Source of the DNA: Candidatus Moraniibacteriota bacterium
GTDB lineage: Bacteria; Patescibacteriota; Minisyncoccia; Moranbacterales; UBA1568
DNA: 64,000 nucleotides
Direction of reading: 5' to 3'
Assembly: GCA_016699975.1 (NCBI GenBank)
Contig: CP064994.1
Coordinates: forward strand, 848,311-912,310
In this document: one piece after another, positions 1 to 64,000 of the stretch
How the letters are laid out: each line of letters begins with the position of its first letter
How positions within the stretch are numbered: position 1 is the first letter of the stretch
Translations under genes and position numbers: made by a program
Notes under the pieces: model-generated
What the model was told of the DNA's origin: nothing
Databases searched by the model: none
What the model saw: only the letters and a program-made list of their open reading frames with translations

Positions 1-1325
1 AATTTTTTCGGAAAAAACAGTTTTTTCACGACAGTGCTCGCAAATGCGACGAACGAGACGCTGCGCCGCAACCGCTTGAATCGAAGAAGAGAGCAAAAAG
101 GGTTCGATACCCATATCAATAAGACGCGGAATGGAGCCGATCGCATCGTTTGTGTGAAGCGTCGAGAAGACCAGGTGTCCCGTAAGCGCCGCATGAATCG
201 CAAGCTCAGCCGTTTCACTGTCGCGAATCTCTCCCACCATGATGACATTCGGATCCTGACGAAGAATCGAACGGAGTCCACTTGCAAATGTGTATCCAAT
301 TTCCGGTTTTACCTGACTCTGATTGATGCCGTCCAAAAAATATTCCACCGGATCTTCGAGGGTCACAATGTTTCGTTCTTCTTTATTTAAAATATTCAAA
401 AAGCCATAGAGCGTCGTCGACTTCCCCGAACCAGTTGGACCCGTAATCAAAATAATTCCGTAGGGCTCCATAATCTTTCGCGTGAGAATTTCATAGTTTC
501 TCCCGGAGAGACCGAGCTTCTCCAAATCAGCAAGACCCGAAGATTTATCGAGAACACGCATCACTACTTTTCTCCTTCCACCACGGGGAGCGTCGAAACG
601 CGAAGATCAATCACCGTATTTCGTTCGGTCACGCGAAACCGACCGTCTTGTGGCTTTCGCTTTTCGTCGATTTTCAGGTTCGCGAGAATTTTGATACGAG
701 AAACCACTGCTCGACCGACCGAGATCGGCAAAACGAGCGACGCGGAAAGTACCCCGTCCACCCGAAAGCGAACGCGATAATTTCCTTCCACAGGTTCAAT
801 ATGAATATCACTCGCGCGTCCTTCGATCGCATGGCCAATCATTACCTGAACCAGCTTTGCAATAGGAGCATCTTGAAAAACACCTTTTTCCTCGACTCCA
901 ACCGAAGAAAACGGTTCATCAGAAATTTCATCGTCGCCAAGCGACTTGATCGCTTCCGAAAGCGCCTGCTCGGTCCCCGAGTACTGAGCGAGAATTCCCT
1001 CGAGATCCTTTTCGGAAATTCGGTACGTCTCAACGGTGAGCCCTTCTTTTTCGGAGAGAAATCGGAGCACGTTTAATGCCTCCAAATTCTCGGGATCTAC
1101 CATGGCAACTCGCAACACCGAACCTTCTCGCTCAAACGATACCATTTGATGCCGCTTTGCCGTTTCCTCGGAGAGAAAATTGAGAACTCGTCGCTCCACT
1201 TTCTTGCCGGAAAATCCTTCGGAAGAATTTCGGTTGGGATCTGTAGTAGAAGCAGAAACGCGTCCCGAATGTTTTGAAAGAGAAGCCGTGCTCGTCATAT
1301 CTGAAAGGTGCTGAGTTTCGGACAT
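1..1325 (-). CDS. pilB: Type IV pilus assembly ATPase PilB/GspE family (T2SSE_N domain plus ATPase core). The gene runs off the window start and has a -1 frame break at ~564.
   Basis: ORF 564..1325 translates to an N-terminal GspE_N-like region ending in the ...RFRVDGVL...[10 protein letters not shown] motif. The adjacent frame over 563..1 gives VVMRVLDKS...[14 protein letters not shown] (Walker A) ...[10 protein letters not shown]. The two parts are separated by one missing base in ggagaaaag|tagtgatg. Confidence 0.8.
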
Positions 1326-1346
1326 AAGGGAAATGAGGAAAGGAAA

Positions 1347-2201
1347 CTAGCGAAGGAAGGGGTTCGAGCGAGCCGCGGGAGAAACTTGGAGCGGTGGGAT
1401 TTCTTTGGTGACGCGCTCTCGAAGGTTCCGAACCGTGGTAAAGTCGAATTGATCGGTATTGAAAGACGTGAGAAACGTTCCGGGAGCAACTTTGACCGCC
1501 GGCAAGTATCCAAATCGAACGGTTATTTTCGATTCGAGAGTTTCCGCCGAACCCGAGTCAGGCATCTGGGTCGTACCAGTCACGAGCTTCTCCCCCACTT
1601 CTATTTTGAGGAAGCGTTGGAAATGATTGGAGTGATAGACCCGATCCAAAAACGTTTTTATCTGATCGTATTTGCCAAAGACAGAGAGGACGACATCCAC
1701 TGATCGCACCTGTTCTTTCGGAGAAGAGGCGACAAATTGCGGCAGGGTGACGGACGATGCGACAGGAAGAATAGCTCCCGGAGTCGATTGCCCCAGTTCA
1801 GCCTGCATCTGCGCTTCCTGCACGGACGCCTGAACGTTTTGGATAAGTTCGCTCGCCACATGGTCGACATCTGCAGAGAAAAGGAGGAGTCCCGATTCCC
1901 CCGCTAGGAAATTCACCTCATCAAGAATACGCTGATCGCTCTCGGTGGCAGGAAGATAGGTCCCGACAAACGTCTCGTTGCCGACATTTTCATCGAGACT
2001 CTGGTTGAGAGTATCAATGTTTGAGAGCACTCCGTTAATTTGTGCGAGCTTCGCTTCTGCTCCATCGAGCTCTTTGCGAAGAGTGAGTATCGCTGAAATT
2101 TCCGGTTTAATCCAAAATATCCCCATGGCAAGCGCCACAACCAACGCGAGCGGAAACAAAAGAATTTTTACTTTCATAGAAGATGGTGAGGAAAGACGCA
2201 T
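1347..2201 (-). CDS. PilO-like type IV pilus assembly protein (N-terminal TM segment plus coiled coil)
   Basis: N-terminal hydrophobic segment, a coiled-coil region (LRKELDGAEAKLAQ...), and position between pilN-like and pilB in a co-directional operon. Confidence 0.5.
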   Translation of the reverse strand: MRLSSPSSMKVKILLFPLALVVALAMGIFWIKPEISAILTLRKELDGAEAKLAQINGVLSNIDTLNQSLDENVGNETFVGTYLPATESDQRILDEVNFLAGESGLLLFSADVDHVASELIQNVQASVQEAQMQAELGQSTPGAILPVASSVTLPQFVASSPKEQVRSVDVVLSVFGKYDQIKTFLDRVYHSNHFQRFLKIEVGEKLVTGTTQMPDSGSAETLESKITVRFGYLPAVKVAPGTFLTSFNTDQFDFTTVRNLRERVTKEIPPLQVSPAARSNPFLR

Positions 2202-2318
2202 GCTCCGTATCCACTATCACAAAGAGTCTCTTTGAGATATTAGGTACAACCATCGCACCTTCCTCGAATAGTTTTTCTTTGAGAGAATTTATATTTCTAT
2301 TGAGAGCACTTCTCGAAA

Positions 2319-2843
2319 TTACGGAATCATGGTAAGCGAGGCTTCTATTTTTCCGCTCTCCCCGATTTCGACCTGCTTATCAATGAGTACCGAAGAGAAA
2401 ACTTGTTTGAACGCCACCATTTGTCGCGCCACCGCGCCAAATGAATCCGCTGACAGCTTTACCTTGATGGAAGACTCTTCCAAAAGAGCAATGTAAGAAA
2501 GGAGGTTCGCTTCCGGCACCAAGGCCGACTCTATTTTTGAGAGAGAATCGGTGGGAGGAAGAGCGGTTTCCGTGAGCTGTTCCTCAATAACCGTGAGGCG
2601 ATCTGAGAAGTCAGCGACACGATCTGCCTTCTCACCCGAAATAAGCGCTGTCCTCGAGGCACTCTCGGATTCGGTTGCAGCAAAATCCCGAGCCAACATC
2701 TCGCGATAAAATACCAAGCCGAAATAGAGTCCGAACGTTCCTGCAAGAATGAGAAATGAGAGGAGCATCGACTTCCCAAGAAAGCGCGTCGTCATTCTCG
2801 AAGAGTCGCTTCCGGAATTTCCTGCCAAATTTATCTGAGCCAT
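2319..2843 (-). CDS. PilN-like fimbrial assembly protein
   Basis: 174-aa protein with a single TM helix near the N-terminus followed by a coiled coil. Located between pilM and pilO-like genes. Confidence 0.5.
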   Translation of the reverse strand: MAQINLAGNSGSDSSRMTTRFLGKSMLLSFLILAGTFGLYFGLVFYREMLARDFAATESESASRTALISGEKADRVADFSDRLTVIEEQLTETALPPTDSLSKIESALVPEANLLSYIALLEESSIKVKLSADSFGAVARQMVAFKQVFSSVLIDKQVEIGESGKIEASLTMIP

Positions 2844-3043
2844 AGAGTATCAAAAATATTGATATGAGTTTTTGTCTCCTGACGAACTGAAATTTTATTT
2901 TTTATTTTCCAAACCAAACTATTGCAAAGTATACCACACAATGATTTTCTCTTAAAAAATTATGTGGGCCGCACGACTTCAAAAAAAATTTTCAATTGTC
3001 GCCTTCCTCTTCTGGTATAAAAGAATCATATGCCCTCCATCTT

Positions 3044-4147
3044 TTATCGCTTTCGATATTGTTCGAGGCCGCCGAGTGCAAGACCGATCGCAATTGTGAA
3101 GGTGGGGCCGAGTCGTTCTAACGACGATTGAAGCGCTCCATCATACTGAAGAGACCGCCATGGATTAGAAACGGATACGGGTACGTGAAATCGATTTGAG
3201 AGGTTGGAAACGAGTCCTTCCATTTGAGAACTTCCTCCGGAAAGGAGAATTTCTTGAACCGGATTTTTCGGATCTCTTGTTGTGTGCATTTCAAAGATTC
3301 GATTCATCTCGGTCACAATGAGATCGAGCGAAGAAAACGAGAGCGATGACTCCGCATGATTGAGAAAATCTTTCGTGCCGCGCTTCAGTTCCTCTGCTCG
3401 TTCCCATGAAACATTGTAGCTCTCCGCGAGCGTTGCCGTCACTTCATGTCCGCCGGCATTGAGACTGCGGTTCAGTCGGATATCGCCGTTTTGCACGAGC
3501 ACCAAATTGGTTGCCCGCGAACCAATGTCCGCAATGAGAAGTGTGCCCGGCTTTTCCTTCGCCACCGCACGAACGAGAGAAAATATTTCGAGTTCCAAGA
3601 GATCGACGGGCAAATTCGTTTTCGCGACGTATCGTTCATACTTCGCCACTTCTTTGCGAAGCGCCGCGACAAGCAGCACTTCCATGGTTTTTCGATCGTC
3701 TCCTCCGGACTCGACCGCGTTTCCCGAAACCACTTCCCAGCTGAACGCGACTTCCTCGAGAGGCGACGGAATATATTTATGCGCTTCAAACTGAATTGCT
3801 TTTTCCAATTCTTCACTCTTCATGAGCGGTATTTCGATGAGCGTAATAAGCCCGCTAAATCCGGGAAGCGCAATACTTACTCCTTTTGAAACAGGATGAA
3901 GCGCCGAAAAAAGCGCGGAGAGATGGTCTTGGACAGTTTTTTCGGGCGACGGAACTCGGAACATTTTTCCCGGATTTTCCGAAACACTCATATCAATGGA
4001 ACCGTAATTCAAGAGCACGGGAAGATCATTCTTGATCGTGAGCTCGACCGCCTTGATGGCGGAAGTTCCGAAATCAATACCGAGGAAATAGGGTTTTTCC
4101 GATACCGAACATACAAAAGAAAAACAACAAACAAAAAGAAAATGCAT
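3044..4147 (-). CDS. pilM: Type IV pilus assembly protein PilM (actin-like ATPase fold)
   Basis: YFLGIDFGTSAIKAVEL... N-terminal phosphate-1 motif and ...IADIGSRATNLVL..., LLSGGSS motifs typical of PilM/FtsA-like proteins. First gene of the pilMNO(B) operon. Confidence 0.75.
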   Translation of the reverse strand: MHFLFVCCFSFVCSVSEKPYFLGIDFGTSAIKAVELTIKNDLPVLLNYGSIDMSVSENPGKMFRVPSPEKTVQDHLSALFSALHPVSKGVSIALPGFSGLITLIEIPLMKSEELEKAIQFEAHKYIPSPLEEVAFSWEVVSGNAVESGGDDRKTMEVLLVAALRKEVAKYERYVAKTNLPVDLLELEIFSLVRAVAKEKPGTLLIADIGSRATNLVLVQNGDIRLNRSLNAGGHEVTATLAESYNVSWERAEELKRGTKDFLNHAESSLSFSSLDLIVTEMNRIFEMHTTRDPKNPVQEILLSGGSSQMEGLVSNLSNRFHVPVSVSNPWRSLQYDGALQSSLERLGPTFTIAIGLALGGLEQYRKR

Positions 4148-4336
4148 TCGATGGAGATCAAATAAAATCTGATGTCCGCGAAATTCGACGGCACTCTGAA
4201 GTATAGCACAACCAGATTCTCAAAAAAATTTTTCAATCGTTTGCTGTTACAAAAGTCATCAATGCCGATCAGACTTCGAATGCTCTGTTTCGCGAAGGCT
4301 TTTGACTTTTCACGACTGCGATGGTTTAATGAACCG

Positions 4337-6886
4337 ATGAAAAAACTTTCACAGACTCATGATTTTCTTGGGAAATTAAGCGGGCATGCCCGTCATATTT
4401 TGCGAGTTGCCTTCTCGGTCGCGCGCGAAAATAAAAGAGACGTTATTCGCCCCGAACACCTGTTCGTGGCTATTCTTCTCGAAAAGAAAAGTTTAGGGAG
4501 CATTCTCCTCAAACGCTTCGGGATTACCGAAAAGGATATCGAAACGATTCTTCGGCCTCCCTCTTCCTCTGTGCGAAAAGGTCGCACGCTCCTCGAGCGC
4601 ACTCCCGCCGTTTCCAGAGAAACGAGAGATATCGTGGCCAATGCCTTTCTCCTTGCGAACCGATTTTCCTACCCGTATGTCGGAAGTGAGCACTTGGTTC
4701 ACGCGCTTCTCGATTCGGGAACGCGAGCAGTCACAAATCTTCTCAATCGAAAGCGCGTGCCGCCGGAGGCCGGGGAACAAGCGGGTGAGGAACCACTAGT
4801 TCCGGAAAACGAATCGAAAGAAGCATCAAAAGAAGCATCGATTTCTCTTCCCGAACTTCCGGGTTTTTCAAAACTTTTTCCTTTTCCGTCCCTCGGCTTC
4901 CCTTTCGAAGAACAAAATGGCAATCGCGAAGAAAGCGATACTCCGGCGCTCGATCAATTTGGCGTGACGCTCGGAAAAGACCGGCCTCGGTCTCGCGAGC
5001 ATTCAAGGACGCGGGAACGCGAGGCTATTTTACGAACACTTGCAAGAAAAACCAAACAGAATCCGCTCCTGATCGGTCCTCCCGGTGTCGGGAAAACAAC
5101 CATTGTCGAATCAGTCGCCGAACTCCTCGCCGCAGGAGCGGGCGGACACACCCTCGAAGGAAAACGGATCGTCTCTCTTGATCTTGGCGCACTCGTCGCT
5201 GGTACAAGCTTCCGTGGAGAATTCGAATCCCGCCTGAAAGATGTCCTCCGAGAAGCCAAAGAACATCCCGATATTATTCTTTTCTTGGATGAAATCCACA
5301 CATTGATCGGCGCCGGAAACGCAAACGGCGGCCTCGACGCCGCCAACATGCTCAAGCCTGCGCTCTCTCGAGGCGAAGTCCGCTGCATCGGTGCCACCAC
5401 ACTTTCCGAATACCGACGCCATATCGAAAAAGATCCCGCCCTCGAACGACGCTTCCATGTCATTCGCATCGAAGAGCCGAGTGTCGAGGAATCAATTCGC
5501 ATTCTCGAAGAAAGCGTCCCTGAATACGAAACACATCATCGCCTTTCCATATCCAAAGAAGCCGTTCATGCAGCCGTCTCTCTTGGAGTTCGCCATTTGC
5601 CGTCGCGATTTCTCCCCGACAAGGCATTCGACATTCTCGACGAGGCCGCTGCCCTTTTGCGCCGCGAACACGACGCTACTCAACCCGAAGATCATCGCCG
5701 GGAACTGATCAGCGCTCACGAAACGCTCCTTGCGAAAAAGCACGAGCTTATCCGTAACAAAAAGTTCGAAGAAGCAAAAGCGCTCCATATCGAAGAATCC
5801 GCTCTCGAAGAACAGCTCAACCACATGGAACGCCTTCGCAAGGAGCGCGAGAAAAAACATCGCCTCGTTCTTTCGCGTGAAACGGTAGAAAAGGCAGCCG
5901 CCCTTCTTTCCGGAACGCCGCTCGAACAGATCACTCGCGAAACACTCGCCGCTCGAAAAACCCTCCTCCCCCAACTCTCGGAAAAAATCATCGGCCAAGA
6001 ATCCGTTCTCTCTGCGCTCTCCGAGGCAATTCTTCGCGCGAAGCTCGGCCTTGGTCGCGATCCAAAACGAACACGCCCGCTCGGCTCCTTCCTTTTTCTT
6101 GGCCCTTCCGGCGTCGGAAAAACTCTCACCGCACGAACCCTCTCCGAAGTTCTCTTCGAAGGAAAAACCTCCTTCCTGCGTTTCGATATGAGTGAGTTCC
6201 GAGAACATCATCACCTCACGCAGTTGGTGGGCTCGCCGGCAGGATACGTGGGTTTCGGCGAAGGCGGCGTCCTCACCGAACACCTCCGTCACCATCCGTC
6301 ATCCGTCATTCTCTTCGACGAAATAGAAAAAGCGCATCCCGATGTGCTGAATATTCTCCTCCAAATCCTTGAAGAGGGCATCCTGACCGATGCCGAAGGA
6401 AAGCGCGCGCACTTCGGCGAAAGTATCATTATCTTGACGTCGAATATCGGCTCCGCTTTGTTTGAAAAAGACACGAAACTCGGATTCTCCGAAACCGATG
6501 CGGCAGCACACTCTTTTGACCAAACTGCTCACGAAGTGCAAAGCGCCTTGAAGCGAGAGATGCGTCCCGAACTCCTTGCTCGACTCGACCACGTTCTCGT
6601 GTTTCGACCGCTCTCGGAAGAAGCGCTCGAGAAAATCGCACTCCTCGAAGGAAAGGCACTTGAAGAAGCCCTTCGGAAAAACGGGATGCGTCTTTCGATT
6701 CCCAAGTCCGTTTTCCGATTTCTCGCAAAAAAAAGCGCGCAAGAGAAAGAAGGAGCGCGTTCGATCCGCAAAAATATGCAGAACCTCATCGAAAATCCGA
6801 TATCATCCCTTCTTCTTGCCGAGTCGAATCTTCCTGCCGAAATATTCGTCACACTCGAGAAAAATTGCATTCATGTACGCGTGTGA
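4337..6886 (+). CDS. clpC: ATP-dependent Clp protease ATP-binding subunit ClpC (Clp_N repeats, two AAA+ modules, UVR-like middle motif)
   Basis: Two Walker A motifs (GPPGVGKT, GPSGVGKT), Clp_N repeats at the N-terminus, a UvrB/C-like segment (LLAKKHELIRNKKFEEAKALHIEES) between the NBDs, and sensor/arginine-finger motifs. ORF track 4172..6886; the likely start is ATG at 4337. Confidence 0.85.
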   Translation: MKKLSQTHDFLGKLSGHARHILRVAFSVARENKRDVIRPEHLFVAILLEKKSLGSILLKRFGITEKDIETILRPPSSSVRKGRTLLERTPAVSRETRDIVANAFLLANRFSYPYVGSEHLVHALLDSGTRAVTNLLNRKRVPPEAGEQAGEEPLVPENESKEASKEASISLPELPGFSKLFPFPSLGFPFEEQNGNREESDTPALDQFGVTLGKDRPRSREHSRTREREAILRTLARKTKQNPLLIGPPGVGKTTIVESVAELLAAGAGGHTLEGKRIVSLDLGALVAGTSFRGEFESRLKDVLREAKEHPDIILFLDEIHTLIGAGNANGGLDAANMLKPALSRGEVRCIGATTLSEYRRHIEKDPALERRFHVIRIEEPSVEESIRILEESVPEYETHHRLSISKEAVHAAVSLGVRHLPSRFLPDKAFDILDEAAALLRREHDATQPEDHRRELISAHETLLAKKHELIRNKKFEEAKALHIEESALEEQLNHMERLRKEREKKHRLVLSRETVEKAAALLSGTPLEQITRETLAARKTLLPQLSEKIIGQESVLSALSEAILRAKLGLGRDPKRTRPLGSFLFLGPSGVGKTLTARTLSEVLFEGKTSFLRFDMSEFREHHHLTQLVGSPAGYVGFGEGGVLTEHLRHHPSSVILFDEIEKAHPDVLNILLQILEEGILTDAEGKRAHFGESIIILTSNIGSALFEKDTKLGFSETDAAAHSFDQTAHEVQSALKREMRPELLARLDHVLVFRPLSEEALEKIALLEGKALEEALRKNGMRLSIPKSVFRFLAKKSAQEKEGARSIRKNMQNLIENPISSLLLAESNLPAEIFVTLEKNCIHVRV

Positions 6887-7638
6887 TACTTCGAACGCTT
6901 CTCTCTCTTTTTGAAGACGCGTTCTTCCCCCTTCGGTGCGTTCTCTGTGAAAAAAATGGGGAATTGTTGTGTGCATCCTGCGCCGCCTCTCTTCCTCGAC
7001 GCAGCTCACAAGTCTGCGGCTTCTGTGGCGCCCGCGAAACTCCGCAGGGCACCCTCTGCCACGAGTGCCACAGCGACAACTCTTCGCTCGACGGCATTTT
7101 TGCAGCCACCCGCTACGATGTTCTGCATATTGCTCGCCTCATTCATCTTTTTAAATATCGCTTTCTTCGTGACCTCGCGGAACCGCTCGGACACATCCTT
7201 TCGGAAGCGGTCTTGCGTTCGGAACTCCCGCTTCCCGACCTCCTTCTTCCCGTACCGCTTCATCCGAGACGCGAGCGGTTCCGCGGATGGAACCAATCAC
7301 TTCTTCTTGCAGAAGAGATGAGAAAGCACTTCCCCGAGCCCATAGCGCCTCGCGTTGATCCCCATCTTCTCAACAGAATTCGTTTCACGGCGCCCCAGAT
7401 GTCTCTTCGGGGCCGAATTGATCGCGCACAAAACATCGAAGGAGCGTTCGCACTCTCTCCCCCTCCAGAAAATAAAAACGAGCCCGAAAAAAACGCATTT
7501 GTTGATGCGCGCATTCTCGGAAAATACGTGTGGCTCATCGACGATGTCGCAGCATCAGGAGCAACCCTTCGCGCCTGCGCCGATGTTCTCAAAAAAAGCG
7601 GCGCCAAAAAAGTGTTTGGGGTCGTTGTGGCGCGTTAA
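6865..7638 (+). CDS. comFC: ComF family phosphoribosyltransferase-domain protein (ComFC-like)
   Basis: N-terminal CxxC...CxxC zinc finger (CVLCEKNGELLCASC...CGFCG), a C-terminal PRTase motif (VWLIDDVAASGATL), and a 22-bp overlap with the clpC stop. Confidence 0.7.
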   Translation: MHSCTRVILRTLLSLFEDAFFPLRCVLCEKNGELLCASCAASLPRRSSQVCGFCGARETPQGTLCHECHSDNSSLDGIFAATRYDVLHIARLIHLFKYRFLRDLAEPLGHILSEAVLRSELPLPDLLLPVPLHPRRERFRGWNQSLLLAEEMRKHFPEPIAPRVDPHLLNRIRFTAPQMSLRGRIDRAQNIEGAFALSPPPENKNEPEKNAFVDARILGKYVWLIDDVAASGATLRACADVLKKSGAKKVFGVVVAR

Positions 7639-8168
7639 AAAGTTTGAGGGTTCTCTCGAGAACAGGAATAAGAGCGACGAGAATTCTCCCGCTCCAAAAC
7701 CAAGAACGAGTACCGAAGATCCCCCGCCATTCGATCCTCCCGACTCACCGTTTTCGGAAAGAGCGTTTCATATTCTGGAAAAAAAACATCCCCCGAAAAG
7801 TGTCCGAAGACGAGGGTGATATACAAGCGATCCGCCCGAGCGATCGCCTCCTTGTACACGACTCCGCCGCCGATCACAAATACTTCTTCGCTCCCGGGAG
7901 CACTCTCTGCCACAGTAAGCGCCTCCTCCAAAGAAGAAGCAATAAGAATACCAGGAGGTGATTCCCATGGAATATCCGAAAGCACGATATTGGTTCGTTC
8001 GGGAAGCGGCTTCCCAATCGAAGAAAACGTCTTCATCCCCAGAATAACGGGGTGGCCCTTTGTTTTCTCCCGAAAATACGCGAGATCGTCAGGAATATGC
8101 CACGGCAATTTCCCTTTATTTCCAATCACACGATTTCCTTCTCCCACTGCCGCGATGAGACTGAGCAT
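7635..8168 (-). CDS. folA: Dihydrofolate reductase
   Basis: LSLIAAVGEGNRVIGNKGKLPWHIPDDLAYFREKTKGHPVILGMKTFSSIGKPLPERTNIVLS is a near-canonical DHFR N-terminus. The GGGVVY motif is also present. Confidence 0.85.
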   Translation of the reverse strand: MLSLIAAVGEGNRVIGNKGKLPWHIPDDLAYFREKTKGHPVILGMKTFSSIGKPLPERTNIVLSDIPWESPPGILIASSLEEALTVAESAPGSEEVFVIGGGVVYKEAIARADRLYITLVFGHFSGDVFFPEYETLFPKTVSREDRMAGDLRYSFLVLERENSRRSYSCSRENPQTF

Positions 8169-8185
8169 AGAAAAAGTCTGTTCTT

Positions 8186-9202
8186 TTATTTCTTTCTCTC
8201 AAATCCTCCAATATTTGCTATCTCTGCACGAATTGCCGGATGAGGATCATAGCCATCAAGAGAAAAATCTTCAAAGACAAAATCATCGATATTTTTTCTA
8301 GAAAGAGAAAGGGAAAGTTGAGGAAATGGTTTCGGTTCTCGGGAAAGCTGTTCTCGAACCTGCTCAAAGTGATTGCTATAAATGTGGGCATCACCAAGAG
8401 TATGAAAAAAATCACCCGGCTTAAGTCCCGTAATATGCGCCACCATCCGCAGAAGTAAGGCGTAACTTGCTATATTAAAAGGAAGACCCAAAAAGACATC
8501 CGCACTCCTTTGATAAAGTCCGAGATTTAAAATGCCATCCCCTGTAACCGCAAACTGAAAGGTAGTGTGACAAAATGGCGGGACGTCGTTGTCATTCCCT
8601 TTCGAGGCCATTTCATAAATAAAGTCGGGATTCCAAGCAGAAACGACATAGGATTTTCGATAGGGCATTTTCCGCAGCCCCTCAATAACCCATCCGAGTT
8701 GATCAATTGCTCTCCCGTCACTCGCAGGCCATCGCCTCCACATCTTTCCGTACGCCACAATAAGATCTCCCCATTCCACAACAAAAGGGTCATTTTCCGG
8801 AAGTGACGCGATTTTTTCTATAAACTCTTTCTGCTCCATATCAGGAAGTCCGCGTTCTCCGCACATTCTGCGGTACCGCTTCCAAGCCCACTCATCCCAA
8901 ATATGCACATTTCTGTCCACGAGATACTTAATATTTGTATAGCCGCGCAAAAACCAAAGCAGTTCTTCAAGAATACCGCGAAAAAAAACTTTCTTGGTAG
9001 TAAGAAGAGGAAAATATTGTCCAACATTAAATCGCATTGAATACCCAAATATTGAACGGATAGTTGGAGGATCCTCCCCCTTCTTTTTGTACCATTCTAA
9101 TATTTCAGGAGCAAAAAAGAGCTTCTTATCCGTTCCCTCTTTGAGAATCTTTTTCAAAAGATCGATATATTGGTATTCCGGATGCTGTATCTTTTGTTCC
9201 AT
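8186..9202 (-). CDS. thyA: Thymidylate synthase ThyA (long form with internal insertion)
   Basis: Catalytic motifs are present: PPFCHTTFQFAV (PCH...QFYV), AYGKMWRRW (GPVYG.QWR), and DAHIY. The protein is 338 aa versus ~264 for short-form ThyA. Confidence 0.85.
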   Translation of the reverse strand: MEQKIQHPEYQYIDLLKKILKEGTDKKLFFAPEILEWYKKKGEDPPTIRSIFGYSMRFNVGQYFPLLTTKKVFFRGILEELLWFLRGYTNIKYLVDRNVHIWDEWAWKRYRRMCGERGLPDMEQKEFIEKIASLPENDPFVVEWGDLIVAYGKMWRRWPASDGRAIDQLGWVIEGLRKMPYRKSYVVSAWNPDFIYEMASKGNDNDVPPFCHTTFQFAVTGDGILNLGLYQRSADVFLGLPFNIASYALLLRMVAHITGLKPGDFFHTLGDAHIYSNHFEQVREQLSREPKPFPQLSLSLSRKNIDDFVFEDFSLDGYDPHPAIRAEIANIGGFERKK

Positions 9203-9232
9203 ATTCGTTTTATAAATGGAGAAGTAAGAGTC

Positions 9233-9853
9233 TTATTTCCGTGAGGGACGACTCTTTTTCGGAGCCTGAAAATTTTCCCAGTTTCTTTCATGAAACCGAC
9301 CTGTTTCACTATAGTCTTGCGAAACTGGTGCCGAGAGCGGCGAAAAGACAAGCTGAGCGATTTCCATTCCGGGACGCAGTATGATCGGCATTCGATTTAT
9401 ATTTGAGAGCTCCAGCGTAATGTTCAAAAAATGGCCGGGATTAATAAGTCCCGCCGTATTATGCACCACAAGACCAACGCGAGCGAGGCTCGATTTGCCA
9501 GAAATTTGAATGAGATACTTCTTACTTCCTACAAAATCACGAATTCTTCCCAGGACTGTTTCACCTGGATACAGCAAGAAGGGTTCCCCATCCTTCACAC
9601 GATGCTCTTTCGTCTTCGGAAACACCTTCTTTTCCGGATCAATGACCAAGGTCGTGTAGGCGTCAGTCACAATGAAATTATTATCAAGAATCACATCATA
9701 ACTTGCGGGTTGGAGTCGATTCTTGTCGAAACCGCGAAGAACAATATCTTTTTTCTTTACCGCCAAAAGAATATCCTGATCAGAGAGATACATAGTCGTT
9801 TCATTCAAGGACAAAAATTCTGTCTGTTCCGTAATATTCTGGCCAGTGTTCAT
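9233..9853 (-). CDS. dcd: dCTP deaminase (dUTPase-fold)
   Basis: LQPASYDVIL signature, a trimeric dUTPase-fold profile, and clustering with thyA and folA. Confidence 0.8.
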   Translation of the reverse strand: MNTGQNITEQTEFLSLNETTMYLSDQDILLAVKKKDIVLRGFDKNRLQPASYDVILDNNFIVTDAYTTLVIDPEKKVFPKTKEHRVKDGEPFLLYPGETVLGRIRDFVGSKKYLIQISGKSSLARVGLVVHNTAGLINPGHFLNITLELSNINRMPIILRPGMEIAQLVFSPLSAPVSQDYSETGRFHERNWENFQAPKKSRPSRK

Positions 9854-10479
9854 TATAAAAAAGCAAACATGCGCTCTAATCTTTCTTGAGGCAACTCCTC
9901 GACTCCCAAGTCACTCATAAACTCAAGAAGTTTCGCTCTCGTTGCTTCAATCTCTGTTTCATTTTGGATAACTTTTTCAAATTCAGCCACATAGCCGTAT
10001 CCTGCATTTCGATCTATACAAATCGTAACGTCACCCGCATCATATTCTTCACGTTCACGGGACCATTTTGCCTGGAAGGAAAAACCCGAAGAAACAAGAA
10101 GTGAATCGAGCTCATCGAGAGAGAGATTCCCTACTTCATCCTCAAATTCCATTCGTGATATTCCGTTAGAGCTCGAGGTTTCGTCCACGGAAGCCTTGAC
10201 CACAAAGAATACCCTTCCATTCACTTCCCGAGTGCGCACTGAGTGTTTCGATCCTTGTTTCACCACTTTTCGTAACTCCTCAAAAGAAGCGGATTTGAGA
10301 TATTTTTCGATACGCGGAAGAAGAATGTTCCAATCGCCCACCAGAAAATAATGATTGAGCTGTGCCCCAGTTTGAATGAGGCGCGCCGGTACTGGAAGAG
10401 AAAACAGCTTGTTGCGGAGTTGGTCTGCTTTTTCTTTTTCTCCAAGAAGACTCTTTATTTCTATCTCAAAATTTCCCAT
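9853..10479 (-). CDS. CYTH-domain protein (CyaB/ThTPase triphosphate tunnel metalloenzyme family)
   Basis: N-terminal EIEIK motif, internal EFEDEV and AEFE glutamate motifs, and a length of ~200 aa. Confidence 0.6.
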   Translation of the reverse strand: MGNFEIEIKSLLGEKEKADQLRNKLFSLPVPARLIQTGAQLNHYFLVGDWNILLPRIEKYLKSASFEELRKVVKQGSKHSVRTREVNGRVFFVVKASVDETSSSNGISRMEFEDEVGNLSLDELDSLLVSSGFSFQAKWSREREEYDAGDVTICIDRNAGYGYVAEFEKVIQNETEIEATRAKLLEFMSDLGVEELPQERLERMFAFL

Positions 10480-10503
10480 ATTCGTGTGTTATAGAAAAAT
10501 GGT

Positions 10504-11214
10504 TCATTCCCCCTTCCCTTTCATTCCCGAAAAAAGCGGCCCATACATATCATCTTCCACTGAAATGGAAAGCTCCGAAGGATCAATTACCTCACAGAAT
10601 TCCACTGGCGGATCGGTAATAACGGCAAGGGGACATTGCTCGTTTCCTTCCCCCATTCCCAAGACCGCACTAGCGGCAAGGCTGTCGGCCACATCAGTTC
10701 TCGAGAGACGAAGAAGTCGGCCGAAAATGTCCGGTTTCCCTCGGTAATCACGTACCCCTCGGAACCCCGCATATCCGAGAGCAACCCCAACCACTCCCGC
10801 ACGAAATGGGAGCGTCCGACTATCAGAAATAATAACGCCGAGCGATCGAACTCCGTACGACTCCTTCAGTTCCTCGCGGAGAAGCGCCGCGGAGCGAAAC
10901 GAATCTTTCGGCAACAGGATAAGCTTTCCATCTCCATTCGACTCATCAATTCCCGAGGAAGGCATCGGGATTCCCTGCCGAACGGTGAGCCAACAGTATT
11001 TGGTATGAATTGCAAACTCACTTTCTTCACGTATCAACTCTTCTTTGCGAGCATCGGAAGAAAATGGTTCGACGCGACCTTCCGCAAGCGCCACGATCTT
11101 CGAAGTCACCACGAGAACGGATCGCTCCGGAAGCGATGGGAGAAATTCCCGAAGAAATGGGAGGAGTGACTCACCCTCCGTAAAAATTCTCGTCTTTCGG
11201 ACGTCAACATTCAT
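10504..11214 (-). CDS. CofE-like (F420-0:gamma-glutamyl ligase family) protein
   Basis: VLVVTSKIVALAEGR ... SGIDESN ... GVIISDS pattern of the CofE/FbiB-N fold. Confidence 0.5.
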   Translation of the reverse strand: MNVDVRKTRIFTEGESLLPFLREFLPSLPERSVLVVTSKIVALAEGRVEPFSSDARKEELIREESEFAIHTKYCWLTVRQGIPMPSSGIDESNGDGKLILLPKDSFRSAALLREELKESYGVRSLGVIISDSRTLPFRAGVVGVALGYAGFRGVRDYRGKPDIFGRLLRLSRTDVADSLAASAVLGMGEGNEQCPLAVITDPPVEFCEVIDPSELSISVEDDMYGPLFSGMKGKGE

Positions 11215-11283
11215 ATCGGGATTGCAGAAAATACTCTTCTGTTCTTTCCTTGCATTTTTTCTCTTCGACTGCGAGTCTTGGTT

Positions 11284-12255
11284 CTATTCCGAACGATTTT
11301 TTGCGCCGAGACGCTCAAAAGCGCGAAGCACTTCAAGCGGTACAGCAAAAACCACAGTATTCGATTGATCGGAAGAGATATCGTTAATCGAATGAAGGGT
11401 GCGAAGGTGGAGGGAGCCGTCGTGCTGCGCAAGAATACCCGCCGCACGAGAAATATTTTCCGCTGCGATCACTTCCCCTTCGGCCTTAATAATGACGGCA
11501 CGGCGTTCACGTTCCGCTTCCGCTTGTTTCCCGATGACGCGCTTCATTTCTTCCGGGAGCGTCACATCTTTGAGTTCCACGGAACTCACCTTGACGCCCC
11601 AGGCATCGGTCGCCTGATCCACAATGCCGCGGATCTTTTCGGCAATCGCGTCTCTATTCGAAAGGAGCTCATCGAGATCGACTTCGCCTACCACGTTTCG
11701 TATAGTAGTCTGCGCAAGTTGTGACACCGCATAGAAAAAGTTTTCTACCTCGATAATCGCTTTCTCAGCATGGGAAATCTTGTAGTAGATGACGGCATTC
11801 ACAGTCACAGAAATATTGTCCTTCGTAATCGCTTCCTGATCCGGCACATCGACGGCGCGGATACGCATATCGACCTTCTGGTAAGACTGAAACACGGGAA
11901 TCACGAGACGCCAGCCGGGCTCCATTGTTCCTGTGTATTTCCCAATTGTGAATTTTACGCCTCGCTCGTACTGATTGATCTGACGAATGGAAAGAACTAG
12001 GACAATGATGATTATGATAGGGAGCAAGAAAAAGATATCCATAGAAAAAATGTTACCAATAAAACGAAAGAACAGGGGCGCACCTACAAAATTGATAATG
12101 GAAAGAAAGAGGAGAATGACCGGGAACATCCGAACCCACGGGTTTTTCATGAATTCACGAAGTTTCTCTTCAAGAGTTTCTGTCTCAAATTCGGGTGGAG
12201 CAGAATACATCATAGAATTTCGATGAGACTTGTACGCTTCTTTGCTCTCCATCAT
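11284..12255 (-). CDS. SPFH/band-7 (stomatin/prohibitin-like) membrane protein
   Basis: N-terminal TM segment followed by an SPFH core (ERGVKFTIGKYTG...VDMRIRAVDVPDQEAITKDNISVTVNAVIYYKI) and a coiled-coil tail. Confidence 0.75.
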   Translation of the reverse strand: MMESKEAYKSHRNSMMYSAPPEFETETLEEKLREFMKNPWVRMFPVILLFLSIINFVGAPLFFRFIGNIFSMDIFFLLPIIIIIVLVLSIRQINQYERGVKFTIGKYTGTMEPGWRLVIPVFQSYQKVDMRIRAVDVPDQEAITKDNISVTVNAVIYYKISHAEKAIIEVENFFYAVSQLAQTTIRNVVGEVDLDELLSNRDAIAEKIRGIVDQATDAWGVKVSSVELKDVTLPEEMKRVIGKQAEAERERRAVIIKAEGEVIAAENISRAAGILAQHDGSLHLRTLHSINDISSDQSNTVVFAVPLEVLRAFERLGAKNRSE

Positions 12256-12285
12256 ATCGCTCTTTTCTTGAAAGTCAAAACTATA

Positions 12286-12318
12286 AAAAAAGCGCTCCTC
12301 AAAGGGAGCGCTTTTCGA
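12286..12318 (-). terminator. Rho-independent terminator (hairpin GCGCTCC...GGAGCGC followed by a T-run on the minus strand) downstream of cysteine-rich gene copy 1
   Basis: A perfect 7-bp GC-rich stem is followed by TTTTTTTA when read on the minus strand. Confidence 0.5.
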
Positions 12319-12398
12319 GAACTAACATAGGGAACCTCTCGTCCCTCCCCACCACTCCCCTCTTCCAGAGACGATTCTCACGAGGCAGGGCTCACTTA

Positions 12399-13905
12399 CT
12401 ACGGAGCAACCTCGGTCCAGTTATCAGCACACTCTTTGGTCCCTCCAAAGCAGGCATTCGCACGTCCGCAGGTATCGGTCCACTTTTCATTGGGGCAGTG
12501 ATTTTCTACTCCGGTACATGTACAGACTTCACACCGAGAGCCGTTCCACTCACCGACGCCGCAATGAAATTCGCATTTTCGAGGAGTATTCGTTTCTGAG
12601 TACTGCCAGGACAAGGGTCCTGACAAACCAGTATTGTCTCCTTCGAAGGAAACGGCGGACGGTGGGACGGATCCGCTACACTTTGGTGTTTCTGCGATTA
12701 TCTGAACAGAGCTCATGATGAAACCCGCGCCATTCGACTGGGCACATCGAATTCCATAGGTATATGTCCCGGGAGCAAGGTTCCCGTGGGGACTCCCGCT
12801 CTGTTCTGAGCTAAGCCGCCGCTTGTCCAAGACGCGTATCCCATGCCATCTATGGCATAGCAACCCGAAACGTTTGTAGAAGTCCACACAAGATTGGCTG
12901 ACGAATAAGCAGGTATCGTAATGGAGTATCCTCTTGTCGGTCTCCCTTGGGGACTCTCTGCAAGAAAGGCGACGCTTCCATTTTGTACCGGTGGTGGTGG
13001 AGGAGTTCCGCGCACACAAGAGTTTCCACTAAAAGTAAAGCCGGCACGACAGGCGATGCAATAACTTCCGCTCCCCCACTACAATCCCAGTCCCATCCCG
13101 ACCATTCTCCTCCAGTAAACAATGCGAAAGGATTTCCTCCCGGCTCTGTCCCAGCATGACCGCTCGCCGTTCCACTGGAACACAGTGTAAACCCATCTAC
13201 TTCCGGACCTCGCTGCGTTGGCATCACTTGACCGTGAGCCGTGCCACAGGCTCCATTTGTCGGTCCTCCTCCACAATTTTTGGCACCTTCCACATTATTG
13301 CATCCGTTCCAACACTGTTGTCCGATACAAGTATTGCTCGCGCAATTATTACTTGGCGTGCAGCCGCCTGGTGGAGGTGTACCCGGACCAGACGGTGGAT
13401 CTTCCACGCTGCGCTCCATGCATCGATAAACATTTTTTCGCCACTCATTTTGTCCTTTTCGCTCACAATTACAGGTAACCGTCAATCCTTCAGAACAAAC
13501 GCTTCCCGGGGCCGGGCAATTCTGCCGATAGTTCGGGTCATACGGTGTTCCCGGGCCACACTCGCGATTACCCTGCCTCACCCATTCTCCACACTCCGCG
13601 CAGGGCTCGCAATGTGCAACGCCTCGGAACCTTCCATCCTGCTGGCATGCACCACATTGTCGCTCGCGACCAGAATTCTTACAATACGTTCCCGTGCTTG
13701 GGCAGGTGAGGAGAGGGTTGGCACTCGCTGAGCACGAGCCTCCGGGAGCAGACACTCGCCATTTTCCGGTTGCGGCTTGCGCTGATTCTGGAGAGAGCAA
13801 TGCAAAACCCACTCCAAAAACAAGTGCGAGAGCCCCAAGGAAAATATTTTGCTTCCATGCTTTCCGAGAAATGAAGGATATATTCATACGATTCGAGATC
13901 GACAC
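12399..13905 (-). CDS. Cysteine-rich secreted protein of ~560 aa, copy 1. It has a signal peptide, many CxxC-like pairs, and Pro-rich linkers, and is broken into 3 frames.
   Basis: ORFs 12850..13905, 12713..13015 and 12399..13019 tile a single protein when compared with copy 2. The N-terminal signal peptide is MSISNRMNISFISRKAWKQNIFLGALALVFGVGFALLSPESAQA. About 60 Cys residues are present. Confidence 0.5.
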
Positions 13906-14005
13906 TTAAAATTCAAAAAGAAAAATGAGGAATTTCGATACTGAGAAAAAGTAAAGATCCAAACCCCTTACTGCGACACAGTTTCCTTCTTTTCACCAGA
14001 GGGGA

Positions 14006-14458
14006 TCACTGCATCGCCGTAGACATATTCTTTTGAAGAAGCATTCTCGAAGTGAAGGATCGTGACAAACACTCCACTACGAAGCTCGTCGAATCCTTCT
14101 GTGGATTCCTGTACGTAAAAAGAGACTCAACTGAAGAGGATGCCTTCTCAGCATTACTCTCGGGAGCCGAGACGAGTTTCACCCAGACTCCATCGGCATC
14201 GTCTTTGGTTATCATTTCTCGAACGAAGCCGGAAGTTGATTGCATGTTTTTCTCTACCTCCTTCGAAAGATTCTCCGGGATACTTTTCTCGCTCTTTGGT
14301 CCAGGAGCGTTCGAGATCATATCTTTTCCTTCGGGATTGTTCTCGCCCACAAACGAACGGAGCGCCAAAAAAACCATCGCCACCATGACGATAATGAGGA
14401 GGAAGAGCGCCCAAAAAAGAAGCGGGCTGCTTGAACGGGAAGGGAGAGGTTGCGACAT
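14006..14458 (-). CDS. Small membrane-anchored protein (N-terminal TM helix, acidic/Ser-rich ectodomain), copy 1, upstream of the cysteine-rich gene
   Basis: 150-aa ORF with TM segment LLFWALFLLIIVMVAMVFLAL. Co-directional with, and immediately upstream of, the cysteine-rich gene. Duplicated at 18807..19299. Confidence 0.4.
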   Translation of the reverse strand: MSQPLPSRSSSPLLFWALFLLIIVMVAMVFLALRSFVGENNPEGKDMISNAPGPKSEKSIPENLSKEVEKNMQSTSGFVREMITKDDADGVWVKLVSAPESNAEKASSSVESLFTYRNPQKDSTSFVVECLSRSFTSRMLLQKNMSTAMQ

Positions 14459-14709
14459 AGCGTTTTTGTTTTAGAGCTGAGGAGCACAAAAAAAGACTTT
14501 TGGTCTCAGTATACCATACACGCTTTAAAACGAGCGCGCTCTTGTCAAGACTTCCCTCTCCCGAGCGAGGAGGGTAGAATCGAAATACGGCTCGTCTTTC
14601 TCTAAAAAAGAAAAATGTGGCTGAATATGAAGATTCCCATCTCTTTCGAGTTCCGTTTTTTCGTTTTTGACTCTCTGTAAGACTTCATGCAATTCCGATT
14701 GATCCTCCT

Positions 14710-14875
14710 ATGCCCTTCGCTCACCTTCACGTTCACTCGCACTACAGTCTTCTGACCGCTCCCGCGAAAATTGATGCACTTCTTGATCGCGCGAAGGCAC
14801 TCGGTATGGAGGCGCTCGCGCTCACAGATTACAGCGCGCTCTATGGTGCGGTCGAGCTTTCGGTTAAAGCGAAAG
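14710..14875 (+). pseudogene. Duplicated 5' fragment of dnaE (first ~55 codons, PHP-domain N-terminus) with no continuation
   Basis: [56 protein letters not shown] is identical to the dnaE start at 19553. Homology ends at 14875, inside the 3' end of rplA. Confidence 0.7.
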
Positions 14876-15553
14876 CCGAAATCCGGGACCCATGGTTGTC
14901 GCGAGAGTCGCCGAGACGATAAGTCTGCCCTTCATACTTTCGGGCTTCAGGCGCTGCACAGTGTCTATGAAGGAGTGAATATTCTCCGTTAATTCCTTCT
15001 CAGGCATCGATATTTTGCCCACTGACTGGTGAATATTTCCGGAATCATCAGTTTTGAAGCTTGCTTTACTTCCTTTCTTGAGCGCAAGAACAGTGTCTTT
15101 CACTTTGGAGGTCACGGTTTCGTTCTTCGGGTTCGGCATCATACCTTTGGGACCCAAAATTTTCGCCACCGTCGCAAGCTTCGGCATTATGTCTGGTGTT
15201 GCAAGAAGAATATCAAAATGAACCCCCGGAGAACACTTCCCTTCTTTTATTTCTGCAATCAACTCTTCTCCGCCAACTAAATCGGCACCCGCCTCTTTCG
15301 CCTCGGATGACTTTGATCCCGTAACAACCGCGATACGCTTTGCTCTTCCGAGACTATTCGGAAAGATAGTCGTGCCGCGGACAAGTTGATCCGTCTTCTT
15401 GGGATCAATCCCTAAGTGAAAATGTATCTCAACGGTCTCATCGAACTGAGCTGCTCGGTTCTCTTTGAGAATTGAGACGGCCTCTTTGATATCGTAAAGC
15501 TTTCCTGCTTCTCGTTTTTCAGCAATCGCTCGATAATTTTTTCCGTACTTCAT
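14864..15553 (-). CDS. rplA: 50S ribosomal protein L1
   Basis: MKYGKNYRAIAEK...GKLYDIKEAVSILK...TMGPG. Conserved secE-nusG-rplK-rplA order. Confidence 0.85.
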   Translation of the reverse strand: MKYGKNYRAIAEKREAGKLYDIKEAVSILKENRAAQFDETVEIHFHLGIDPKKTDQLVRGTTIFPNSLGRAKRIAVVTGSKSSEAKEAGADLVGGEELIAEIKEGKCSPGVHFDILLATPDIMPKLATVAKILGPKGMMPNPKNETVTSKVKDTVLALKKGSKASFKTDDSGNIHQSVGKISMPEKELTENIHSFIDTVQRLKPESMKGRLIVSATLATTMGPGFRLSL

Positions 15554-15651
15554 AGCGTTGTCGTGGTACCAACGTCCGGTTTCCTGAAAAAAGAAACCAA
15601 GACTCCCACAAAGTAAAAAAAGAAAATACTTTGGACACAACCCCTCAGAAT

Positions 15652-16074
15652 CTACCCTTCAACTTTAATACCCATGGAGCGAGCGGTACCCGCGACAATA
15701 TTCATAGCCGCATCGACGTCGTTGGCATTCAAGTCCACCATTTTCATTTCCGCAATTTCACGAAGCTGTGCAGAACTGAGTGATCCTACCTTGTCTTTGA
15801 GGGGATTCGCAGCCCCCTTCGCAGCTTTTGCAGCCTTTTTGAGGAGTTCCGCAGCGGGTGGCGTCTTTAATACAAAGGTGAAAGTACGATCTTCAAACAC
15901 AGTGATTTCGGCCGGAATGATATCGCCCATTTTCTCCTTGGTCGCCTCATTGAACTTTACGCAGAAGTCCTGAATATTGAGACCGTGTTGCCCCAGTGCG
16001 GGACCAACAGGCGGTGCCGGATTGGCTTTTCCTCCAGGAATTTGCAACTTGATAACGGTTTTAATCTTTGCCAT
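15652..16074 (-). CDS. rplK: 50S ribosomal protein L11
   Basis: [46 protein letters not shown] is canonical L11. Confidence 0.9.
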
Positions 16075-16147
16075 AAGTGTCTCTAGAGATTACTGAATGG
16101 AAAGCTCGCCACTCTTTCGGCGCCTCCTCCCATTCTTGCGGACATAT

Positions 16148-16693
16148 CTATACCTTCTTAATCTGCAAAAAGTCGAGTTCGACGGGCGTCTCGCGACCAA
16201 AAAGCGAAACCAAAACTTTTACCTTTCCTTTCGCTTCGTCAAGTTCGTCTACACGGCCATCGAAATTCTTGAATGGGCCGTCAACGATTTTGACTGGATC
16301 TCCTTTTCGAACATCGATTTTGAACTTCGGCTCTTCGACTCCCATGCGCTTTTTGAGCATCTCTATCTCTTTAGGGTCAACTGGAGTTGGTGTGGTACCA
16401 AGACCAATAAATCCCGTCACATTGGGCGTATTACGAACCACATACCAGGACGCGTCGGTGACGATCATATCAACCAAAATATATCCGGGATAAATGCGCT
16501 CTTCCACCATCACGCGCTTCCCGTTTTTCATGTTGATTTTTTTCTCTTTGGGAACCATGACGTCGAAGATGAAGTCCTGCATTCCCATCGATTCGATACG
16601 CTGTGTGAGATTTCGAGAAACATTGTCTTCATAGCCAGAGTAGGTGTGAAGCACATACCATGATCGGCCATGATGTTGCGTTTGCTTTGCCAT
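16148..16693 (-). CDS. nusG: Transcription termination/antitermination factor NusG
   Basis: NGN domain (WYVLHTYSGYEDNV...) plus a C-terminal KOW domain (GDPVKIVDGPFKNFDGRVDELD). Start is the ATG at 16693, inside the longer ORF given in the track. Confidence 0.85.
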   Translation of the reverse strand: MAKQTQHHGRSWYVLHTYSGYEDNVSRNLTQRIESMGMQDFIFDVMVPKEKKINMKNGKRVMVEERIYPGYILVDMIVTDASWYVVRNTPNVTGFIGLGTTPTPVDPKEIEMLKKRMGVEEPKFKIDVRKGDPVKIVDGPFKNFDGRVDELDEAKGKVKVLVSLFGRETPVELDFLQIKKV

Positions 16694-16821
16694 AAAAAAA
16701 GAGAAACGGATGTCGAAAAAAAATCTTGTGATCAGAAAGAATCGCGAGCCTGAGAAAAACGGAAGGTTGTTTTCCACTCTCAATCGCTCTTTCCCAAAAC
16801 AAGCGCTGGCAATTTTTGTCA

Positions 16822-17010
16822 CTATTCCCCAAGAATAATCTTCTTGAAAAGCATGCCGAAAAACGAATCGAGCGTTCCCAAGAGAACAGCAACCGCCGCC
16901 GAAACACTGAGTACAATGAGTGTATATCGCACCACCTGTTCTCGCGAGGGCCACGTGATTTTGAGCGCCTCCCCTTTTGCAAGGAGGAGAAATGAAAAGA
17001 GGGATTTCAT
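16822..17010 (-). CDS. secE: Preprotein translocase subunit SecE
   Basis: 62-aa protein with MKSLFSFLLLAKGEALKITWPSREQVVRYTLIVLSVSAAVAVLLG (KVxWP motif plus a single TM). Located upstream of nusG. Confidence 0.7.
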   Translation of the reverse strand: MKSLFSFLLLAKGEALKITWPSREQVVRYTLIVLSVSAAVAVLLGTLDSFFGMLFKKIILGE

Positions 17011-17144
17011 AAATTTCGGCTTTTTTAAAGAGCCCTTGGGGCTCTTTCTGCTTCCACCATACGCGAAACGACACAAGCTGTCAACCTGACATTTCTCACA
17101 AAATAATTTGATTCCTCTCCATTTTCAAATCACAGAGAAAAAGC

Positions 17145-17185
17145 CGAGCCTCCCCAAAAGAAGAAACTCGGCTTCTGATAGTCCT
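17145..17185 (-). terminator. Rho-independent terminator downstream of cysteine-rich gene copy 2 (GCCGAG...CTCGGC stem, T-run on the minus strand)
   Basis: Hairpin AGCCGAGCC-loop-CTCGGCT followed by TTTTTCTC on the minus-strand transcript. Confidence 0.45.
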
Positions 17186-17237
17186 CCCCACCACTCCCCT
17201 CTTCCAGAGACGATTCTCACGAGGCAGGGCTCACTTA

Positions 17238-18743
17238 CTACGGAGCAACCTCGGTCCAGTTATCAGCACACTCTTTGGTCCCTCCAAAGCAGGCATTCGC
17301 ACGTCCGCAGGTATCGGTCCACTTTTCATTGGGGCAGTGATTTTCTCCGGTACATGTACAGACTTCACACCGAGAGCCGTTCCACTCACCGACGCCGCAA
17401 TGAAATTCGCATTTTCGAGGAGTATTCGTTTCTGAGTACTGCCAGGACAAGGGGCCCTGACAAACCAGTATTGTCTCCTTCGAAGGAAACGGCGGACGGT
17501 GGGACGGATCCGCTACACTTTGGTGTTTCTGCGATTATCTGAACAGAGCTCATGATGAAACCCGCGCCATTCGACTGGGCACATCGAATTCCATAGGTAT
17601 ATGTCCCGGGAGCAAGGTTCCCCGTGGGGACTCCCGCTCTGTTCTGAGCTAAGCCGCCGCTTGTCCAAGACGCGTATCCCATGCCATCTATGGCATAGCA
17701 ACCCGAAACGTTTGTAGAAGTCCACACAAGATTGGCTGACGAATAAGCAGGTATCGTAATGGAGTATCCTCTTGTCGGTCTCCCTTGGGGACTCTCTGCA
17801 AGAAAGGCGACGCTTCCATTTTGTACCGGTGGTGGTGGAGGAGTTCCGCGCACACAAGAGTTTCCACTAAAAGTAAAGCCGGCACGACAGGCGATGCAAT
17901 AACTTCCGCTCCCCCCACTACAATCCCAGTCCCATCCCGACCATTCTCCTCCAGTAAACAATGCGAAAGGATTTCCTCCCGGCTCTGTCCCAGCATGACC
18001 GCTCGCCGTTCCACTGGAACACAGTGTAAACCCATCTACTTCCGGACCTCGCTGCGTTGGCATCACTTGACCGTGAGCCGTGCCACAGGCTCCATTTGTC
18101 GGTCCTCCTCCACAATTTTTGGCACCTTCCACATTATTGCATCCGTTCCAACACTGTTGTCCGATACAAGTATTGCTCGCGCAATTATTACTTGGCGTGC
18201 AGCCGCCTGGTGGAGGTGTACCCGGACCAGACGGTGGATCTTCCACGCTGCGCTCCATGCATCGATAAACATTTTTCGCCACTCATTTTGTCCTTTTCGC
18301 TCACAATTACAGGTAACCGTCAATCCTTCAGAACAAACGCTTCCCGGGGCCGGGCAATTCTGCCGATAGTTCGGGTCATACGGTGTTCCCGGGCCACACT
18401 CGCGATTACCCTGCCTCACCCATTCTCCACACTCCGCGCAGGGCTCGCAATGTGCAACGCCTCGGAACCTTCCATCCTGCTGGCATGCACCACATTGTCG
18501 CTCGCGACCAGAATTCTTACAATACGTTCCCGTGCTTGGGCAGGTGAGGAGAGGGTTGGCACTCGCTGAGCACGAGCCTCCGGGAGCAGACACTCGCCAT
18601 TTTCCGGTTGCGGCTTGCGCTGATTCTGGAGAGAGCAATGCAAAACCCACTCCAAAAACAAGTGCGAGAGCCCCAAGGAAAATATTTTGCTTCCATGCTT
18701 TCCGAGAAATGAAAGATATATTCATACGATTCGAGATCGACAC
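17238..18743 (-). CDS. Cysteine-rich secreted protein of ~560 aa, copy 2 (broken into 3 frames at positions different from copy 1)
   Basis: ORFs 18063..18743, 17386..18282 and 17238..17450. Frame breaks lie at a T5/T6 run (~18275) and at GGGGCCC versus GGGTCC (~17455). Confidence 0.5.
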
Positions 18744-18806
18744 TTAAAATTCAAAAAAGAAAAATGAGGAATTTCGATACTGAGAAAAAGTAAAGATCCA
18801 AACCCC

Positions 18807-19299
18807 TTACTGCGACACAGTTTCCTTCTTTTCACCAGAGGGGATCACTGCATCGCCGTAGACATATTCTTTTGAAGAAGCATTCTCGAAGTGAAGGATC
18901 GTGACAAACACTCCACTACGAAGCTCGTCGAATCCTTCTGTGGATTCCTGTACGTAAAAAAGAGACTCAACTGAAGAGGATGCCTTCTCAGCATTACTCT
19001 CGGGAGCCGAGACGAGTTTCACCCAGACTCCATCGGCATCGTCTTTGGTTATCATTTCTCGAACGAAGCCGGAAGTTGATTGCATGTTTTTCTCTACCTC
19101 CTTCGAAAGATTCTCCGGGATACTTTTCTCGCTCTTTGGTCCAGGAGCGTTCGAGATCATATCTTTTCCTTCGGGATTGTTCTCGCCCACAAAACGAACG
19201 GAGCGCCAAAAAAACCATCGCCACCATGACGATAATGAGGAGGAAGAGCGCCCAAAAAAGAAGCGGGCTGCTTGAACGGGAAGGGAGAGGTTGCGACAT
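18807..19299 (-). CDS. Small membrane-anchored protein, copy 2 (frame differs from copy 1 because of A5/A6 and A3/A4 run differences)
   Basis: ORFs 18994..19299 and 18807..19364 together correspond to 14006..14458. Confidence 0.4.
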
Positions 19300-19552
19300 A
19301 GCGTTTTTGTTTTAGAGCTGAGGAGCACAAAAAAAGAGACTTTTGGTCTCAGTATACCATACACGCTTTAAAACGAGCGCGCTCTTGTCAAGACTTCCCT
19401 CTCCCGAGCGAGGAGGGTAGAATCGAAATACGGCTCGTCTTTCTCTAAAAAAGAAAAATGTGGCTGAATATGAAGATTCCCATCTCTTTCGAGTTCCGTT
19501 TTTTCGTTTTTGACTCTCTGTAAGACTTCATGCAATTCCGATTGATCCTCCT

Positions 19553-22500
19553 ATGCCCTTCGCTCACCTTCACGTTCACTCGCACTACAGTCTTCTGACC
19601 GCTCCCGCGAAAATTGATGCACTTCTTGATCGCGCGAAGGCACTCGGTATGGAGGCGCTCGCGCTCACAGATTACAGCGCGCTCTATGGTGCGGTCGAGC
19701 TTTCGGTTAAAGCGAAAGAGCGCGGCATGAAAGCAATTATCGGTGCCGAAATATATGTCGCGAAAGACATGAGGAGTCGCACTTCGAACGAAGACCGTCG
19801 GCGCTACAACCTCGTACTCTTGGCCGAAAATGAAGTCGGCTATAAGAATCTCATGAAGATTATTTCCGCCTCGCATCTCGAAGGCTTCTACTACAAACCC
19901 CGCGCCGACAAAGCGCTCTTGCGAACGTATCGCGAAGGACTCATTGCCCTTTCAGGATCCGTAACGGGCGAAGTGCCTTCGCTCATCATTGCAGGAAGTG
20001 ACGAGCGCGCGACGAAAGCGGCCCGGGAATACGAATCAATTTTCGGAGCAGGAAACTTTTTCTTGGAACTTCAGCCGCACCGCGACTACGAAAACCAGCT
20101 CCTCGCGAACGCGGGACTCGTGCGAATATCACAGGAAACCGGCATTCCGCTCGTTGCTGCAAACGATGTCCATTATGTGCACCCTGAAGAAGCCGAGCTT
20201 CAGGATATTCTGCTGTGTATTCAAAACAACTGGAAAGTTTCGGACGAAAATCGTCTCTCCCTTCGGCACCTCGACCTCTCCCTTCGAAGTCCAGAAGAGA
20301 TGCGCGCGTTTTTTGAAGACGTGCCGGACGCGTTCGAGAATGCAGCTCGTATTGCCGATCGCTGCGACGTGCATATCAAACTCGGGGAAACACAACTTCC
20401 CCACTTCGATGTGCCTGAGGGAAAAACCGCAGAAGTATATCTGCGCGAACTCTGTGAACAAGGCCTCGTGAAGCGCTTTGGCGACCGCGCGGGAGAGACG
20501 CACCGAGCGCGCATGGAATACGAATTGGGCGTCATCGAAAAAACTGGTTTCGCTTCGTACTTCTTGATCGTGCAGGACTTCGTAAACTGGGCGAAAAATA
20601 AAGGCATCGTGGTCGGCCCGGGTCGCGGAAGCGCCGCCGGCAGCTTCGTTGCGTACCTCACGGGCATTACGAACATGGATCCAATCGAGTATCGCTTGCT
20701 CTTCGAGCGATTTCTTAATCCGGAACGCATCTCAATGCCCGATGTCGATATGGATTTTTCCGACGACCGTCGCGACGACGTACTCAACTACGTTCGAGAA
20801 AAATACGGTCACGACCATGTCGCCCAAATCATCACTTTCGGAACCATGGCAGCGCGCGCCGCGATTCGCGATGCGGGTCGAGCGCTCGGATTTTCCTATG
20901 GTCTCTGCGACTCGGTCGCGAAACTCATTCCGCAGTTCCACACAATAGAGAAGGCACTCGCCGAAGCGCCGGACTTCAAGGCATTCACCGAGAAAAATCC
21001 CGATGCAAAACGCCTCGTCGATGTCGCCAAAAAGATCGAAGGGCTCGCGCGACACGCATCAATGCATGCCTGCGGCGTCGTTATCACCAAAGATCCCGTC
21101 ACCGAATACACACCCATCCAGAATATTTCTGGTTCCAAAGAAGGTATCGTGACACAGTACTCGTCGTCTACCAAGTCGAGTTACATCGAAAAAATCGGCC
21201 TCCTCAAAATGGATTTTCTCGGACTCAAAAACCTCACGATTATCCAAGACACCATCAAGATTCTCAAAGCGCTCGGAAAATTCGATGAGCTCGGACAGAA
21301 AATCGGACTCGATCCCAATTCTGCAACGACCGCCGAAATTATCGATCACCTCCCCCTCGACGACGCCGATACCTTTGCGCTCCTTCAGAAAGCAAGAACG
21401 ACCGGTGTCTTCCAGCTCGAATCAAACGGCATGAAGCGATACCTCAAACAACTTCGCCCGAGCGCGCTCGAAGATATCATCGCCATGGTCGCCCTCTACC
21501 GACCTGGTCCCATGGAATATATTCCCGACTTCATCGCCGGAAAACACGGTCAAAAAACAGTCGAGTATCTCCACCCGAAACTCGAACCCATTTTGGGAAC
21601 GACCTACGGCGTCGCAATCTACCAAGAACAAGTGATGCAGATCGTTCGCGACCTCGCGGGCTTTACCTTGGGCGAGGCGGATATTCTGCGAAAAGCGGTG
21701 GGAAAGAAAATTTTCGAACTCATTCGGGAGCAAAAAATAAAATTCGTAGAGGGCTGTGAGAAACAAGGCATTTCCAAATCAATCGGTGAAAAAGTATTCG
21801 CGTTCATCGAGCCGTTCGCGGGATACGGATTCAATCGCTCGCACGCCGCCTGCTATGCCCTGATCGGCTATCAAACCGCTTACCTCAAAGCCCACTACCC
21901 TGCCGAATTTATGGCAGCCCTTCTCACGAGTGATCAAAGCAATTCCGATCGTGTCTCGATCGAGGTCGCCGAAGCGCGTGACATCGGCATCGAAGTTTTG
22001 CCACCTTCCGTCAACGAAAGTTTCGAAGCGTTCGCCGTGATTCGCGGAGAAGATGGGATCGAGCGCATTCGCTTCGGTCTCAATGCCGTCAAAAATGTAG
22101 GAACGACCGTCGCCGAAGAAATCGTCCGCGAACGAAAAGCCAACGGTCCATTTCAAAACCTCACCGACTTTATCGAACGCGTTCGCGGAAAAGACCTAAA
22201 CAAAAAATCGATCGAAGCGCTCTCCAAGGTGGGCGCGCTCGACTCGTTCGGCGAACGAAAGAGTCTTCTTTCGAGTATCGATACCATTCTCCTCTACGCC
22301 AAAAACAGCGAAAAGGCCAAATCGACCCATTCCGTCAGTCTTTTTCGAGACATGCCGATCGAAACGAGCGAGATTCGGATTGCTCCGGTCCCGGAAGCTA
22401 CCAAGCGCGAGAAACTTCAGTGGGAAAAGGAATTGCTCGGCCTCTATGTGAGCGATCATCCAGCAAGCGACTATGAAGCATACCTCGCCCACGTGGCACT

Positions 22501-23089
22501 CCCTATTCATGAAGTCGAAAAACACCCCGAAGGCGCCTCGACTCAGGTAGGCGGTGTCATCTCCGCGCTTCGCAAGGCCTACACCAAAGATCAAAAAACG
22601 ATGTACTTTGCTACGATCGAAGACACTACTGGCCGCATCGAAGCGGTCGTCTTTCCGCGCGTCGCCGAACAAACGGAGTCGCTCTGGGTCGAAGAAGCCA
22701 TGGTAATCGCCGGCGGAAAAATTTCCCTGCGCGACGGCTCGCCCAAAATCATGGTGGAGCGCGCCGAACGCCTCTCTCCAGCATCAGTCGAGACCTGGAA
22801 ACGAGTTGCTCTCACCCGAAAAAAACATGAGGGAATTTCCAAAGCAGTACCTCCTCAAACAGAAGACTCGAAACCATCCGCTTCTTCGATTACGGTCAGC
22901 CTTCCCGACACAGCAACCGAAACAGATATCGAAATGCTCGCAACTTTACTTCGTTCGCTCTCTCCGGGAGACACACGCGTTTTCATTGAGCTTCGCAGCC
23001 ACGTCATTCGAACAGCATTCACGATTGCCTCCGATAGAGAAACGCTCGATCGTCTCCGCGCCTCAAGCCCAATGAGAGAAATACGATAA
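19553..23089 (+). CDS. dnaE: DNA polymerase III alpha subunit DnaE
   Basis: 1178 aa with a PHP domain ([11 protein letters not shown]), a polymerase core ([15 protein letters not shown]...), an HhH region and an OB domain. Confidence 0.9.
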
Positions 23090-23096
23090 AAAAATT

Positions 23097-24083
23097 TTGA
23101 TGGAAAAAAATGCTCTCCCCATTTCCACGGAGAAAACCAAGCTCCTCGCGATAGCAGGGCCGACCGCGTCCGGAAAATCGTCGCTTGCGATACGTATCGC
23201 CCGAGAAGAACACGGCGAAATCATCTCAGTCGACAGTCGACAAGTCTACCGCGGCATGGACATTGGTACCGGCAAAGTAGAGCAAGACGAGTCACCACAC
23301 GACGTCTTTTTTCCGAGGGCATTCGCCACCATCTTATCGATATCGTGAATCCCGAAGAGGAGTACAACATCTCGCATTTTTTGAAAGATGCGACAGAAAT
23401 CACGATGGAAATCGAGAAGAGAGGAGTGCTACCCCTCCTCTGTGGCGGAACCGGTTTCTGGATGGAGACGTTTCTCGACGAGGCGCCCATTTCTTCGGTT
23501 CCACCCGATCCTACCCTTCGAGCCGAACTTTCGAAAACACCGGCCGAAGATCTGTTCACGCTTCTCACCACTCTCGATCCAAATCGGGCAAAACAAATAG
23601 ATCGGCACAATCCGCATCGCCTCATTCGAGCAATCGAAATCGCTCGTGCCAAAACGGCTGGGCCCCACACGGCCGAACCCCCAACAAACGCGGCGAACAT
23701 ATCACACACCTTCGACATCTGCATCATCGCACTTTGCCCGCCCAAAGAAAATCTCGACGAAAAAAATAAGGGCACGTCTCGACGAACGCTTGTCGTGCGG
23801 CATGGTCGAGGAAGTGCAGACGCTCCACGAACACGGCATTTCCTGGGAACGATTCGAGTCGTTCGGACTCGAGTATCGTCGCATTGCAGAATTTCTCGAA
23901 GGGAAGCACTCTTTCGAAGAAATGAAAATGCGTCTCACCTTCGACATTCTTCATTATGCGAAGCGTCAACGGACGTGGCTACAAAGATGGCACCGCCGAC
24001 ATCCCATTCTCCACTTCGTCGAAACGACAGAAGCGGCAATCGAAGAAGTGCACCTCTTTCTTCATGGCGCCCCCAAAAAGTAA
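23097..24083 (+). CDS. miaA: tRNA dimethylallyltransferase MiaA, interrupted by two 1-nt homopolymer indels
   Basis: P-loop [14 protein letters not shown], ...HHLIDIV..., LCGGTGFW and a C-terminal helical region lie in three consecutive frames. The breaks fall in the T6 run at ~23305 and the A7 run at ~23762. Confidence 0.75.
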
Positions 24084-24105
24084 AAAGCCCGGAACCGCTG
24101 TTCCG
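24020..24105 (+). repeat. 86-bp direct repeat, copy A (miaA 3' end plus stop plus hairpin). Copy B lies at 26997..27082.
   Basis: 83 of 86 positions are identical to 26997..27082. Confidence 0.85.
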
Positions 24106-24406
24106 TATAATGGTCTGACAAATTCGACACCCCCATTTGTTGTTGTCGTATGAAAAAATCTACACCCCCAGCAGAAAGCATGGATGGCGCTTTCCGCCCT
24201 CCGAGGAGAACCGCTCTCCACACTTGGCAGTCTCCACCAGATTCATCCGAACCAAATTGGCAAATGGAGAAGGATATTGGAAGAATCCGCAGAACAACTC
24301 TTCTCCGATAAAAGGAAAAAAGAAAACCACGAAAAGTTCGCACAACTCGCATCCCAACACTCGCACCCCGATGTATCGGGGAGCGGGCGGGCGGGTTTCC
24401 ACCTAA

Positions 24407-26380
24407 CTATTGTCCGGCGCCTTGAATTTGCCAGTAAAAGTTTGTGCAGCTTGTGTCCCTGCAACCACAGCGCCAAGAGCCGCCCTGCACACTGCAGGTC
24501 ATCCCGACAAGATAGGTGGGAGACGCAGCACTTGCGGTTGAAACATTCGGATCGGTGATCGTCGCGGAGACGGGTCCTTGGCACCACTCGCCATTCAACA
24601 CTCCGGTACACGTACCGGTATATTGTCGCCATCCCGCCGTGACGGCATCGTACCAATAGCCTTTGGTGTAGACGATTCTCGTGGTGTCTCCCGTTATGCC
24701 GGTCGTGAGATTCACCGTGTCGGTGTCGGCGCTATTGCACCGGACATTCATCAGGTTCGTGCTCGTTTGAAACGCGTCGAATGGAGCGCCGTAAGAGTTG
24801 TAGGTGGCTTGGGAGAAGTTGGTGGTGGTGACGGTGTTGCAGGAAGTAGTCGTTGCGGATTCCCCGTTCAAGTATCGTTCAAGATTGGAGTAGCCACTCG
24901 TATGAATTGTCGGTCCATCGGAGGCATTGTTCGGGTTCAGACCTTTGACTGTCTCCCACTGATCGGGCATACCGTCGTGGTCGGTGTCGGTGCAGGCAGT
25001 GCCGGGGTCGATAACGGGAAAGCCGCCGACGCTATCTTCATTGACATAATAATTGCCCTGTAAGTTATGGTATTCACTAATAACTCTTCTATCTACCGTA
25101 TCGCGGTTTTCTACCCAGTTACCCATACAGTCGAGCCTATGTGAAGCGCCTACCGTAGGCAATACCTTGTTGTCGAGCTCGGCAGCGGATTGGGCTGTAA
25201 TCGGATATGGAAGCGTGGGAAGTGGTGTGGCGCGGCGATATTGGGCGGGAAGTACCCCTATCAGTTTGGCGGGTGTTTCCCACTCGTCAACTATGCCTTC
25301 ACTGGTCACTTCCCAGATCATTCCCCAGTCGTCGTTGGCGGGAGTCGGGTTGTGATAGCCGATATTGCCAGATGAGAATATGGACGGCGGACCAAGAGGC
25401 GTATCGGGCCCCGGTGTCGGACATACGTAAATTTCGTAGGGGATACGTCCCTGCCTCAGCGGACCAGCCTTATAGTAATTTCCAATAACGTCCAGATTAA
25501 CGCCGCCGATGAGTGCGGTGGCTGAAAATTTCCAATTGTAGATAATGTTATTTACCAGCCGGAAACTCTTGTTTTTTATCAACGGATTGCGATGGGTAGT
25601 GTTGGCCATGAAACTATGATGAATATCAATATTAGTCATATTTTCGGAAGCATTGTTGCCGGAACCCGTTAAAAATCCCTTCGAAAAATTGCTTTCATTG
25701 ACCAACATCAGCGGTTCGTACATCATTAACCATGAATAGGTAAGATTGTTTTGTGGCGCTCCCCACGAGCTCGCGTTTTCATCCGTTCCCCACGACAGAG
25801 ATACATGATCGTAAATCGAACTGGATGCAGCGGTACTTGAAGCAATATTGTCTCCTTCCGAATAACCCGTATAGCCATGGCGTATACGGATATACCGGAG
25901 TATAACATCGTGGGTATAGTTGGTGATGCAATTTCCTTGAACAAAATTTTTCCCCGAGATGGTAATGCCGCCGCCGGGAGCGGTTTGTCCAGCAATCGTG
26001 AGATACGGATTCCTAATTTCCAAACCTTTTTGACCACCCGATATATTGCAATTGATAATACCCGCCACCCTAAATACAATTGTTCGCGGTCCGGTCATCT
26101 CTACCCCTGCCCGCAGACTCCCCGGTCCCGAGTCATTGAGGTTGGTCACCTCATAAACAATGCCTCCGCGCCCGCCGACCGATTCCGCTCCGCCACCCTC
26201 GGCTCCGGGAAACGCGGGGATCGCCTGCGCATTCGCTGATGCAGAAGGAAGGAGGCTTGTTATGCAAAGGATAGACCACAAAAGAACGGGAGGAACGACA
26301 CTACCACCTGTTTGTCTGCATTCGTTCATACCGATGCCCGAAGGCGCTCTTCGCGCAGTGTTCTCCGAAGCTAAACGCAT
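24407..26380 (-). CDS. Secreted right-handed beta-helix protein, pectate lyase (PL1)-like, with a DxDxDG calcium-type motif and a C-terminal Cys-containing domain
   Basis: NIDIHHSF...HRNPLIKNKSFRLVNNIIYN matches the PL1 vWIDH/RxPxxR/NN.Y block. The DTDHDGMPDQWE motif and a signal-peptide-like N-terminus are present. Confidence 0.6.
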   Translation of the reverse strand: MRLASENTARRAPSGIGMNECRQTGGSVVPPVLLWSILCITSLLPSASANAQAIPAFPGAEGGGAESVGGRGGIVYEVTNLNDSGPGSLRAGVEMTGPRTIVFRVAGIINCNISGGQKGLEIRNPYLTIAGQTAPGGGITISGKNFVQGNCITNYTHDVILRYIRIRHGYTGYSEGDNIASSTAASSSIYDHVSLSWGTDENASSWGAPQNNLTYSWLMMYEPLMLVNESNFSKGFLTGSGNNASENMTNIDIHHSFMANTTHRNPLIKNKSFRLVNNIIYNWKFSATALIGGVNLDVIGNYYKAGPLRQGRIPYEIYVCPTPGPDTPLGPPSIFSSGNIGYHNPTPANDDWGMIWEVTSEGIVDEWETPAKLIGVLPAQYRRATPLPTLPYPITAQSAAELDNKVLPTVGASHRLDCMGNWVENRDTVDRRVISEYHNLQGNYYVNEDSVGGFPVIDPGTACTDTDHDGMPDQWETVKGLNPNNASDGPTIHTSGYSNLERYLNGESATTTSCNTVTTTNFSQATYNSYGAPFDAFQTSTNLMNVRCNSADTDTVNLTTGITGDTTRIVYTKGYWYDAVTAGWRQYTGTCTGVLNGEWCQGPVSATITDPNVSTASAASPTYLVGMTCSVQGGSWRCGCRDTSCTNFYWQIQGAGQ

Positions 26381-26606
26381 AAGAGGAGTCTTTGGGGAAA
26401 TAATACAATATTACGCGTTGTATTGGAAATGCGTGTGAATCTTGCCTTCTTCCTTCAAATAGGGTGCTATTCGTCTATGAATATCGACGAAACAGCGCGG
26501 GGGAATTTTGTGTTTCCCAATCCCAAGACGACCGATCCGAGTAAACTGGTCTTGCTTTCCTAGACAACGCTATTCGTTTTTAAAGGTAGATTAAAACCGT
26601 CAAACT

Positions 26607-26990
26607 TCACTGAAAGAATATCACGCTACTTTCTCTTTGAGAAATACACTTCCGCCGGTGTCCGATACTCGATCGATTGATGCAATCTCCGCTCGTTGTA
26701 AAACGGAAAATACTGATCGAGTCCTTCTTTCGCTTCCTTAAGAGTTCCGTATTCATGAAGATATACATCCTCGTAACTTCACCGTTCGTCAGAGCCGTTC
26801 GGTAAAGATATTGTCCATGCATCGTCCCCGTCCGTCCATGCTGATCAGAATGTTGTTTTCTTGGAGAGTCCCGACATATTCCTCGCTCGTATACTGCACT
26901 CCCTGATCGGAATTGTGCATTTCCGGTTCTCCCTTTTCCAAGGCATCATTGGGTGTTTCCGTACAGAATCTTGTTTCCAAACTCGGAGAA
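26607..26990 (-). pseudogene. IS3-family transposase (integrase core, rve domain) C-terminal remnant with multiple frame breaks
   Basis: The minus-strand translation gives ...EMHNSDQGVQYTSEEYVGTLQENNILISMDGRGRCMDNIFTERL... and then ...YEDVYLHEYGTLKEAKEGLDQYF..., which are typical IS3 OrfB C-terminal motifs. Confidence 0.6.
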
Positions 26991-26996
26991 AGTTTC

Positions 26997-27082
26997 CACG
27001 AAACGATAGAAGCGGCAATCGAAGAAGCACACCTCTTTCTTCATGGCGCCCCCAAAAAGTAAAAAGCCCGGAACCGCTGTTC
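26997..27082 (+). repeat. 86-bp direct repeat, copy B (with a complete 9-bp stem hairpin GCCCGGAAC/GTTCCGGGC)
   Basis: Matches 24020..24105. Confidence 0.85.
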
Positions 27083-27117
27083 CGGGCAGAAAATACAATA
27101 TTCAAAATGCAAATTAC

Positions 27118-27854
27118 TCAAAGCTCCTGCCTCTTCATCAAACAAGATCTCCTTACAAAATTTCCCTGAAGCTCTTGTAACCTTCCAAAAATTTGCCGGA
27201 CCTCCTCAACGCTCGGAGGATTTTGAAAGGCTCTCGAAAAGTGTGCCTGAATATTGCAAATCCCTGCAGAACAGCAGGTCATTCCATATTCACCTGCAAT
27301 ACTCCGCAGTTCTGGAAACTGACAGCAACGCCCTTCCCTCCTATCGGCAGGACAAAAATCTCCTAAAGGAGAAAGGATCTGTTGCGAATGAGAAGTTAGG
27401 ATTTGTATTGAAGTTCCCATAAACGTGCCTCCTCAAACATATGAAATGGAATAGTCACAATACCCACAAACTCGCGAATTCTCGGAAGCATACTCCACAC
27501 TCTCTCACGCGAAATCTGAGGAAAGAGACACTCCTCAGTTGTTGAAAGTTTGATAAATTCCCAGAGAGAAAAATCCTTTCCATCGATCCCAAGCCCCGGG
27601 TATGTCTTTCGTATCCAATTCACCCATTTGCTGAAAGGCTCTATGGTAATGCCAACAATCTCATCGCTTTCCGCCAAAAGCGCTGAGAAGTACCACCCAA
27701 AAGACTCGTGTACACAAGGGCAATCTCGGGTTTTATAACTGAGAGTATCCATTCCCTCCTGCCACAAAATATGCGGCTTAAATTCCGGGAATTCAAGTGG
27801 GACATGTTTTTCACCACCAGACAAAACGAGGAGCAGTTCATGAAAATCAGTCAT
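27118..27854 (-). CDS. Hypothetical protein with a Cys-rich C-terminal part (CPADRREGRCCQF...MTCCSAGICN). Two overlapping ORFs suggest one gene with a frame break near 27400.
   Basis: ORFs 27396..27854 and 27118..27420 overlap by 25 nt in different frames. No recognisable family. Confidence 0.3.
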
Positions 27855-28253
27855 ACACTCACCTTGGGTTTCCCCACAAATATATGTTGTTAAGATACAA
27901 AAAATCCGCCACAGAGGCGGATTTCACGCTTTCAAAATATGAGAAATTTTTTTGTTCTTTGATCTCATTGATTCCTATTATTGCTTGAATGGTTTTCTGT
28001 GTCAACAGAAATAACTCAAACAAACTTTCCTTATCAAGGGAGAGAGAAAAAGGGGCCACTGAGACTGAGCATTTAACTGATGGGGCATGCTTCGCCTGTG
28101 GCGTTCATTGTCACGGGTTCTCAAGTATGAAATCAATCATGAAACACTTTCTCAAAGCTCCTTTCAGCGCACGATGTGTTTTGAACTGAAGCTCCAAAGC
28201 ACAGATTCAATATTTCCTGTTGGGGAGAGGCCATGTACGGTTTCGTTATTTCT

Positions 28254-28793
28254 TCACGATGCGTATTCATTCATTTTTTCCATGAGTAACTTCTGTAAAT
28301 CGTCAAATCCCATCTGTAATGTGTGAGAAGAAATACACAGGGGTGAACCATAGTTTTTGTAATTCATTTTCATGACATTTCTTTTGAACGGGTTTGCTAC
28401 TTTGTCCAAGTAGTCTTGTGGGTTTCTCACGATGATCATTAAAAGATCCTGATTCATAACCTTCGATATTCTAATTTCTTGAATATCTGTCCAGGGAATG
28501 AGCCCGACTGATATACCGCTTGAGTTGTCTGTAATGCCCTGCCTGCTGAGCACGAGCCCTGGTTTCTTATCTGAAAATTTGCGAAAGAGTATTCCTGCAA
28601 CCAGTCCAAAAAATATCACTGATACCAGTCCCGCCACAAAAATCACTGTCCGGTTTCCAAAAAGCCAGTGATTCGTTGTCGGTGGATGTACGAGAAACCA
28701 AAGTCCCAGCGCCACAAATACAAGAGAGCCGAGAAAGGCCAAGATCAGTTTCGTCCTACTCAATGGAATTTCAATTCGTTCTTCTCTGGTCAT
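28254..28793 (-). CDS. Membrane protein with two N-terminal TM helices and a PH-like C-terminal domain (resembles the STM3941/bacterial PH domain family)
   Basis: Two hydrophobic helices (LILAFLGSLVFVALGLWFLV; VIFVAGLVSVIFFGLVAGILF) are followed by ...GLVLSRQGITDNSSGISVGLIPWTDIQEIRISK. Confidence 0.4.
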   Translation of the reverse strand: MTREERIEIPLSRTKLILAFLGSLVFVALGLWFLVHPPTTNHWLFGNRTVIFVAGLVSVIFFGLVAGILFRKFSDKKPGLVLSRQGITDNSSGISVGLIPWTDIQEIRISKVMNQDLLMIIVRNPQDYLDKVANPFKRNVMKMNYKNYGSPLCISSHTLQMGFDDLQKLLMEKMNEYAS

Positions 28794-28939
28794 ATTGATT
28801 CATGTTTATCTTCTCACTTCTTTCCGTGTCGCTCTCGAGCGCAACCTCACTCTCTACGGCTTTACAGGAGCTGATGATATAAAATACATACACTTAAATT
28901 GAATTGAATACAATTTAATTTATTTTGCATCTTACTCAT

Positions 28940-29516
28940 TTAGAGAGAAAGTGACTTTAAATCTTTCAAAAGACTTTTAACAAGAGACTGCAAAATCCTT
29001 TTTTCCTCCTCATTCAAATTTATTCTTTCTGATTTTACAAGTTCCTCCTTTAAATCCTTGAATCTCTCTTGAGATATATCGGAAGCAGACAGGATATCAG
29101 AGATACTCTTTCTTAAAATCTGCTGCGCTTCTAGAGGAATATCATCAGAAAAACTCTTTACTCCTTCCGCAACAATAATTGGCAACCCTTTCAGGCAGGC
29201 GTATGCCATCTCCGTTCCTGCACTGTGTCCCACATATCCGTCAACGTTAGCCACATACAAAAAATCAGCCCTGCGTATCTCTCGCATGAAATTCATTTCG
29301 AGCCTGTGGGGGGGGCGTACTCGGGTCATCCGTCGCAAGAAGAACAAATTCTTCATTTGGGTCAAGAATTTCTTTGGTTGTTGGGGAAAGAACTTTTATG
29401 CCAGCCTTTTCAAAATTTTCAATGGCCTCTCCAATTTTCTCCATGTGCTTACGAAAACTTCCAGAGACAACGGTTTCCGGGATTTTGACTGCATGTGGTT
29501 TTCTTTCGAAATTCAT
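28940..29516 (-). CDS. Nucleoside 2-deoxyribosyltransferase-like protein, frame broken at a G8 run (~29306-29316)
   Basis: ADFLYVANVDGYVGHSAGTEMAYACLKGLPII matches the NDT-family core (AD.V.AN.DG...GT..E.G.A...GKP.I). The N-terminal part (ORF 29265..29516) and C-terminal part (ORF 28940..29365) are in different frames. Confidence 0.5.
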
Positions 29517-29760
29517 AATAACAAAAAATTTTTTACACCGAGAGTAAAATAAGATTTCTCAATAAATCAACGATACAATTTATTTCTTCATCAAATCTTT
29601 TATTGCATCTTCAACTCCACCAATTGTCAAGTCATGCATTGAAATAATTTTACTCACTGCTTGAATTGTACCAGAGTCATCTCGACCTTTCCATTCTTTC
29701 TGAAAAACTGGACTTATCCAAATGATTCGTTCATCAGCAGGTAAACAATTTGATTCATAG

Positions 29761-29967
29761 CTATTTCAAGAGTTCGTTAACTGGAACGTCCAACGCATTG
29801 GCAAGGTTAGTAATAGTCGAAAGAGTTGGATTTGTTTTCCCGTTCTCGATGTTGCTAACAAAAGACCTGTTGACTGCTAATTTCTTAGCAATCTCAATTT
29901 GGGTAACACCTTTCTTTGTTCTGATCTTCTTGAGATTTTCCCCAAGCTTTTTCGAGTAGTCTTCCAT
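29761..29967 (-). CDS. XRE-family helix-turn-helix transcriptional regulator (68 aa)
   Basis: LKKIRTKKGVTQIEIAKKLAVNRSFVSNIENGKTNPTLSTITNLANAL is a canonical HTH_XRE. Confidence 0.7.
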   Translation of the reverse strand: MEDYSKKLGENLKKIRTKKGVTQIEIAKKLAVNRSFVSNIENGKTNPTLSTITNLANALDVPVNELLK

Positions 29968-30242
29968 AAAAAGAGTATATCACATTTGTTGTATTTTACT
30001 ACAACAAGACAATGCTTAACAAATGTAACCAAAGCATACAGAATGACTAAAAACCGGCTCACTGTTATGCAATAAATTACTAGTTTTACATAGACTTAGC
30101 AAAAACAGCTATCTGCGTCATCAATTAATATATGGAACCCTATACCACAGCCAGAATCAGCGATGAAGATGATTCTCTGTAGTCAGGCAAAACTGGAAAA
30201 TGACAACAAGTATTAATGTAAAACGAGGGCTACGAACGAGAG

Positions 30243-31080
30243 TTGAAATGGGATTGTGGCCAGGTCCGCCCCCAACTGAATAGATATATGAAAGAGAAGC
30301 GAATGGATCGAAAATGCGAAACTCTTATTGATCCAGAACGAGCACCAATGATAAAAAAGATGTGTGAAACAGTAGCCTATGAACATTGGAGCGGGAGAAA
30401 AATCTACAACTGGCTCAAATTTGATCTGAACTTCAAAAGTGGCACCAGAAAGAGAAACTTAAGCCTCGGCAATATCTACAGGCTCCTCGATAATACCTTC
30501 TACTATGGAGTATTCTAATATCCAAGAAAATCAGGAAACTGGTACACAGGGAAACACAAACCGAGCATTACCAAAGAGCTTTTTGATCTCGTACAAAGTC
30601 AGATAAAAAGCCAAATTCTACGGGTTGAAGGGAAAGAGTTCGCTTTCACGAAAATAATGACTTGCAGACTCTGCGGATCAGGTATAAGTGCCGACGAAAA
30701 GTTCAAAAAGAAAAGAAGTGGCGGAGTTCACCGATAGGTCTCCTACGGCTGTACCAAAGCTAGAGGGACCGATTGTAAGTGTGGCTATACCGAAAAAAAA
30801 GAAATCCTAAAACATTTTGAAGAACTGATAGACAAGATAAGTCTCAATGAGATCGAGGTAAAGGAAAAATAAAAGCAGATATTGATCAGTTTTCCAAAAT
30901 GCAAAAGTTCTTTCTCGGAACAAAAGAAAAAATCAGTATTCCCAGTGTTGATATTCGAGGATATGCCAAATATATCCTCGAAGAAGGTGCGAACGAAGAG
31001 AAGTGAGAAATACTGGGTTGTCTCAAAAGCAGGATCTATCTTGCAGAGAAGAAAATAACTTTGGATAAATAAATAGACAA
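30243..31080 (+). pseudogene. Large serine recombinase remnant (recombinase domain, zinc ribbon and coiled-coil region) with several frame breaks and stops. It has no catalytic N-terminal domain.
   Basis: ...KIYNWLKFDLNFKSGTRKRNLSLGNIYRLLDNTFYYGVF is followed, in shifted frames, by ...CRLCGSGISADEKFKKKRSGGV..YGC.KA..TDCKCGY. The second serine recombinase gene at 39285 has similar motifs. Confidence 0.55.
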
Positions 31081-31089
31081 TCATAAAAG

Positions 31090-31118
31090 TAAAAAGCACG
31101 GATTTTCCGTGCTTTTTA
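31090..31118. terminator. Bidirectional hairpin (AAAAAGCACGGA-TTT-TCCGTGCTTTTT) with T/A runs on both sides
   Basis: 7-bp stem flanked by an A5 run and a T5 run. Confidence 0.4.
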
Positions 31119-31169
31119 CTTTGTAACCGACCAATGTTGCAGGTAAGCGTGTCGTGCTACCTGCTGTTG

Positions 31170-31360
31170 GCGGTGAGATTTTGCGCTTTGCGCGAACTTT
31201 TTTCGAGCAAAGCACCAAATAAGGAAGCCGTCCCCGCCGTTGCGCTCCGCCCACTGGCGGATCGCTGTATCCAGAGAGAAGTTTCTTTACGATTTCGGAT
31301 TTTGCGCGCGGTTTTTTTCTCTCAAAAATGGAAAAGAAATCTTCTCTCTGGATACTCTGC
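31170..31360. repeat. Inverted repeat IR-A (left copy, ~190 bp). Its inverted partner lies at 38945..39133.
   Basis: The reverse complement of 31170..31360 matches 38945..39133 with only a few indels. The unit contains internal hairpins (GTATCCAGAGAGAAG...CTTCTCTCTGGATAC; CCGCCAGTGGGCGG). Confidence 0.85.
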
Positions 31361-31669
31361 TTTGGCAAGCAGAACGGCGGGAACGGCTGCTGTTGGTACG
31401 CCGCAGAGATAGAAATAAATGAGCTTGTGGTTATATTCTATCACATCAGGAAATATTTTGTTCACTCATTTCTCCATCTTTGCGGCGGAGCCATATCTAC
31501 AGTTTTCGGTAGTTCATTTGTTTGTGACTCCGGTTAAGCTGGTGCCAACCCATAATATGGATTGTGCTAGAGCACAATCAAATTTAATTGTGCTTGCCCC
31601 ACCCACCCGTGCGCGCACATCTGCTCGCAAAGGATAAAAGGGTTGCGAGCAAGACTCCCTTTTCATTCC

Positions 31670-33059
31670 CTATACTGAAGCCTTACTATGCTTGCTAATC
31701 TTTATTTGGGGAGTAATACCTAATTCCGAGCATTTTCTTGCCCAGGATTCAATTTTTTGTTTCAAGATTATAGAATTTATTTCAGAGATTTTAGTTGGCA
31801 ATTTTTTGTTTTCTATGCCAATCCAAAGACAGTAAACCCGGAAAGACTGATCCAGCTTTTTAGTATTCGCTTTCTTACTTATAAGTTCAAGTGTATTATT
31901 TGCCTGGTCACAAACATATCCTAGCTTTTGTGCAGTGCCAAATTTTACAGCATACACGGTATCCTCCTTCTTTACATCCCATGCCTCAATAGGCGTGCCC
32001 GATTTAACCTTAATTTTTGAAAAATCTTTATCCGCGATACTGTACCCGTGTTTCTTCAACTCTATATTAAAATCACTTTCTATTCCCATAATTTCAATCA
32101 AATCATCCTCTACTTTCTCTAGTTCTATGGTATCAATATACTCATTGAGTTGATCCAAATAATCTTCGTTAAATCTCATCCATTTACCTTGTGACAAAAT
32201 AACATTTTGACCATCAACGATATAATCAATTGATTCCTTGAGCGTCCGCGAGAACTCATTTGCATCTTCTTTTTTTACTTTAATCTTAATACTAAGTATT
32301 TGATCATCAGGAATCGAATGTTCTGATATAAATCCATTAAGCTGCTCAATCGAAAGCTCATCTAGCTCATTTGAAAAATTTCCTCCCCAATGAAATACAT
32401 ACTTTTCTTGTCCAGAAAATATGAAATCTACACCGACAAGGTCGTGGCTATTTGCGGTAAAGTCTGCACCGTCTTTGATTCCTTTTATTTCTTTGAGAAG
32501 CTTTTCTTCATAAGAAATGACTTCGGGAAGTCCATCTATAATCATCGTTCTGGGGAGCGCGAAAAGTTCTTTTGATTCAGCTAATCTAGTCAATTTATCA
32601 AGAAAATCCTCAAGGTCCTCTTTCTCAATTTCTGGATTAAGATTTACGGATGATCCGAATTTACCAGTTTTGCCGAAGTCAGCTTTTTGCTCTTCCAATA
32701 TAGATGCTTGCAAATAGTCAACGGATTCCCCACTTTCTATATCAAGCTTTGTATGTTTTGTATAGCTTCTTATTTCTTTTTTCTTCTTGCCAGCAAACTT
32801 TTTTGTAGATTTTTGACGAACATCCTGTTTATCAACAGCACGTTTTGCAATTTCTGTTCCAAAATCATGATCGCAGTGTTGCCGAAGATAAAAATGACTC
32901 TTCCCGTAACTAATAACGAAGCAATATTTGTCATTTTCCCAAAGATAAGCTGCAAAATAAATTAAATTCTTTGGCTTATTACCAGAAAAAAATTCCTCAT
33001 ATTCTTCCACCCACGGGATTTGTTTTGAGTTAATATCTTTTGAAAAATAGAAGCTATAT
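31670..33059 (-). CDS. Unknown protein, C-terminal ~462 codons of a ~505-aa gene interrupted by an IS630 element. It is the last gene of the R-M operon.
   Basis: ORF 31670..33073. Its first 5 codons are encoded by the IS terminal inverted repeat. The upstream exon is at 34140..34265. The protein is K/E-rich with no recognised domain. Confidence 0.45.
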
Positions 33060-34138
33060 CCCCCGCAAAACAAAATAGGGGATCTGGTATATTGGATTCA
33101 TGCCCGCAAAAACAAAAACTGAACTCTCCCCCGAAGAGAAAGATTTGCTCAAAGCGTATCTCAAAACATCCCCGCTCATTCTCGTTCGCCTGAAATGCCA
33201 TGCGATTCTTACGAGAGAAAAAGGAATGCCTCTGAAAGACATCGCCGATATTGTTTCGAGACACGAAAATACTATCGGTGTATGGATGAAGAACTGGGAA
33301 AAACAACGCATGGCGAGTATCTTCACCGGACATGAGGGAATCAGAACGCAAGTAAACTCACAGAAGAACAAAAGAAGAAATCAGAGAAGCCCTCGAAAAC
33401 CACCAAGTGAATACACTCTTCCAAAAACCTTTTGGGATGTCCCCGCCCTCAAAACATATGTTCAAGCGATATTTGGAGTCGTATTTGAATCCGTTCGTTC
33501 ATATCACTTCCTCCTTTCTTTTTGCAATCTGAGTTTCAAGTATCCCGATACCTTCGATCTTCACCGGAATGAAACTCATATTGTCGAAAGAATGGTTGAA
33601 ATACAGACAGAAATCAGCCCCTTCTCAAGGATGATTCGTGGGAAGTGTTTGCTTCCGATGAAGTGCGAATGGAATTGGAAGCTCTCACCAGAAAAGCGTG
33701 GCTCAAGAAAGGAGAACGGACGATCGTGCACGTGAATCGAAAGCGAGAAGCGCAAGTTATCTCGATTGCTCAATCAAAAAACTTTCGATGCCATCTTTAT
33801 GAAGTTCCCTGGCAAAACCAAGAAGAAATACTCAAAGCGTTGGAACAATTTCTGAAAGAGTATCCTGATAAAAATCTGTATCGTATGGGACAATGCGCGA
33901 TTTCCAGGGAAGGGGAATACGAAAAGCCCTCCGTAAAGGAGGACTTCTCGAGAGAGTGCATCTCATCAACTTGCCGCCATGCCCCCGATCATAATCCGAT
34001 TGAGCAGTGTGGAATACGGCGAAAGGGATGATGGCAAACACCCAATATGAAAGTTTTGAAAAAATGAAGATGGTGTTTTTCACGTATGTGAATGGACGAG
34101 CGTTTGAGTATCGAATCTAAGATTTTGTTTTGCGGGGG
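33060..34138 (+). mobile_element. IS630/Tc1-mariner family insertion sequence (~1.08 kb) with 17-bp terminal inverted repeats CCCCCGCAAAACAAAAT and TA-type flanks
   Basis: The left TIR is at 33060..33076. Its reverse complement is at 34122..34138. Flanks are ...TATAT| and |ATATAG. Confidence 0.75.
33100..34031 (+). pseudogene. IS630-family transposase (HTH plus DDE domain), frame break near 33650
   Basis: N-terminal HTH (LKCHAILTREKGMPLKDIADIV) and a C-terminal ...APDHNPIEQ motif (the YSPDLNPIE box) occupy two overlapping frames (ORFs 33100..33735 and 33645..34031). Confidence 0.65.
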
Positions 34139-34139
34139 A

Positions 34140-34265
34140 TATAGTTTTCCATTTTCCGTGCACAGAAGAGTGAATAACTTCGAGTCCCACAGACTCAAGC
34201 TTCAATTTCAAATCTAAAACACTGTCTTTTGGAATTTTGAAGATATTCAACTTCATAATGGTCAC
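34140..34265 (-). CDS. 5' exon (42 codons) of the IS630-disrupted unknown gene. Its start overlaps the methyltransferase stop (ATGA).
   Basis: MTIMKLNIFKIPKDSVLDLKLKLESVGLEVIHSSVHGKWKTI, after which the ORF runs into the IS TIR. Confidence 0.4.
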
Positions 34266-35041
34266 TTCATTCTATTTTCTGCAACCTTAAAGTATTTTTT
34301 ATCCTTCTCTATGCCAACCCAAGTTCTGCCAAGTTTTTTTGCAACAAATGTTGTTGTGCCACTCCCGAGAAACGGGTCAAGAACAACGTCGCCTTTATTA
34401 GACGAAGCAAGAATGATTCTTCTCAACATTTCCTCTGGTTTCTGCGTTGGATGAACTGCTCGATTATCCTTTCCGCGTATTCTTTCTTTTCCTTGTACCA
34501 ATGGCAACTGCCAAACATCCCGCATTTGCTTCAAGGAGCCATCTTTTTGTTTTTCAGGATTCAGTTTTTTTAATTCCTCATAGTTGAACACCCATCCCTT
34601 GCCTTTTACCGCCCATACAACAAATTCTGTAGAGTGTGTAAATACGCGCCTCGTCATATTTGGCATCGCATTTGTTTTTTGCCAAGTAATAATATTATTG
34701 ATCTTGAAATCAAGTTGTTTCAAGACAATCATTACCTCTGAAATATTGTGATATGTGCAGGAAATATAGATTGAGCCACCTTCTCTCAAAACACGATACG
34801 CTCCACCAATCCATTTGCGTGTAAACTGCAAGTATTCAGGAGCGGACATCCTGTCCCACTCTTCGTTTACCATGTACCAATCGCCACCTGTTTTATTTCC
34901 CTTCCAATGCAAGCCATTGCCAGAAAGGTTATAGGGAGGATCAGCAAAGATAAGATCAACAGATTCTTTCTCAATCTGCTTAGTCATTATCTCTACACAA
35001 GCTCCTAGGTATAGTTGGTTTTTCTTCATATTTTTATACAA
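34262..35041 (-). CDS. Beta-class DNA methyltransferase (N6-adenine or N4-cytosine; motif IV DPPY before motif I)
   Basis: IFADPPYN near the N-terminus and LDPFLGSGTT near the C-terminus give the permuted beta-class order. The length is 259 aa, typical of the HinfI/RsrI-like group. Confidence 0.8.
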   Translation of the reverse strand: MYKNMKKNQLYLGACVEIMTKQIEKESVDLIFADPPYNLSGNGLHWKGNKTGGDWYMVNEEWDRMSAPEYLQFTRKWIGGAYRVLREGGSIYISCTYHNISEVMIVLKQLDFKINNIITWQKTNAMPNMTRRVFTHSTEFVVWAVKGKGWVFNYEELKKLNPEKQKDGSLKQMRDVWQLPLVQGKERIRGKDNRAVHPTQKPEEMLRRIILASSNKGDVVLDPFLGSGTTTFVAKKLGRTWVGIEKDKKYFKVAENRMK

Positions 35042-36848
35042 GGCTTGCCTGCCATGTTGATATGGCGTTTGGAATATTCTTTAACCACTCTCCCGAGTCC
35101 GTATACGATTTTGATGAACCAATAATTTCTTCGTACAAACGAGAGATTTCATCGTGCTTCAAAAATTTATTCTCAGATTTTATCTTGACGAGAGTTTTCA
35201 AGACTGAAACAAAATCAGTAATTGATAATGGTACTATTTTTTGAGTTTTCCCCTCATATTCATATTTGATAGCTGTCCAAAAAGTATTGACCGTATCACG
35301 ATGAATTTTTGGAGCTATAAAGAGACAATATGTTTTCTTATCAGTGTATTTATTCTCAAAATCCCGCAAATGTCTCATAACTGGCTGCCCCTCATTGTAC
35401 CATTGATCCCTACCTGTAAGCATTGTAACTTCGCAGATAGCATTAAAGTTTCCATAGAAACATTCGATGTCTGGTGTGTTGGCAGGAGCAGTAAAAGTGG
35501 GCTCATTATCGTCTCCGACAGGATAGTTTGGTTGTATTTTGAGTGCGTCATTTAGTGCGTGGAGACCAAGAGAGGACAATTTTTCAAGCAGTATCGGTCG
35601 ATCCTCAAAGTCAAAAATATTTTCGAGGTCTTTGATGTAAGATTCAACTTGTTCTACCGCTTGTGATTTTTTGTGGTTACCCTCTTCTTGTAATGTCCGC
35701 CTCAAAACCCGCAACTCCTCAATGTATGCCTTGAGTTCCGTTTCTTGAAAAGTCTGATAATCCCTTATAGCAATACCTCTCCTCTGTAAGTCACTCTCGT
35801 ATTGCTCAATATCTTGAACGAGGTTTTTGATGATTTCCACATATTTTTCCTTAGTTTCCCAAGGTAGTTGTGGTTGCGAGATATCAGAAATATAGTTTAG
35901 ATACTCATCTTTTGTTGCAAAAACCCTTGATTGCGCATTATCAAAATCAAGCAAAGATTTTATCTCAACTGATCTTCTCGATTCCAAATCAATATAATAA
36001 CCACCACCACGAATAAATATGTAGCGTGTTAGACGAGAATATCGTATTGCATTATCTCCGTAATCGCGTAGATTTTTCAGAAGTCCTGAAACTGCACTTG
36101 TCTTTTTTGTCCCGAGAAATTTACTTACAAATTCTTTTTCATAGGAATCAAAAATTGCTTTCTGTTCATTTCTATTTTTTCCAGAAAGCTTATCGCGCAA
36201 TCCTATGAGGTTTGTCGCATAACCATCAATATCCTTGTAATTTACCAATGTTGGTACGAAAAGCGAAAATTCTTTCTTACTAATTCCTTTCGCCTCTTTG
36301 CCTCGCGCAATTTCTTTTCTGTTTACAGCATCTATCAAGTGAAGCGCACCAATAAATGGTTTAATATCATATCCACTATCCTGCGAATAATCGTCATTAT
36401 CCAAGTTCGGAACTTGCCATTTCAAGAAACTTCTCAAGAAAATTTCTCCAAGATCGAAATTTTCCTTCAAAAACAATCTTCCTAAATCTGTGATAAAAAT
36501 TTTCCCATCTTTAATGGAAACAAATCCGAATTTTTTTAGAGGATTCAATGATTGTCTGCCTCGCATCGAAGGATCCTCATAGTTCTTGGCATTGAAAATT
36601 GCCTCAGCTTCTTTGAAAGAAATTTCTTTTGATTGATCGTCAATCAGGCTTATCTGATCTTCTGAAAGACCATTATAAAACTGGCGGCTTCCATACCCGT
36701 AAACTCTATTTTTAATAAGCAAAATCTGATATTTTTTCTGATTTTCTAAATTCCACTCAAAATTTTCAATCTCCTGCAAAACGACTAGGAAATTTCTTAG
36801 TCTTTCAGGATTACGTAATGTTGTTGTAATTGACCAGGGCTTTTTCAT
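35034..36848 (-). CDS. Type IIS restriction endonuclease or nicking enzyme of the AlwI family (N.BstNBI/PleI/MlyI-like)
   Basis: 604 aa. The C-terminal block ...ICEVTMLTGRDQWYNEGQPVMRHL...YCLFIAPKIHRDT...IVPLSITDF parallels ...LGEVTTSKG...EPVTRH...YCLFIAPEIN...IIPLSLKQF, recalled from N.BstNBI. The N-terminal region is also similar. Confidence 0.7.
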   Translation of the reverse strand: MKKPWSITTTLRNPERLRNFLVVLQEIENFEWNLENQKKYQILLIKNRVYGYGSRQFYNGLSEDQISLIDDQSKEISFKEAEAIFNAKNYEDPSMRGRQSLNPLKKFGFVSIKDGKIFITDLGRLFLKENFDLGEIFLRSFLKWQVPNLDNDDYSQDSGYDIKPFIGALHLIDAVNRKEIARGKEAKGISKKEFSLFVPTLVNYKDIDGYATNLIGLRDKLSGKNRNEQKAIFDSYEKEFVSKFLGTKKTSAVSGLLKNLRDYGDNAIRYSRLTRYIFIRGGGYYIDLESRRSVEIKSLLDFDNAQSRVFATKDEYLNYISDISQPQLPWETKEKYVEIIKNLVQDIEQYESDLQRRGIAIRDYQTFQETELKAYIEELRVLRRTLQEEGNHKKSQAVEQVESYIKDLENIFDFEDRPILLEKLSSLGLHALNDALKIQPNYPVGDDNEPTFTAPANTPDIECFYGNFNAICEVTMLTGRDQWYNEGQPVMRHLRDFENKYTDKKTYCLFIAPKIHRDTVNTFWTAIKYEYEGKTQKIVPLSITDFVSVLKTLVKIKSENKFLKHDEISRLYEEIIGSSKSYTDSGEWLKNIPNAISTWQASLV

Positions 36849-36850
36849 AA

Positions 36851-38659
36851 TTATTTTGTAACTTTACAATAAAAGATTCTCTCGGCATTATCATCGCCAT
36901 TACTTTTTCCAGTTGTAAATGCTTTATACTCTTTTTCGAAAATTTCCACTTCTCCTTTGCTGTTCAAAATTCTCAGTATGTCCTTATCTTTCATTCTCGC
37001 ATTTGATCGCCCATCTTTTGAGTCGCCAGTATTATTATACGAAAGCAAAATATGATTGCATTTTGCATTCATAATCAAGTCTTCAAATGCCTGCGTCGCG
37101 TTCTTTAAACAATAAGAACTTTTAATGTGCGATCGATCCATTTTCTTTCCAATTCCAACGACTGCTGGCTTTTTCCATTCCACCAAGTTTTCTAAAAGAT
37201 GGTATGCGTCAGAATACTGTCTTGAATTGTAAGGGGGATCAATATATAAAACATCACAAGTAATTTTTCGAATAAGAGCGTTTGCATCTTCCCTATAAAC
37301 TTTGTTGTTTTTATTCCGGGAATAATCAAAATCTGGCACTAGCAGCTTCAATGGCTGTACAGTATCTAATTTTTTTCGGAACGCATCATAATGCCCAACG
37401 GTATTAGCAACCTTGTCTACTGCGTAAAGCAATGAACAAATAAGCAGACTTCTTTCGTCTTCATTTTCTGCAATACGGTCAATTTCTTCTCGTATTGCTC
37501 CAATTTTCCTTGCATTTTCTAACGAAAAATATGTTCCTCCAAAATGCTTAGAGAAATAATTATCGTCTTTGCTTTGTAGATTGTTTAAATGGCTTATTTT
37601 ATTTGCTACACTGGCAAGAATATCCTTACTAACACCAAGAAAAGCATTTAAACAAACATAGTTTGCATAAAGAAAATCATTCGAAATGATTTTGACTTCT
37701 GGGGTATTAAACCTTTCACCAACAACGCCCGTTCCAGAAAAAATATCACAAAGAGAATCTATTTTCCCGCATTTCTCAGAAATAATGTCCTCTATAAACC
37801 CGAGAAGTTTATGCTTGTTTCCTAAGTACCTTCTATTTTGCAATTGAAAATACCCGGCTTTTTGTTGTATTGGCTGAAAATAATGTTTCTCGACTTTTCG
37901 AACGCTCATTTCATAAACAGGTCTTTCAATCTCTAATAAGTCAAAAAGTGTCGCCTGTGTTCCATCAGCAACATAATCAAAATCAGTACCAGTCTTTTTT
38001 AACTTTTCACAAAAACTATAATGTTCATTTTCGGAAACAATAATAAAATCAATAACGGGTATCCCCATTATTTCGCCAGCTTGTGCTATTTTCTCAACAA
38101 CTTGAGTATCTTTTTCACTCGGAGTAGTATCTCCTGATGGATGATTATGTACCAATATGACGCTAGCGGCATTTAACTCCGTTGCTGGATGAAAAATTTC
38201 TCGTGGATGTAAGAGTGTTTTATCAAGAAGCCCAACACTCACTACTTCTTTCTTAAGCAAGCCATTCCTTGCATTGAGATATAGGCAGACGAGATGTTCT
38301 TTTTTCTTATCTCGTAGATCATAAATCAAAGACAGTACATCCTGTGAGTTTTTTATGATAAGCTCATTGGATTTTTCTTCTTGATAAAACCTCTTCACGA
38401 GAGAAACAGCAGAAACAACCTGAAGAGCCTTTGCCTGCCCAATTCCTGATATTTTTTGCAAATCATCCACGGATATATCTAAAAATCCTTTTCCAAATTT
38501 TTGGATCACTTGTTGGGATAATTTTTGAACATTTTTCCCTTTGATTCCGCTCCCAAGTAGAATAGCCAAAAGATCACTTTTGGAAAGTGCATCCGGTCCT
38601 TTCTTAAGGAACCTCTCTCTTGGTCTATCCACTTTTGGAATATCTTTTATTTTTGTCAT
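36851..38659 (-). CDS. Fusion protein with an N-terminal RadC-like JAB/MPN domain and a C-terminal Dam-like (D12-class, alpha) N6-adenine DNA methyltransferase
   Basis: Residues 1-225 carry a RadC HhH region (LSKSDLLAILLGSGIKGK...ISGIGQAKALQ) and the JAMM motif HNHPSGDTTPSEKD. Residues ~250-602 carry YLGNKHKLLGFIE...DIFSGTGVVG (D12 motif I) and LYIDPPYN (motif IV). Confidence 0.75.
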   Translation of the reverse strand: MTKIKDIPKVDRPRERFLKKGPDALSKSDLLAILLGSGIKGKNVQKLSQQVIQKFGKGFLDISVDDLQKISGIGQAKALQVVSAVSLVKRFYQEEKSNELIIKNSQDVLSLIYDLRDKKKEHLVCLYLNARNGLLKKEVVSVGLLDKTLLHPREIFHPATELNAASVILVHNHPSGDTTPSEKDTQVVEKIAQAGEIMGIPVIDFIIVSENEHYSFCEKLKKTGTDFDYVADGTQATLFDLLEIERPVYEMSVRKVEKHYFQPIQQKAGYFQLQNRRYLGNKHKLLGFIEDIISEKCGKIDSLCDIFSGTGVVGERFNTPEVKIISNDFLYANYVCLNAFLGVSKDILASVANKISHLNNLQSKDDNYFSKHFGGTYFSLENARKIGAIREEIDRIAENEDERSLLICSLLYAVDKVANTVGHYDAFRKKLDTVQPLKLLVPDFDYSRNKNNKVYREDANALIRKITCDVLYIDPPYNSRQYSDAYHLLENLVEWKKPAVVGIGKKMDRSHIKSSYCLKNATQAFEDLIMNAKCNHILLSYNNTGDSKDGRSNARMKDKDILRILNSKGEVEIFEKEYKAFTTGKSNGDDNAERIFYCKVTK

Positions 38660-38661
38660 AT

Positions 38662-38910
38662 CTATTTCAAAAGCTCATCACTCGCGACATCTAACGCCTG
38701 TGCGATCTTTTCGATTGTTGCAAGGGTGGGGTTTCCTTTCCCTGCTTCAATATTGCTCACTTGAGCACGATCAAAACCGAGCTTACGACAAATGTCGCCT
38801 TGCGACATTTTCTTCTGCTCTCGTATGCGTTTGATGTTTTTCCCAAGCTTGATTGAAGGGGTAGTCATATCTATAGATTTTATTATACCGATTGTTGTGT
38901 TGTATAACAA
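38662..38910 (-). CDS. Controller (C-protein-like) XRE-family HTH regulator at the head of the R-M operon
   Basis: LGKNIKRIREQKKMSQGDICRKLGFDRAQVSNIEAGKGNPTLATIEKIAQAL. The stop is 3 nt before the RadC-methyltransferase start. About 70-80 aa. Confidence 0.6.
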   Translation of the reverse strand: MLYNTTIGIIKSIDMTTPSIKLGKNIKRIREQKKMSQGDICRKLGFDRAQVSNIEAGKGNPTLATIEKIAQALDVASDELLK

Positions 38911-38944
38911 TAATGTGATATATTACAATACACAAAGGAAAAAA

Positions 38945-39133
38945 GCAGAGTATCCAGAGAGAAGTTTTCTTTTCCATTTTTGAGAAAAAAACCGCGCGCA
39001 AAATCCGAAATCGTAAAGAAACTTCTCTCTGGATACAGCGATCCGCCAGTGGGCGGAGCGCAACGGCGGGGACGGCTTCCTTATTTGGTGCTTTGCTCGA
39101 AAAAAGTTCGCGCAAAGCGCAAAATCTCACCGC
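38945..39133. repeat. Inverted repeat IR-A' (right copy)
   Basis: Reverse complement of 31170..31360. Confidence 0.85.
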
Positions 39134-39255
39134 AAATTGAAACTTCCGAATCCGAAAGGGAAAAGGATCGGTGCGCCGAAGGCGCGGAAGAAGACAGAAG
39201 GTGGCGTCGCTCCGCGACGAATCTGAATGGGGTGGACAGGCTGAAGCGGGCGGAT
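39130..39255. repeat. Inverted repeat IR-B (left copy, ~126 bp). Its partner is at 40678..40805, and it directly abuts IR-A'.
   Basis: The reverse complement of 40678..40805 equals 39130..39255 nearly perfectly. It begins with a near-copy (1 mismatch in 9) of the tRNA-Ser 3' end (CTCACCGC versus CTCTCCGC). Confidence 0.85.
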
Positions 39256-39284
39256 TTGTCCTTGTTTCGTATCCAAAAGCAATT

Positions 39285-40690
39285 ATGATCAAACCAAAAT
39301 ATTTTCTCTACGCGCGCAAGAGTACTGAAGACGATGATCGCCAGGTAATGAGTATTGAGGCGCAGCTTTTTGAATTGCGAGAATATGCGCGTAAAGAAAA
39401 TCTTGAAATCCTGAAGGAATTTCAAGAGTCGAAAAGCGCAAAGACGCCAGGGCGAGAGGTATTCGGAAAGTTGATGGAACGAATTGAAAACGTGATGGAG
39501 TCGGTATTCTCGCGTGGCATCCTGATCGCTTGGCGCGTAATTCGATGGATGGCGGGCGCGTGGTGTACGCCGTCGATCAAAAGAAAATCGTGTCTTTGCG
39601 CTTTCCGACTTTTTGGTTTGAACCGACCCCGCAGGGGCTCTTTATGTTGCAAGTGGCGTTCGGACAATCCAAATACTATTCCGACAACCTCGCCGAGAAT
39701 ATCAAGCGAGGAATCCGCCAAAAATTGCGCCGTGGCGAGTGGCTCAACCTCGCTCCCTTTGGTTATATGAACGATCCTGTGAAGCGAAATATTGCGCCAC
39801 ATCCCACGGAAGCGCGGATTGTGCAGCTCGCGTTTGATGAGTACGCAAAAGGAACGCACACTTTCTTGTCTCTTGGCGCATTTTTGGCGGAACTTGGCGT
39901 GGTCAGTCGGAATGGAACGCCACTTGCCAAAGCTTCCATCAAACGGCTCATCACCAACCGTGCCTATCTCGGTTTTGTGAAGCACGGTAAGGAATGGTTT
40001 GATGGAAACTTTGAGCCCCTGATTTCTCCCGCTTTGTTTGAAGCCGTGCAGAAGATACTTTTGGCGAGAGAGCGACCGCGCAAGCGGAAAATGAAGCATG
40101 ATTTTCCGTTTACTGGACTTTTTCGATGTGGCGAGTGTGGTAGTATGATTTCCGCCCAATGGACGACGAATCGGCATGGCACGAAGTATCGCTACTATCG
40201 GTGCTCGAAAAAGCGCGGTCGCTGTTCGCAGTCGTACATTCAGGAGAAAACCCTCGCCAAACAATTACGAGCACGGCTTCAAACCATTTCGCTGTGTGAT
40301 CACTACACTGACTGGATGTTGGGTAAGGTGAAGGAATGGGAGCATGAAGAAGTATCGGCATCACACAGCGAAATACAAAATCTTTCAGCAACTATCAAAG
40401 CGAGTGAGGCGCGCCTGGAGAAGTTGGTTTCGATGTATTTAGATGGTGATGTTACCAAAGAAATCTACCTTCGCAAAAAAGATGAAAGTATGCGCGCCAC
40501 TCTCGCTTTGCGGGAAAAGCTGAAAGATTTGGAAAGCGGGAGAAATCAGTGGGTCGAACCCCTGCGAGAATGGATTTTGGATACGAAACAAGCCGATTTT
40601 TTGGTCGAGCATGAGGATTTGCACCAAACAAAAAGGCTCGTCCAAAAAATCGGAACGAACCCCATTGTTCGTGACAAATCCGCCCGCTTC
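39285..40690 (+). CDS. Large serine recombinase (resolvase catalytic domain, recombinase domain, zinc ribbon, coiled coil) with one frame break near 39500
   Basis: The N-terminal catalytic region is YARKSTEDDDRQVMSIEAQL... The second frame continues with ...GILAWHPDRLARN... The CGECGSMISAQW...YYRCSKKRGRC zinc ribbon follows. The end coordinate is approximate because the ORF runs into IR-B' and the tRNA. Confidence 0.75.
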
Positions 40691-40805
40691 AGCCTGTCCA
40701 CCCCATTCAGATTCGTCGCGGAGCGACGCCACCTTCTGTCTTCTTCCGCGCCTTCGGCGCACCGATCCTTTTCCCTTTCGGATTCGGAAGTTTCAATTTG
40801 CGGAG
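40678..40805. repeat. Inverted repeat IR-B' (right copy). Its last 5 nt overlap the tRNA-Ser 3' end.
   Basis: See IR-B. Confidence 0.85.
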
Positions 40806-40887
40806 AGGCAGGGATTCGAACCCTGGAAGGGGTTTCCCCCTTAACACATTAGCAGTGTGCTGCTTTCAGCCACTCAGCCACCTCTCC
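40801..40887 (-). tRNA. tRNA-Ser (anticodon GCU), class II with long variable arm. No encoded CCA.
   Basis: The minus-strand sequence folds as acceptor GGAGAGG, D-arm GCT..AGC, anticodon stem GCACA/TGTGT with loop CTGCTAA, a long variable arm, and T-arm CAGGG-TTCGAAT-CCCTG. The sequence is GGAGAGGTGGCTGAGTGGCTGAAAGCAGCACACTGCTAATGTGTTAAGGGGGAAACCCCTTCCAGGGTTCGAATCCCTGCCTCTCCG. Confidence 0.8.
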
Positions 40888-41357
40888 GTTTCCTGTATTG
40901 CTCCCCACTTTTCCCTTTCTTTGGGAAAGCAACCAAAGGAGCCTGGAATTTGAAAAGAGCGCTCTGCCATAAGGCAAGGCATCAGCCTTCCCCAGACTCT
41001 CCAAGAAAAGAAAGGCTCGCAGGATGCTCACAAAAAGTTGCAGCCTTCCTGAGAGACCTTTTGGCACTTTTTCTTCACTTTTCTTCGTCAGTTTTCTTCG
41101 TCAGGGACTTTTCCTCCCGCCAGTGTATCACCGAGGAAAGGCGTGTGGCAAGAAGCCTGCTTGCGCAAAGGAAAGAAACATGCTACACTCGCGGCAGTAG
41201 TAAGTTTCTCTCAGGTAGGTTTCTGGCGGAACCTCGTGATGCTTTTAGCAGAGCGAGGCATTCTAAGGGCAAGGTTTCAAGCTTTTAGGGAAAGCGGGAG
41301 CAGTCTACGGAGAAGGTCGTCTTACTCGCGTTATTTTCTTTGAGAACTTCACTTGCT

Positions 41358-41669
41358 ATGGCACAGAAGCTCTACGTCGGAAACCTCTCGTACGGAACAA
41401 CGGATGACTCTCTTCGCGATGCATTCGCAGAAGCGGGTTCTGTTGCCTCGGCGACGGTCATCACCGACCGCGCAACCGGACGTTCGAAAGGTTTCGGCTT
41501 TGTCGAAATGTCTTCGGATGCCGATGCCGAAAAGGCAATCGCCATGTGGAACGGAAAGGATCTCGATGGTCGCACCCTCGTTGTAAACGAGGCTCGCCCA
41601 TTTGAGCCCCGCCCGCGCCAAGGCGGAAACGGCGGCGGATACGCCGGCGGCAACAAGCGAGAGTGGTAA
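41358..41669 (+). CDS. RRM-domain RNA-binding protein with a Gly-rich tail
   Basis: RNP-2 LYVGNL and RNP-1 KGFGFVEM motifs, plus a C-terminal GGNGGGYAGGN stretch. Confidence 0.8.
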   Translation: MAQKLYVGNLSYGTTDDSLRDAFAEAGSVASATVITDRATGRSKGFGFVEMSSDADAEKAIAMWNGKDLDGRTLVVNEARPFEPRPRQGGNGGGYAGGNKREW

Positions 41670-41865
41670 TTCACCCTTCTTGTCACCAAAAAACTCCCTT
41701 TCGGGGGAGTTTTTGTTTTTTATGGAGAAGTAAACATTCTTTGCTCTGAGAGGGTCAGGACAACATTACTCTGCCAAGAACAGCTCCCACGAAAAACTAG
41801 GGAAAAGTAGGGATCAGAGAAGCCGCGCCCCATCCTTCTCGTTCCTTTGAGTTTGAGAAAAAAAT

Positions 41866-44027
41866 TCAGCGAATTACGACGCGGGTTCCGACATCCGCCC
41901 ATTCATACACGCGCTTCGCATTCCCCACTCCGAGCCGAACGCAGCCGTGAGAGACCGGGGTGCCAAGGTGATTCGCACCTTCTTTGTAGCCGCCAGGCCA
42001 TTCGGGGAGTTCATGGAGGCCGAATTTTCCGTCAGAAGTAATCGCCATCCAGTATGGCATATAGAGACTGTAGGCTTTCGACCACGGCCGGAGCGCTTTA
42101 TTGTGAATAGAAAATTCTCCTTTCGGCGTATCCATTCCCCGCTTCCCCGAAGAAACCAGAAAAGAATCGAGAGCCTGCCCTTCTTCGAACAGCACCATCA
42201 CCTGGCTCGAAAGATTAATATCGATATATTTTCCAGTTGAGAAAAGAGGGGTCGTATATCGCTTCGCCTGCGTGAGACGCGTCGGAAAATCTTTGGCCCA
42301 TTCCGAAGGAGCGGGCGGCATCGTCTCGAAACTTCCCCGATAGAGCGTAGTAAATGTCCGCGCACTTGCTTCCCGATGCCGCGCACGAACGCTGAGCTGG
42401 TAACGCTTCCCTGACTCGAGATTTTTCGGCAAGAGACGAAATTCAGCCCGCTCGGGATCGGTCTCATAGAGAAGCGCGCGTTCCCCGTTTACAGAAAATT
42501 CAAAAAACGTATCGGAAGCGGGGCGACTGAGGGTCACCACAATTGGATCCTCGGCACCCATGAGCACATCTTTTTCTCCATCTCGCGGCGAAACCGAGGT
42601 AACCATGGGCGGCTCCCACACACGAAAATGAAAAATTGTCTCCGGGATTTCGCCCATCCATACCGTTTGTCCGGGAGGCAAAGACAGGGTATATTCATTC
42701 CCCGATTCCCATTGTTTCTCTGGAAGAATACGAAGCGTCGCATTCTTTTCTTCCCATTCGAAGAGGACGGGAACCTGAGGACTGATTCGAATCCGTTCCG
42801 TATACTCCGTCGTTTTGACCGGCGAAGTGAAATGCACGCGAAGCGCAGCATCCGGACGAACATCGGTGAGCCCGGACTCAAGTGCGGGGCGCACCTCGAC
42901 AATTCTCGCGTACGATCGAACTCCGTACAAAAACCCCGAAAGGAGAAACAAAAAAATCGAGTTCCCCTTCCCCTTCGCTCTTCTTGGGTGGAAATGGAAA
43001 GAAAATGCTTGTTCTTTTTTGTACGATTCAAAATCAGGGTTTCCCGAAAATTGCTTCTCGAGGAGCGGAACGCCGGATACGAACAGAATGAGTATCGTGA
43101 TGGTGAGAGGGCCGAGAATGGTCCACCATTGCCCACCCGCCGCAGCGATACCATAGATTCCCCACCAGAGCATTACTTCGCCGAAATAGTTGGGGTGTCG
43201 GCTGTATCGCCACAAGCCACGGTCCATGATTTTTCCCCGGTTGGCGGTATCGGAGAGAAAAGTTGCAAGTTGTCTGTCCGCGAATGTTTCAAAGAGAAAT
43301 CCTGTCACCCACACGAGAAGCCCAACACCATACCAGGGAGACCAGCGTGGCAACGGAGCAAGATTGAGGGAAATAACAGGAAGAGCGACCAAAAAAAGAA
43401 GCATCCCTTGAAGAAGAAAAACCTGTACGTAGGAACGAAGCACAAACCACTTTCCCCACGTTTTTCTCCAAAGCGCATAACGAGCATCTTCCGGCTTGGA
43501 ATGATTCCTCTCATGAATATGAAAGGAAAGACGCAATCCCCAGAGCGTTACGGCAACAGTTACCGTGAGAGCGACCCAGTGAACTCCATGCGGAGAAATG
43601 AAGAAAGAGGTCCACGCCGCCAGAATGAATCCGAGTCCCCATGCCGTATCAGCTACGTCGTTTCGTTTCTGAAGAAGCGAAACAAAAAACCATATGGTCA
43701 TATACACGAACACGGCAACAGCGACTGTTGCGTAGAAGTTCATACGACCAATTTTGGCGATCAAAAAGGTGAGAGACGAAACAGATCCTGCAAGCACCAT
43801 ACCCCAAATCATATCCACAATCGTTACCGTGAGAGGCCAGTCCTTGAGTGTTGCAAGGTTGGTAAGGTCATAGGTAGCGTACGTCACGAGTCCGAAGAAG
43901 GCTCCCAAGACAAGAGCATGGGTCAAAGAGTTTTTTCTGTAGCCGGAACTATCACAAAAATGATAAGCGCAGCGATAAACAGAAGATAGAAAATGATCGC
44001 AGCGGTCCAATTGATGTTTAGCGCCAT
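41866..44027 (-). CDS. Multidomain membrane protein combining DUF2177-like and DUF1295-like (RHPNYFGE) N-terminal membrane domains, a linker and a C-terminal L,D-transpeptidase (YkuD) domain. A 1-nt frame break falls near 43930.
   Basis: MALNINWTAAIIFYLLFIAALIIFVIVPATEK (frame 1) is followed in the main ORF by SLTHALVLGAFFGLVTYATYDLTN...WRYSRHPNYFGEVMLWWG ... and at the C-terminus by ...TPKGEFSIHNK...GTPVSHGCVRLGVGNAKRVYEW. Confidence 0.6.
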
Positions 44028-44145
44028 CAAGAATCCCAATTGTTGCTTGTAAATGCACGTGCTATGAAACCTAACCATACCATGTCAATCGCAAAAAAAA
44101 TCGGGAGAGCGATCGCGTAGAGTTTCCAAAACATAATACTGTATC

Positions 44146-44544
44146 TTACTTGTTAAGAGAGGTGACACTGAGCTGTAGAACCGTAGCAAAGAGCCCCCAC
44201 AATAAATAGGGAATATTCACGTAGACGACCCACTTCATGTGAGGCCACACGGCAAAGAAGGCCCATACAAGCGTAGCGACGACCAGGAGAATATCAATAG
44301 ATGCCAGAAAGTTGTTTCTGAGACCAAATTGAAGTGGAGTAAAAGCGAAATTAAAGAGGAGATTGAGCGCAAACGGCACCGCGACAGACGCAGGGATATG
44401 CTTCACAAGGACCTTGTAAAAGACCGCTCCGAAGGAAACGGCAATAATAATATACAATGCTGTCCACACGGGTCCAAAGAGCCAGCTCGGTGGAGCCCAT
44501 GACGGTTTCTCGAGCTCGGCGTACCATTTGTAGGAATTTTCCAT
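44146..44544 (-). CDS. tspO: TspO/MBR family tryptophan-rich sensory protein
   Basis: WYAELEKPSWAPPSWLFGPVWTALYIIIAV is the family N-terminal signature. 132 aa with 4-5 TM helices. Confidence 0.7.
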   Translation of the reverse strand: MENSYKWYAELEKPSWAPPSWLFGPVWTALYIIIAVSFGAVFYKVLVKHIPASVAVPFALNLLFNFAFTPLQFGLRNNFLASIDILLVVATLVWAFFAVWPHMKWVVYVNIPYLLWGLFATVLQLSVTSLNK

Positions 44545-44683
44545 AGTTCGATTGTGAATAATGAACCACCTTTATCATACACCTTTTCAGCGTAGAGCGC
44601 TTCCATGAAACTTGAAAACTGTGCATGTTTCATCTTGATAAAAGATTTTTCTCCTTCTGCACTCACGGCTCTCGATATTAATA

Positions 44684-45043
44684 TCATTTGTAGAGAAGTA
44701 TTCCCTCTATAGCCAACCATATCTTTACAAGAGATTTTCTGTATTCTGCGCAATATTCCCTGCATAAGTTATTTTCCATCCCTCTCCTGCGCCCCGGGTC
44801 TGCGGGTGGGCAGCCAGGCCAACAACAAGGACGCGTCTTTCCTTCGGCGAGTTCAATGCATGCTCGTCTGATATGCTCTCTCCTTGTTTCCAGTTTCTTC
44901 ACGAGAGTGATCCAGCAAATCCACTCGTTTCGGGCGAGCGGCGTGAGTTTGTCCCAGATAGTCTTTACATTCGGCACAGATTTGAGAGTCTCTTTCAAAT
45001 CCTTTGGGACCACGTGCAATCTCTCAAAAGATTTTTTTATCAT
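44684..45043 (-). CDS. YdeI/OmpD-associated (DUF1905-like) family protein with an atypical extended C-terminus
   Basis: ...NEWICWITLVKKLETRREHIRRACIELAEGKTRPCCWPGCP... is the family core. The ORF continues ~45 aa past the usual end. Confidence 0.5.
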   Translation of the reverse strand: MIKKSFERLHVVPKDLKETLKSVPNVKTIWDKLTPLARNEWICWITLVKKLETRREHIRRACIELAEGKTRPCCWPGCPPADPGRRRGMENNLCREYCAEYRKSLVKIWLAIEGILLYK

Positions 45044-45796
45044 AATTAATTAAAAAGAATAGCCGTTTTTATGATTCACCATTTTCTGGATAAAGGAATT
45101 TTTGTCTGACATGCTCTTTCTTCAAAGTTCATATACAGACCTTCAGTGTAAAAAATGGACACCCACTTTTGGTGTAAGGATCTTCGAGGTAAAGAATCTC
45201 AGATAGTTCCGGTATTCTTGAGGAGCAGGCGTTATCAAGGCGACTCATTGACAGAGGAAAAGAAGCATTCCCCCACGTCGAGGGAAACTTATTGATATCA
45301 TGAAGTTCCACTCTTTTTCCCATAGGCTTGAATAAACAAACACTAACCGATATCATGCGACCGAATCTGAAATTACTACGATTTGAAATCTCTTCTACAT
45401 TTTTCTCTCACACGAATACTGGAATACACTCAAAAGGCCGCCTTATTACTTTTAGCCCAGGGCACTTGATATTTCTGGTGATATATCTTCTCGTTCTGTT
45501 TCTGATTTTCAATTTCAAAGGAGAACCTATTTTAGGAAAAAATCCGTAGGTTTTTGTGACGAAGAACACTTGTATCTCAATCACACTCGACAAGCTTGGA
45601 CGGAGCAAAACCAAAAAATTTCCCCATCATTTTTTATGTGAATTTCCTCTAACACTCCCCGTCGCGAAAAGAAAAGGCGCGGCACAATATATTTTTGCAT
45701 CTGTTCACTTTTCCCTCCCGTGCACACGCATCATGACTGCTGTTTTTGAAGAACAACATAAAACGCCGAGAATGACCTCCTGAAATACTACTACCC

Positions 45797-46440
45797 TCAT
45801 AACTTCCTTAAATCAATTCCATCATACGAGTCAATTATCATATCAGCATGGTTCAATTGATCTTGGTAAAGTAGTCGTGATCCCGATACAAAAACATGCC
45901 TGCATTTTCGCTGCTTGAATGCCTTTTTTGGAGAATCCTCAACGACGAAACAATTGCTCGGATCGGTTCCCATTTCTTCGGCAGCGTAAAGATAGATGGC
46001 GGGATTAAGGTTTCGATACATTGCCAACATCGGACGCTTTATAAATATGTTTTCCAAACTTCTTCTCCAGCTCAATATTTTTCTCGCAAGTCCAAGCAAA
46101 TGGTCGTTAGAAGAAGTGGCGATACACGTTTTCAGTCCAGCAGAACAATGCGGCATGGAAATTCTCAAAACCCGTAATGTAGGCAGACTGTTAAATATTC
46201 TTGTTCAAGCAAAGATTGACGCTCGGCAGTCAATGAATCCACGTCGCCTTGAAAATTATATCTTTCTTTGAGTAACACTGTACCTCACGCAAATGCATAC
46301 CCATCAAAGCAGGGCGACTTCTTCGCGGTTATAGACCGCTTCATGTTTCCTGAAAATTCCACATCGGCGTTGTCAAATAGAACTTCACTGTCTATGACAA
46401 CGCCATCCATATCAAAAATGAGAGTGTCGTATTTCACCAC
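45797..46440 (-). pseudogene. HAD-superfamily hydrolase (beta-PGM-like) split by a frame break
   Basis: Motif I LIFDMDGVVIDSE is on the minus strand near 46400, in a different frame from the C-terminal part ...AIYLYAAEEMGTDPSNCFVVEDSPKG...VFVS (ORF 45797..46168). Confidence 0.55.
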
Positions 46441-46554
46441 CGATAAGTCCCTTTCACAAGGTCATCAAAAAATAATTTTGTCCACGGGCGAGCTTTTCTC
46501 TTTATCTTTATAGCTAAACCAGACAACTTCCTCACTTCTGCCGCTGGCCTGATC

Positions 46555-46773
46555 TCACCATGGAAATCGGAAGAATAGCACGTCATCTCGAACCATCGTC
46601 CCTTCTGACTTGCCGTGCGCTTGCGCTTCAAAAGTACCGACATACTGTATAGTTTTGGGAATTAAATCAATAGTCAACTCCTCCTTGATTTCCCGTGTCA
46701 ATGCTTCTTGGTCAGATTCCTGTCCGTCTCGCTTTCCGCCCGGATGTATTAAGTGTCCTTTCCGCGCGAGCAT
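46555..46773 (-). pseudogene. NUDIX hydrolase fragment (Nudix box near the N-terminus, 72 aa)
   Basis: GGKRDGQESDQEALTREIKEELTI matches G(x5)E(x7)REUxEExGU. The protein is too short and lacks the N-terminal beta strands. Confidence 0.5.
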
Positions 46774-46799
46774 GTTCCAAGAATCTTCTTATCCTTTAT

Positions 46800-47885
46800 A
46801 TAAATCCACGCCAACTTATCAATGTAATTTTTTCCATACGAATATAATATACTCTAAGAATTGGTTAGCCGATATTCTTAAGCGCATTAGCCACTTTATG
46901 GATTCTCTTTTCTCAGTTTTTGACGCTTGTTCATACTTACTCATCTAAATTTACTCTGTTGTACTCATAGAGATTTTTTCAAGGTCATAAAAGCGTTTTC
47001 ATATTGGTTTTCCAGATTCGACAAACCGAGTGGGTTTTTCCTAAATAAATAGATTTCGCTTTTTAAGTAGCTTCCTGGGCACGCTTGGGGCGTCCACGTC
47101 TTTCTTGTCAGTTACAAATTTGTTACCAAATCGAAATATACCTTTTTGCGAAAGATAAAATAGTGTGATCTCTTCCAAAATAAAAATTACTTCTCGTTCA
47201 CCAACTCCGTGTCCAGTATCTTTACCATCCTCCTCTGACATATTTTCTAAAAACGGGGTCATTCTTGTATAAATCCAGTACAGCTTTATAGGTGTGTTGG
47301 GAAGGCATTCAGGAATTGTCTAAAAGGAGTTGCCCAAAAGTAGTAAAGGAAAATGCTTTAAGTATCCATTTTTGATCTTTCTTCAAAGATTCAGAAAAAG
47401 CGTTTTTATGCGAAATCATTAACAATTTAAATTTATTCCGCAATTTATAAACTGGGTTATCGGAATTAAAATAGAGATAATCACCACAAAAAATGACCGT
47501 TCCAATACCACCTGTATGCTATATTTCTGAAGCAAGATGTTTTAGATACTCAAAACATTTCTTTGGACTTTTGAGCATTCCCTATACGGCTTTATTGGAA
47601 TACCGAACAAGAGTATCCCTTCACTCCGTAGGAACTTTGTTGATATCGAAAAATTTGTCTCCAGAAAATTTTTTTCATATCTAGGGGATTAAATCCTCGA
47701 TTGTGACATCAAGGGTTTTCGCAATTTTGCTCACAATGAACACTGATGTCTCTTTAATAACATAAGTTTCAATTTTTCGGGAGAGAGAATGGATTCCTTC
47801 GGGGCCGGGCTCATGAGACATTTCGCTCTTCGAATCCTGGGCGCCCAGCAGCTAGCGTTCTTCTCTTCCGTGTTCAATTTCCAAG
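46800..47885. repeat. Tandem direct repeat unit 1 (~1.09 kb, AT-rich, degenerate coding). It ends in a partial tRNA-Ser 3'-end-like sequence.
   Basis: About 93% identity to 48262..49340 with many short indels. The 3' end GGAGAGAGAATGGATTC resembles the tRNA 3' end GGAGAGAGTGGGATTC. Confidence 0.8.
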
Positions 47886-48261
47886 GTGTTTTTGGACGAA
47901 GTTCTGAACATTTTTTGAGCAAACCCCCAATAAGGAAGCTAAATTGTTGCTGCTTGGAAACCTCGCCAATTTTTAAAAGCTACAATTTGATTTATAGCAA
48001 GACTTTTTTCTTCTAAAGGAAAAAAGAAAAACTTTGTAGTATTCTGCTCTGTAATGAGCAGGACGGCGGGGGCTGTCCGCTTTTGTATTCGCTCGGGCGT
48101 GGCGGAATTCCCCCCAAACTCCCCTTCCGCTTTTTCTTCTTCAAACGGAACGGGAACGGAAGCTGTATAGAGCAAAATTCTCCTCCAACCTCTTCTTTGT
48201 CGTCATTTCCGCTTGCTCCCGCCTCTAAAACTTTTCGGCGATTTGCGACTAATTTTCACCT

Positions 48262-49339
48262 TTACAAAATCCACGCCAACTTATCAATGTAATTCTTTCC
48301 ATACGAAAATAATATACTCTAAGAATTGGTTAGCCGATATCTTAAGCGCATTAGCCACTTTATGGATTCTCTTTTCTCAGTTTTTGACGCTTGTTCATAC
48401 TTACTCATCTAAATTTACTCTGTTGTAATCATAGAGTAATTTCCTTTCAAGGTCATAAAAAGTGTTTTCATATTGGTTTTTCAGATTCGACAAACCGAGT
48501 GGGTTTTTCCTAAATAAATAGATTTCGCTTTTTAAGTAGCTTCCTGGGCACGCTTGGAGCGTCCACTTCTTTTCTTGTCAGTTACAAATTTGTTACAAAA
48601 TCGAAATATACCTTTTGCGAAAGATAAAATAGTGTGATCTCTTCCAAAATAAAATTACTTCTCGTTCACCAACCCGTGTCCAGTATCTTTACCATCCTCC
48701 TCGACATATTTTCTAAAAACGGGGTCATTCTTGTATAAATCCAGTACAGCTTTATAGGTGTGTTGGTAGGCATCAGAATTGTCTAAAAGGAGTTGCCCAA
48801 AAGTAGTAAAGGAAAATGCTTTAAGTATCCATTTTCGATCTTTCTCAAAAGATTCAGAAAAGGGTTTTATGCGAAATCATTAACAATTTAAATTTATTCC
48901 GCAATTTATAAACTGGCTATCGGAATTAAAATAGAGATAATCACCACAAAATGACCGTTCAATACCACCTGTATGCTGTATTTCTGAAGCAAGATGTTTT
49001 AGATACTCAAAACATTTCTTTGGACTTTGAGCATTCCCTATACGGCTTATTCGAATACCGAACAAGAGTATCCCTTCACTCGTAGGAACTTTGTTGATAT
49101 CGAAAAATTTGTCTCCAGAAAATTCTTTTTTCATATCTATGGGATTAAATCCTCGGTTTGACATCAAGGGTTTTCGCAATTTTGCTCACAATGAACACTG
49201 ATGTCTCTTTAATAACATAAGTTTCAATTTTTCGGAGAGAGAATGGGATTCCCCTTCGGGGCCGGGCTCGCGAGACATTTCGCTCTTCGAATCCCACTGG
49301 GCGCCCAGCAGCTAGCGTTCTTCTCTTCCGTGTTCAATT

Positions 49340-49340
<1 letters not shown>
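48262..49340. repeat. Tandem direct repeat unit 2. It runs directly into tRNA-Ser(UGA).
   Basis: See unit 1. The partial tRNA 3' copy is at ~49237. Confidence 0.8.
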
Positions 49341-50062
<722 letters not shown>

Positions 50063-50069
50063 TCGGTTC

Positions 50070-50142
50070 GCGCTCGTAGCTCAGTGGATAGAGCGTCTGG
50101 TTGCGGTCCAGAAGGTCGCAGGTTCGATTCCTGCCGAGCGCA
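50070..50142 (+). tRNA. tRNA-Arg (anticodon GCG read from loop TTGCGGT). No encoded CCA.
   Basis: GCGCTCGTAGCTCAGTGGATAGAGCGTCTGGTTGCGGTCCAGAAGGTCGCAGGTTCGATTCCTGCCGAGCGCA folds as a perfect cloverleaf with 7-bp acceptor, D-stem GCTC/GAGC, anticodon stem TCTGG/CCAGA and T-arm GCAGG/CCTGC. Confidence 0.7.
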
Positions 50143-50223
50143 CATCCCAAACTTCTTCTCTTCCAGAATATCGAAACACCGATCACACGGTGTTTTTCGG
50201 TTTCCGAAACACAAACTGAACTA

Positions 50224-50961
50224 TCAGGGGAAATCGGTACAGTTGAAATCGTCGATCAAACGAGGCGCTGTCCGAAGAAGCGAGAACGTCGCACATCTTT
50301 TCGAGAAGAAATCCGCACGAAGCGCACTCTCGATATATTCCGGCATGGTCCGAAAGAAAGAAGGGACCTCGCCATGCCACAAGAACTTTCGAGACTCCTT
50401 TCGGAAAAGTGCGCCGTACGATCGAAGGAAAAGCATCGGCTTTCGAAAGAGCATCCTTCCCCACAAACCGCGCTTCCAGACGCCAACCGGATAGGAATAG
50501 TACGGGTTGGCAACGAAGACAACAAGCATTCCCTCTTCTTGTAAGACATCGAATGCATTCTGCGCCACCCGCTCGATATTCGACACGTCGTGGAGCATCA
50601 TGACAGAGAGCACCATATGAAACGATTCTCTCTCATACGGAAGTTCCCCTTCGACATCAACGGCACGATAGTCACCGAGAGGATCGCGCCGAAGAGCTTC
50701 CGAGAGAAGGAGTGGGGAAATATCACAACCGAGAGTATGGGGATGTGTTTCGCGTATCTTGCGAGTGAGCCACCCATCGCCGCACCCCATATCCAAAATT
50801 CGCGAAGAAAGATCGAGCGGAAGAACCGGGGCAATCGACGAAAAAAGAATTTCGGTTTCAAGGCGCCCATCCAGAGAGAGGCGGTAGGAAAGATATTCCC
50901 GTGCGGAGCATTCGTCTCGGTAATTCTTTCGACCAGTATTTTCCGAGCCAGGAACATTCAT
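50224..50961 (-). CDS. Class I SAM-dependent methyltransferase
   Basis: ILDMGCGDGWLT (motif I) and ...VLSVMMLHDV... (post-I/II). The start is chosen at an internal Met of the 288-aa ORF. Confidence 0.65.
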   Translation of the reverse strand: MNVPGSENTGRKNYRDECSAREYLSYRLSLDGRLETEILFSSIAPVLPLDLSSRILDMGCGDGWLTRKIRETHPHTLGCDISPLLLSEALRRDPLGDYRAVDVEGELPYERESFHMVLSVMMLHDVSNIERVAQNAFDVLQEEGMLVVFVANPYYSYPVGVWKRGLWGRMLFRKPMLFLRSYGALFRKESRKFLWHGEVPSFFRTMPEYIESALRADFFSKRCATFSLLRTAPRLIDDFNCTDFP

Positions 50962-51197
50962 AAGGAAAATAAAGAAAAGATAAATCGCTCTGTCTTGAAA
51001 AACTTCGAGAGCGAATACGAGGGAGTGGGGTACGGGGAGTTTTCGAAGAGAAGCTGGGCTTTCGAGTATGGCGGAGAGGAAAATTTTCACTTTATCTTCT
51101 CTCTTTTACTTAGCCTACGACAAAGTGCGGGAAACGAAAAGAGGTTCCGAAGAGGAACCTCTGTGTACAAACGTCTATAATTCTTCCAAGAGAAACG

Positions 51198-51767
51198 CTA
51201 TTCCCACGAACTCATCATAACCCCGATATCTTTCGTATTTACAACTGAATCACTGTTAACATCGGAGGTGATACCCGAGCCGGACTGATTCCATTGCCCA
51301 ACCAAAGTAGTGAAGTCGTTGATGTTGTAGAGGCGGGTCTGACTTGTTGCAGAAACAGTCGCTGTTTTTTCCGATTCGTCGTTTGGAAAGGCGCCATAGG
51401 TCGTCACTACGTAAGTATAGGACGCACCAGGAGTGAGTCCCGTATCCGCATAGGTTCTCGTGGAAGCATTGGTTGTGCCAACTTCTACCGTAGGAGTGCA
51501 AGAGGCTCCCTGACAACGGTACACTCTGTATCCCATTACCAACCATCCACCCGTCGGTGCATTCCACGAGAGGGTAATTGCCGATCCCGAAACAACGGTT
51601 GCAGTAAGATTTTGCGGCGGAAGTGCTTGATAAGGACTCGGGGGCTCCGGAGTGGTCTGGGCAAAGCTAGACACAGGAACCATGAACAGAAAAGCCAAGA
51701 AAACGAATATAAGGGCTCTTCGTCTGTTCCTTTCTCGTATACGATTGGACATAAGCGATTGATCCAA
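51198..51767 (-). CDS. Secreted fibronectin type III domain protein with a dockerin-like C-terminal tail (paralog 1)
   Basis: Signal peptide, FN3 (LPPQNLTATVVSGSAITLSWNAP...YRVYRC...ASYTYVVTTYG), and a C-terminal ...SDVNSDSVVNTKDIGVMMSSW resembling a dockerin Ca-binding repeat. Confidence 0.55.
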   Translation of the reverse strand: MDQSLMSNRIRERNRRRALIFVFLAFLFMVPVSSFAQTTPEPPSPYQALPPQNLTATVVSGSAITLSWNAPTGGWLVMGYRVYRCQGASCTPTVEVGTTNASTRTYADTGLTPGASYTYVVTTYGAFPNDESEKTATVSATSQTRLYNINDFTTLVGQWNQSGSGITSDVNSDSVVNTKDIGVMMSSWE

Positions 51768-51774
51768 AAAAGAA

Positions 51775-52311
51775 CTAAAGAGTTTCCCACGAACTCATCA
51801 TAACCCCGATATCTTTCGTATTTACAACTGAATCACTGTTAACATCGGAGGTGATACCCGAGCCGGACTGATTCCATTGCCCAACCAAAGTAGTGAAGTC
51901 GTTGATGTTGTAGAGGCGTGGCTGAGTGCTCACTGCATTCGAAGTTACCTTGACCGATTCTCCGAACCCGCTATACGCCGTCACAGCATAGACATATGTT
52001 CCCGAGGAGAGTCCAGAATCGGAATAATTCGTTGTAGTGGAAGGAACTGTGCCGATTTGCACCGTAGGAGTACACCCTGTCCCCGAACAACGATAGACCC
52101 GGTACCCACCGAGCGCGAAAGCAGGTGAGGCGCCCCAAGAAACATTAACCTGTGAAGAAGAGGCGGCAGTAACGCTTATACTTGTTGGCGGCTCCACTAC
52201 TATTCCAGGAGGGGGTGCGATCTGAGCCGACGCCGAGAAAGAGAAACTGATACCGAGTACAATCGCGGAAAAACCCAGAAAAAGACTTTTTGTATGAGAG
52301 AGCCGAGACAT
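51775..52311 (-). CDS. Secreted FN3 domain protein with a dockerin-like C-terminal tail (paralog 2). The last ~57 codons are identical at nucleotide level to paralog 1.
   Basis: Same architecture as paralog 1. The 3' 170 nt are identical to those of 51198..51767. Confidence 0.55.
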   Translation of the reverse strand: MSRLSHTKSLFLGFSAIVLGISFSFSASAQIAPPPGIVVEPPTSISVTAASSSQVNVSWGASPAFALGGYRVYRCSGTGCTPTVQIGTVPSTTTNYSDSGLSSGTYVYAVTAYSGFGESVKVTSNAVSTQPRLYNINDFTTLVGQWNQSGSGITSDVNSDSVVNTKDIGVMMSSWETL

Positions 52312-52361
52312 ATTTTTGAGAGAAGAAGAGATATAGTTCGAGCGTCGAAACCTGTTCAGTT

Positions 52362-54020
52362 CTACAGTACCCGGATCAAAATTCTCTTCACCGTTCTATT
52401 TCCCGCTTCATCATACACTGTGAGCTGGAACGAGTGCATACCAACAGGCGCATCAATCGGAACATTAAACGACTTGCTCTTTGTCTCTTTCGACTTCCCA
52501 AGGAACGTATAGCGGTAATAATCAATTTCTTGGTTGTCTTCGGCATCCCACCAGAGCTTCTCTCCGCGACGAATATTGAAGAAGAGTGGGAGATCGGTAA
52601 TAACAGGTTCTCTTGTATCCACACGCACCTCATATTTATCCGACGTGGCAATTACGTTTCCATCTCGATCAATATAGCGAACCCGATAATCATACGTGCC
52701 ACTATTTTTTTCTCGAACTTTGAGAGACCATGATCCATCGTCTGCCACCGTTTCGCTTTTTCGAACATTGTCTTTTCCAGAGTAAACTTCTACCCTTCCA
52801 CCCTTCAAAGTCTCTTCCTTTCCGGAGAAAGAAATTCGATTACTGTCAGTCAGAATTCTTTCGGAGCTTGAAAAGCTTACTTTTTCATCTTGTATCTCCA
52901 CTTTTCTCTTCCCGCACACTTCTTCCACAACTGGACTTCCCCCAGCACACCCAGCAGGCATCATGTTTGTGATAGAACGTGTTCGCTTCCCATTCTCACC
53001 GCACGTTCCCCATTCCGAATACTCGAAGCTGGTACAAGTCGTTTCTTGACCCGTATAGGTACACGCCTGTGTAGATGAAGGTACGGTAGTCCCCGATGCA
53101 GGCGTACAGTTTGCTGGGACTCCGGCGACACTTCGGAATTGTCGATTGCTCGGCTGGCATGCGCCCCATGCGCCCACCGTAAAGCTGGTACACGTTGTTC
53201 CTCCTCCGGCATAAGTGCAGTCCTCAACGTCGCTCGGCCTTGTGCCCCCAGTACAACCCGCTGGCACACCAACCACGCTTCGGAACCTTTGGTTGTCTAG
53301 CTGACATGCGCCCCATGTTCCCACGGTAAAACTCGTACAGGTCGGCGGAACATAGGTACACGGCTGTGTAAGATCTGGCGTCACGCCCCCGCACATCCTG
53401 AGGGGAGTTCCAGAAACGACCGTTCTCGTTTGTGTTCCATTCTGCGCGCACGTACCCCACGCGGAATAGGTATAACTTGTACAAAGTGGCGCTCCTACCA
53501 AAGCACGGATACCAGTTGCACTTGAAAGCAAGTCGTTCGATCCACCACTTTCTATGACATCTGAATCGGTAGCGTTATCCGCGCCCACGAAGGTATAGAC
53601 AATATTATTGGTAGACGAAGAAACTGTTCTCAAACCACGGAAGGTAAGCGTTCCCAAAACTCCCGAATTTGTTTGAACGCCTGGAAGCGGTTTGGCAAGC
53701 GTAAGAACGATTCTCCCGTTCGCTGTATCGTTTTCGACAATTTCACACGCTTTCCCTTGGTAGACGCAAGTATTTGAAACTGCAAAAATCGAGTTACTGG
53801 TATTCCAGGCGGTAAGCTGAAAGTCTGCAGGATTGTAGGTTACGATCGCTCGAACAGCAACCGCCGTCGCTCCGGCCGTATTCACGACGAGGTCAACGTC
53901 AAACGTGGTGTTCTGCGTAATATTTACAACACCACCGGATGCCTGAGGAGAAGTCATCGTGAGCGTTGCGGAACCGCTCGCATCCGACTTACTCTGAAAT
54001 TTCAAAGAGGCGCTCCACAA
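52362..54020 (-). CDS. Large secreted protein with an N-terminal cohesin-like domain, four ~45-aa thrombospondin type-1-like Cys repeats (W..C...R.R..C) and a C-terminal beta-rich domain
   Basis: The cohesin-like block is ATLTMTSPQASGGVVNITQNTTFDVDLVVNTAG...AIVTYNPADFQL...NGRIVLTLAKPLPGVQTNSGVLGTLTFRG. The repeats are CTSFTVGTWGACQLDNQRFRSVVGVPAGC, repeated four times. The N-terminus probably extends upstream of 54020 into a signal peptide. Confidence 0.5.
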   Translation of the reverse strand: MWSASLKFQSKSDASGSATLTMTSPQASGGVVNITQNTTFDVDLVVNTAGATAVAVRAIVTYNPADFQLTAWNTSNSIFAVSNTCVYQGKACEIVENDTANGRIVLTLAKPLPGVQTNSGVLGTLTFRGLRTVSSSTNNIVYTFVGADNATDSDVIESGGSNDLLSSATGIRALVGAPLCTSYTYSAWGTCAQNGTQTRTVVSGTPLRMCGGVTPDLTQPCTYVPPTCTSFTVGTWGACQLDNQRFRSVVGVPAGCTGGTRPSDVEDCTYAGGGTTCTSFTVGAWGACQPSNRQFRSVAGVPANCTPASGTTVPSSTQACTYTGQETTCTSFEYSEWGTCGENGKRTRSITNMMPAGCAGGSPVVEEVCGKRKVEIQDEKVSFSSSERILTDSNRISFSGKEETLKGGRVEVYSGKDNVRKSETVADDGSWSLKVREKNSGTYDYRVRYIDRDGNVIATSDKYEVRVDTREPVITDLPLFFNIRRGEKLWWDAEDNQEIDYYRYTFLGKSKETKSKSFNVPIDAPVGMHSFQLTVYDEAGNRTVKRILIRVL

Positions 54021-54388
54021 AAAGACAAAAACGCTCCTGACAAGAACGTTATAAAAAAAGCCCCTGCCACGTTTTTCGACGGATGCCTCTTACAAAAGCC
54101 CACGGTTTTTCAAGCACTGAGTACGACGTCTGTGCCGCTCTATCGATAGTTCGATGTTTCGACGAGAGGAAAGCGCTCGGTCGATATTTTTGTTTTTCTT
54201 CTGTATTCATAGCGCCGCAAAAAGAGTTTACGTGGCTTATGGAAAAATATGATGACTACGAGACTCCACGAGCAATAAAATTATTATACATCAAAGAAAT
54301 AATTTTAAAAACGCGCCGTCAAGAGCGTGGGCACAAACATCACTCTGTGCAGCAGTCAGATGAAAAAGACTGTGGCTTCACAAAATTA

Positions 54389-54850
54389 TTATACATCGAA
54401 TGATCGAAAAACATCAACTACGGTCACAACTCCCGAAAGAGAGCCAGAATCGTTCGTTACCGGAAAGAAGGTAAGCTCACTTTCTTTGAAAAGACGTATA
54501 AGCGCTCTCACCGAGAGCGACTCACGCACTGTTTTACACGGAGCGCTCATAATGTCACGGGCGCGCGCTTCAAGCAATCGATCCACCGCCTTACGATTTG
54601 TGCCACGTATTCCCTTCGAAATCCCGGTTTTCTTGAGAAACTGAATATAGGAAGGGAGATAAATCTTGGACGAATCTTTGGTAAAAAAATCGGTTTCCGT
54701 AATCACACCTGCCAATACTCCTTCAGAAACAACCGGGACTCCGTGGATCCGATTTTCCGTCAAAATGCGCGCTACTTCCTGAAGCGGCGTATCGGGAGTA
54801 ACGGAAAGCACTTCCGAAGTCATAATGTCTTTCACGATCGGTTCGTCCAT
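54389..54850 (-). CDS. CBS domain pair protein
   Basis: Two CBS motifs (IVKDIMTSEVLSVTPDTPLQEVARIL...HGVPVV and ARDIMSAPCKTV...FFPVTNDSGSLSGVVTVVD). Confidence 0.65.
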   Translation of the reverse strand: MDEPIVKDIMTSEVLSVTPDTPLQEVARILTENRIHGVPVVSEGVLAGVITETDFFTKDSSKIYLPSYIQFLKKTGISKGIRGTNRKAVDRLLEARARDIMSAPCKTVRESLSVRALIRLFKESELTFFPVTNDSGSLSGVVTVVDVFRSFDV

Positions 54851-55113
54851 ACCCACAGAATTTTGAGGAAATATCTTTTGGAATACTCCAAAAAATGCCC
54901 GCAGAGTGAACAAGAGAAAAACCACACTTGCTCTCTCCTCGCGCGCAGTATTCTTAGTATACACTACCCTTCCAAGTTTACGAGCGAGGTTCCCGAATAA
55001 CTTCCGACCAGCCTCTTACATACGCTACTCTCGAGAGAATTCAGAAGGTACTTCCCTTTACAAAACCCAGAAAAGAGAGAGGATGAGAGTACAGCTTTTT
55101 TCCTTTTCTTGAT

Positions 55114-57195
55114 ATGATCTCCCTCCAGACTCCCCTTGCCGAACTTTCCTCCATGAAAAAAAACTTTTTGCCGAAGCTCGAGACGCTCGGCCTTGTGTCT
55201 GTCCGCGATCTCCTGTTTCATTTCCCCGTCCGATACGAAGACTTTTCGACAATCAAGCCTCTCGCGGAGGTAGTTGAGAATGAAAAGACAACAGTGGAAG
55301 GAACCCTCTCTGCCATTGTTGAAAAGAAAACCTGGAAACGCAGTATGCGGATCTTCGAAGCCGAACTCTCCGACGACTCGGGGCGAATTCGTCTCGTCTG
55401 GTTCAACCAAAAACTGGTGACGGATCAACTGAAGTCCGGTGTCCGCATTCGCGTTTCAGGAAAAGTAGAAAGCGATCGGGACGGGCTCGTTTTTCGCTCT
55501 CCCTTCTTCGAACACGCGAGTCGTCGCCCCACCCACACAGCGCGTCTTGTGCCAATCTATCCCGAAACTTACGGACTCACTTCCAAATTTCTCCGCTGGC
55601 AAATCGAATTTCTCTTCGGAAAAAAGATAGCGGTTCCCGATCCTGTTCCCGAGACAATACTCGCCCGACTCCATCTCCCACCCACTCCCCGCGCGCTTCG
55701 CATGATGCACTTCCCCGCTTCACTCACGGAAGTTGAAGTCGCGAAAAAGCGTCTCGCTTTCGATGCCATGTTTCTCTCCCAACTCAAAAGCCTCGAGCTC
55801 AAGTCCCTCTGGAAAAAAGAACAGGCCGTCTCGTTTCCCGATATTCCGGAATTTTTGGAGACATTCGAAAAGACACTGCCGTTTGCACTGACAGGCGCAC
55901 AACAAAACGCAGCAAGAGATATTCTCGCCGACCTCAGGAAAGACGTTCCCATGAACCGTCTCATAAATGGCGATGTCGGCTCCGGAAAAACCGCCGTCGC
56001 CGCACTCTCGGCGCGACGTGTTGCAGAAGACGGATTCCAAACCGCGCTCCTCGCACCGACTGAAGTACTCGCCTTTCAACACTTTACGACTTTCCGAAAT
56101 TTCTTCTCACACACCCCGTTCCAGATCGCTTTACTTACCCGCTCCTATCATTTTCTCGACGCGGAAAAGAGCACGAAAGAAACACTCAAGAATGCGATCC
56201 GAGCCGGACTGCCGAGCATTATTATCGGAACACACGCCCTCCTCCAAGACGACGTTCGGTTTGAAAAACTTGCACTCGTCATTGTGGACGAACAGCATCG
56301 TTTCGGTGTCGCAGAGCGTGGGAAGCTTCAGGAAAAAACGAAGGTGGCGGCAGACGGACTGCCGTCTGCCATTCCACATTTCCTCACACTCACCGCAACA
56401 CCCATTCCTCGTACGCTCGCGCTTTCCTTCCTCGGCAATCTCGATCTCTCGGTACTCGACGAAGTGCCGAAAAATCGTCCGCCCGTCGTCACAAAAATTG
56501 CCGCGACCCGCGAAGCTCGCGAGACTGTTTTTAAATTTTCTCGACAAGAATTGAAACGAGGTCGACAAGTGTTTGTCATACTCCCACTCGTCGAAACGTC
56601 GTCCACTCTCTCGGAAATGAAGACTGCGAAAACCAAACACGAAAAACTCTCCACGAAAATTTTTCCAGAATTCCACGTCGGCCTCCTGCATGGAAAGATG
56701 AAATCAAGCGACAAAGAAAGCGTCCTTCGAAAATTCAAAGAAGGAGAGATCAATGTCTTAGTTTCCACCTCGGTCGTCGAAGTGGGCATCGATATTCCAA
56801 ACGCGACCGTCATGATTATCGAAAATGCAGAGCGATTTGGGCTTTCTCAACTCCACCAATTCCGCGGCCGCGTCGGTCGTGGCACCGAGTCGTCGTACTG
56901 TTTCCTCCTCCCTGGAAAAAACGGGGATCACGATCGCCTCAATGCGCTCGTGGAGAGTGGGAACGGATTTTTTCTCGCCGAAAAAGATTTGGAACTTCGC
57001 GGGCCTGGGTCGTTTTTCGGGCTGAGGCAGTCCGGCATTCCCGATATCGCGATGAGTCACCTCGGAAACGCTCGGCTCATCGCGATCGCCAAAAAAGAAG
57101 CTGAGTCGATTCTCGAGCGCGATCCCGAGCTTGTCGAATTTCCTCTCCTCAAAGCCGCTCTGCAGGAACTTTCCGACAACGTTCACCTCGAATGA
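55114..57195 (+). CDS. recG: ATP-dependent DNA helicase RecG
   Basis: Wedge/OB domain, Walker A GDVGSGKT, DEQHRFG (DExH), TATPIPRT, a helicase C-terminal domain, and a length of 693 aa. Confidence 0.9.
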   Translation: MISLQTPLAELSSMKKNFLPKLETLGLVSVRDLLFHFPVRYEDFSTIKPLAEVVENEKTTVEGTLSAIVEKKTWKRSMRIFEAELSDDSGRIRLVWFNQKLVTDQLKSGVRIRVSGKVESDRDGLVFRSPFFEHASRRPTHTARLVPIYPETYGLTSKFLRWQIEFLFGKKIAVPDPVPETILARLHLPPTPRALRMMHFPASLTEVEVAKKRLAFDAMFLSQLKSLELKSLWKKEQAVSFPDIPEFLETFEKTLPFALTGAQQNAARDILADLRKDVPMNRLINGDVGSGKTAVAALSARRVAEDGFQTALLAPTEVLAFQHFTTFRNFFSHTPFQIALLTRSYHFLDAEKSTKETLKNAIRAGLPSIIIGTHALLQDDVRFEKLALVIVDEQHRFGVAERGKLQEKTKVAADGLPSAIPHFLTLTATPIPRTLALSFLGNLDLSVLDEVPKNRPPVVTKIAATREARETVFKFSRQELKRGRQVFVILPLVETSSTLSEMKTAKTKHEKLSTKIFPEFHVGLLHGKMKSSDKESVLRKFKEGEINVLVSTSVVEVGIDIPNATVMIIENAERFGLSQLHQFRGRVGRGTESSYCFLLPGKNGDHDRLNALVESGNGFFLAEKDLELRGPGSFFGLRQSGIPDIAMSHLGNARLIAIAKKEAESILERDPELVEFPLLKAALQELSDNVHLE

Positions 57196-57734
57196 GGAAG
57201 CGATTCTTCTTTCAGCACAAACCGCCACGGAAAGTCGCGGGAATTTTTGGCATACTCGATCCCAATTCGCGGCGTGACCAAAATACACCGATCGGAAACG
57301 AGAGCGCCGCGTTCAATCGAGAGACGGTCTCCCTTCACCATATCAATTCCGTTTTCCTCCTTCGTAATACCGAAAAATCGGCAAAGTTTTCCCGGACCAT
57401 TCACCTCCGAAAAAGAAACGTGAGGAACAGAAACGGCGCGGATAAGAACGGCTGCAGGAAATTCCCGAGACATTGTCACCACATTGAGACAATGATACAT
57501 ACCATAAATGAGATACACGTAGGCATGTCCGGGCGCGCCATACATCGTTTCCGTTCGCTTCGTTCGACCGCGACTTGCGTGACAGGCAAGATCGTCTTCT
57601 CCGTGATAGGCTTCCGTCTCGACGATGCGTCCGCGAATCAATCGTCCATCGATCCGGCTCGTCAGTGTCGCGCCAAGCAATTCGCGCGCAATGATCGTCG
57701 TCTCACGCTCATAAAATGTTCGAGGAAGTCGCAT
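57183..57734 (-). CDS. mpg: DNA-3-methyladenine glycosylase (Mpg/AAG family)
   Basis: ARELLGATL...GRIVETEAYHGEDDLACHASRGRTKRTETMYGAPGHAYVYLIYGMYHCLNVV is the family core. Confidence 0.8.
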   Translation of the reverse strand: MRLPRTFYERETTIIARELLGATLTSRIDGRLIRGRIVETEAYHGEDDLACHASRGRTKRTETMYGAPGHAYVYLIYGMYHCLNVVTMSREFPAAVLIRAVSVPHVSFSEVNGPGKLCRFFGITKEENGIDMVKGDRLSIERGALVSDRCILVTPRIGIEYAKNSRDFPWRFVLKEESLPHSR

Positions 57735-57996
57735 GGGCCGTGTTGAAAAATTAAGGGAAAAAGAGAAAAAGAAAGAGAAACGTTATTTTAGAAGATTCGC
57801 CAAAGCATTGCCTCAAAAGTCGAAGAGTTTTCCTCGGACTCGAAAACAAACAATGCTCGTCAAACTTCCCCTATCCCAAAATGATGAATCACACTCATTT
57901 GAAAAAGGAAGAGAAGTGGGTACGTTTGTTTCCAGAAAGAATGCGTGAGAGAAAAATTTTCTCCTCAAAAAAGAAGACATTGATGCAGACGCCACT

Positions 57997-59886
57997 TTAG
58001 TTTCCTTTCTTCGGTTCTTTTCGAATTTTTTCGGTCACCCAAAATTCACCGAAATATTTTCCAAAAAGAAGGCGCGTTTGCGAATCGAGCGCAGGAATCG
58101 CCGAAAGGAATGCAACAACTGGGGACAGCACCCACTGAAAAAGCATGAGGAAGTATCGAGACCAGTGGTAGTGGGAAGGCCGTGGGGGAAGAGAAAGGAG
58201 TGAGAGAGGAATCGAAATCACCATCCCGAACATCGCGAGTGTCATCAGCTGTTCGGTGACGAGGGGAAGATTGTGCGCCAGAACACTTTCGCGAAACGCC
58301 GCTCCGCCGAGGAGAAGGGGGAGCCATCCAAGAAATGCGAGAATAAAGGACGTGGTCGCCCAGGAGTAGTGGCCTTCGAGCATTTCGAACGAGATAGGAA
58401 GTTTTGTGCGAAGCGAGATTTTGGGATCGGGCCAAATCGCACGCATCGTCACCGGAAAGTTTTCGATACCATAGGCCCAGTGATGTTTCTGTTTGTATTG
58501 ATTTTTAATGGTTTTTTAGTATGTTTCGGCGAGGACGGTATTAAGAGAAATGGGGAGCGGAATCGGTTTCACTTCGTAATCGCCGTGAAAGTACGAGATG
58601 CACTTCCAGTAAATCACCGAGTCTTCACTAATCATGTTGACCGGCCAAAAGTCGACCTTGACGAGCGTATCAAACGATTCAGAGTGCGACGAGAACGTTA
58701 CCATCTCGCGACGCGTACTCTGAAACAAGTGCCAAAACGAAGATCCGGTAACAACAAGGCGCACGAATGCGTTCGTATCCCAGATATTATTGTGATACAT
58801 CGGGATCGGCTGATAGGCTCTTCTCAATCGATTGGGATCCGTAACGAATGCATATGTGAGCGCAGCGAAATATTCTGGATGCGCAACCGAATCGCAATCG
58901 AAATTCGAAAAAATGACGCGGCGATAATCAATGCCTCGTTCATCAAGAAAGCGCTGAAGCTCCTTCGCGGCGAACTTTGCATTCGAGGCTTTGCATTTCA
59001 TTTCTCCTGCCGAGACCACGTGCGTTGTCACGAGAAAGTCCCGAAAAACACCGGAAAATTTTTCTGTGAGGTATCGGACTTTCGCCTCACGATATTCACG
59101 GTCTTCCCGCTCCTCGGTCGCGAGAAGCACTATCATTTGCTCTTTCGGAAAGTTCGCTTCGGCGAGTGATCGAATGGCGGGCTCGATGATTTCGGCGCCC
59201 TCCCCGGCGGTCGGCAGAAGAATGACATGAAGAATACTCCGCCAATCTTCCGGAGGTTCAGAAAGAGCCAAAAGACGATCCGCCTCTCGAAGTGACGATC
59301 GCAGCCGATCATACTCGCGCCGCCAGGCGAGTCGTTTTGAAAGAGCAAATATCGAGAGTCTCGATCGTGCTTCACGCATGTCCTTTCGGCGTGCCTCAAG
59401 CGAGTCCCGATATTCTGTGGGACGAAGCGTCATCTGACAGCGCTCCCACCAGTCAATTTTTTTTCCTTCCGCTAGGCGAAGTTGCGCGCGCGTCGAATAA
59501 AAAGAGATAAATACAATCCGATAGAGCCAGTAGAGATCAAAGAGAATAATGAAAACCGCCGCCCACACCGGAAGAAAAAAAGACAGGAAAAACATGCCAA
59601 ACAGCGTTCCCCACGCAAGTGTTCCCGGCACCATTTCGAGAATCCGCTGAAGACGGCGTTCTCTGGGATCGGTAGTTTTGGGATCAGGAAAAACGAATGG
59701 CGATGTGTCGGAAGACATGGACCGAAAATACCATGAACCCTCCCCGAAATCAATTCTCCCTTCTCGCGTGTGAAGCAAAGAAGAAGACACGAGAGCTGCT
59801 TCCTTCCACGCAGTTGAAGTGATCGAGATGCTCCCTTCATAGCAAAAACACGTGCGAGAAAAAGTATCTTTTCCGATCTCCTTCAT
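57997..59886 (-). CDS. Family 2 glycosyltransferase (membrane-embedded, cellulose-synthase-like) interrupted by a single in-frame TAA at 58514..58516 just before the Q..HW motif
   Basis: N-terminal TM helices, ...VIFSNFDCDS (DxD), and then AETY-TAA-KTIKNQYKQKHHWAYG continuing in the same frame into 4 more TM helices (ORF 57997..58452). Confidence 0.55.
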
Positions 59887-60156
59887 TCCTCAGAATAACT
59901 TTCGTCGAAAAGTACAGGTTTCCACATGTTCGTGAGACCAAAACTATCGTCAGAAAAAAATCCCTTCCATGGTCCGTGACCATGAAAGGGATAATAATAA
60001 AGGTATGAGGATTTAAAGCAACTGAGATTTCGTTAATTTTTCCCAGTTTTCCTCGCTCGCTTTGGGAGCTATAGGTTGGGAGCCTTTGTTACATAATCGA
60101 CATTCTTGAGGTTCCCATTCGTGTAGACGATATTCACAAAGAGCGACTACTTGAAA

Positions 60157-60792
60157 TTAGATACCTTCAACGAAGATCTGGTGAATACCTCCCCGGTTGA
60201 GAATGACAGGACAAAGAGGAACAAAACGAATTGCTCCATTATACGCTTCCTTGAGAGTGGTAACTGCTTGCGAAAAACCTGTCCCTCTGGTACAAACATC
60301 CTCCACAATAAGGATATAAGGATCACAGCCCATGCCATTCATGAGAGAGAAGACGTTCTCCCCGTTCCAATCTTTGTTGAGTTTCCCATATTGGATTCCT
60401 AAAAAAGTCGCCATACTCTCAGCAAGAGCAGTAGCTCCGTTTGGAACCCCAACAATTCCATCTATCCTCGACTCACATTCCTTCAATACTCTTTGTAAGA
60501 GCTGCGTCGCGAAAATCATCCGTATATTTTCTTGTTTAAGAAGAGCCCGCATGTTAAAGAATCCATCACTATGAAGACCCGATTTGAGCTCCGCATGAAA
60601 ACCAGATAACGGCGATTCATAGTCGTATATCCACAAAGCTCCCAGCACTCTTCCGAGATGCGCTATATCTTCCCATGAAAGCGTGCCTACATCCGAGTAA
60701 TGAAGCTTGGGAATGTCTTTATATTGAATATCGGAAATAATCATCATTTCCTCCTTTTCTTCTCTTCGAAGAGGGGTAAGAGAGGGCGACAA
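60157..60792 (-). CDS. pyrE: Type I phosphoribosyltransferase, probably orotate phosphoribosyltransferase
   Basis: PRPP-binding motif ILIVEDVCTRGTG, GIVGVPNGATALA, and an adjacent downstream position relative to pyrF. Confidence 0.55.
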   Translation of the reverse strand: MSPSLTPLRREEKEEMMIISDIQYKDIPKLHYSDVGTLSWEDIAHLGRVLGALWIYDYESPLSGFHAELKSGLHSDGFFNMRALLKQENIRMIFATQLLQRVLKECESRIDGIVGVPNGATALAESMATFLGIQYGKLNKDWNGENVFSLMNGMGCDPYILIVEDVCTRGTGFSQAVTTLKEAYNGAIRFVPLCPVILNRGGIHQIFVEGI

Positions 60793-60894
60793 CAGCGCCC
60801 TCCAGTGAGAATATAACCAATGATCTACATACCAAGAAATATTTCTTATCCTTGGTAATGCAAGCGGAGCTCCTCAACTGTTCTTCGGCATGAT

Positions 60895-61617
60895 TCATTT
60901 AGAGATAGCTGGCACCTGGATTTCCAAAAAAAGTTGCGAGCCCAATACAATGCGATCTGCGCCCAGCCTGAGCGCCTTTCTTGGCGTCATCACTCGACGC
61001 TGATTCTGATTCCCCATCCAGCTGCTCCGTATTCCAGGCACCACTAACTGGTAACGCTTTCCGAAACGATCACGGAGCGCCGTAAGTTCTTGACCACTAC
61101 AAATACACGAATTGATGGGATTTTCCATTTCCAATAGATCTTCAAATTGTTGAAGAAAACGCGTAATCACATTTTCGGGAGATGTCTTCCATACCCTCAT
61201 CACCTCTAGCACATCCATATCGGTTGGCACGATAAAAAGAGAGAGAGACGTGCAAGGGTTCAGTTCATGAAGCTGGAGAACAGCGCGAAAAGAGATAATG
61301 CCGGCGAAAGTAACTCGTAACGGACAAAAGTCTCTATATCGACTGAGCACATTAACATTGGTATCACCAATATCCGCCAGTTTGAGATCAAGAAAAAAAC
61401 CTATACGTGGCCAAAGATCGGAGGACTCCAGAAATCTTCTTATTTCTTGGAGAAACCAGAGCGCATCTTCTCCCCAAAGAAGGTGATTCACTTTTATTTC
61501 ACTCACAAAAGGAATGATTTGAGGGTGGCGATCAAAAAGATGGCGTATAGATCTTAATGCGTCCAGAGCCTTCATATTGTCAGCCGCGAGAATAACAGGT
61601 CTTGGGTGTTCTTGCAT
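60895..61617 (-). CDS. pyrF: Orotidine 5'-phosphate decarboxylase family protein
   Basis: VILAADNM..., LDLKLADIGDT (D.K..DI..T motif) and a C-terminal ...PGIRS...RIVLGSQ. The start is at an internal Met of the 270-aa ORF. Confidence 0.65.
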   Translation of the reverse strand: MQEHPRPVILAADNMKALDALRSIRHLFDRHPQIIPFVSEIKVNHLLWGEDALWFLQEIRRFLESSDLWPRIGFFLDLKLADIGDTNVNVLSRYRDFCPLRVTFAGIISFRAVLQLHELNPCTSLSLFIVPTDMDVLEVMRVWKTSPENVITRFLQQFEDLLEMENPINSCICSGQELTALRDRFGKRYQLVVPGIRSSWMGNQNQRRVMTPRKALRLGADRIVLGSQLFLEIQVPAISK

Positions 61618-61710
61618 GAGAACTTCTCCTCTTGGAAAAATTTTTAAACAAACTCGCTTCGGACATTGCCGAAAGCTCGTTAAGAGCGTAGACGAATGGC
61701 AGGGCACCTG

Positions 61711-64000
61711 TCAATGTTCGTTCGATCGCGAAAGAGAGAGAGCTTCATCCCGATCGCGTACCACAAAATTTATCAACCGGTCGGGCACAAAAATCGTTTT
61801 CACTCGTTCTTTGCCCGAGAGAAACTTCTGCACGTCTTTGTGCTCGAGTACTTTTTCGACCGCGTCTTGTTCCGAGAGACCAGGCACAATCGAAAGCCGC
61901 GCGCGCAACTTACCATTTACCTGAACCGCACATTCCACCCGTTCTTCCTGGAGCAACGACTCATCAAAAGAAGGCCATTCGGAAAACACAATGGATGAGG
62001 GATTCCCGAGACGTTCCCACAACTCTTCCGCAATATGTGGCGCGAAAGGTGAGAGCAGTCGCAAGAGAATTTCGAGTGTATTTCGTGATACTGTCTCTCG
62101 ACGTTCAAACTCGTTTACAAGAATCATGAGGGCGGATATCGCGGTATTGAATCGCATTGCTTCGATGTCTTCCGAAACTTTGCGAATCGTTTTGTGGAGA
62201 AGCGGAAGCAACTGTTCGTCGGCGTTCTCCTTTCCGTCCTTCACGTTCGTCTTCTCCTCATTCATCGCGCTTCCTCCCCTCTTCGGGCTCTCCATATCCA
62301 TTTCATCACTTCTCTCCTCTCTCTTTCTTGCAATCTTCCATATTTTTTCCAGGAAACGACGCGCCCCAGCAATACTCTCCGTGCTCCAAGCAACATTCCG
62401 CTCAAACGGCCCCATGAACATTTCGTACACCCGAAGCGTATCCGCGCCAAATCGTCGCACAATGTCGTCGGGACTGACAACATTCCCTTTCGACTTACTC
62501 ATTTTGACACCGCCTTCGGCCAGAATGAGTCCATGGCTCGTGCGCTTCCTGTAGGGTTCGGATGTCGGAACTACTCCAATGTCGAAGAGAAACTTATGCC
62601 AGAAACGCGAATACAAAAGGTGAAGAGTCGTGTGCTCCATACCGCCATTGTACCAATCAACCGGGGTCCAGAAACGAAGCGCGGCGTCTCCCGCAAGGCA
62701 CTCGCGATTTTTCGGATCAGCATAGCGCAAAAAATACCAACTCGAACCTGCCCAATTGGGCATGGTGTCGGTCTCGCGGCGCGCGGGAGCACCACAAACC
62801 GGGCAGGGCACGCGTACCCACGATTCGATTTCGGCAAGTGGCGATTCTCCCGTATCGGTCGGCTGATACGACGAAACGTTCGGAAGCGTAACTGGCAATT
62901 GCTCTTCCGGAACGGGAATCCAGCCAGCATTCGCCCAGTCCCTTTCCCGGCTCTCATCCTTCGAAACTTCCAACTGAGGGCGATCGACAGGCGAAGTTGT
63001 TGACGCTCCCGGCGCGTGAGAGAGAGGAGTCTCAGAATCGTGCATCTTGGCGTTTGCCCGACACGCTTCACAAAAAATAAGAGGGATCGGTTCGCCCCAG
63101 TATCGCTGCCGAGAAAATACCCAGTCGCGCAATTTATACCGCACCGTTTTTTCTCCACGGCCTCGTTTTTGGAGCCACGCCGTGATTTTCTCCCGCGCTT
63201 CCTCTGAAGAGAGACCGGAAAATTCGCCGGAATGAATAACGATACCGTCCCCCGTAAAACATTCCTCTTTTTTACAAAGTATATTCCACAGATAACGAAA
63301 GTTGGAAAGATTCAAAAATGAATCCATGTCGTTTGCATGAACCCATATTGGGTCGTGATGAAGCGAGTGCTCTTCCTTGGGTTTTTCCCATTCTTCATTC
63401 TCCAACTCAAAAAGCATGCCGACTCCTTCCGCATATCGATTCACATCTTTATGAGCGGCAAAAAAATTCGTGTGAACTTCCCCGCCAATCATTCGAACAA
63501 ATTTCGGATTTCGATATCCAGTCTCCTCGATAATTTCTCTGGTCGCCGCTTCTCCCGGATCTTCACCCTCTTCTACTCCTCCAATAATTCCGGAATGCCA
63601 GCCGAATTTTTTCCAATCGAGGCACAAGTATCGATCTTCATTGCTCCGCTTCAAAAATACGAAAACTGTTTTTCGTCGAACGGTCGGCTTGTCTGAACGA
63701 ACTGCATCTTTTCCGCTCGAATCCGAAAAAAACGGAGCAATCGACTGTCGTATCGAAATGCCGTGTTGCTTCGCAAACGCATTGTCCCGTTCATCATGGG
63801 CGGGAACAGACATCACGGCACCCGTCCCGTAGTGCGCGAGCACATATTCCGCAACAAAGAGTGGCACCCGTTCTTTAGTACAGGGGTGTACCGCCTCGAT
63901 TCCTTCGAGCCTCACCCCTGTTTTTTCTTTCGTGAGATCGGTTCGTTCTTCTTCGGTTTTCCGCCGGACACCGATACAGTATTCCTTGACCGCCTCCCAA
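61711..64000 (-). CDS. leuS: Leucyl-tRNA synthetase. It is partial because the N-terminal HIGH and CP1 editing regions lie beyond the window end. A complete NUDIX domain is inserted in frame at the leucyl-specific-domain position.
   Basis: GTGAVMSVPAHDERDNAFAKQHGI, GEFSGL...YKLRDWVFSRQRYWGEPIP, VKMSKSKGN and the C-terminal anticodon-binding region are present. Residues ~57-245 (nt ~63180..63747) contain GGVEEGEDPGEAATREIIEETGY, a Nudix box. Confidence 0.85.
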   Translation of the reverse strand, partial: WEAVKEYCIGVRRKTEEERTDLTKEKTGVRLEGIEAVHPCTKERVPLFVAEYVLAHYGTGAVMSVPAHDERDNAFAKQHGISIRQSIAPFFSDSSGKDAVRSDKPTVRRKTVFVFLKRSNEDRYLCLDWKKFGWHSGIIGGVEEGEDPGEAATREIIEETGYRNPKFVRMIGGEVHTNFFAAHKDVNRYAEGVGMLFELENEEWEKPKEEHSLHHDPIWVHANDMDSFLNLSNFRYLWNILCKKEECFTGDGIVIHSGEFSGLSSEEAREKITAWLQKRGRGEKTVRYKLRDWVFSRQRYWGEPIPLIFCEACRANAKMHDSETPLSHAPGASTTSPVDRPQLEVSKDESRERDWANAGWIPVPEEQLPVTLPNVSSYQPTDTGESPLAEIESWVRVPCPVCGAPARRETDTMPNWAGSSWYFLRYADPKNRECLAGDAALRFWTPVDWYNGGMEHTTLHLLYSRFWHKFLFDIGVVPTSEPYRKRTSHGLILAEGGVKMSKSKGNVVSPDDIVRRFGADTLRVYEMFMGPFERNVAWSTESIAGARRFLEKIWKIARKREERSDEMDMESPKRGGSAMNEEKTNVKDGKENADEQLLPLLHKTIRKVSEDIEAMRFNTAISALMILVNEFERRETVSRNTLEILLRLLSPFAPHIAEELWERLGNPSSIVFSEWPSFDESLLQEERVECAVQVNGKLRARLSIVPGLSEQDAVEKVLEHKDVQKFLSGKERVKTIFVPDRLINFVVRDRDEALSLSRSNEH

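Follow-up and report, generated by a model that had tools for sequence, protein, structure and literature searches.

Does a 2.5-kb block that appears on both sides of the secE-nusG-rplK-rplA genes represent a genuine duplication whose copies are falling into decay, or a product of the way in which the genome was put together? The window (the whole 64,000-nucleotide stretch of DNA that we analysed) comes from a 1.05-Mb, single-contig metagenome-assembled genome (MAG) of a Candidatus Moraniibacteriota (CPR) bacterium. We consider it very probable that the duplication is real and that its two copies are in truth identical, in which case the 10 differences between them, together with all of the frameshifts, would be residual long-read consensus errors that short-read polishing could not remove.

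The block forms a direct repeat (R; Table 1) whose copies lie in the same orientation, are ca. 99.5% identical counting gaps, and bracket the secE-nusG-rplK-rplA cluster. The match is too long and too similar to be due to chance. An earlier note on this DNA had placed the copies at 12341-14875 and 17181-19727, and our alignment shifted these ends by only a few bases. The note also had the contents right: a gene for a 496-aa Cys-rich secreted protein, a gene for a 163-aa membrane protein, a divergent intergenic region that presumably acts as a promoter, and the start of dnaE, the last amounting to 166 nt (55 codons plus 1 nt) rather than 165. A signal peptide, a TM segment and Cys-rich modules were recognised in the products of the two R genes. 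Pfam searches found no domain in either, even at E <= 1, and a sensitive search of 1.84 billion representatives returned only remote relatives, with a common repeated module of ca. 55-60 aa. Rfam hits in the region were limited to three tRNAs, with neither a leader nor a riboswitch among them. The unique sequences are referred to here as U0 (left, the SPFH side), U1 (secE-nusG-rplK-rplA) and U2 (the side with the rest of dnaE), and the junctions as J1 (SPFH side to R), J2 (R to rplA), J3 (upstream of secE to R) and J4 (R to the rest of dnaE).

Table 1. Features of the duplicated region and differences between the copies of R (window positions)
Feature	Position	Strand	Remarks
SPFH/Band-7 gene	11284..12255	-	First gene of unique left flank U0
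Strong intrinsic-terminator hairpin	12287..12316	-	27 nt beyond J1; now downstream of Cys-rich gene copy 1
R copy 1	12344..14875	.	2532 nt; probably the derived copy, between rplA and the rplA terminator; five copy-private deletions, read as errors
Cys-rich secreted protein gene, copy 1	12399..13887	-	True product 496 aa; broken by C4 to C3 at 12782 and C6 to C5 at 13072
Single-pass membrane protein gene (163 aa), copy 1	13968..14458	-	Frameshift, A6 to A5 at 14116
Divergent intergenic region (membrane-protein gene/dnaE'), copy 1	14459..14709	.	Putative promoter
dnaE' fragment ORF	14710..14922	+	55 DnaE codons (to 14875) joined to 15 that run antisense to rplA
rplA (229 aa)	14864..15553	-	Final three codons and stop (14864-14875) inside R copy 1
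rplK	15652..16074	-	
nusG (181 aa)	16148..16693	-	
secE (62 aa)	16822..17010	-	
Terminator-like hairpin	17137..17155	-	Just beyond J3; downstream of Cys-rich gene copy 2, upstream of secE promoter-like site (17084-17056)
R copy 2	17183..19718	.	2536 nt; probably the parental copy, runs on into intact dnaE; five copy-private changes, read as errors
Cys-rich secreted protein gene, copy 2	17238..18725	-	Broken by GGGT to GGGGC (17451-17455) and T6 to T5 (18271); also 3-bp deletion (17344) and G to A (18714)
Membrane protein gene (163 aa), copy 2	18807..19299	-	Frameshift, A3 to A4 at 19191
Divergent intergenic region, copy 2	19300-19552	.	Putative promoter
Intact dnaE (1178 aa)	19553..23089	+	First 166 nt belong to R copy 2
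Difference 1	12506-8		CTA 3-bp indel; deletion on copy 2 at 17344
Difference 2	12614-18		GGGT vs GGGGC; copy 2 17451-17455
Difference 3	12782		C3/C4
Difference 4	13072		C5/C6
Difference 5	13433		T6/T5; copy 2 18271
Difference 6	13876		G/A substitution; copy 2 18714
Difference 7	13914		A5/A6
Difference 8	14116		A5/A6
Difference 9	14350		A3/A4; copy 2 19191
Difference 10	14493		AG 2-bp indel

All four junctions were found in short-read contigs from at least seven other samples. J1 is present in contigs L007 and L008, and L006 and L009, coming from the SPFH side, cover the first 30 nt of R; J2 is present in L001 (ERZ28614324), L002 (ERZ15185987) and L024 (ERZ3455828; J2 only), J3 in L001, L002 and L004 (J3 only), and J4 in L007. 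In L001 and L002 the cluster carries R sequence on both sides, and the Logan contig L003 enters R at both cluster ends, by 29 nt on the J2 side and 30 nt on the J3 side. The Logan contigs L003, L006 and L009 end k-1 bases inside R, and L001 is a 4846-bp cycle whose ends overlap by 55 nt; this is the signature that a repeat leaves in a de Bruijn graph. R thus has two contexts on each side in short-read contigs, which makes a misjoin very unlikely, since in a linear genome an R present only once would have a single neighbour on the left and a single one on the right. SPAdes k-mer coverage within one sample (0.91 for L002, 47% of which is repeat, and 0.65 for the unique contig L011) stood in a ratio of 1.4, where 1.47 would be expected; this hints weakly at the same conclusion. 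The rplA/dnaE' junction was seen in three other assemblies; a search of JGI metagenome contigs for an exact 30-mer spanning it gave no hit. Looking up the SPFH protein, DnaE and the copy 1 Cys-rich fragment as exact products found nothing, such look-ups being prone to fail where start calls or strain SNPs differ. No contig of any sample joined rplA directly to the SPFH flank, and the duplication is therefore fixed in the sampled populations.

The earlier note had offered, as one of two readings, that a single biological copy was assembled twice. R would then be single in the genome and written twice by the long-read assembler, with false junctions at 12343/12344 and 14875/14876 (12341 and 14875 as first placed). 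The copies do differ only by errors of the consensus type, and L007 provides a direct U0-R-U2 path that omits the ribosomal cluster, which a single-copy chromosome would also give. However, L007 comes from a MEGAHIT graph at low coverage, and to us it represents a path through a collapsed repeat, given that another contig of its sample, L004, breaks off after 79 nt of R. Moreover, both of the supposedly false junctions recur in the short-read assemblies of other samples (J1 in two contigs and J2 in three), and R on both sides of the cluster is impossible with one R on a chromosome, linear or circular, that also holds U0-R and R-U2. We therefore regard an assembly artefact as very unlikely.

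Just as improbable, in our estimation, is a mixed population of two molecules, a U0-R-U2 chromosome and a separate 4.85-kb circle of R plus secE-nusG-rplK-rplA (amplifiable, or excised when the repeats recombined), which the assembler merged. The closed L001 cycle and the path taken by L007 would suit this arrangement, but a graph of U0-R-U1-R-U2, the order that the window assembly alone gives as one molecule, would be just as likely to yield both when traversed. Furthermore, the circle would hold four essential single-copy genes without replication functions, relatives have the cluster in the chromosome beside U0-type genes, and a free circle is not something that a long-read assembler would place between two repeats that it had spanned.

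If R is indeed present twice, what are the differences between its copies? Seven of the 10 events are one-base changes in the length of mononucleotide runs of 3 to 6 nt, the rest being one 3-bp indel, one 2-bp indel and one substitution. This broadly agrees with the initial description of nearly all differences as single-base changes in runs, plus one SNP and one 3-bp indel, which had not listed the 2-bp AG indel. At all 10 sites, L001, L002, L007 and L008 have one sequence in common, which is that of one window copy and not of the other; each change is private to one copy, and the changed form is absent from these four independent contigs. By comparison, the seven strain SNPs and one indel that distinguish the window from the short-read contigs are always common to both copies. 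Indels are ca. 25 times denser in R (9-10 events per 5.07 kb) than in unique flank (1 per 12.49 kb; Fisher p = 3e-5), and none lies in the 2.3 kb separating the copies. We also observed two apparent frameshifts in miaA (23097-24118) and one or more in the CYTH gene, in unique sequence; those in miaA suggest that errors are not strictly confined to repeats.

As had been noticed from the sequence, frames are broken in both copies and at differing places: each copy has two frameshifts in the Cys-rich gene, at different sites, and one in the membrane-protein gene. Both genes are in frame in the same four short-read contigs, of which L001, L007 and L008 encode the intact 163-aa and 496-aa proteins. 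The expectation that a full-length protein could be rebuilt by combining the copies was sound, in that merging them gives a 502-codon open frame in the Cys-rich gene, but the real protein is 496 aa long, not ca. 560. The pseudogenes in both copies are artefacts.

These observations also bear on whether a real duplication might be undergoing real decay, with genuine frameshifts turning both copies into pseudogenes. Such a process would be consistent with frame breaks that differ between copies and with the NCBI annotation of copy 1 of the Cys-rich gene, a truncated 345-aa N-terminal fragment (IPL87_04435). Against this, none of the 10 changes occurs in the four same-species contigs, which represent a different strain by seven real SNP sites; all are private to one copy, and most are run-length changes; and the absence of any real substitution between copies, set against five errors in each, does not have the look of decay. 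We consider this reading extremely improbable. Phase variation, in which the homopolymer differences would be slipped-strand on/off switches of surface-protein copies, is barely credible: the gene does encode a secreted Cys-rich protein, a class that is often phase variable, and differences do sit in mononucleotide runs, but these runs are well short of the ca. 8 nt or more of tracts that usually slip, the membrane-protein gene and intergenic DNA are changed as well, indels outside runs (CTA, AG) are included, and at every site the four assemblies of other samples show one and the same in-frame sequence.

How, then, might consensus errors in two identical copies have outlived polishing? During short-read polishing, each read would go to the copy that had the right sequence at a given site; the copy in error would receive no reads there, and polishing would be unable to clear the errors. 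Polishers that use one alignment per read, including Racon, fail in repeats in this way (PMC8812927), and residual homopolymer errors in repeats of Nanopore assemblies are the problem for which Polypolish was written (Wick and Holt 2022, PMC8812927). The likely source study of this MAG (PMC8012365) used a workflow that fits, namely, Nanopore assembly and Medaka followed by Racon with Illumina reads.

Given that copy 2 continues into intact dnaE, we take it to be the parental copy. Copy 1 would then be a duplicate that illegitimate recombination placed after rplA and ahead of the terminator in front of the SPFH gene (the hairpin beyond J1, which is probably the original rplKA terminator). Identity at the junctions is 0-1 nt, or there may be, where R meets rplA, a microhomology of 12 nt. 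Gene order in relatives places the insertion similarly. There, rplA is followed by scpA-scpB or CYTH-DCD-thyA, and in CP064975 by CYTH-DCD-HD-thyA-NUDIX-folA, the same genes as in U0 here; the rplA-CYTH-DCD-thyA-folA order in one relative indicates that the arrival of copy 1 separated rplA from its terminator. A scan of genome contigs with RplA found distant genomes only, and the best of these, a Magasanikbacteria MAG (49%), has rplA alone beside parB and is uninformative for synteny. The earlier note held that copy 1 breaks an expected rplA-rplJ-rplL continuation, a view that the synteny does not bear out; rplJ follows rplA in no relative compared, and rplJ and rplL are absent from the window.

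The observation that copy 1 supplies the last codons and the stop of rplA (LSL plus stop) proved correct, but the suspicion attached to it did not; the same tail is reproduced exactly in three other samples and is therefore real, not a sign of a misjoin. In three other assemblies the dnaE' fragment ORF is likewise called, as a 70-aa PHP gene. Copy 1 may have replaced the last three rplA codons or supplied them. A pure insertion at the observed junctions predicts an ancestral RplA of 240 aa, as opposed to the conserved 229 aa, so that a small deletion or microhomology must be assumed. Two other origins were considered and rejected. A simple tandem duplication of R plus the cluster would leave two cluster copies, and a mobile element would be expected to bring a transposase, integrase or other recombinase, inverted repeats or a target duplication, of which there is none here; we found no Pfam domain in the R genes and no inverted repeats in 9-24 kb, and the junction flanks are unrelated.

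The other reading in the earlier note was of a real, recent duplication with pseudogenes born of sequencing noise. The four junctions, the intact genes in contigs and the copy-private differences uphold both duplication and noise, but "recent" is doubtful, given that R is duplicated in every sampled strain and its copies seem to be kept identical. That they stay identical suggests gene conversion. Biologically, this is an ordinary, fixed segmental duplication, which might double gene dosage, allow read-through from the rplKA operon into copy 1 and provide a second dnaE promoter that fires antisense into rplA. A further, rather unlikely, proposal is that selection maintains the duplication, and gene conversion homogenises it, in a minimal CPR genome. 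The dosage of the orphan Cys-rich secreted protein, and of the membrane protein that partners it, would be doubled, and one copy would come under read-through from the highly expressed secE-nusG-rplK-rplA operon. Were this so, the duplicated dnaE promoter would drive antisense transcripts into rplA, and the direct repeats would allow the four essential genes to be amplified or excised as a 4.85-kb unit, as in the L001 cycle.

If our account is correct, four genes are wrongly broken in the published sequence of this MAG, and one or more of the fragments are listed as hypothetical proteins in their own right (IPL87_04435); with repeat-aware polishing, each gene would be recovered in two intact copies. 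The locus offers a clean, checkable case in which homopolymer errors private to repeat copies mimic complementary pseudogenisation, and it cautions that duplicated regions can inflate pseudogene counts and inferences of gene decay drawn from Nanopore MAGs, especially for CPR bacteria with reduced genomes. Duplications are uncommon in a genome of 1 Mb, and one of 2.5 kb that is fixed and holds an orphan pair of surface or secreted genes is mildly interesting but unsurprising; what we describe is an ordinary duplication overlaid by an already known kind of assembly artefact.

Like the repeat errors described previously (PMC8812927), the differences in R are mostly homopolymer-length indels, each private to one copy while the other is correct, are far denser than in unique flanks, and produce complementary false frameshifts; unlike a pure case, some apparent frameshifts (miaA, CYTH) fall in unique sequence. 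As in the canonical secE-nusG-rplK-rplA-rplJ-rplL-rpoB-rpoC cluster, the first four genes are contiguous and co-oriented, but this lineage lacks rplJ and rplL after rplA with or without the duplication, which therefore did not disrupt that continuation. R itself resembles bacterial segmental (nontandem, direct) duplications that arise by illegitimate recombination or template switching, having identical direct copies a few kilobases apart, junctions that are blunt or show microhomology, one of which truncates a gene (dnaE'), and no genes of mobile elements. It departs from the typical member of that class in that it resides in a streamlined 1.05-Mb CPR genome, brackets four essential genes, rewrites the C terminus of RplA and is fixed across all sampled populations with copies that stay identical.

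The 2.53-kb block on either side of the secE-nusG-rplK-rplA cluster (U1) is a direct repeat, R, as the earlier note had observed; copy 1 follows rplA and copy 2 runs into dnaE. The two copies are separated by 10 difference events, 7 of which are gains or losses of a single nucleotide in mononucleotide runs of 3 to 6 nt (one of these, GGGT versus GGGGC, includes a neighboring substitution), and the others are a CTA indel, an AG indel, and one G/A substitution. Frame breaks fall at different places in the two copies, and a 502-codon open frame requires three variants of copy 1 and two of copy 2. A frameshifted copy 1 fragment of 345 aa is identical to NCBI's hypothetical protein IPL87_04435 (Candidatus Moraniibacteriota bacterium), and the window's RplA is identical to L1 of the same NCBI Moraniibacteriota MAG, a lineage within the Parcubacteria/Patescibacteria group.

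Coordinates of the repeat R, its elements and flanks, and other features of the window
Feature	Position	Content or remark
R copy 1	12344-14875	2532 nt
R copy 2	17183-19718	2536 nt; same orientation
dnaE, first 166 nt	in R, first element (minus-strand reading)	antisense
Intergenic region, ~250 nt	in R, after dnaE part (minus-strand reading)	
163-aa protein gene	in R, third element (minus-strand reading)	one N-terminal hydrophobic segment
496-aa Cys-rich protein gene	in R, fourth element (minus-strand reading)	signal-peptide-like N-terminus
3' flank, ~55 nt	in R, last element (minus-strand reading)	
U1	14876-17182	secE, nusG, rplK, rplA; between R copies
U0	left of R copy 1	SPFH, CofE-like gene, CYTH, dCTP deaminase, thyA, folA
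U2	right of R copy 2	remaining dnaE, then miaA
Strong terminator hairpin	12316-12287, minus strand	27 nt past left junction
91-nt direct repeat	24015-24105 and 26994-27084	95% identical; miaA 3' end and its terminator
Orphan 657-aa ORF	24407-26380, minus strand	in 2.9-kb segment enclosed by 91-nt repeats; no Pfam match
Low-GC (35-41%) island	31167-39136	between 181-nt inverted repeats (93%); DUF6119, N4/N6 DNA methylase, AlwI-type restriction endonuclease, RadC-Dam methylase fusion
135-nt inverted repeats	39126-39260 and 40673-40807	99% complementary, 1.4 kb apart; right arm abuts tRNA-Ser (40800-40887)
Second direct duplication, ~1 kb	46802-47780 and 48267-49235	87-100% identity, spacing 1455-1469 nt; low-GC DNA adjoining tRNA-Ser (49341-49431)
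Leucyl-tRNA synthetase ORF	61711-63915	NUDIX domain (residues 81-197) between editing-domain remnant and catalytic plus anticodon-binding parts; synthetase N-terminus outside ORF

One earlier reading, that a single biological copy had been assembled twice through a mis-join, is rejected by same-species short-read contigs of other samples, obtained by exact-product look-ups. L001 (ERZ28614324, 4901 bp) and L002 (ERZ15185987, 4358 bp) run from the left end of R through secE-nusG-rplK-rplA and back into R via the junction of rplA with the dnaE fragment, a junction also crossed by L024 (ERZ3455828); the ends of L001 overlap by 55 nt, so this contig represents the R+U1 cycle of a de Bruijn graph. 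The SPFH/R junction is crossed by L007 and L008, the former continuing through R and 2.1 kb into dnaE. All four junction types are thus present outside the window assembly and, given that R lies on both sides of U1 and that U0 and U2 each adjoin R, it must be present at least twice. Logan contigs L003, L006, and L009 end 29 to 30 nt within R, the pattern given by a graph branch at k = 31. The path of L007 (U0-R-U2) leaves out U1, as expected of a collapsed repeat whose U1 branches are absent at low coverage, and the U1 contig from the same sample (L004) reaches a dead end 79 nt within R. In no sample does a contig place rplA immediately beside the SPFH flank, and the duplication therefore appears to be fixed in the sampled populations.

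The other reading, a real duplication plus sequencing noise, is accepted and also accounts for the differences between the copies. In an alignment of six sequences, the two window copies plus L001, L002, L007, and L008, the short-read contigs agree with one another and with exactly one window copy at each differing site; five deletions are private to copy 1 and five changes to copy 2, and the 163-aa and 496-aa proteins are intact in the short-read contigs. Compared with the same contigs, the R copies carry 9 to 10 indels in 5,068 nt versus 1 in 12,487 nt of unique sequence (none in 2.3 kb of U1 or 2.1 kb of dnaE, one in 8.1 kb of U0; Fisher p = 3e-5). The apparent pseudogenes in R are artefacts. 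The sole U0 indel, at 9857 in the CYTH gene (9853-10479; A6 versus A5 in L006), leaves a predicted protein of 208 aa instead of 225. A T at the Cys-rich gene's stop codon (12399 and 17238) is absent from both window copies and L007 and present in L001 and L008 (TAA to TAG, with the same protein); it represents genuine strain variation common to both window copies.

How did copy 1 arise? RplA is 229 aa long here and in all close orthologues. Its C terminus reads GPGFR-LSL in the window versus FRLVI, IRVRV, and similar in relatives. In L016 and L017 (RplA identity, 69 to 72%) the secE-nusG-rplK-rplA cluster is followed by scpA-scpB, and in the complete genome CP064975 (RplA, 61%) by CYTH-DCD-HD-thyA-NUDIX-folA. 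The expectation of an rplA-rplJ-rplL continuation is not borne out, since rplJ directly follows rplA in none of the relatives compared and both rplJ and rplL are absent from the window. The rplA-to-CYTH/thyA/folA neighborhood of CP064975 matches U1-U0, which indicates that copy 1 is the inserted one; copy 2, running on into intact dnaE, would be the parental one. The hairpin beyond the left junction is plausibly the original rplKA terminator. The alternative flanks at the junctions have at most 1 nt in common. Pure insertion predicts an ancestral RplA of 240 aa; hence, a few bases may have been lost when copy 1 was inserted; alternatively, the final 12 nt of rplA may already have matched the antisense of dnaE codons 52 to 55, acting as microhomology. 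R contains no recombinase gene, inverted repeats, or target duplication.

The duplication would provide two functional copies each of the membrane-protein and Cys-rich genes. Read-through from the ribosomal operon probably adds to the transcription of copy 1, since the first strong terminator after rplA comes only beyond this copy. The duplicated promoter region of dnaE would be directed antisense into rplA and could express a 70-aa DnaE' fusion peptide. Both copies carry the same allele at every strain-variable site (7 SNPs and 1 indel, in long-read consensus), which suggests gene conversion between them since the strains diverged. Neither the membrane-protein gene nor the Cys-rich gene has a Pfam match, and a word-indexed search returned only same-species fragments; an exhaustive HMMER search recovered 88 remote relatives, mostly with a common repeated module of ~55 to 60 aa. 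The best description available for the Cys-rich protein is that of a putatively secreted, modular, lineage-specific protein.

Elsewhere in the window, the 2.9-kb segment has the appearance of an insertion by which the 3' end of miaA was duplicated, the low-GC island is probably an acquired restriction-modification island, and the segment at 39126-40807 may be invertible or mobile. The NUDIX-containing leucyl-tRNA synthetase ORF has an unusual architecture. Relative to CP064975 MiaA, miaA (23097-24118) switches frame twice (near 23291-23306 and 23757-23764); either miaA is a genuine pseudogene or this unique sequence holds additional errors that escaped correction. The single contig recovered for this locus, L021, does not extend to either switch.

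Short-read polishers that give each read one placement have a published failure mode in repeats: reads go to the already-correct instance, leaving the erroneous instance without coverage (PMC8812927). Such polishing would explain why only copy-private errors survived and, thus, why the full-length gene is recoverable by merging the copies. In one activated-sludge study (PMC8012365), which yielded many circular MAGs of Patescibacteria, Nanopore assemblies were polished with Racon, Medaka, and a last Racon round with Illumina reads; we infer that the window's MAG derives from this study. The whole case is one of an ordinary segmental duplication combined with a known polishing artefact.

Follow-up and report, generated by a model that had tools for sequence, protein, structure and literature searches.

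A strain-variable, decayed islet at the miaA 3' end of a Moraniibacteriota genome carries a PL1-like lyase gene that shares a block with a phage

Results

In the Candidatus Moraniibacteriota genome of an ultra-small sludge bacterium of the CPR, the 3' end of miaA carries a 2.98-kb islet that is strain-variable, as some strains have it and another lacks it. IS3 ends, gene stubs and one intact gene, which encodes a predicted secreted polysaccharide lyase, make up this decayed mosaic. We favour, with some reserve, the explanation that the islet was inserted by recombination over 86–91 bp of miaA 3' homology, without a recombinase of its own, and that it is a fragment from a related member of the Moraniibacteriota. 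The insertion itself is ordinary. The unexpected part is a 1.24-kb block of the lyase gene that is shared with a phage.

The miaA 3' end is duplicated around the insert

In the 64-kb window (the whole stretch of DNA that was analysed, 64,000 nt), miaA (tRNA dimethylallyltransferase; 23097–24083, plus strand) is preceded by dnaE (19553–23089). The gene is split over three frames by two –1 homopolymer shifts, in T6 at 23307–23312 and in A7 at 23760–23766, and Pfam IPT/IPPT matches are found on all three ORF pieces, the 257-aa piece being annotated at NCBI as IPL87_04495 from Candidatus Moraniibacteriota. The frameshifts may be consensus errors, as homopolymer indels also make up almost all that distinguishes one copy of a 2.53-kb repeat from the other, but unique DNA nearby is indel-free relative to short-read unitigs. 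The protein collection searched contained no intact MiaA above 55% identity, and no exact protein match to the dnaE product or the N-terminal miaA ORF is on record.

Two 91-nt direct repeats, 95% identical and spaced by 2979 nt, flank the insert. Copy A (24015–24105, plus strand; attL-like) consists of the last 22 miaA codons, the stop codon (24081–24083) and a hairpin cut to a 6-bp stem, and copy B (26994–27084, plus strand; attR-like) is a miaA 3' segment that runs into the full hairpin and the downstream DNA. All five mismatches lie within the first 36 nt, and the distal 55 nt of both copies form an exact core (24051–24105 = 27030–27084) that occurs exactly twice in the window, compared to 0 expected from 100 shuffles. 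The differences change whole codons and are non-synonymous (V/H, T/I and V/A; GTC..ACA..GTG in copy A and CAC..ATA..GCA in copy B), as expected between two miaA alleles. A sequence-only reading of this DNA had reported an 86-nt repeat, which is real, with copy B placed 2 nt away from its true position (24020–24105 = 26999–27084). It had also described a more complete 9-bp stem in copy B, in agreement with folding energies of –18.2 kcal/mol for the full stem (27066–27087) and –8.6 kcal/mol for the 6-bp stem of copy A. Read on the minus strand, but not on that of miaA, the hairpin and its T-run resemble a terminator.

Filled and empty alleles occur in public data

A miaA locus without the insert was found in another sample. 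The Illumina-derived Logan unitig L093 (SRR32934939) joins window positions 23782–24105 straight to 27085–28025 with a single copy of the repeated segment, reading ...GGTTCCG|GGCAG at the junction, and it lacks the IS3 left-end sequence of the islet. The insertion at the miaA 3' end, as first proposed from the window, is thereby borne out and the insert is strain-variable. The empty-site allele is GTC-ACA-GCA, and a homologue search with the MiaA C-terminus gave no usable match that would add further alleles. The 267 nt of miaA just upstream are identical in the two strains, and the empty-site strain is 1.5% different downstream. Nearest relatives with context among the GTDB species genomes gave no usable empty site, having only 55–60% dnaE identity and being rearranged downstream of miaA.

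The insert itself is present in independent data, since a Logan unitig from SRR11674037 equals window 24076–27059 exactly, both repeat junctions included. Unitigs of SRR11674037 and SRR15021097 end exactly at the 55-nt core, as is expected if the core is repeated. A core 39-mer, searched for attP or other contexts, had no match in JGI metagenome contigs or IMG/VR, and neither a donor locus (miaA followed by IS3) nor a circular form was found in JGI metagenomes or IMG/VR.

The insert is a mosaic of IS3 ends, stubs and one intact gene

The left junction is an IS3 terminus inside the miaA terminator hairpin. From there an IS3-family left end (24106–24322, plus strand) extends with a putative terminal inverted repeat starting TATAATGGTCT and what looks like a decayed 5' part of orfA, its interior being truncated at about 24322. 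With its frameshift repaired, the orfA peptide matches HTH_Tnp_1 at E=0.0012 and 19.5 bits, below the 24.1 cut-off. It is followed by a 3' stub of a paralogous lyase-family gene (24323–24378, minus strand; codons ...GCECWDASCANFSW), which lies 28 nt downstream of the lyase stop codon; within it, window 24327–24366 matches the 3' end of the coding sequence in relative L008 at 87.5% identity.

On the other side of the lyase gene are the first 37 codons of a divergent membrane-protein gene (26429–26541, plus strand), cut off by the IS3 right end. This gene is uninterrupted in relatives L008 and L009, whose homology to the window ends exactly at 26541, where the IS terminus starts, and a paralogue with 78% identity is found at 58516–59886 on the minus strand. 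The IS3-family right end (26542–26998, minus strand) is inverted relative to the left end. Its terminus, TAAACTGGTCT at 26542, abuts the cargo, and it retains the C-terminal third of orfB (rve), the interior of which is cut at 26994–26998 and joined there to copy B. The fragment is broken by one in-frame TGA and one +1 frameshift, in line with the frame-broken transposase fragment noted earlier from the letters. Once repaired, it matches positions 248–368 of 369 of NCBIfam transpos_IS3 (NF033516; E=2.4e-36) and rve_3 (E=4.4e-15), and it is 56.6% identical to ISPpu29-family transposases. The termini at 24106 and 26542 align from base 1 with 10 of the first 14 bases identical, a score reached by 56 of 2000 shuffles. 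The second IS3 fragment on the left, the paralogue stub and the truncated divergent gene had all been missed in the earlier description of the insert.

The intact gene encodes a PL1-like lyase

The 657-aa ORF on the strand opposite to miaA (24407–26380, minus strand), recognized early on as a secreted beta-helix protein, is present and intact, with a likely start at M17 (26332), and it looks like an expressed gene. A signal peptide precedes a beta-helix catalytic core (aa ~54–506) that ends in a TSP3-like DTDHDGMPDQWE motif, and the C-terminus is a 152-aa Cys-rich beta-sandwich module (24407–24865), which probably binds glycan or the cell surface.

By profile and modelled fold the protein is a PL1 (subfamily-2-like) lyase with a conserved catalytic Arg. 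The assignment depends on profile-to-PDB and fold evidence, since the match to Pfam PF00544 (pectate lyase) alone, at 17.9 bits, is below the cut-off of 24; NCBIfam PelZ gives E=1.8e-40 and 139 bits, below its threshold of 840. Profile-to-PDB searching returned 9BUJ (PfPL1, PL1_2; E=6.5e-48), VexL (5.7e-20) and PelC-type PL1s. An AF2 model has a pLDDT of 80 overall and above 90 in the core, and its best Foldseek match in the PDB is again 9BUJ (TM 0.79, E=1.7e-18), followed by VexL and PL1s. The best 22 Foldseek PDB matches are all PL1-fold proteins, namely lyases and the homologous pollen allergen Jun a 1. A tailspike or adhesin was considered and rejected: the N-terminus is a signal peptide, tailspike structures come up only with E>0.009 and TM ≤0.25, and the PHROG match (see below) falls in the moron category, not tail. 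The PL1-type assignment made at the outset was thus upheld.

R264 and P266 of an R-x-P motif are invariant in 44 homologues, and R264 aligns with the catalytic base R232 of VexL, the mutation of which inactivates that enzyme (PMC6003464). Leu267 takes the place of VexL R235, and Lys269 lies at the spacing of PelC R223. We claim the catalytic Arg via the mapping to VexL only, as we could not bring the residue numbering in the PfPL1 paper into line with the HMMER alignment. For PL1_2 and VexL, catalysis without a metal has been reported or proposed (PMC11229556, PMC6003464). The predicted lyase would be expected to act by beta-elimination, Arg264 serving as the base, on an acidic polysaccharide that contains uronates.

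A lyase had been called unexpected in a minimal-genome bacterium, which does not agree with the occurrence of polysaccharide lyase genes in 80 of 135 CPR MAGs from activated sludge (PMC10031880). The same genome encodes one further paralogue (P0005, IPL87_03215), and in relatives paralogues stand in tandem (L010). All are part of a family of CPR paralogues, the lyase included, in which the signal peptide and the C-terminal beta-sandwich module are near-constant and the catalytic cores are swapped.

A block of the lyase gene is shared with a lambda-like phage

Over the 1242 nt at 24980–26221 (minus strand), the lyase gene shows 10 differences (99.2% identity) from the middle part of a phage gene. 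The counterpart encodes a 1026-aa protein (P0002) in a 63%-GC lambda-like phage, which is assigned to a 63%-GC, Competibacteraceae-binned host. The lyase and P0002 both match PHROG 27797 (phage 'pectate lyase' morons) with E ~1e-50. The shared block has a GC content of 49% in both the CPR genome and the phage, and the flanks in the phage have 66%. A 49%-GC block inside a high-GC phage indicates recent transfer of CPR-like DNA into the phage, so judging from base composition the block looks CPR-derived in the phage rather than the reverse.

Discussion

The structure of the islet suggests a route of insertion, in which we infer the donor, the order of events and the mode of recombination from the product. 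The donor would be the chromosome of a related member of the Moraniibacteriota, and the incoming DNA a decayed, IS3-bounded fragment. In the donor lineage an IS3 element would have landed in the miaA terminator hairpin, which would set 24105/27084 as the point where the repeat ends on the right. Another IS3, in inverted orientation, would have landed in the membrane-protein gene beside the lyase, and later deletions would have spared only the two IS ends and the lyase. The fragment may then have circularized and integrated through a single reciprocal crossover within the miaA 3' homology (Campbell type). Alternatively, it may have arrived in linear form, recombining by homology at one end and being joined illegitimately at the other (homology-facilitated illegitimate recombination, HFIR). 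Either route would leave the miaA 3' end directly repeated and the reading frame preserved, with one junction, at 26994–26998, inside IS3 orfB. The overlap at this junction is at most 5 nt (TTCCA). CPR bacteria carry competence machinery for DNA uptake (PMC12455944).

The alleles provide a further indication. GTC-ACA-GCA in the empty site, GTC-ACA-GTG in copy A and CAC-ATA-GCA in copy B fit one reciprocal crossover between repeat positions 14 and 35. The empty site is known from one allele only, in L093, so that the comparison involves three haplotypes, among which the four-gamete test is not violated, and this mapping is no more than suggestive. If RecA had acted, the crossover would be expected within the 55 identical nt, not within the 20 nt between mismatches; this tips the balance slightly towards patching by mismatch repair or a fixed-site recombinase.

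This last point belongs to the strongest competing explanation, which we nevertheless regard as doubtful, namely that the islet is a decayed integrative element for which a tyrosine recombinase, since deleted or acting in trans, joined an attP that mimics the miaA 3' end to attB in miaA. Such an element would account for direct repeats that span a gene's 3' end and give it back its frame and stop codon, for the single-copy empty site and for a crossover at a defined point within 20 nt. The region just downstream (27.1–40.9 kb) is a low-GC, strain-variable island with serine-recombinase genes, which makes the neighbourhood an integration hot spot. However, those recombinases are of the serine type, and serine recombinases are not known to create long repeats. 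Site-specific integration had also been suggested in the sequence-only reading, but ORF lists and Pfam/NCBIfam scans revealed no recombinase ORF, integrase or excisionase in 24106–26993, nor any other element gene in the 2.9 kb, which contain only chromosomal stubs, IS3 ends and the lyase. On the attP side, the arm would have to combine the interior of IS3 orfB with a piece of miaA, a fusion that looks accidental. No second element at this site was found in JGI metagenomes or IMG/VR, and the literature search found no paper that describes miaA as an attachment site.

Less probable still is an IS3 composite transposon, with inverted IS3 copies around the lyase, that entered the miaA terminator, the 86-bp duplication and the truncations arising later in place and the repeat copies then drifting apart. 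The similar IS termini (TATAATGGTCT and TAAACTGGTCT), the intact left outer and right inner IS ends in a Tn10-like inverted arrangement, and the clean IS terminus inside the hairpin at the left junction are consistent with it. Counting the five mismatches as three events also leaves their clustering only weakly significant (~0.06). IS3 elements make target duplications of 3–5 bp. The repeat of 86–91 bp is far longer and the copy B junction lies inside orfB, not at an IS end, which rejects an IS3 target-site duplication and means that the transposition-mediated capture proposed earlier does not account for the repeats. Nor is a 3–5-bp duplication seen at the IS flanks, which do not match (...TTCCG| and ...CCGAG|); both IS3 copies are truncated. 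The same flanks are not reverse complements of a shared target duplication, and we therefore reject a single IS3 split by inversion. No simple in-place step gives an 86-bp duplication beside the orfB interior. Drift would need to alter three codons through five base changes in ~170 nt, yet the 267 nt upstream are unchanged relative to the empty-site strain, which shares GCA with copy B and GTC-ACA with copy A.

An assembly artefact, in which the chromosome lacks the insert and the 2,979-bp segment, being a circle of its own or coming from elsewhere, was joined via the 55-nt core, is very improbable: short-read unitigs stop inside the core and a 55-nt repeat is beyond their phasing, so that the integrated arrangement rests on the deposited assembly, which shows signs of long-read consensus error in its 2.53-kb repeat copies, but unitig L001 joins the insert's own diverged 36-nt miaA arm to IS3, so that a second miaA 3' copy physically exists, the unique regions 24076–27059 and 27055–29722 match short-read unitigs with no indels, the deposited contig of 1.05 Mb presumably derives from reads spanning 3 kb, and a 3-kb circle without a replication gene is unlikely to persist.

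Insertion by recombination over the miaA 3' homology makes the islet a small worked example of gene-content turnover in a streamlined CPR genome, recombinase-free and anchored on a housekeeping gene, with both the filled and the empty allele caught in public data. The catalytic core of its lyase appears to have passed recently, with hardly any change, to a phage whose host is an unrelated bacterium of high GC content. As a speculative extension that we hold to be rather unlikely, the phage block may record a direct and very recent flow of DNA from a CPR epibiont to a phage or prophage of its host, the core may cut host capsule or EPS for both, and the IS3-flanked, miaA-anchored islet may spread the core among CPR strains. 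If true, this would allow uncultured CPR lineages to be matched to their hosts from sequence data. A block that reflects physical association would provide a testable host link for uncultured activated-sludge Moraniibacteriota, together with a candidate epibiont–host surface enzyme.

Comparison with known systems

Some prophages and islands insert at the 3' end of a protein gene and bring a replacement for that end with them, as e14 and phage 21 do in icd. As in the islet, near-identical 3'-end repeats flank the insert, the frame of the gene is intact and a single-copy empty site is found elsewhere. The islet differs in being without integrase, excisionase or element backbone, its cargo consisting of chromosomal stubs and IS3 ends. 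Closer to the explanation that we favour are HFIR and Campbell insertions in naturally transformable bacteria (PMC3240628), where one junction is homologous and the other is illegitimate with an overlap of a few bases. In these systems, too, short linear or circularized foreign DNA is added beside an anchor without a recombinase of its own. The islet differs from HFIR in that the anchor is only 86–91 bp and its end is duplicated, not replaced, and in being known from the product alone.

Among the PHROG 27797 morons, P0002 likewise begins with a signal peptide, and its gene is inserted into the head module of its phage. Unlike these phage morons, the lyase is chromosomal in a CPR bacterium and has CPR-specific N- and C-terminal parts. 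The PL1_2 lyases (PfPL1, PDB 9BUJ; PelZ) and VexL (PDB 6FI2) resemble the lyase in their parallel beta-helix and in the R-x-P motif with its catalytic Arg. Further shared traits are a helical region towards the C-terminus that finishes with a Ca-binding D-x-D-x-D-G motif, and a signal peptide for secretion (PMC11229556, PMC6003464).

Duplication of the miaA 3' end

Self-comparison of the window reveals a direct repeat of the 3' end of miaA (24015–24105 and 26994–27084) that is 91 nt long, with 95% identity and a spacing of 2979 nt. The sequence-only reading had reported this repeat as 86 nt; its placing of copy A (24020–24105) stands, and the matching part of copy B is at 26999–27084, 2 nt from where that reading put it. 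All five mismatches between the copies fall within the first 36 nt and the last 55 nt are without difference. This 55-mer core (24051–24105 and 27030–27084) occurs exactly twice in the window, compared to zero occurrences expected in shuffled sequence. Copy A comprises the last 22 miaA codons, the stop codon (24081–24083) and a hairpin stem cut to 6 bp (–8.6 kcal/mol), and in copy B the stem is complete at 9 bp (–18.2 kcal/mol). A T-run follows the hairpin on the minus strand only, which implies that it serves as a terminator for the convergent minus-strand genes at 27854–27118. Since the duplication, a weaker copy of this terminator is also found downstream of the minus-strand lyase gene in the insert.

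Alignment of L093, a Logan unitig from SRR32934939, to the window shows 23782–24105 joined directly to 27085–28025 with one copy of the repeated segment. This junction represents an empty site, so the 2.98-kb segment is an insertion at the miaA 3' end, as had been proposed, and it varies between strains. The unitig L001 (SRR11674037) equals 24076–27059 exactly, and position 27055 is the start of both L091 (SRR11674037) and L092 (SRR15021097). Breaks at these points are what k = 31 unitigs should show for a repeated 55-nt core. An artefact caused by the identical repeat is unlikely, as L001 carries the diverged 36-nt arm of copy B fused to the IS3 fragment within a single unitig, which implies that the second miaA 3' copy physically exists. 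An empty chromosome accompanied by a separate circle is an arrangement that short reads cannot phase against the integrated form.

The miaA gene itself is interrupted. Its IPPT/IPT match is spread over three frames by two –1 shifts, single-base losses in the homopolymers T6 (23307–23312) and A7 (23760–23766), and NCBI annotates the resulting 257-aa ORF as a hypothetical protein of Candidatus Moraniibacteriota bacterium (IPL87_04495). A search of the protein collection found no close MiaA in intact form. Short-read unitigs show no indel relative to 5.6 kb of unique DNA around the insert. Either miaA is a genuine pseudogene, or the frameshifts are leftover long-read errors. Upstream, dnaE (19553–23089) is 64% identical to its counterpart in a Moranbacteria MAG, 86% to that on a short contig from a Saccharibacteria-labelled bin and 50–60% to those of other Patescibacteria MAGs. 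A 2.53-kb direct repeat (12344–14875 and 17183–19718, 99.4% identity), whose right copy reaches 165 nt into dnaE, flanks nusG-rplK-rplA (14876–17182), giving the same repeat-unique-repeat (R-U-R) shape as in the miaA region. Nearly all differences between its copies are indels in homopolymers, as left by errors in a long-read consensus; the real copies may match throughout, or the assembly may have created the duplication artificially.

Composition of the insert

The insert begins with the left end of an IS3 element on the plus strand (24106–24322), consisting of a terminal repeat starting TATAATGGTCT and a decayed 5' part of orfA, to which HTH_Tnp_1 gives a weak match (E = 0.0012) only after frame repair. 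The left terminus interrupts the miaA hairpin, the corresponding sequence of the empty site being …GGTTCCG/GGCAG. There follow, on the minus strand, the 3' stub of a paralogous gene (24323–24378, last codons …GCECWDASCANFSW), of which 24327–24366 shares 87.5% identity with the 3' end of L008, a contig from a relative with lyase paralogues, and the intact 657-aa lyase gene (24407–26380). A divergent membrane-protein gene is represented by its first 37 codons on the plus strand (26429–26541); this gene is uninterrupted in L008 and in a second relative, L009, and has a paralogue with 78% identity at 58516–59886. The right IS3 end (26542–26998, minus strand) contains the C-terminal third of orfB, and its terminus, TAAACTGGTCT, coincides exactly with the point at which homology to L008 and L009 ends. 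The orfB fragment matches positions 248–368 of 369 in NCBIfam transpos_IS3 (E = 2.4e-36) as well as rve_3 (E = 4.4e-15), is 56.6% identical to ISPpu29-type transposases and has two disruptions, a TGA and a +1 shift. The junction to copy B is inside orfB, with an overlap of at most 5 nt. The two IS3 termini align from the first base with 10 of 14 positions identical, a score equalled by 56 of 2000 shuffles.

Origin of the insert

Neither the ORF list nor the domain scans reveal a recombinase gene in the insert. IS3 target duplications are 3–5 bp, which rules out the repeats as a target duplication of this kind. Nor can the splitting of one IS3 by inversion account for the two ends, as the flanks of the two termini do not match. 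With no recombinase encoded by the element and repeats that are not an IS duplication, the initial proposal of site-specific integration or transposition-mediated capture is probably wrong as to mechanism.

The miaA alleles read GTC-ACA-GCA at the empty site, GTC-ACA-GTG in copy A and CAC-ATA-GCA in copy B. These whole-codon, non-synonymous differences look like those between two functional miaA alleles. A single reciprocal crossover within repeat positions 14–35, between an L093-like resident and an incoming CAC-ATA-GTG allele, would reproduce both copies without extra mutation, a reconstruction that falls short of proof as it rests on three haplotypes, one of them the single known empty allele. 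Such a crossover would fall in a 20-nt interval, not in the 55-nt stretch where RecA should act, and a site-specific recombinase supplied in trans may have been involved. Because one crossover reproduces both copies and the differences resemble those between two alleles, homology-anchored recombination is the favoured mechanism, with a related strain as the source of the fragment. That donor would have had one IS3 inserted in the terminator of miaA and another, in inverted orientation, beside the lyase gene. The fragment could then have entered through Campbell integration after circularisation or, as linear DNA, through homology-facilitated illegitimate recombination (PMC3240628). Competence machinery for DNA uptake is present in CPR bacteria (PMC12455944).

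Neighbouring variable regions

A low-GC (34–43%) island, 27085–39300, lies directly downstream of copy B and carries an XRE regulator, a serine-recombinase fragment (30243–30518), DUF6119, an AlwI-type restriction enzyme with N6/N4 methylase and a RadC-Dam fusion. In L091, from another population, everything past 29722 is replaced by a 4-kb AAA_5 (McrB-like) module, which implies that the stretch from miaA to tRNA-Ser is hypervariable. Inverted repeats at 31167–31347 and 38956–39136 (93%) bracket a 7.6-kb restriction-modification segment, and a second pair at 39126–39260 and 40673–40807 (99%) brackets a large CcrB/XisF-like serine recombinase gene (39530–40852) that overlaps tRNA-Ser(GCT) and in which no N-terminal resolvase domain was detected. 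Both segments may be invertible or mobile modules. Further along are direct duplications of ~1 kb in a low-GC stretch (46802–47780 and 48267–49235, 87–100% identity) and of 142 nt (51201–51342 and 51784–51925, 99%). The leucyl-tRNA synthetase ORF (61711–63915, minus strand), which may run past the window end, has an unusual architecture in which a NUDIX domain (aa 81–197) separates the editing-domain match from those to the catalytic and anticodon-binding domains.

A lyase core shared with a phage

Outside the CPR family, the closest homologue of the lyase is P0002 (1026 aa), encoded by a lambda-like phage between its genes for the major capsid protein and the head-tail connector. The protein has a signal-peptide-like segment at its N-terminus and is matched by the "pectate lyase" moron family of PHROG. 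At least 24 contigs, from JGI, ENA, Logan and an NCBI Competibacteraceae bin, represent this phage, which is also found in IMG/VR; its terminase is ~48% identical to Ralstonia prophage terminases. Positions 24980–26221 are 99.2% identical to the middle of the P0002 gene (11402–12643 of phage contig L002), with 10 differences in 1242 nt. The adjoining 108 nt are 77% identical and similarity ends there. The shared block is identical across six phage contigs, and the contigs in which it occurs include L002, L003–L007 and L095. In the phage the block has 49% GC and 50% GC3, compared to 66% GC and 76–79% GC3 in its own flanks and 63% GC overall, and in the CPR genome its GC content is in line with the surroundings. 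A 49%-GC block within 66%-GC flanks points to recent transfer from CPR-like DNA to the phage. The simplest reading is that CPR-like DNA very recently replaced the core of a lyase domain that the phage already had. A common third donor of ~50% GC is a possible source of the block.

A lyase had seemed unexpected in a minimal genome, a view contradicted by the distribution of the family. Polysaccharide lyase genes occur in 80 of 135 activated-sludge CPR MAGs (PMC10031880), the same genome encodes a second lyase copy (P0005, IPL87_03215), and relatives (L010, 1611–6288; L008; L009) have paralogues in tandem, flanked by a Mur ligase gene on one side and murB on the other. The signal peptides and C-terminal modules of these paralogues are near-identical and their catalytic cores are 30–50% identical, which suggests cassette-like swapping of catalytic cores. 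A core shared with a phage, in a family that appears to swap its cores, is what merits specialist attention.

Comparison with characterized PL1 lyases

Pfam PF00544 matches the lyase with 17.9 bits, below the cut-off of 24. Searched with a profile of 44 homologues, the PDB yields entry 9BUJ as a match (E = 6.5e-48) spanning almost the whole catalytic region, along with VexL (5.7e-20) and classical PL1 pectate lyases (1e-10 to 1e-5). The best NCBIfam match is PelZ, a PL1_2 member (E = 1.8e-40, under the equivalog cut-off). Foldseek ranks 9BUJ first for the AF2 model (pLDDT 80, >90 through the helix), with a TM-score of 0.79, followed by VexL and 20 more PL1-fold structures; tailspikes match only at E > 0.009. 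Profile and predicted fold thus indicate a PL1 lyase, in agreement with the pectate-lyase-like assignment of the sequence-only reading, and argue against the adhesin or tailspike that it had considered as alternatives. Entry 9BUJ is PfPL1, the first structure of PL1 subfamily 2. R264 and P266 are invariant among the 44 homologues, and R264 aligns with R232 of VexL, the proposed base, mutation of which inactivates that enzyme (PMC6003464). The lyase has Leu in place of the second Arg of the VexL motif, and a Lys at +5. Catalysis in PL1_2 enzymes and VexL has been described or proposed as metal-independent (PMC11229556, PMC6003464).

Follow-up and report, generated by a model that had tools for sequence, protein, structure and literature searches.

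A nested inverted-repeat locus in Candidatus Moranbacteria as a probable member of a family of tRNA-linked serine recombinase cassettes

We analyzed a 64-kb window of DNA (the whole stretch under study) from a Candidatus Moranbacteria MAG, where it lies on a contig of 1.05 Mb. Positions 31170–40803 (~9.6 kb) of this window most probably represent one integrated member of a Patescibacteria family of small non-viral cassettes whose integration depends on a large serine recombinase (LSR). In the model we propose, the mobile form would be a circle, as judged from contig structure only, with two unique segments, one for cargo and one for the recombinase gene. Between these segments would lie a pair of ~330-nt B'-core-A modules in inverted orientation to each other, with an attP in each, and the recombinase frame would pass through B', then the core, then ~15 codons of A. 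The LSR is predicted to have joined one attP to the extreme 3' end of tRNA-Ser(GCU), with crossover within GCGG. The split attP would give X-GCGG-A on the left and B'-GCGG-tRNA on the right, with antisense-tRNA codons replacing the native C-terminus, and the other copy, A'-core-B, would have been left whole between cargo and recombinase, producing the picture of nested repeats. In this copy the cargo comprises an AlwI-type restriction-modification operon and a DUF6119 gene.

Comparison of the window with itself recovered both inverted-repeat pairs almost exactly where a sequence-only reading had placed them. IR-A (31167–31363 and 38942–39136) spans 197 nt with 98% identity and a single 2-nt indel. 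IR-B (39126–39260 and 40673–40807) is identical at 134 of 135 nt (99%), and an extra 24-nt match (39261–39284 against 40569–40592) follows past an 80-nt gap. Repeats this long and this identical cannot have arisen by chance. The middle arms of the two pairs share 11 nt (39126–39136, tctcaccgcaa) which include a near-copy of the tRNA end, and IR-B' reaches into the last 8 nt of tRNA-Ser(GCU). The central site is indeed a composite A'B, with one half at each outer end.

That reading had also left room for misassembly (a chimera or a repeat that had been collapsed) or for a dispersed repeat of the MITE kind. Among relatives, many short-read contigs do end precisely at IR-B, as an artefact might produce. 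However, the window sits on a contig of more than a megabase, and the same architecture is seen in contigs that are closed or long (L017, L041 and L042) and in dozens of independent assemblies. As for a MITE, each unit occurs just twice in the 64-kb window, with no third copy of either, A-type units in the fetched genome loci were found only within recombinase elements, and a scan of metagenomes yielded one stray A unit, a single left-end remnant. Both explanations are extremely unlikely. The ~135-nt and ~200-nt perfect inverted repeats instead offer a reason why contigs of CPR MAGs often break beside tRNA genes.

At its tRNA-proximal end the element carries the recombinase gene (39285–40852, + strand, ATG start at 39285), which runs up against the 3' end of an intact tRNA-Ser(GCU) (40800–40887, - strand; ARAGORN; Rfam, 59.9 bits). 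After frame correction, the protein matched PF00239 Resolvase (5e-24), PF07508 Recombinase (2e-13) and PF13408 Zn_ribbon_recom (3e-11), and its closest solved structures in PDB were those of the SPbeta (9e-11) and A118 integrases. The earlier call of a large serine recombinase stands, but the open reading frame is not intact: a -1 frameshift, with one A missing, was located in the A-run at 39487–39490. Homologues are intact. The frameshift may be a homopolymer sequencing error; it may also mean that this copy of the element is inactive. A small serine invertase of the Hin/Gin/Cin/Pin type (~190 aa, C-terminal HTH, ~26-bp sites) was rejected, as the protein has at least 520 aa and LSR domains and the repeats are 135–197 nt. 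A protein search yielded 4,911 homologues at E≤1e-20, and the best 120 of these were 67–93% identical over 86–100% of the query, including the read-through tail. Loci with LSR homologues numbered at least 583 in species-representative genomes. No relatives of the recombinase family were found in IMG/VR.

Contigs L083 and L085, from near-identical strains, match the window at 99.9% identity as far as position 29722, diverge after it, and carry a different 4-kb island between this point and the same tRNA. The flank X (29723–31166), which serves as left arm of the left junction, is strain-variable relic DNA by this comparison and includes a decayed fragment of another LSR gene (30441–30845, + strand; tblastn with the recombinase, 31% identity). 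A clean empty tRNA-Ser site was not found.

The evidence for site-specific integration comes from a three-way comparison of junctions in 21 loci, each of which presents X-core-A, B'-core-A and B'-core-tRNA. A core of 4–7 nt was common to all three junctions in 18 of the 21 loci, and it varied with the target, being GCGG at tRNA-Ser, TGTGC at Leu/Gly and TGTGA at Glu. Because of this three-junction pattern, B'-core-A is identified as the attP of the element, and the shared cores point to attP x attB recombination, presumably at a 2-bp crossover, that would be catalyzed by the LSR. In the window, GCGG lies in direct orientation at both element ends, at site 1 (31170–31173, + strand, the attL-type junction X-core-A) and at site 3 (40800–40803, + strand, the attR-type junction B'-core-tRNA). 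Site 2 (39130–39133, - strand, ccgc on the + strand) is the core of A'-core-B, an intact, inverted spare attP. One attP copy appears to have been divided when the element entered the 3' end of the tRNA, and the second, inverted copy to have remained intact between cargo and recombinase. The signature of site-specific recombination and the integration at the tRNA, both suspected from the sequence alone, were borne out, and the short crossover expected for serine recombinases has its counterpart in the 4-nt core. The idea that the 126–190-bp repeats are themselves the recombination sites was not supported: together they form a ~330-nt module, present twice, in which attP lies with conserved hairpins and the 3' end of the gene for the recombinase.

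Within the left arm of IR-A (31167–31363, + strand; repeat search, folding and junction comparison) are a P'-type half-site with CGAAC 19 nt from the core, the ~15 final codons and stop of the native recombinase C-terminus and, at the inner end, a long hairpin. CGAAC was present at +19 of the A arm in 18 of 21 loci, and the T-loop of the tRNA has the same motif at +13. In phage-type LSRs the DBD2 motif is shifted by 4–5 bp between attP and attB, the outer motif of the P-type arm likewise being farther from the center than that of the B-type arm (PMC11722253); the offset seen here has the same direction and a similar size. Two observations speak against the model: clear dyad symmetry was not evident between the B' and A arms, and conservation is lacking in X, the left arm of attB, an unusual trait for an LSR site. 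The right arm of IR-B (B', 40673–40807, + strand) codes for the C-terminal tail and contains two covarying hairpins and a P-type half-site. Its partner, the left arm with the 24-nt extension (39126–39284, - strand), repeats the 3' coding end of the recombinase in inverted orientation, immediately upstream of the recombinase start. The unit A hairpins noticed earlier are real (folding gives -76 kcal/mol, z = -5.9), and hairpins with covariation are conserved in the repeat units. A search of the units against Rfam nevertheless returned no matching family, with only tRNAs above the gathering threshold and nothing credible at E≤10 over the repeat regions.

The recombinase reading frame itself crosses the attP. 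In the window it extends across B' and the core and then enters the tRNA in antisense, and across 47 distinct sites the frame reads ...EVS[IF]CG[ED][IV]LxFARTxFE followed by a stop, with synonymous differences in the Leu, Ala, Thr and Phe codons of the tail. This native tail was present in 12 of the best 120 homologous proteins. Since the frame spans the core, integration swaps the last ~15 codons of the recombinase.

The cargo segment has a G+C content of 37.5%, compared with ~47% outside, and Pfam upheld the gene calls made from the sequence (C/M2/R/M1/unknown, IS630 and serine recombinase). A four-gene operon (34262–38910, - strand) codes for an HTH controller, or C protein (38662–38910), a RadC+D12 methyltransferase (36851–38659), an AlwI-type endonuclease (35034–36848) and an N6/N4 methyltransferase (34262–35041), and a scan placed its promoter-like site at 38910–38882 (- strand). 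A DUF6119 family gene (31670–33073, - strand) adjoins with its 5' end an IS630-like insertion (33042–34156, + strand) that is bounded by 35-nt terminal inverted repeats and whose broken transposase matches HTH_23 and DDE_3. At the tail end of the segment lies Y, a conserved backbone motif of ~80 nt that is non-coding (31542–31620, + strand). The right arm of IR-A (A', 38942–39136, - strand) closes the segment.

The low G+C of the cargo could fit a one-off local event, in which the element integrated at the tRNA and a neighboring restriction-modification cassette was captured or inverted later, as had been suggested. We consider this very unlikely, as the cargo with its flanking A arms is conserved as an integral component of the element in many independent genomes and the nested layout, with different cargo, occurs in at least 20 of them. 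The arrangement A-cargo-A'-B-recombinase-B'-tRNA was found around close LSR homologues in independent Patescibacteria assemblies. IR-B, typically ~130–140 nt, flanks the gene and adjoins the tRNA 3' end in ~70 of 82 loci, and IR-A (~160–290 nt) brackets 1–9 kb of cargo in the 20 loci with sufficient upstream sequence. By nhmmer, Y was present in 19 copies in related loci, 18 of which had the same position and orientation.

The arms of each pair evidently evolve in concert: within a locus the median identity is 99.2% for IR-B and 99.8% for IR-A, compared with 55.7% between loci. Gene conversion or homologous recombination would keep them near-identical. The B arm is common to sites 2 and 3 and the A arm to sites 1 and 2, so that exchange inverts the recombinase or the cargo and leaves the sites unchanged. 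Such forms were observed, though they are rare. Integrated isomers with the recombinase flipped and the tRNA upstream and co-directional occur in L048, L062, L088, L093 and L095; in two of the flipped loci the arms are just 86–87% alike, which makes the assembly unambiguous. The cargo is flipped in L001 (Y motif inverted) and in L044 and L059, where cargo ORFs share the strand of the recombinase. A cargo inversion between L091 and L092 may reflect arbitrary traversal by the assembler of a perfect repeat longer than the k-mer. In addition, attP flanks the gene on both sides in L087 (399-nt perfect repeat) and L092, and L014 and L073 are tandem arrays with B'-core-A junctions. Flipping would be the work of the LSR rather than of RecA.

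With the recombinase inside an invertible segment, as hin is, and each segment seen in both orientations among relatives, the repeats might constitute a phase-variation switch, with the recombinase frequently turning the restriction-modification cassette, or the gene that encodes it, on and off by inversion, in the manner of Hin/Gin-type invertases. This is improbable: the cargo promoter sits inside the segment, flipping between symmetric arms alters no junction within ~135–200 nt, and the same layout holds unrelated cargo in other members. In addition, the Y motif favors one cargo polarity by 18:1 and the enzyme is an LSR of more than 500 aa, not a small invertase with a C-terminal HTH. The 'normal' integration orientation likewise predominates (~65–70 loci against 2 among the genome loci). 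Equivalent attP copies predict that both orientations are common, and the skew therefore indicates that the copies are non-equivalent or that one isomer is selected.

It is conceivable, if rather unlikely, that the spare attP has no function, being a very old inverted duplication that homologous recombination cannot delete and gene conversion refreshes from the copies under selection, namely the coding arm B' and the functional arm A. Concerted evolution is evident, the strong orientation bias means that flipping is not obviously used, and in a handful of loci arms are decayed or missing (L061 with 74–79% identity, L016, L018 and L072). On the other hand, the copy is kept in essentially all members, down to ~60% protein identity and in streamlined genomes, and in decayed pairs the non-coding left arm drifts in its middle but stays conserved over ~20 nt next to the core and ~30 nt at its inner end. 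Our preferred guess for a function is that the spare attP would store the native 3' end of the gene. With it the recombinase segment could flip, or the element could integrate in its other orientation, and either route would rejoin the gene to its native end and place it downstream of the tRNA promoter. More speculatively, and we consider this rather unlikely, the spare copy might be a built-in control that frees a normally one-way serine integrase from dependence on a directionality factor in its life cycle. Integration via one copy would remove the native C-terminal tail and leave the gene facing the tRNA, a state that would be stable and quiet. If RecA or the enzyme itself inverted the DNA between the ~135-bp B arms, or if integration proceeded via the other copy, the gene would be rejoined to its stored 3' end behind the tRNA promoter and become active. 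If this were true, nature would have provided in this family a self-contained LSR switch that is reversible and comes with defined attP/attB pairs for some ten tRNA species.

Mobile elements of Patescibacteria (CPR) are poorly characterized, and this family appears to be a common vehicle for defense and other accessory genes in the group. Hundreds of natural LSR/attP/attB triplets, with sites readable from three junctions, could serve the discovery of genome-engineering tools, and the conserved second attP together with the attP-spanning frame poses a testable question on regulation of serine integrases without a separate directionality factor. No description of a nested inverted-repeat layout with a spare attP was found in the literature searched.

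Several known systems share parts of this design. Phage-type LSRs (A118/LI, SPbeta SprA, phiC31 and Bxb1) have the same catalytic, recombinase and zinc-ribbon domains, short-core crossover and an attP adjoining the integrase gene. The family recombinase, however, is just ~25% identical to any phage or plasmid LSR, the 1–9 kb cargo is mostly defense genes with phage genes absent, and the second inverted attP, the structured 330–400-nt attP modules, the frame crossing attP and the non-conserved left attB arm set the family apart. No candidate RDF was found for it. Tycheposons of Prochlorococcus and classical tRNA-linked islands are likewise small cargo elements at tRNA 3' ends with tandem arrays and strain variation. 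They use mainly tyrosine recombinases and direct repeats from the 3' part of the tRNA, and to our knowledge the nested inverted-repeat design is not part of their descriptions. In the Hin/Gin/Cin/Pin systems a serine recombinase gene also lies inside (hin) or beside a segment with inverted sites, but these are small invertases with 26-bp sites, an enhancer and Fis and no integration, whereas here an LSR, repeats of 135–400 nt and integration at a tRNA are involved. By analogy only, the yeast 2-micron plasmid (FLP/FRT) and plastid inverted repeats also pair two unique segments of a circle with long inverted repeats that are identical to each other, carry the target of the recombinase and evolve in concert, and isomers exist. 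FLP is a tyrosine recombinase, though, and the 2-micron plasmid replicates autonomously, whereas the present element integrates, no replication genes were seen in it and its isomer frequencies are strongly skewed. Finally, the repressor of mycobacteriophages BPs and Brujita and the integrase of SSV1 contain attP within the gene and depend on tyrosine integrases. Integration changes the end of the attP-spanning ORF there as in this family, but here it is the recombinase's own ~15 C-terminal residues that are swapped, and a spare native end is kept in the element.

Both inverted-repeat pairs described in the sequence-only reading were recovered concordantly by a repeat finder and by blastn of the repeat units against the whole window. 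The outer pair, IR-A, encloses the cargo and consists of arms A (31167-31363) and A' (38942-39136), which are 197 nt long and 98% identical with one 2-nt indel. The inner pair, IR-B, flanks the large serine recombinase (LSR) gene and consists of arms B (39126-39260) and B' (40673-40807), identical at 134 of 135 nt; A' and B have 11 nt in common (39126-39136). ARAGORN and Rfam placed tRNA-Ser(GCU) on the minus strand at 40800-40887, so the last 8 nt of the tRNA are covered by B', and the overlap claimed earlier was thus borne out. Pfam likewise supported the gene calls, namely an HTH controller, a RadC plus D12 methyltransferase, an AlwI-type endonuclease, an N6/N4 methyltransferase, a broken IS630-like element, a DUF6119 protein and the LSR, which contains Resolvase, Recombinase and Zn_ribbon_recom domains. 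While this domain content confirmed the recombinase, its gene (ATG at 39285) proved not to be intact: one A is missing from the run at 39487-39490, which causes a frameshift, and homologs have ERIEK(S/R)DGVGILAWHPDRL there. If the contig came from long reads, a sequencing error in the homopolymer could explain the frameshift. Possibly, the window copy of the element has been inactivated.

Searches with the frame-corrected LSR yielded 4,911 homologs (E<=1e-20). The best 120 of these were 67-93% identical over 86-100% of the query, including the tail that is read through B' into antisense tRNA (EVSICGEGGIRTLEG), and those among them with a named source were almost all from Patescibacteria. Several homologs had N-terminal extensions that correspond to a translated B-like unit. 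The nearest phage or plasmid LSRs were ~25% identical, and a scan of IMG/VR with the recombinase detected no relatives. At least 583 relatives were confirmed in species-representative genomes; we compared 80 loci from these genomes and two metagenome contigs. Self-comparison revealed IR-B, typically ~130-140 nt, around the LSR gene in ~70 of the 82 loci, with the right arm overlapping the 3' end of an oppositely oriented tRNA, mostly one of four tRNA-Ser species and otherwise Glu, Arg, Leu, Gly, Val, Ala, Lys or Pro. IR-A (~160-290 nt, ~100% identical) enclosed 1-9 kb of cargo in 20 loci with enough upstream sequence, and in most of these its right arm overlapped the left arm of IR-B by 4-11 nt. 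Tandem arrays of two or three elements were also present (L014, L030 and L073).

Repeats of such length and identity had raised the concern of an assembly artefact. However, the window, whose DnaE and RecG are identical to proteins of a Candidatus Moranbacteria (Patescibacteria) MAG, lies on a contig of 1,048,819 bp, which argues against a repeat-induced chimera, and the same layout recurs in closed or very long contigs (L017, L041 and L042). Nor did two other readings hold: the units might have been a dispersed MITE, but blastn found no third copy of either unit in the 64-kb window, and a local one-off capture or inversion is inconsistent with an architecture repeated across relatives, which excludes all three readings. 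The feature is one copy of a widespread type of LSR element in CPR bacteria, a variant among serine-integrase integrative elements. Full-text literature searches found no description of the nested-repeat architecture, although this does not prove that it is unpublished.

The logic of recombination sites proposed earlier was essentially right. Junctions were aligned for 21 loci. In 18 of them, site 1 read X|core|A (X being the DNA to the left), site 2 in reverse complement read B'|core|A and site 3 read B'|core|tRNA, with one core common to all three: GCGG at tRNA-Ser, including the window, TGTGC at Leu and Gly and TGTGA at Glu. This bookkeeping of half-sites identifies B'|core|A as attP and X|core|tRNA as the attB that existed before integration, which makes site 1 attL, site 3 attR and site 2 another intact, inverted attP. 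The start of the A arm was constant (..CTTTGCGCGAAC...), and its CGAAC was located 19 nt from the A/tRNA divergence point in 18/21 loci, with the same motif at +13 in the T-loop of the tRNA (TTCGAAC). A previous study showed that the motif of DBD2, the zinc-ribbon DNA-binding domain, is situated 4-5 bp nearer the center in attB than in attP (PMC11722253); the offset between A arm and tRNA agrees with this rule in both direction and size. X arms of different loci were unrelated to one another, so recognition of attB seems to depend mainly on the tRNA arm. Comparison of B' with A arms, or of X with the tRNA arm, gave no clear signal of dyad symmetry. A YGAAM motif at +19 in the reverse complement of B' was dropped because it occurred in only 17/43 loci, and the conserved A start was rejected as a terminator hairpin because the hairpin forms only in the subgroup of the window. 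In the three-element array of L030, two identical ~175-nt spacers (4702-4881 and 8280-8453) separate the elements, and the first 15 nt of each imitate the tRNA-Ser 3' arm (AGACGGTGGGATTCG), which suggests that a target needs no more than the core and ~15 nt of this arm. In addition, an element on the closed chromosome OY970382.1 (L017, 11392-11560) has perfect IR-A and IR-B and no detectable tRNA beside it (GCGGTGA|TCATCGGTCGGGAACC...); the abutting sequence is perhaps a pseudo-site or a target that has degraded.

The recombinase reading frame continues through attP. From B' through the core into A, it reads ...LSxxEVS[IF]CG[ED][IV]LxFARTxFE in 47 distinct sites, with a stop 4-20 codons further on. 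Third codon positions were more variable than second positions (entropy 0.81 versus 0.37), and synonymous changes occurred at Leu, Ala, Thr and Phe of this tail. TTT and CGA were invariant, which indicates a DNA-level constraint in addition to the coding one. The tail ends 12 of the best 120 of the 4,911 homologous proteins, and most others finish in tRNA-antisense codons. Integration therefore exchanges the last ~15 residues of the LSR, and the element, once integrated, retains the native 3' end in its spare attP; the window copy of that end is a minus-strand frame that ends in ...EVSICGEILRFARTFFEQSTK and a stop.

It is well supported that the LSR-driven element integrated at the tRNA 3' end by way of an attP overlapping the 3' end of the recombinase gene, and that a second, inverted attP accounts for the nested repeats. 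Repeats of 126-190 bp had been considered unusual for a serine recombinase. The long repeats are real; however, they do not reflect a large crossover site but the duplication of the whole attP module of ~330 nt. We infer that the mobile form is a circle and that the arms are homogenized by gene conversion. Median arm identity within loci was 99.2% for IR-B (n=69) and 99.8% for IR-A (n=27), and B' arms of different loci were 55.7% identical. B' forms two hairpins with covariation support: 83% of alignment cells were paired versus 72% in shuffles, with 54 double-change cells versus 16.7 expected (0/500 shuffles reached 54), and slid controls paired at 21-52%. In most loci, A ends in a long hairpin (13-36 bp) with a stem sequence that varies by locus. 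Over both repeat regions, Rfam matched only tRNAs and noise (gathering threshold and E<=10). These structures may act as RNA or as DNA.

It is conceivable, if rather doubtful, that the spare attP is a control device. Flipping of the recombinase segment, or integration via the second copy, would restore the native C-terminus and place the gene behind the tRNA promoter. The perfect arms of ~135 bp would suit RecA for such a flip, and the element would be quiet and stable in the common orientation, in which the gene converges with the tRNA and has a foreign tail. The main rival, to which we likewise assign a low probability, is that the spare copy has no function and is just a duplication that is structurally stable. 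In decaying pairs, the non-coding left arm was conserved over ~20 nt next to the core and ~30 nt at its inner end, and the middle drifted; the conserved edges hint at use of the spare site.

Alternative configurations were also observed. In L087 a perfect 399-nt repeat lies on either side of the LSR gene and the contig is element DNA only; L092 similarly has attP on both sides. Both would fit an excised circle with two attP copies, or possibly one of the inner elements in a tandem array of identical copies. The recombinase segment is flipped in L048, L062, L088, L093 and L095, where the tRNA is upstream of and co-directional with the LSR gene, which reads into A; the L093 protein is exactly that of L092, from a different sample. 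Since the arms of L088 (1722-1855/3271-3404) and L095 (1186-1327/2947-3088) are only 86-87% identical, versus a family median of 99%, assembly was unambiguous in these two. Either the flipped state assembles only with diverged arms, or it is old and locked. The cargo is flipped in a few relatives: its ORFs are on the recombinase strand in L044 and L059, and in L089 it begins head-first directly after A. L091 and L092 have identical recombinases and opposite cargo orientation, but this pair was not used as proof of inversion because the perfect-repeat arms exceed k=141 in length and the assembler path is possibly arbitrary. All of these configurations are in the minority; thus, flipping is rare or one isomer is favored. 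A metagenome DNA scan with the A-start pattern returned a single remnant of a left end, and the window element was not seen as any alternative isomer.

Cargo varied even where LSRs were 92-95% identical. It was mostly related to defense, including type I, II and IIG restriction-modification, GmrSD, AbiEii-like and Septu/Gabija-like ATPases, Shedu, an OLD-family nuclease and a Thoeris-type TIR protein, with a few metabolic genes. A conserved non-coding motif of ~80 nt, Y (31542-31620), includes the palindrome GATTGTGCTAGAGCACAATC and then a C-rich stretch, and was found immediately within the left arm A of 17 elements with unrelated cargo. It adjoins left A in 18/19 cases; the exception is L001, where it lies beside A' in reverse orientation, which marks a flipped cargo. 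A small protein encoded in A or Y was rejected: apparent ORFs of ~70 aa change frame between loci, so conservation is at the DNA level.

In the window cargo, the first AlwI-system methyltransferase (36851-38659, minus strand) is fused to a complete RadC-like JAB domain and a UPF0758 N-terminal domain, an uncommon partner for a D12-class adenine methyltransferase. An exact-sequence look-up of the AlwI endonuclease gave no record. The IS630-like element (33042-34156; 35-nt terminal repeats, broken transposase) adjoins the 5' end of the DUF6119 gene and has perhaps shortened this gene, as the Pfam match begins at profile position 43; an intact related transposase (L084, 209-1246) is inserted at window position ~28896 in a strain variant. 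Beyond IR-B, a further 24-nt match links 39261-39284 and 40569-40592, across an 80-nt gap in the right-hand copy. Its left part lies directly upstream of the recombinase start, where almost every locus examined has ..GTTTCGTATCCAAAA.. (reverse complement TTTTGGATACGAAAC), and in the window it is also the reverse complement of the LSR's own codons WILDTKQ. It may be part of a promoter or leader.

The DNA to the left of the element (29723-31166), which is X in the window, is a strain-variable relic island with a decayed fragment of a different LSR (30441-30845, plus strand; 31% identical to residues 205-337). The near-identical strains L083 and L085 part from the window exactly at 29722 and carry a different 4-kb island. 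It encodes an AAA_5 ATPase and a protein of 587 aa and, at the same tRNA-Ser(GCU), terminates in a degenerate B'-like sequence. No empty tRNA-Ser(GCU) site was found, as the variants reached through a left-flank protein bear this other island. Elsewhere in the window, tRNA-Ser(UGA) (49341-49431) and tRNA-Arg(GCG) (50070-50143) are back to back and apparently unoccupied. L003, whose LSR is 95% identical, has a family element on each side of the matching tRNA pair, and the two window tRNAs may therefore be empty targets. Finally, contigs in many MAGs begin or end exactly at the outer IR-B edge beside the tRNA gene (L006, L007, L009, L011, L012, L021, L022, L027, L043, L046, L071 and others), and elements of this family are probably behind contig breaks in short-read Patescibacteria assemblies on many occasions.

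Follow-up and report, generated by a model that had tools for sequence, protein, structure and literature searches.

An IS630-family insertion in a DUF6119 gene at the end of an AlwI / N.BspD6I-type restriction-modification operon of Candidatus Moraniibacteriota, and a candidate role for the family in defence

Results

The window, by which we mean the whole 64,000-nucleotide stretch of DNA that was analysed, carries a low-GC integrated island beside a tRNA-Ser gene in a Candidatus Moraniibacteriota chromosome, with a CcrB/XisF-like recombinase adjoining the tRNA-Ser gene. On this island lies a restriction-modification (R-M) operon of the AlwI / N.BspD6I type IIS kind, having an RE_AlwI endonuclease (R), two methyltransferases (M2, of the D12 class, and M1, of the N6_N4 class), and an XRE-type controller (C) protein (Table 1). 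A DUF6119 gene is the fifth and promoter-distal gene of the operon. C and M2 are 2 nt apart, as are M2 and R; R and M1 overlap by 8 nt, and DUF6119 starts 5 nt after M1. This agrees with the first-pass annotation, which had described a further co-directional gene coupled to these four. At the DNA level, similarity to locus L001, which carries an uninterrupted homologue that is 94% identical, extends over 31656-38650, precisely the span of the operon. The RecG protein encoded in the window is 100% identical to one from a Moraniibacteriota MAG. Just upstream of C, TTGTTA-17-TATAAT (38910-38882) is the most promoter-like site of the region but a consensus match only, and site counts in the promoter and terminator scan equalled chance expectation. 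An Rfam scan of the region downstream of the DUF6119 gene returned only sub-threshold noise. C, M2, R, and M1 are all present and intact, and the sole dead gene is the DUF6119 accessory gene.

Table 1. Coordinates of the operon genes and of the insertion sequence within the window
Feature	Coordinates	Strand	Description	Support and remarks
C	38662..38868	(-)	C protein (controller), XRE-type HTH, ~68 aa (MTTPSIKLGKNIKRIREQKK...)	ORF listing; stop 2 nt before M2
M2	36851..38659	(-)	RadC (JAB) + D12-class N6-adenine DNA methyltransferase fusion, 602 aa	Pfam RadC 2.4e-38, UPF0758_N, MethyltransfD12 1e-33; PADLOC MTase_II 8.6e-116
R	35034..36848	(-)	AlwI / N.BspD6I-family type IIS endonuclease, 604 aa, intact	Pfam RE_AlwI 9e-84; PADLOC "Type II nicking endonuclease" 2.1e-128; PDB N.BspD6I 1.7e-30
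M1	34262..35041	(-)	N6_N4 (beta-class) DNA methyltransferase, 259 aa	Pfam N6_N4_Mtase 2.9e-63; PADLOC MTase_II 2.1e-86; 8-nt overlap with R
DUF6119 gene, 5' piece	34142..34256	(-)	ATG 34256, codons 1-38 (MKLNIF...GKWKT) and first base of codon 39	Ends in left TA copy 34143-34142
DUF6119 gene, 3' piece	31670..33056	(-)	Codons 39-499, stop 31672-31670	Begins at right TA copy 33056-33055; Pfam DUF6119 3.3e-23, TIGR04141 3e-16
IS630-family insertion sequence	33057..34141	(+)	1085 bp	Terminal inverted repeats 33057-33076 and 34122-34141; TA duplication in CTAG
Transposase frames	33100-33735 and 33645-34031	(+)	211 aa (HTH part) and 128 aa (DDE part, -1 frame)	Pfam HTH_23, DDE_3

The DUF6119 gene is a single minus-strand gene in two pieces, running from the ATG at 34256 to the stop at 31670, and an IS630-family element lying between the pieces has knocked it out by insertion at a CTAG site in codon 38/39. 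Four in-silico excisions were compared for the choice of junction. Removal of 1087 nt (the IS and one TA) yields a 1500-nt ORF whose sole stop is terminal and which encodes 499 aa, somewhat shorter than the ~505 aa originally estimated. The restored ORF aligns end to end with intact homologues of 494-508 aa, at up to 94% identity and 99% coverage, and does so across the IS junction as well. Excisions of 1079 or 1083 nt break the frame. An excision of 1081 nt, equivalent to the join proposed in the first-pass annotation (...KWKTI+YSFYF...), does give the continuous frame expected, but its join points add an I and a Y that are found in no homologue. The true junction, with ...KWKT directly followed by SFYFSK, matches both the homologues and the empty site in L001, GGGAAACTAGCTTC, which has the core ACTAGC and the CTAG target, and copies of TA flank the IS at 34143-34142 and 33056-33055. 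The earlier proposal of one gene split by an IS630-family insertion is thus borne out by the in-frame restoration, the full-length alignment of homologues, and the empty site in L001, and we consider the gene identity and the insertion described here to be nearly certain. Judging from the aligned homologues, which begin likewise with MKLNIFKI..., the start is most likely the ATG at 34256, 5 nt past the methyltransferase stop (TGA, 34264-34262). An ATGA overlap with that stop had been described; the start codon that overlaps it is in fact a GTG (GTGA).

The limits of the IS itself, previously given as 33060-34138, were corrected to those in Table 1. Its inverted ends are real, but they are perfect over 20 bp (TATCCCCCGCAAAACAAAAT) and not the 17 bp reported before; the window contains the 17-nt end sequence at two places and no more, where chance alone would give 0.01 occurrences. 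The two transposase pieces match the NCBIfam IS630 transposase model (NF033545) at 5.5e-13 (49 bits) and 5.5e-8 (32.6 bits), and each falls under the model cut-off of 100 because the frame is split (-1) and ends early, with a stop 8 codons past the NPIE motif. This copy is probably defective or dependent on frameshifting, and it may be non-autonomous. No further copies were found in the window or in the plasmid collection.

Although no family had been recognised for the product at first, the restored protein is a clear member of both Pfam DUF6119 (PF19614; 82.6 bits, cut-off 27) and NCBIfam TIGR04141, "sporadically distributed protein" (59 bits, cut-off 35), above the curated cut-off in each case. 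At 50% identity, the family members retrieved with E<=1e-3 fall into 713 clusters, and their distribution over Patescibacteria, Actinomycetota, Bacillota, and Proteobacteria is sporadic and HGT-like. Full-length representatives from the best 150 of the 713 clusters are ~480-565 aa long and match the whole profile. The family-conserved residues E364, E395, D398, K409, Y418, and Q422 are all found in the restored sequence (...ESDFN...IEAWD...YAVKFG...GYVCDQ...) and, together with the conserved D380 and D421, lie in the 3' piece. In a set of 115 sequences, the most divergent at 22% identity, D398, K409, and Q422 never vary, E364 and E395 are each present in 114, and D/H380 and Y418 are also near-invariant in the C-terminal domain. 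D398 and K409 are 11 residues apart, and the residue at K-2 is A, F, or S, so there is no canonical (D/E)xK; a second acid could come from E395 or E364.

Searches for a relative of assigned function were negative throughout. Neither the Pfam and NCBIfam entries nor the searchable literature yielded a characterised member of DUF6119/TIGR04141, and literature queried for DUF6119, TIGR04141, "sporadically distributed protein", and RdgC-like/RexA-like returned nothing on the function of the family. At E<=0.01, no PADLOC-DB 2.0.0 model, Shedu and type IV models included, matches the restored protein; the operon neighbours match strongly. A PHROGs search with DUF6119 gave no match. Pfam scans at E<=10 with 18 full-length and 30 C-terminal sequences retrieved DUF6119 itself only, with no nuclease and no RdgC, and PDB sequence profile searches with the whole protein and with the C-terminal domain retrieved nothing. 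By hhalign, probabilities against E. coli RdgC (as a single sequence and as an alignment) were at most 0.4%, and the Pfam scan gave no match to PF04381 RdgC. The RdgC homologue search had given no useful profile, all of the matches listed being at least 85% identical. A global-mode hhalign comparison with the AlwI-family endonuclease alignment (catalytic domain) also found nothing.

An AlphaFold (AF2) model was obtained with a pLDDT of 77.7. Foldseek retrieved nothing significant from the PDB with this model, and thus no close solved relative; among viral models, the best match was a phage "recombination associated protein" (E 4e-4, probability 0.90). Weak fold matches, assigned to the front or back of the protein by inference from their aligned lengths, suggest that the front part of the model is DNA-binding and RdgC/RexA/TBP-like and that its C-terminal domain is PD-(D/E)xK-like. 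A beta-hairpin at residues ~111-150 has a pI of 9.9 and conserved basic positions.

We also compared the genomic neighbourhoods of relatives. A check that the first-pass annotation had suggested showed intact homologues beside AlwI-family R-M genes in other genomes: close relatives lie directly downstream of AlwI/N.BspD6I-type operons in three different layouts. Of the relatives that are at least 55% identical, 19 after dereplication, 13 have an R-M gene as their next upstream neighbour on the same strand and one more has an AIPR gene there. Among 52 more distant relatives, that neighbour matched N6_Mtase in 5, ResIII in 5, Eco57I in 4, and HsdM_N in 3, these being counts per family that may overlap. 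DpnII, type I, type III-like, and Eco57I-like genes are among those that precede the more remote family members. One relative follows a DpnII R-M system with an AIPR gene, and another is divergently oriented, adjoining an Eco57I-like fused methylase. The Hahella copy has Gabija GajA/GajB 5 kb away, and a B. cereus megaplasmid has AbiU, PDC-S71, and a DinG-like protein flanking its copy. Many copies, among them lone ones in actinobacterial islands, have serine recombinases as neighbours, and many stand-alone copies are without a recognisable defence neighbour.

Association with the neighbouring endonuclease is loose in sequence. DUF6119 proteins of 62-79% identity follow endonucleases that are only 26-49% identical to R, the extreme being locus L004, where the DUF6119 protein is 79% identical and the endonuclease only 26%. 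A specificity component, one of the roles first suggested for the fifth gene, is unlikely because such similar proteins follow such divergent endonucleases and the protein also occurs alone; a specificity subunit was rejected, there being no co-variation with R or M. The idea of a phage-borne gene was likewise rejected: no relatives were found in 2.9 million IMG/VR viral contigs, and GenBank phage records gave one weak match. Two of 72,556 plasmids carry the gene.

Discussion

DUF6119 repeatedly ends restriction operons or sits in defence islands and is therefore a credible candidate for an anti-phage nuclease. The first-pass annotation had proposed an additional defence component, and this holds insofar as the association with several R-M types, Gabija, and AbiU/AIPR is strong. 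The first-pass annotation also took loss to an IS as typical of costly defence genes, for which this locus offers one isolated case. On the strength of gene neighbourhood, we think it somewhat probable that the family has a defence role. That it is a DNA nuclease we would put at or slightly below an even chance.

The mechanism that we favour is as follows. The first ~350 residues would form RdgC/RexA/TBP-like nucleic-acid-binding modules, among which the conserved, strongly basic beta-hairpin may clamp or thread DNA. The last ~140 residues would adopt a PD-(D/E)xK-like alpha-beta-beta-beta-alpha-beta domain in which E364, D/H380, E395, D398, K409, Y418, and Q422 may bind metal and cut DNA. The intact 499-aa protein would thus be a self-contained, horizontally mobile defence effector that recognises some feature of invading DNA, such as restriction-made ends or nicks or phage replication intermediates, and then cuts. 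Cutting of this kind could strengthen restriction or serve as its backup, in the way that Shedu and type IV enzymes work on their own next to R-M systems. The link to restriction most likely runs via the DNA substrate and not via protein contacts, because no conserved partner is needed and many R-M types are followed; that ends or nicks in particular are sensed seems rather unlikely to us. Taken as a whole, the reading of an IS-killed DUF6119 gene encoding a DNA-sensing defence nuclease that works alongside restriction has, in our estimation, an even chance of being right. We would like to note that a free-standing DNA nuclease without an immunity gene would need a rule for telling self from non-self, which counts against it.

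Such a rule would be supplied if the protein were instead a modification-dependent endonuclease resembling type IV enzymes, with the N-terminal region reading a modified phage base and the C-terminal PD-(D/E)xK-like domain cutting, and with the gene travelling in the company of R-M genes. There is precedent for this in E. coli, where mrr and mcrBC lie beside hsdRMS, and type IV enzymes are known to be grouped with type I R-M loci. Consistent with this alternative, DUF6119 proteins are single polypeptides of ~500 aa with no partner or immunity gene (among the best 150 of 713 clusters), they have a nuclease-like constellation of conserved residues at the C-terminus, and their genes either adjoin R-M genes, of types I, IIS, IIP, and IIG, or stand alone. 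We hold this alternative to be unlikely.

It is also improbable, in our judgement, that the protein serves the mobile elements themselves, as an RdgC-like DNA binder of integrative elements acting in the modulation of RecA or recombination, in maintenance, in exclusion, or as an addiction toxin, so that adjacency to R-M genes would merely reflect shared island cargo. The serine recombinases beside many copies, the CcrB/XisF-like recombinase on the island in the window, and the sporadic, HGT-like distribution all fit this idea, and RdgC itself is a regulator of RecA, not a defence protein (PMC11077077). Nevertheless, in 13 of 19 close relatives the gene follows an R-M gene tightly on the same strand, which goes beyond common residence on an island, the most conserved residues form a catalytic-looking acidic/lysine cluster and not only a DNA-binding surface, and the gene is rare on plasmids and phages, as the counts above show.

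A different role would be that of an abortive-infection guard on the PrrC/EcoprrI model, in which the R-M proteins hold DUF6119 inactive until a phage anti-restriction factor frees it to destroy host and phage DNA together. The place of the gene as the last inside R-M operons, AbiU/AIPR neighbours on two occasions, and a predicted fold akin to the RexA sensor and the RnlA/LsoA toxins can be cited for it. Physical guarding, however, needs co-evolution with one R-M type, and the partners of DUF6119 are many, unrelated, and often absent, which leaves this very unlikely.

We consider it likewise very unlikely that DUF6119 is the second subunit of the AlwI/N.BspD6I-type enzyme, cutting the other strand as ss.BspD6I does while R acts as a nickase like Nt.BspD6I/Nt.BstNBI. 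In favour of this, R is homologous to N.BspD6I (E 1.7e-30) and matches a nicking endonuclease best among the PADLOC models, no gene for a small subunit of ~190 aa is present in the operon, and several AlwI-type operons have DUF6119 in close translational proximity to the R-M genes. Against it, DUF6119 profiles do not match ss.BspD6I (2P14) at E<=10 where the catalytic domain of R does so at 8e-9, members of the family occur behind DpnII, type I, type III-like, and Eco57I-like genes too and are very often alone, DUF6119 does not co-vary with R (79% identity for DUF6119 against 26% for R), and a protein of 499 aa that has a sizeable additional domain hardly resembles a plain catalytic subunit.

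Returning to the DNA-sensing nuclease that we favour, we tentatively extend it to the family as a whole, a proposal that we regard as more doubtful than not: DUF6119 might represent a kind of anti-phage nuclease not recognised before, in which a single protein joins an RdgC/RexA-like DNA clamp to a PD-(D/E)xK-type effector; it would have been recruited repeatedly by many R-M operon types as a second line acting on restriction products or phage DNA intermediates, and it would be especially common in genome-reduced CPR bacteria. If this is true, a catalogued family without function (713 clusters at 50% identity) would become a new defence gene, its combination of an RdgC/RexA-like binder with a nuclease-like domain being an architecture not previously described. 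It would further offer a clear example of restriction operons of several types acquiring modular accessory effectors, and a way into the immunity of CPR bacteria, on which experimental knowledge is scant. What the window itself contains is a dead copy of a gene to which no function has been assigned, and its value is as a lead and not as a locus; with intact alleles (P0001, 94% identical) and an exactly defined restored sequence, the claim is open to direct test.

Comparison with known systems

The insertion sequence resembles IS630 / Tc1-mariner elements in its size of ~1.1 kb, its TA duplication at CTAG, its short perfect inverted ends, its HTH and DDE_3 transposase, and its match to the NCBIfam IS630 model. 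It differs in that the transposase frame is split and ends early, leaving pieces under the model cut-off. With respect to the DUF6119/TIGR04141 family, the restored protein is full-length and collinear and has the family-conserved residues; what sets the copy here apart is its interruption by the IS, the protein itself being no different.

The anti-phage toxins RnlA and LsoA have a HEPN RNase domain and need the antitoxins RnlB and LsoB. DUF6119, in contrast, is without a HEPN RNase domain and without an antitoxin. For the R.BspD6I heterodimer (Nt.BspD6I and ss.BspD6I), there is a formal analogy, since R is homologous to the large subunit and an extra downstream gene with a nuclease-like domain occupies the place of the small one. 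Nevertheless, DUF6119 is unrelated in sequence to ss.BspD6I, is 2.6x larger, and occurs by itself as well as with unrelated R-M types.

RdgC and RexA are non-specific DNA binders of the RdgC fold, and RexA is the sensor of the Rex exclusion system. In comparison to E. coli RdgC and lambda RexA, DUF6119 is ~200 residues longer, has an extra C-terminal domain of catalytic appearance, lacks a RexB-like partner, and shows no detectable sequence similarity. Shedu and type IV enzymes are single-gene PD-(D/E)xK defence nucleases that lie beside R-M genes without an immunity gene. DUF6119 differs from Shedu (SduA) and the type IV enzymes in its motif, E-x2-D...x-V-K...Y-x3-Q in place of D...(D/E)xK, in its predicted N-terminal fold, and in having no PADLOC match. 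It resembles them in having no immunity gene, in its location in defence islands beside R-M genes, and in the predicted arrangement, where a sensing or DNA-binding part at the N-terminus and a PD-(D/E)xK-type domain at the C-terminus share a single polypeptide.

The restriction-modification operon and its interrupted gene

The split gene is the last of five closely packed minus-strand genes that form a restriction-modification (R-M) operon, as read from an ORF listing and directly from the window, with domains assigned using Pfam, NCBIfam, and PADLOC. From the controller onward, the gaps are 2 nt and 2 nt, followed by an overlap of 8 nt and a last gap of 5 nt. The region's top promoter-like match lies directly upstream of the controller gene, in a scan whose overall number of sites was not above chance. 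The operon's endonuclease is a homolog of the nickase N.BspD6I (E 1.7e-30).

Features of the operon and its surroundings (window positions)
Feature	Position	Strand	Basis or remark
XRE-type controller	38662-38868	-	ORF listing, direct reading
RadC(JAB)-D12 adenine methyltransferase fusion	36851-38659	-	ORFs; Pfam/NCBIfam/PADLOC
AlwI-family endonuclease, 604 aa	35034-36848	-	ORFs; Pfam/NCBIfam/PADLOC
N6_N4 methyltransferase	34262-35041	-	ORFs; Pfam/NCBIfam/PADLOC
IS630 terminal inverted repeats, 20 bp	33057-33076 and 34122-34141		perfect
IS630 transposase	33100-34031	+	two overlapping frames
181-nt inverted repeat	31167-31347 and 38956-39136		93% identity; flanks the entire C-M-R-M-DUF6119 operon
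135-nt inverted repeat	39126-39260 and 40673-40807		99% identical; brackets the serine recombinase gene
Large serine recombinase (CcrB/XisF-like)	39171-40852	+	split into overlapping frames 39171-39770 and 39530-40852
tRNA-Ser(GCT)	40800-40887		3' end abuts the 135-nt repeat
Recombinase-domain remnants	30243-30810	+	other side of operon
Separate XRE HTH gene	29761-29967		other side of operon

The first-pass annotation correctly read one gene split by an IS630 insertion within the operon, and removing the element in silico does restore the ORF in frame; the boundaries it gave for the element fell 3 nt short at either end. Four excisions were compared for frame and junction, and only those of 1081 or 1087 nt kept the reading frame. 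The 1081-nt join proposed earlier was rejected, as it adds an 'IY' found in 0 of 17 aligned intact homologs, and 1087 nt is the right length. At the insertion point, the uninterrupted gene of locus L001 reads GGGAAACTAGCTTCTATTTT. Given this empty site and the 17 homologs lacking 'IY', the element is therefore 1085 bp long and inserted at CTAG with duplication of TA, the signature of IS630/Tc1 elements. Its ends (TATCCCCCGCAAAACAAAAT) share a 17-nt core present in exactly two copies in the window, against 0.01 expected. The two transposase frames, which match the IS630 transposase model, HTH_23, and DDE_3, are separated by a -1 shift with a TGA stop 8 codons past the NPIE motif, and this copy looks either defective or dependent on frameshifting. 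Both the ends and the target duplication are perfect despite the split frame; the element may have inserted recently as a non-autonomous copy, or may rely on a frameshift.

The interrupted gene starts at ATG 34256 (MKLNIFKI...) and is broken after codon 38; once restored, its 1500 nt encode 499 aa. The 'ATGA' overlap with the methyltransferase stop that had been described is actually GTGA with an in-frame GTG upstream, and intact homologs instead use the ATG 5 bases past that stop. The window gene is a dead copy.

The DUF6119 family

The restored protein, earlier thought to have no recognizable family, belongs to the cataloged family DUF6119/TIGR04141, matching Pfam DUF6119 at 82.6 bits (cut-off 27) and the TIGR04141 'sporadically distributed protein' model at 59 bits (cut-off 35). 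Its full-length relatives are 494-508 aa long and reach 94% identity. When 1.84 billion cluster representatives were searched exhaustively with a profile, only 713 clusters came up at E<=1e-3, and the full-length members among the best 150 of these are all ~480-565 aa and match the profile end to end, from which the family appears small and uniform. Its distribution likewise appears patchy, with members in Patescibacteria, Actinomycetota, Bacillota, Legionellales, Hahella, and Hyphomicrobiales. Of 50,697 phage records, one gave a weak match; of 72,556 plasmids, two matched; and no relatives were found in IMG/VR viral contigs. PADLOC had no model matching the restored protein, PHROGs returned nothing, and no functional statement on DUF6119 or TIGR04141 was found in the searchable literature.

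Genomic neighbors of the family

The family recurs beside R-M systems and in defense islands. Close relatives (at least 55% identity) all come from CPR-type MAGs and metagenomes, and AlwI-family systems in three layouts lie directly upstream of them on the same strand: RadC-M/R(610)/M (L001-3, L015), HTH/DUF4357/M/M/R(510) (L004-6), and DUF4357/RadC-M/M/R(505) (L007, L013, L014). In other close relatives, a DpnII system and an AIPR/AbiU-like gene precede DUF6119 (L057), a type III-like helicase-nuclease precedes it (L065), or it is divergent from an adjoining Eco57I-like fused methylase (L056). A census of the first upstream gene on the same strand, with duplicates removed at 90% identity, gave for 19 close relatives an N6_N4 methylase (7), RE_AlwI (4), and a type I S subunit, ResIII, and AIPR (1 each). 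For 52 more distant relatives it gave N6_Mtase (5), ResIII (5), Eco57I (4), HsdM_N (3), and also HsdR domains, these counts being per family with overlap possible. Copies that stand alone occur in islands that also carry serine recombinases. The Hahella copy has a complete Gabija pair 5 kb from it (GajA 7e-212, GajB 2e-133), and the one on a B. cereus megaplasmid has a DinG-like protein, AbiU (3e-147), and PDC-S71 as its flanking genes.

DUF6119 of L004 shares 79% identity with the window protein although the endonucleases share 26%, and for L008 the figures are 62% for DUF6119 and 91% for the N6_N4 methylases; by these comparisons, the protein does not co-vary with its R-M neighbors. Together with the variety of neighbors, this argues for an autonomous module attached repeatedly to restriction systems and against a subunit of any one. 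Partner variety and stand-alone copies also weaken two rival explanations, that the protein is a second-strand subunit for a nickase or a PrrC-style guard.

Several further observations concern these loci. The window endonuclease is a mosaic relative to that of L001 (7391-9223): the two share 97-100% identity over the C-terminal ~330 aa, made up of linker and catalytic domain, and just 40-67% over the N-terminal ~280 aa, where DNA recognition lies in the AlwI family; both flanking methyltransferases are 96-97% identical. Apparently, recombination exchanged the recognition module and the methylases did not change to match. The RadC (JAB-type) domain stands at the N-terminus of the D12 methyltransferase, and the fusion recurs in several related AlwI-type operons (L001, L007, L013-L015). 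A DUF4357 protein is the first operon gene in two layouts (L004-L007, L013, L014), a NERD-domain protein lies downstream of DUF6119 in L001 (11701-12441), and AIPR/AbiU-type genes stand beside it on the CPR contig L057 (5785-6987) and the B. cereus megaplasmid (L139, 9907-11250). In a Kaiserbacteria-type locus (L010/L016), a 169-aa ORF (7423-7932) with no match in Pfam or PADLOC occupies the expected endonuclease position between the N6_N4 methylase and DUF6119, and may be an unrecognized small restriction enzyme.

Mobility of the operon

The window is chromosomal, carrying genes for DnaE, LeuRS, ThyA, and PilM, and its RecG matches at 100% identity a protein encoded on a 1.05-Mb contig of a Candidatus Moraniibacteriota MAG. 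The operon stretch has a GC content of 35-41% versus ~50% elsewhere, and lies next to tRNA-Ser(GCT) and the large serine recombinase. DNA homology to L001 (88-92%) starts and stops precisely at the operon limits (31656-38650), indicating that the five genes, from controller to DUF6119, move as a module. This homology ends just inside the 181-nt repeat pair. The layout of inverted repeats could represent an invertible or cassette-like arrangement; an Rfam scan of the left arm region found nothing. With its split recombinase and the remnants on the other side, the island looks old and decaying.

Predicted structure and possible function

An AlphaFold2 model of P0001, an intact homolog, was built from 118 sequences (mean pLDDT 77.7, pTM 0.69), and conservation was scored on a 115-sequence alignment with identity down to 22%. 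D398, K409, and Q422 are invariant, E364 and E395 each occur in 114 of the 115 sequences, Y418 in 106, and D421 in 93; position 380 is D in 95 and H in 19. These residues lie along a segment predicted as helix-strand-strand-helix-strand, arranged as expected for a PD-(D/E)xK core. A conserved basic hairpin (pI 9.9), modeled with low confidence, spans residues 111-150; at R110, K118, K129, and K131, 73-99% of sequences have a basic residue. Because sequence-profile methods linked neither protein part to RdgC or any nuclease family, we infer RdgC-like and PD-(D/E)xK domains only tentatively, from signs that are weak but mutually consistent.

We consider it somewhat probable that the protein is a defense effector, and give nearly even chances to its being a DNA nuclease. 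We also propose, with low confidence, that what ties it to restriction is features of the DNA, for example ends or nicks, and not protein contacts. Rival explanations would cast the protein as a modification-dependent, type IV-like enzyme or as a factor in the recombination or maintenance of mobile elements.

What is of interest is the family, not the dead local copy: the family is unstudied, R-M-associated, and missing from PADLOC-DB 2.0.0 (a 2023 defense catalog), and the existence of intact alleles makes a direct test possible. It is possibly an RdgC/RexA-like nuclease, whose motif, E-x2-D-x10-K followed by Y-x3-Q, is non-canonical compared with PD-(D/E)xK.
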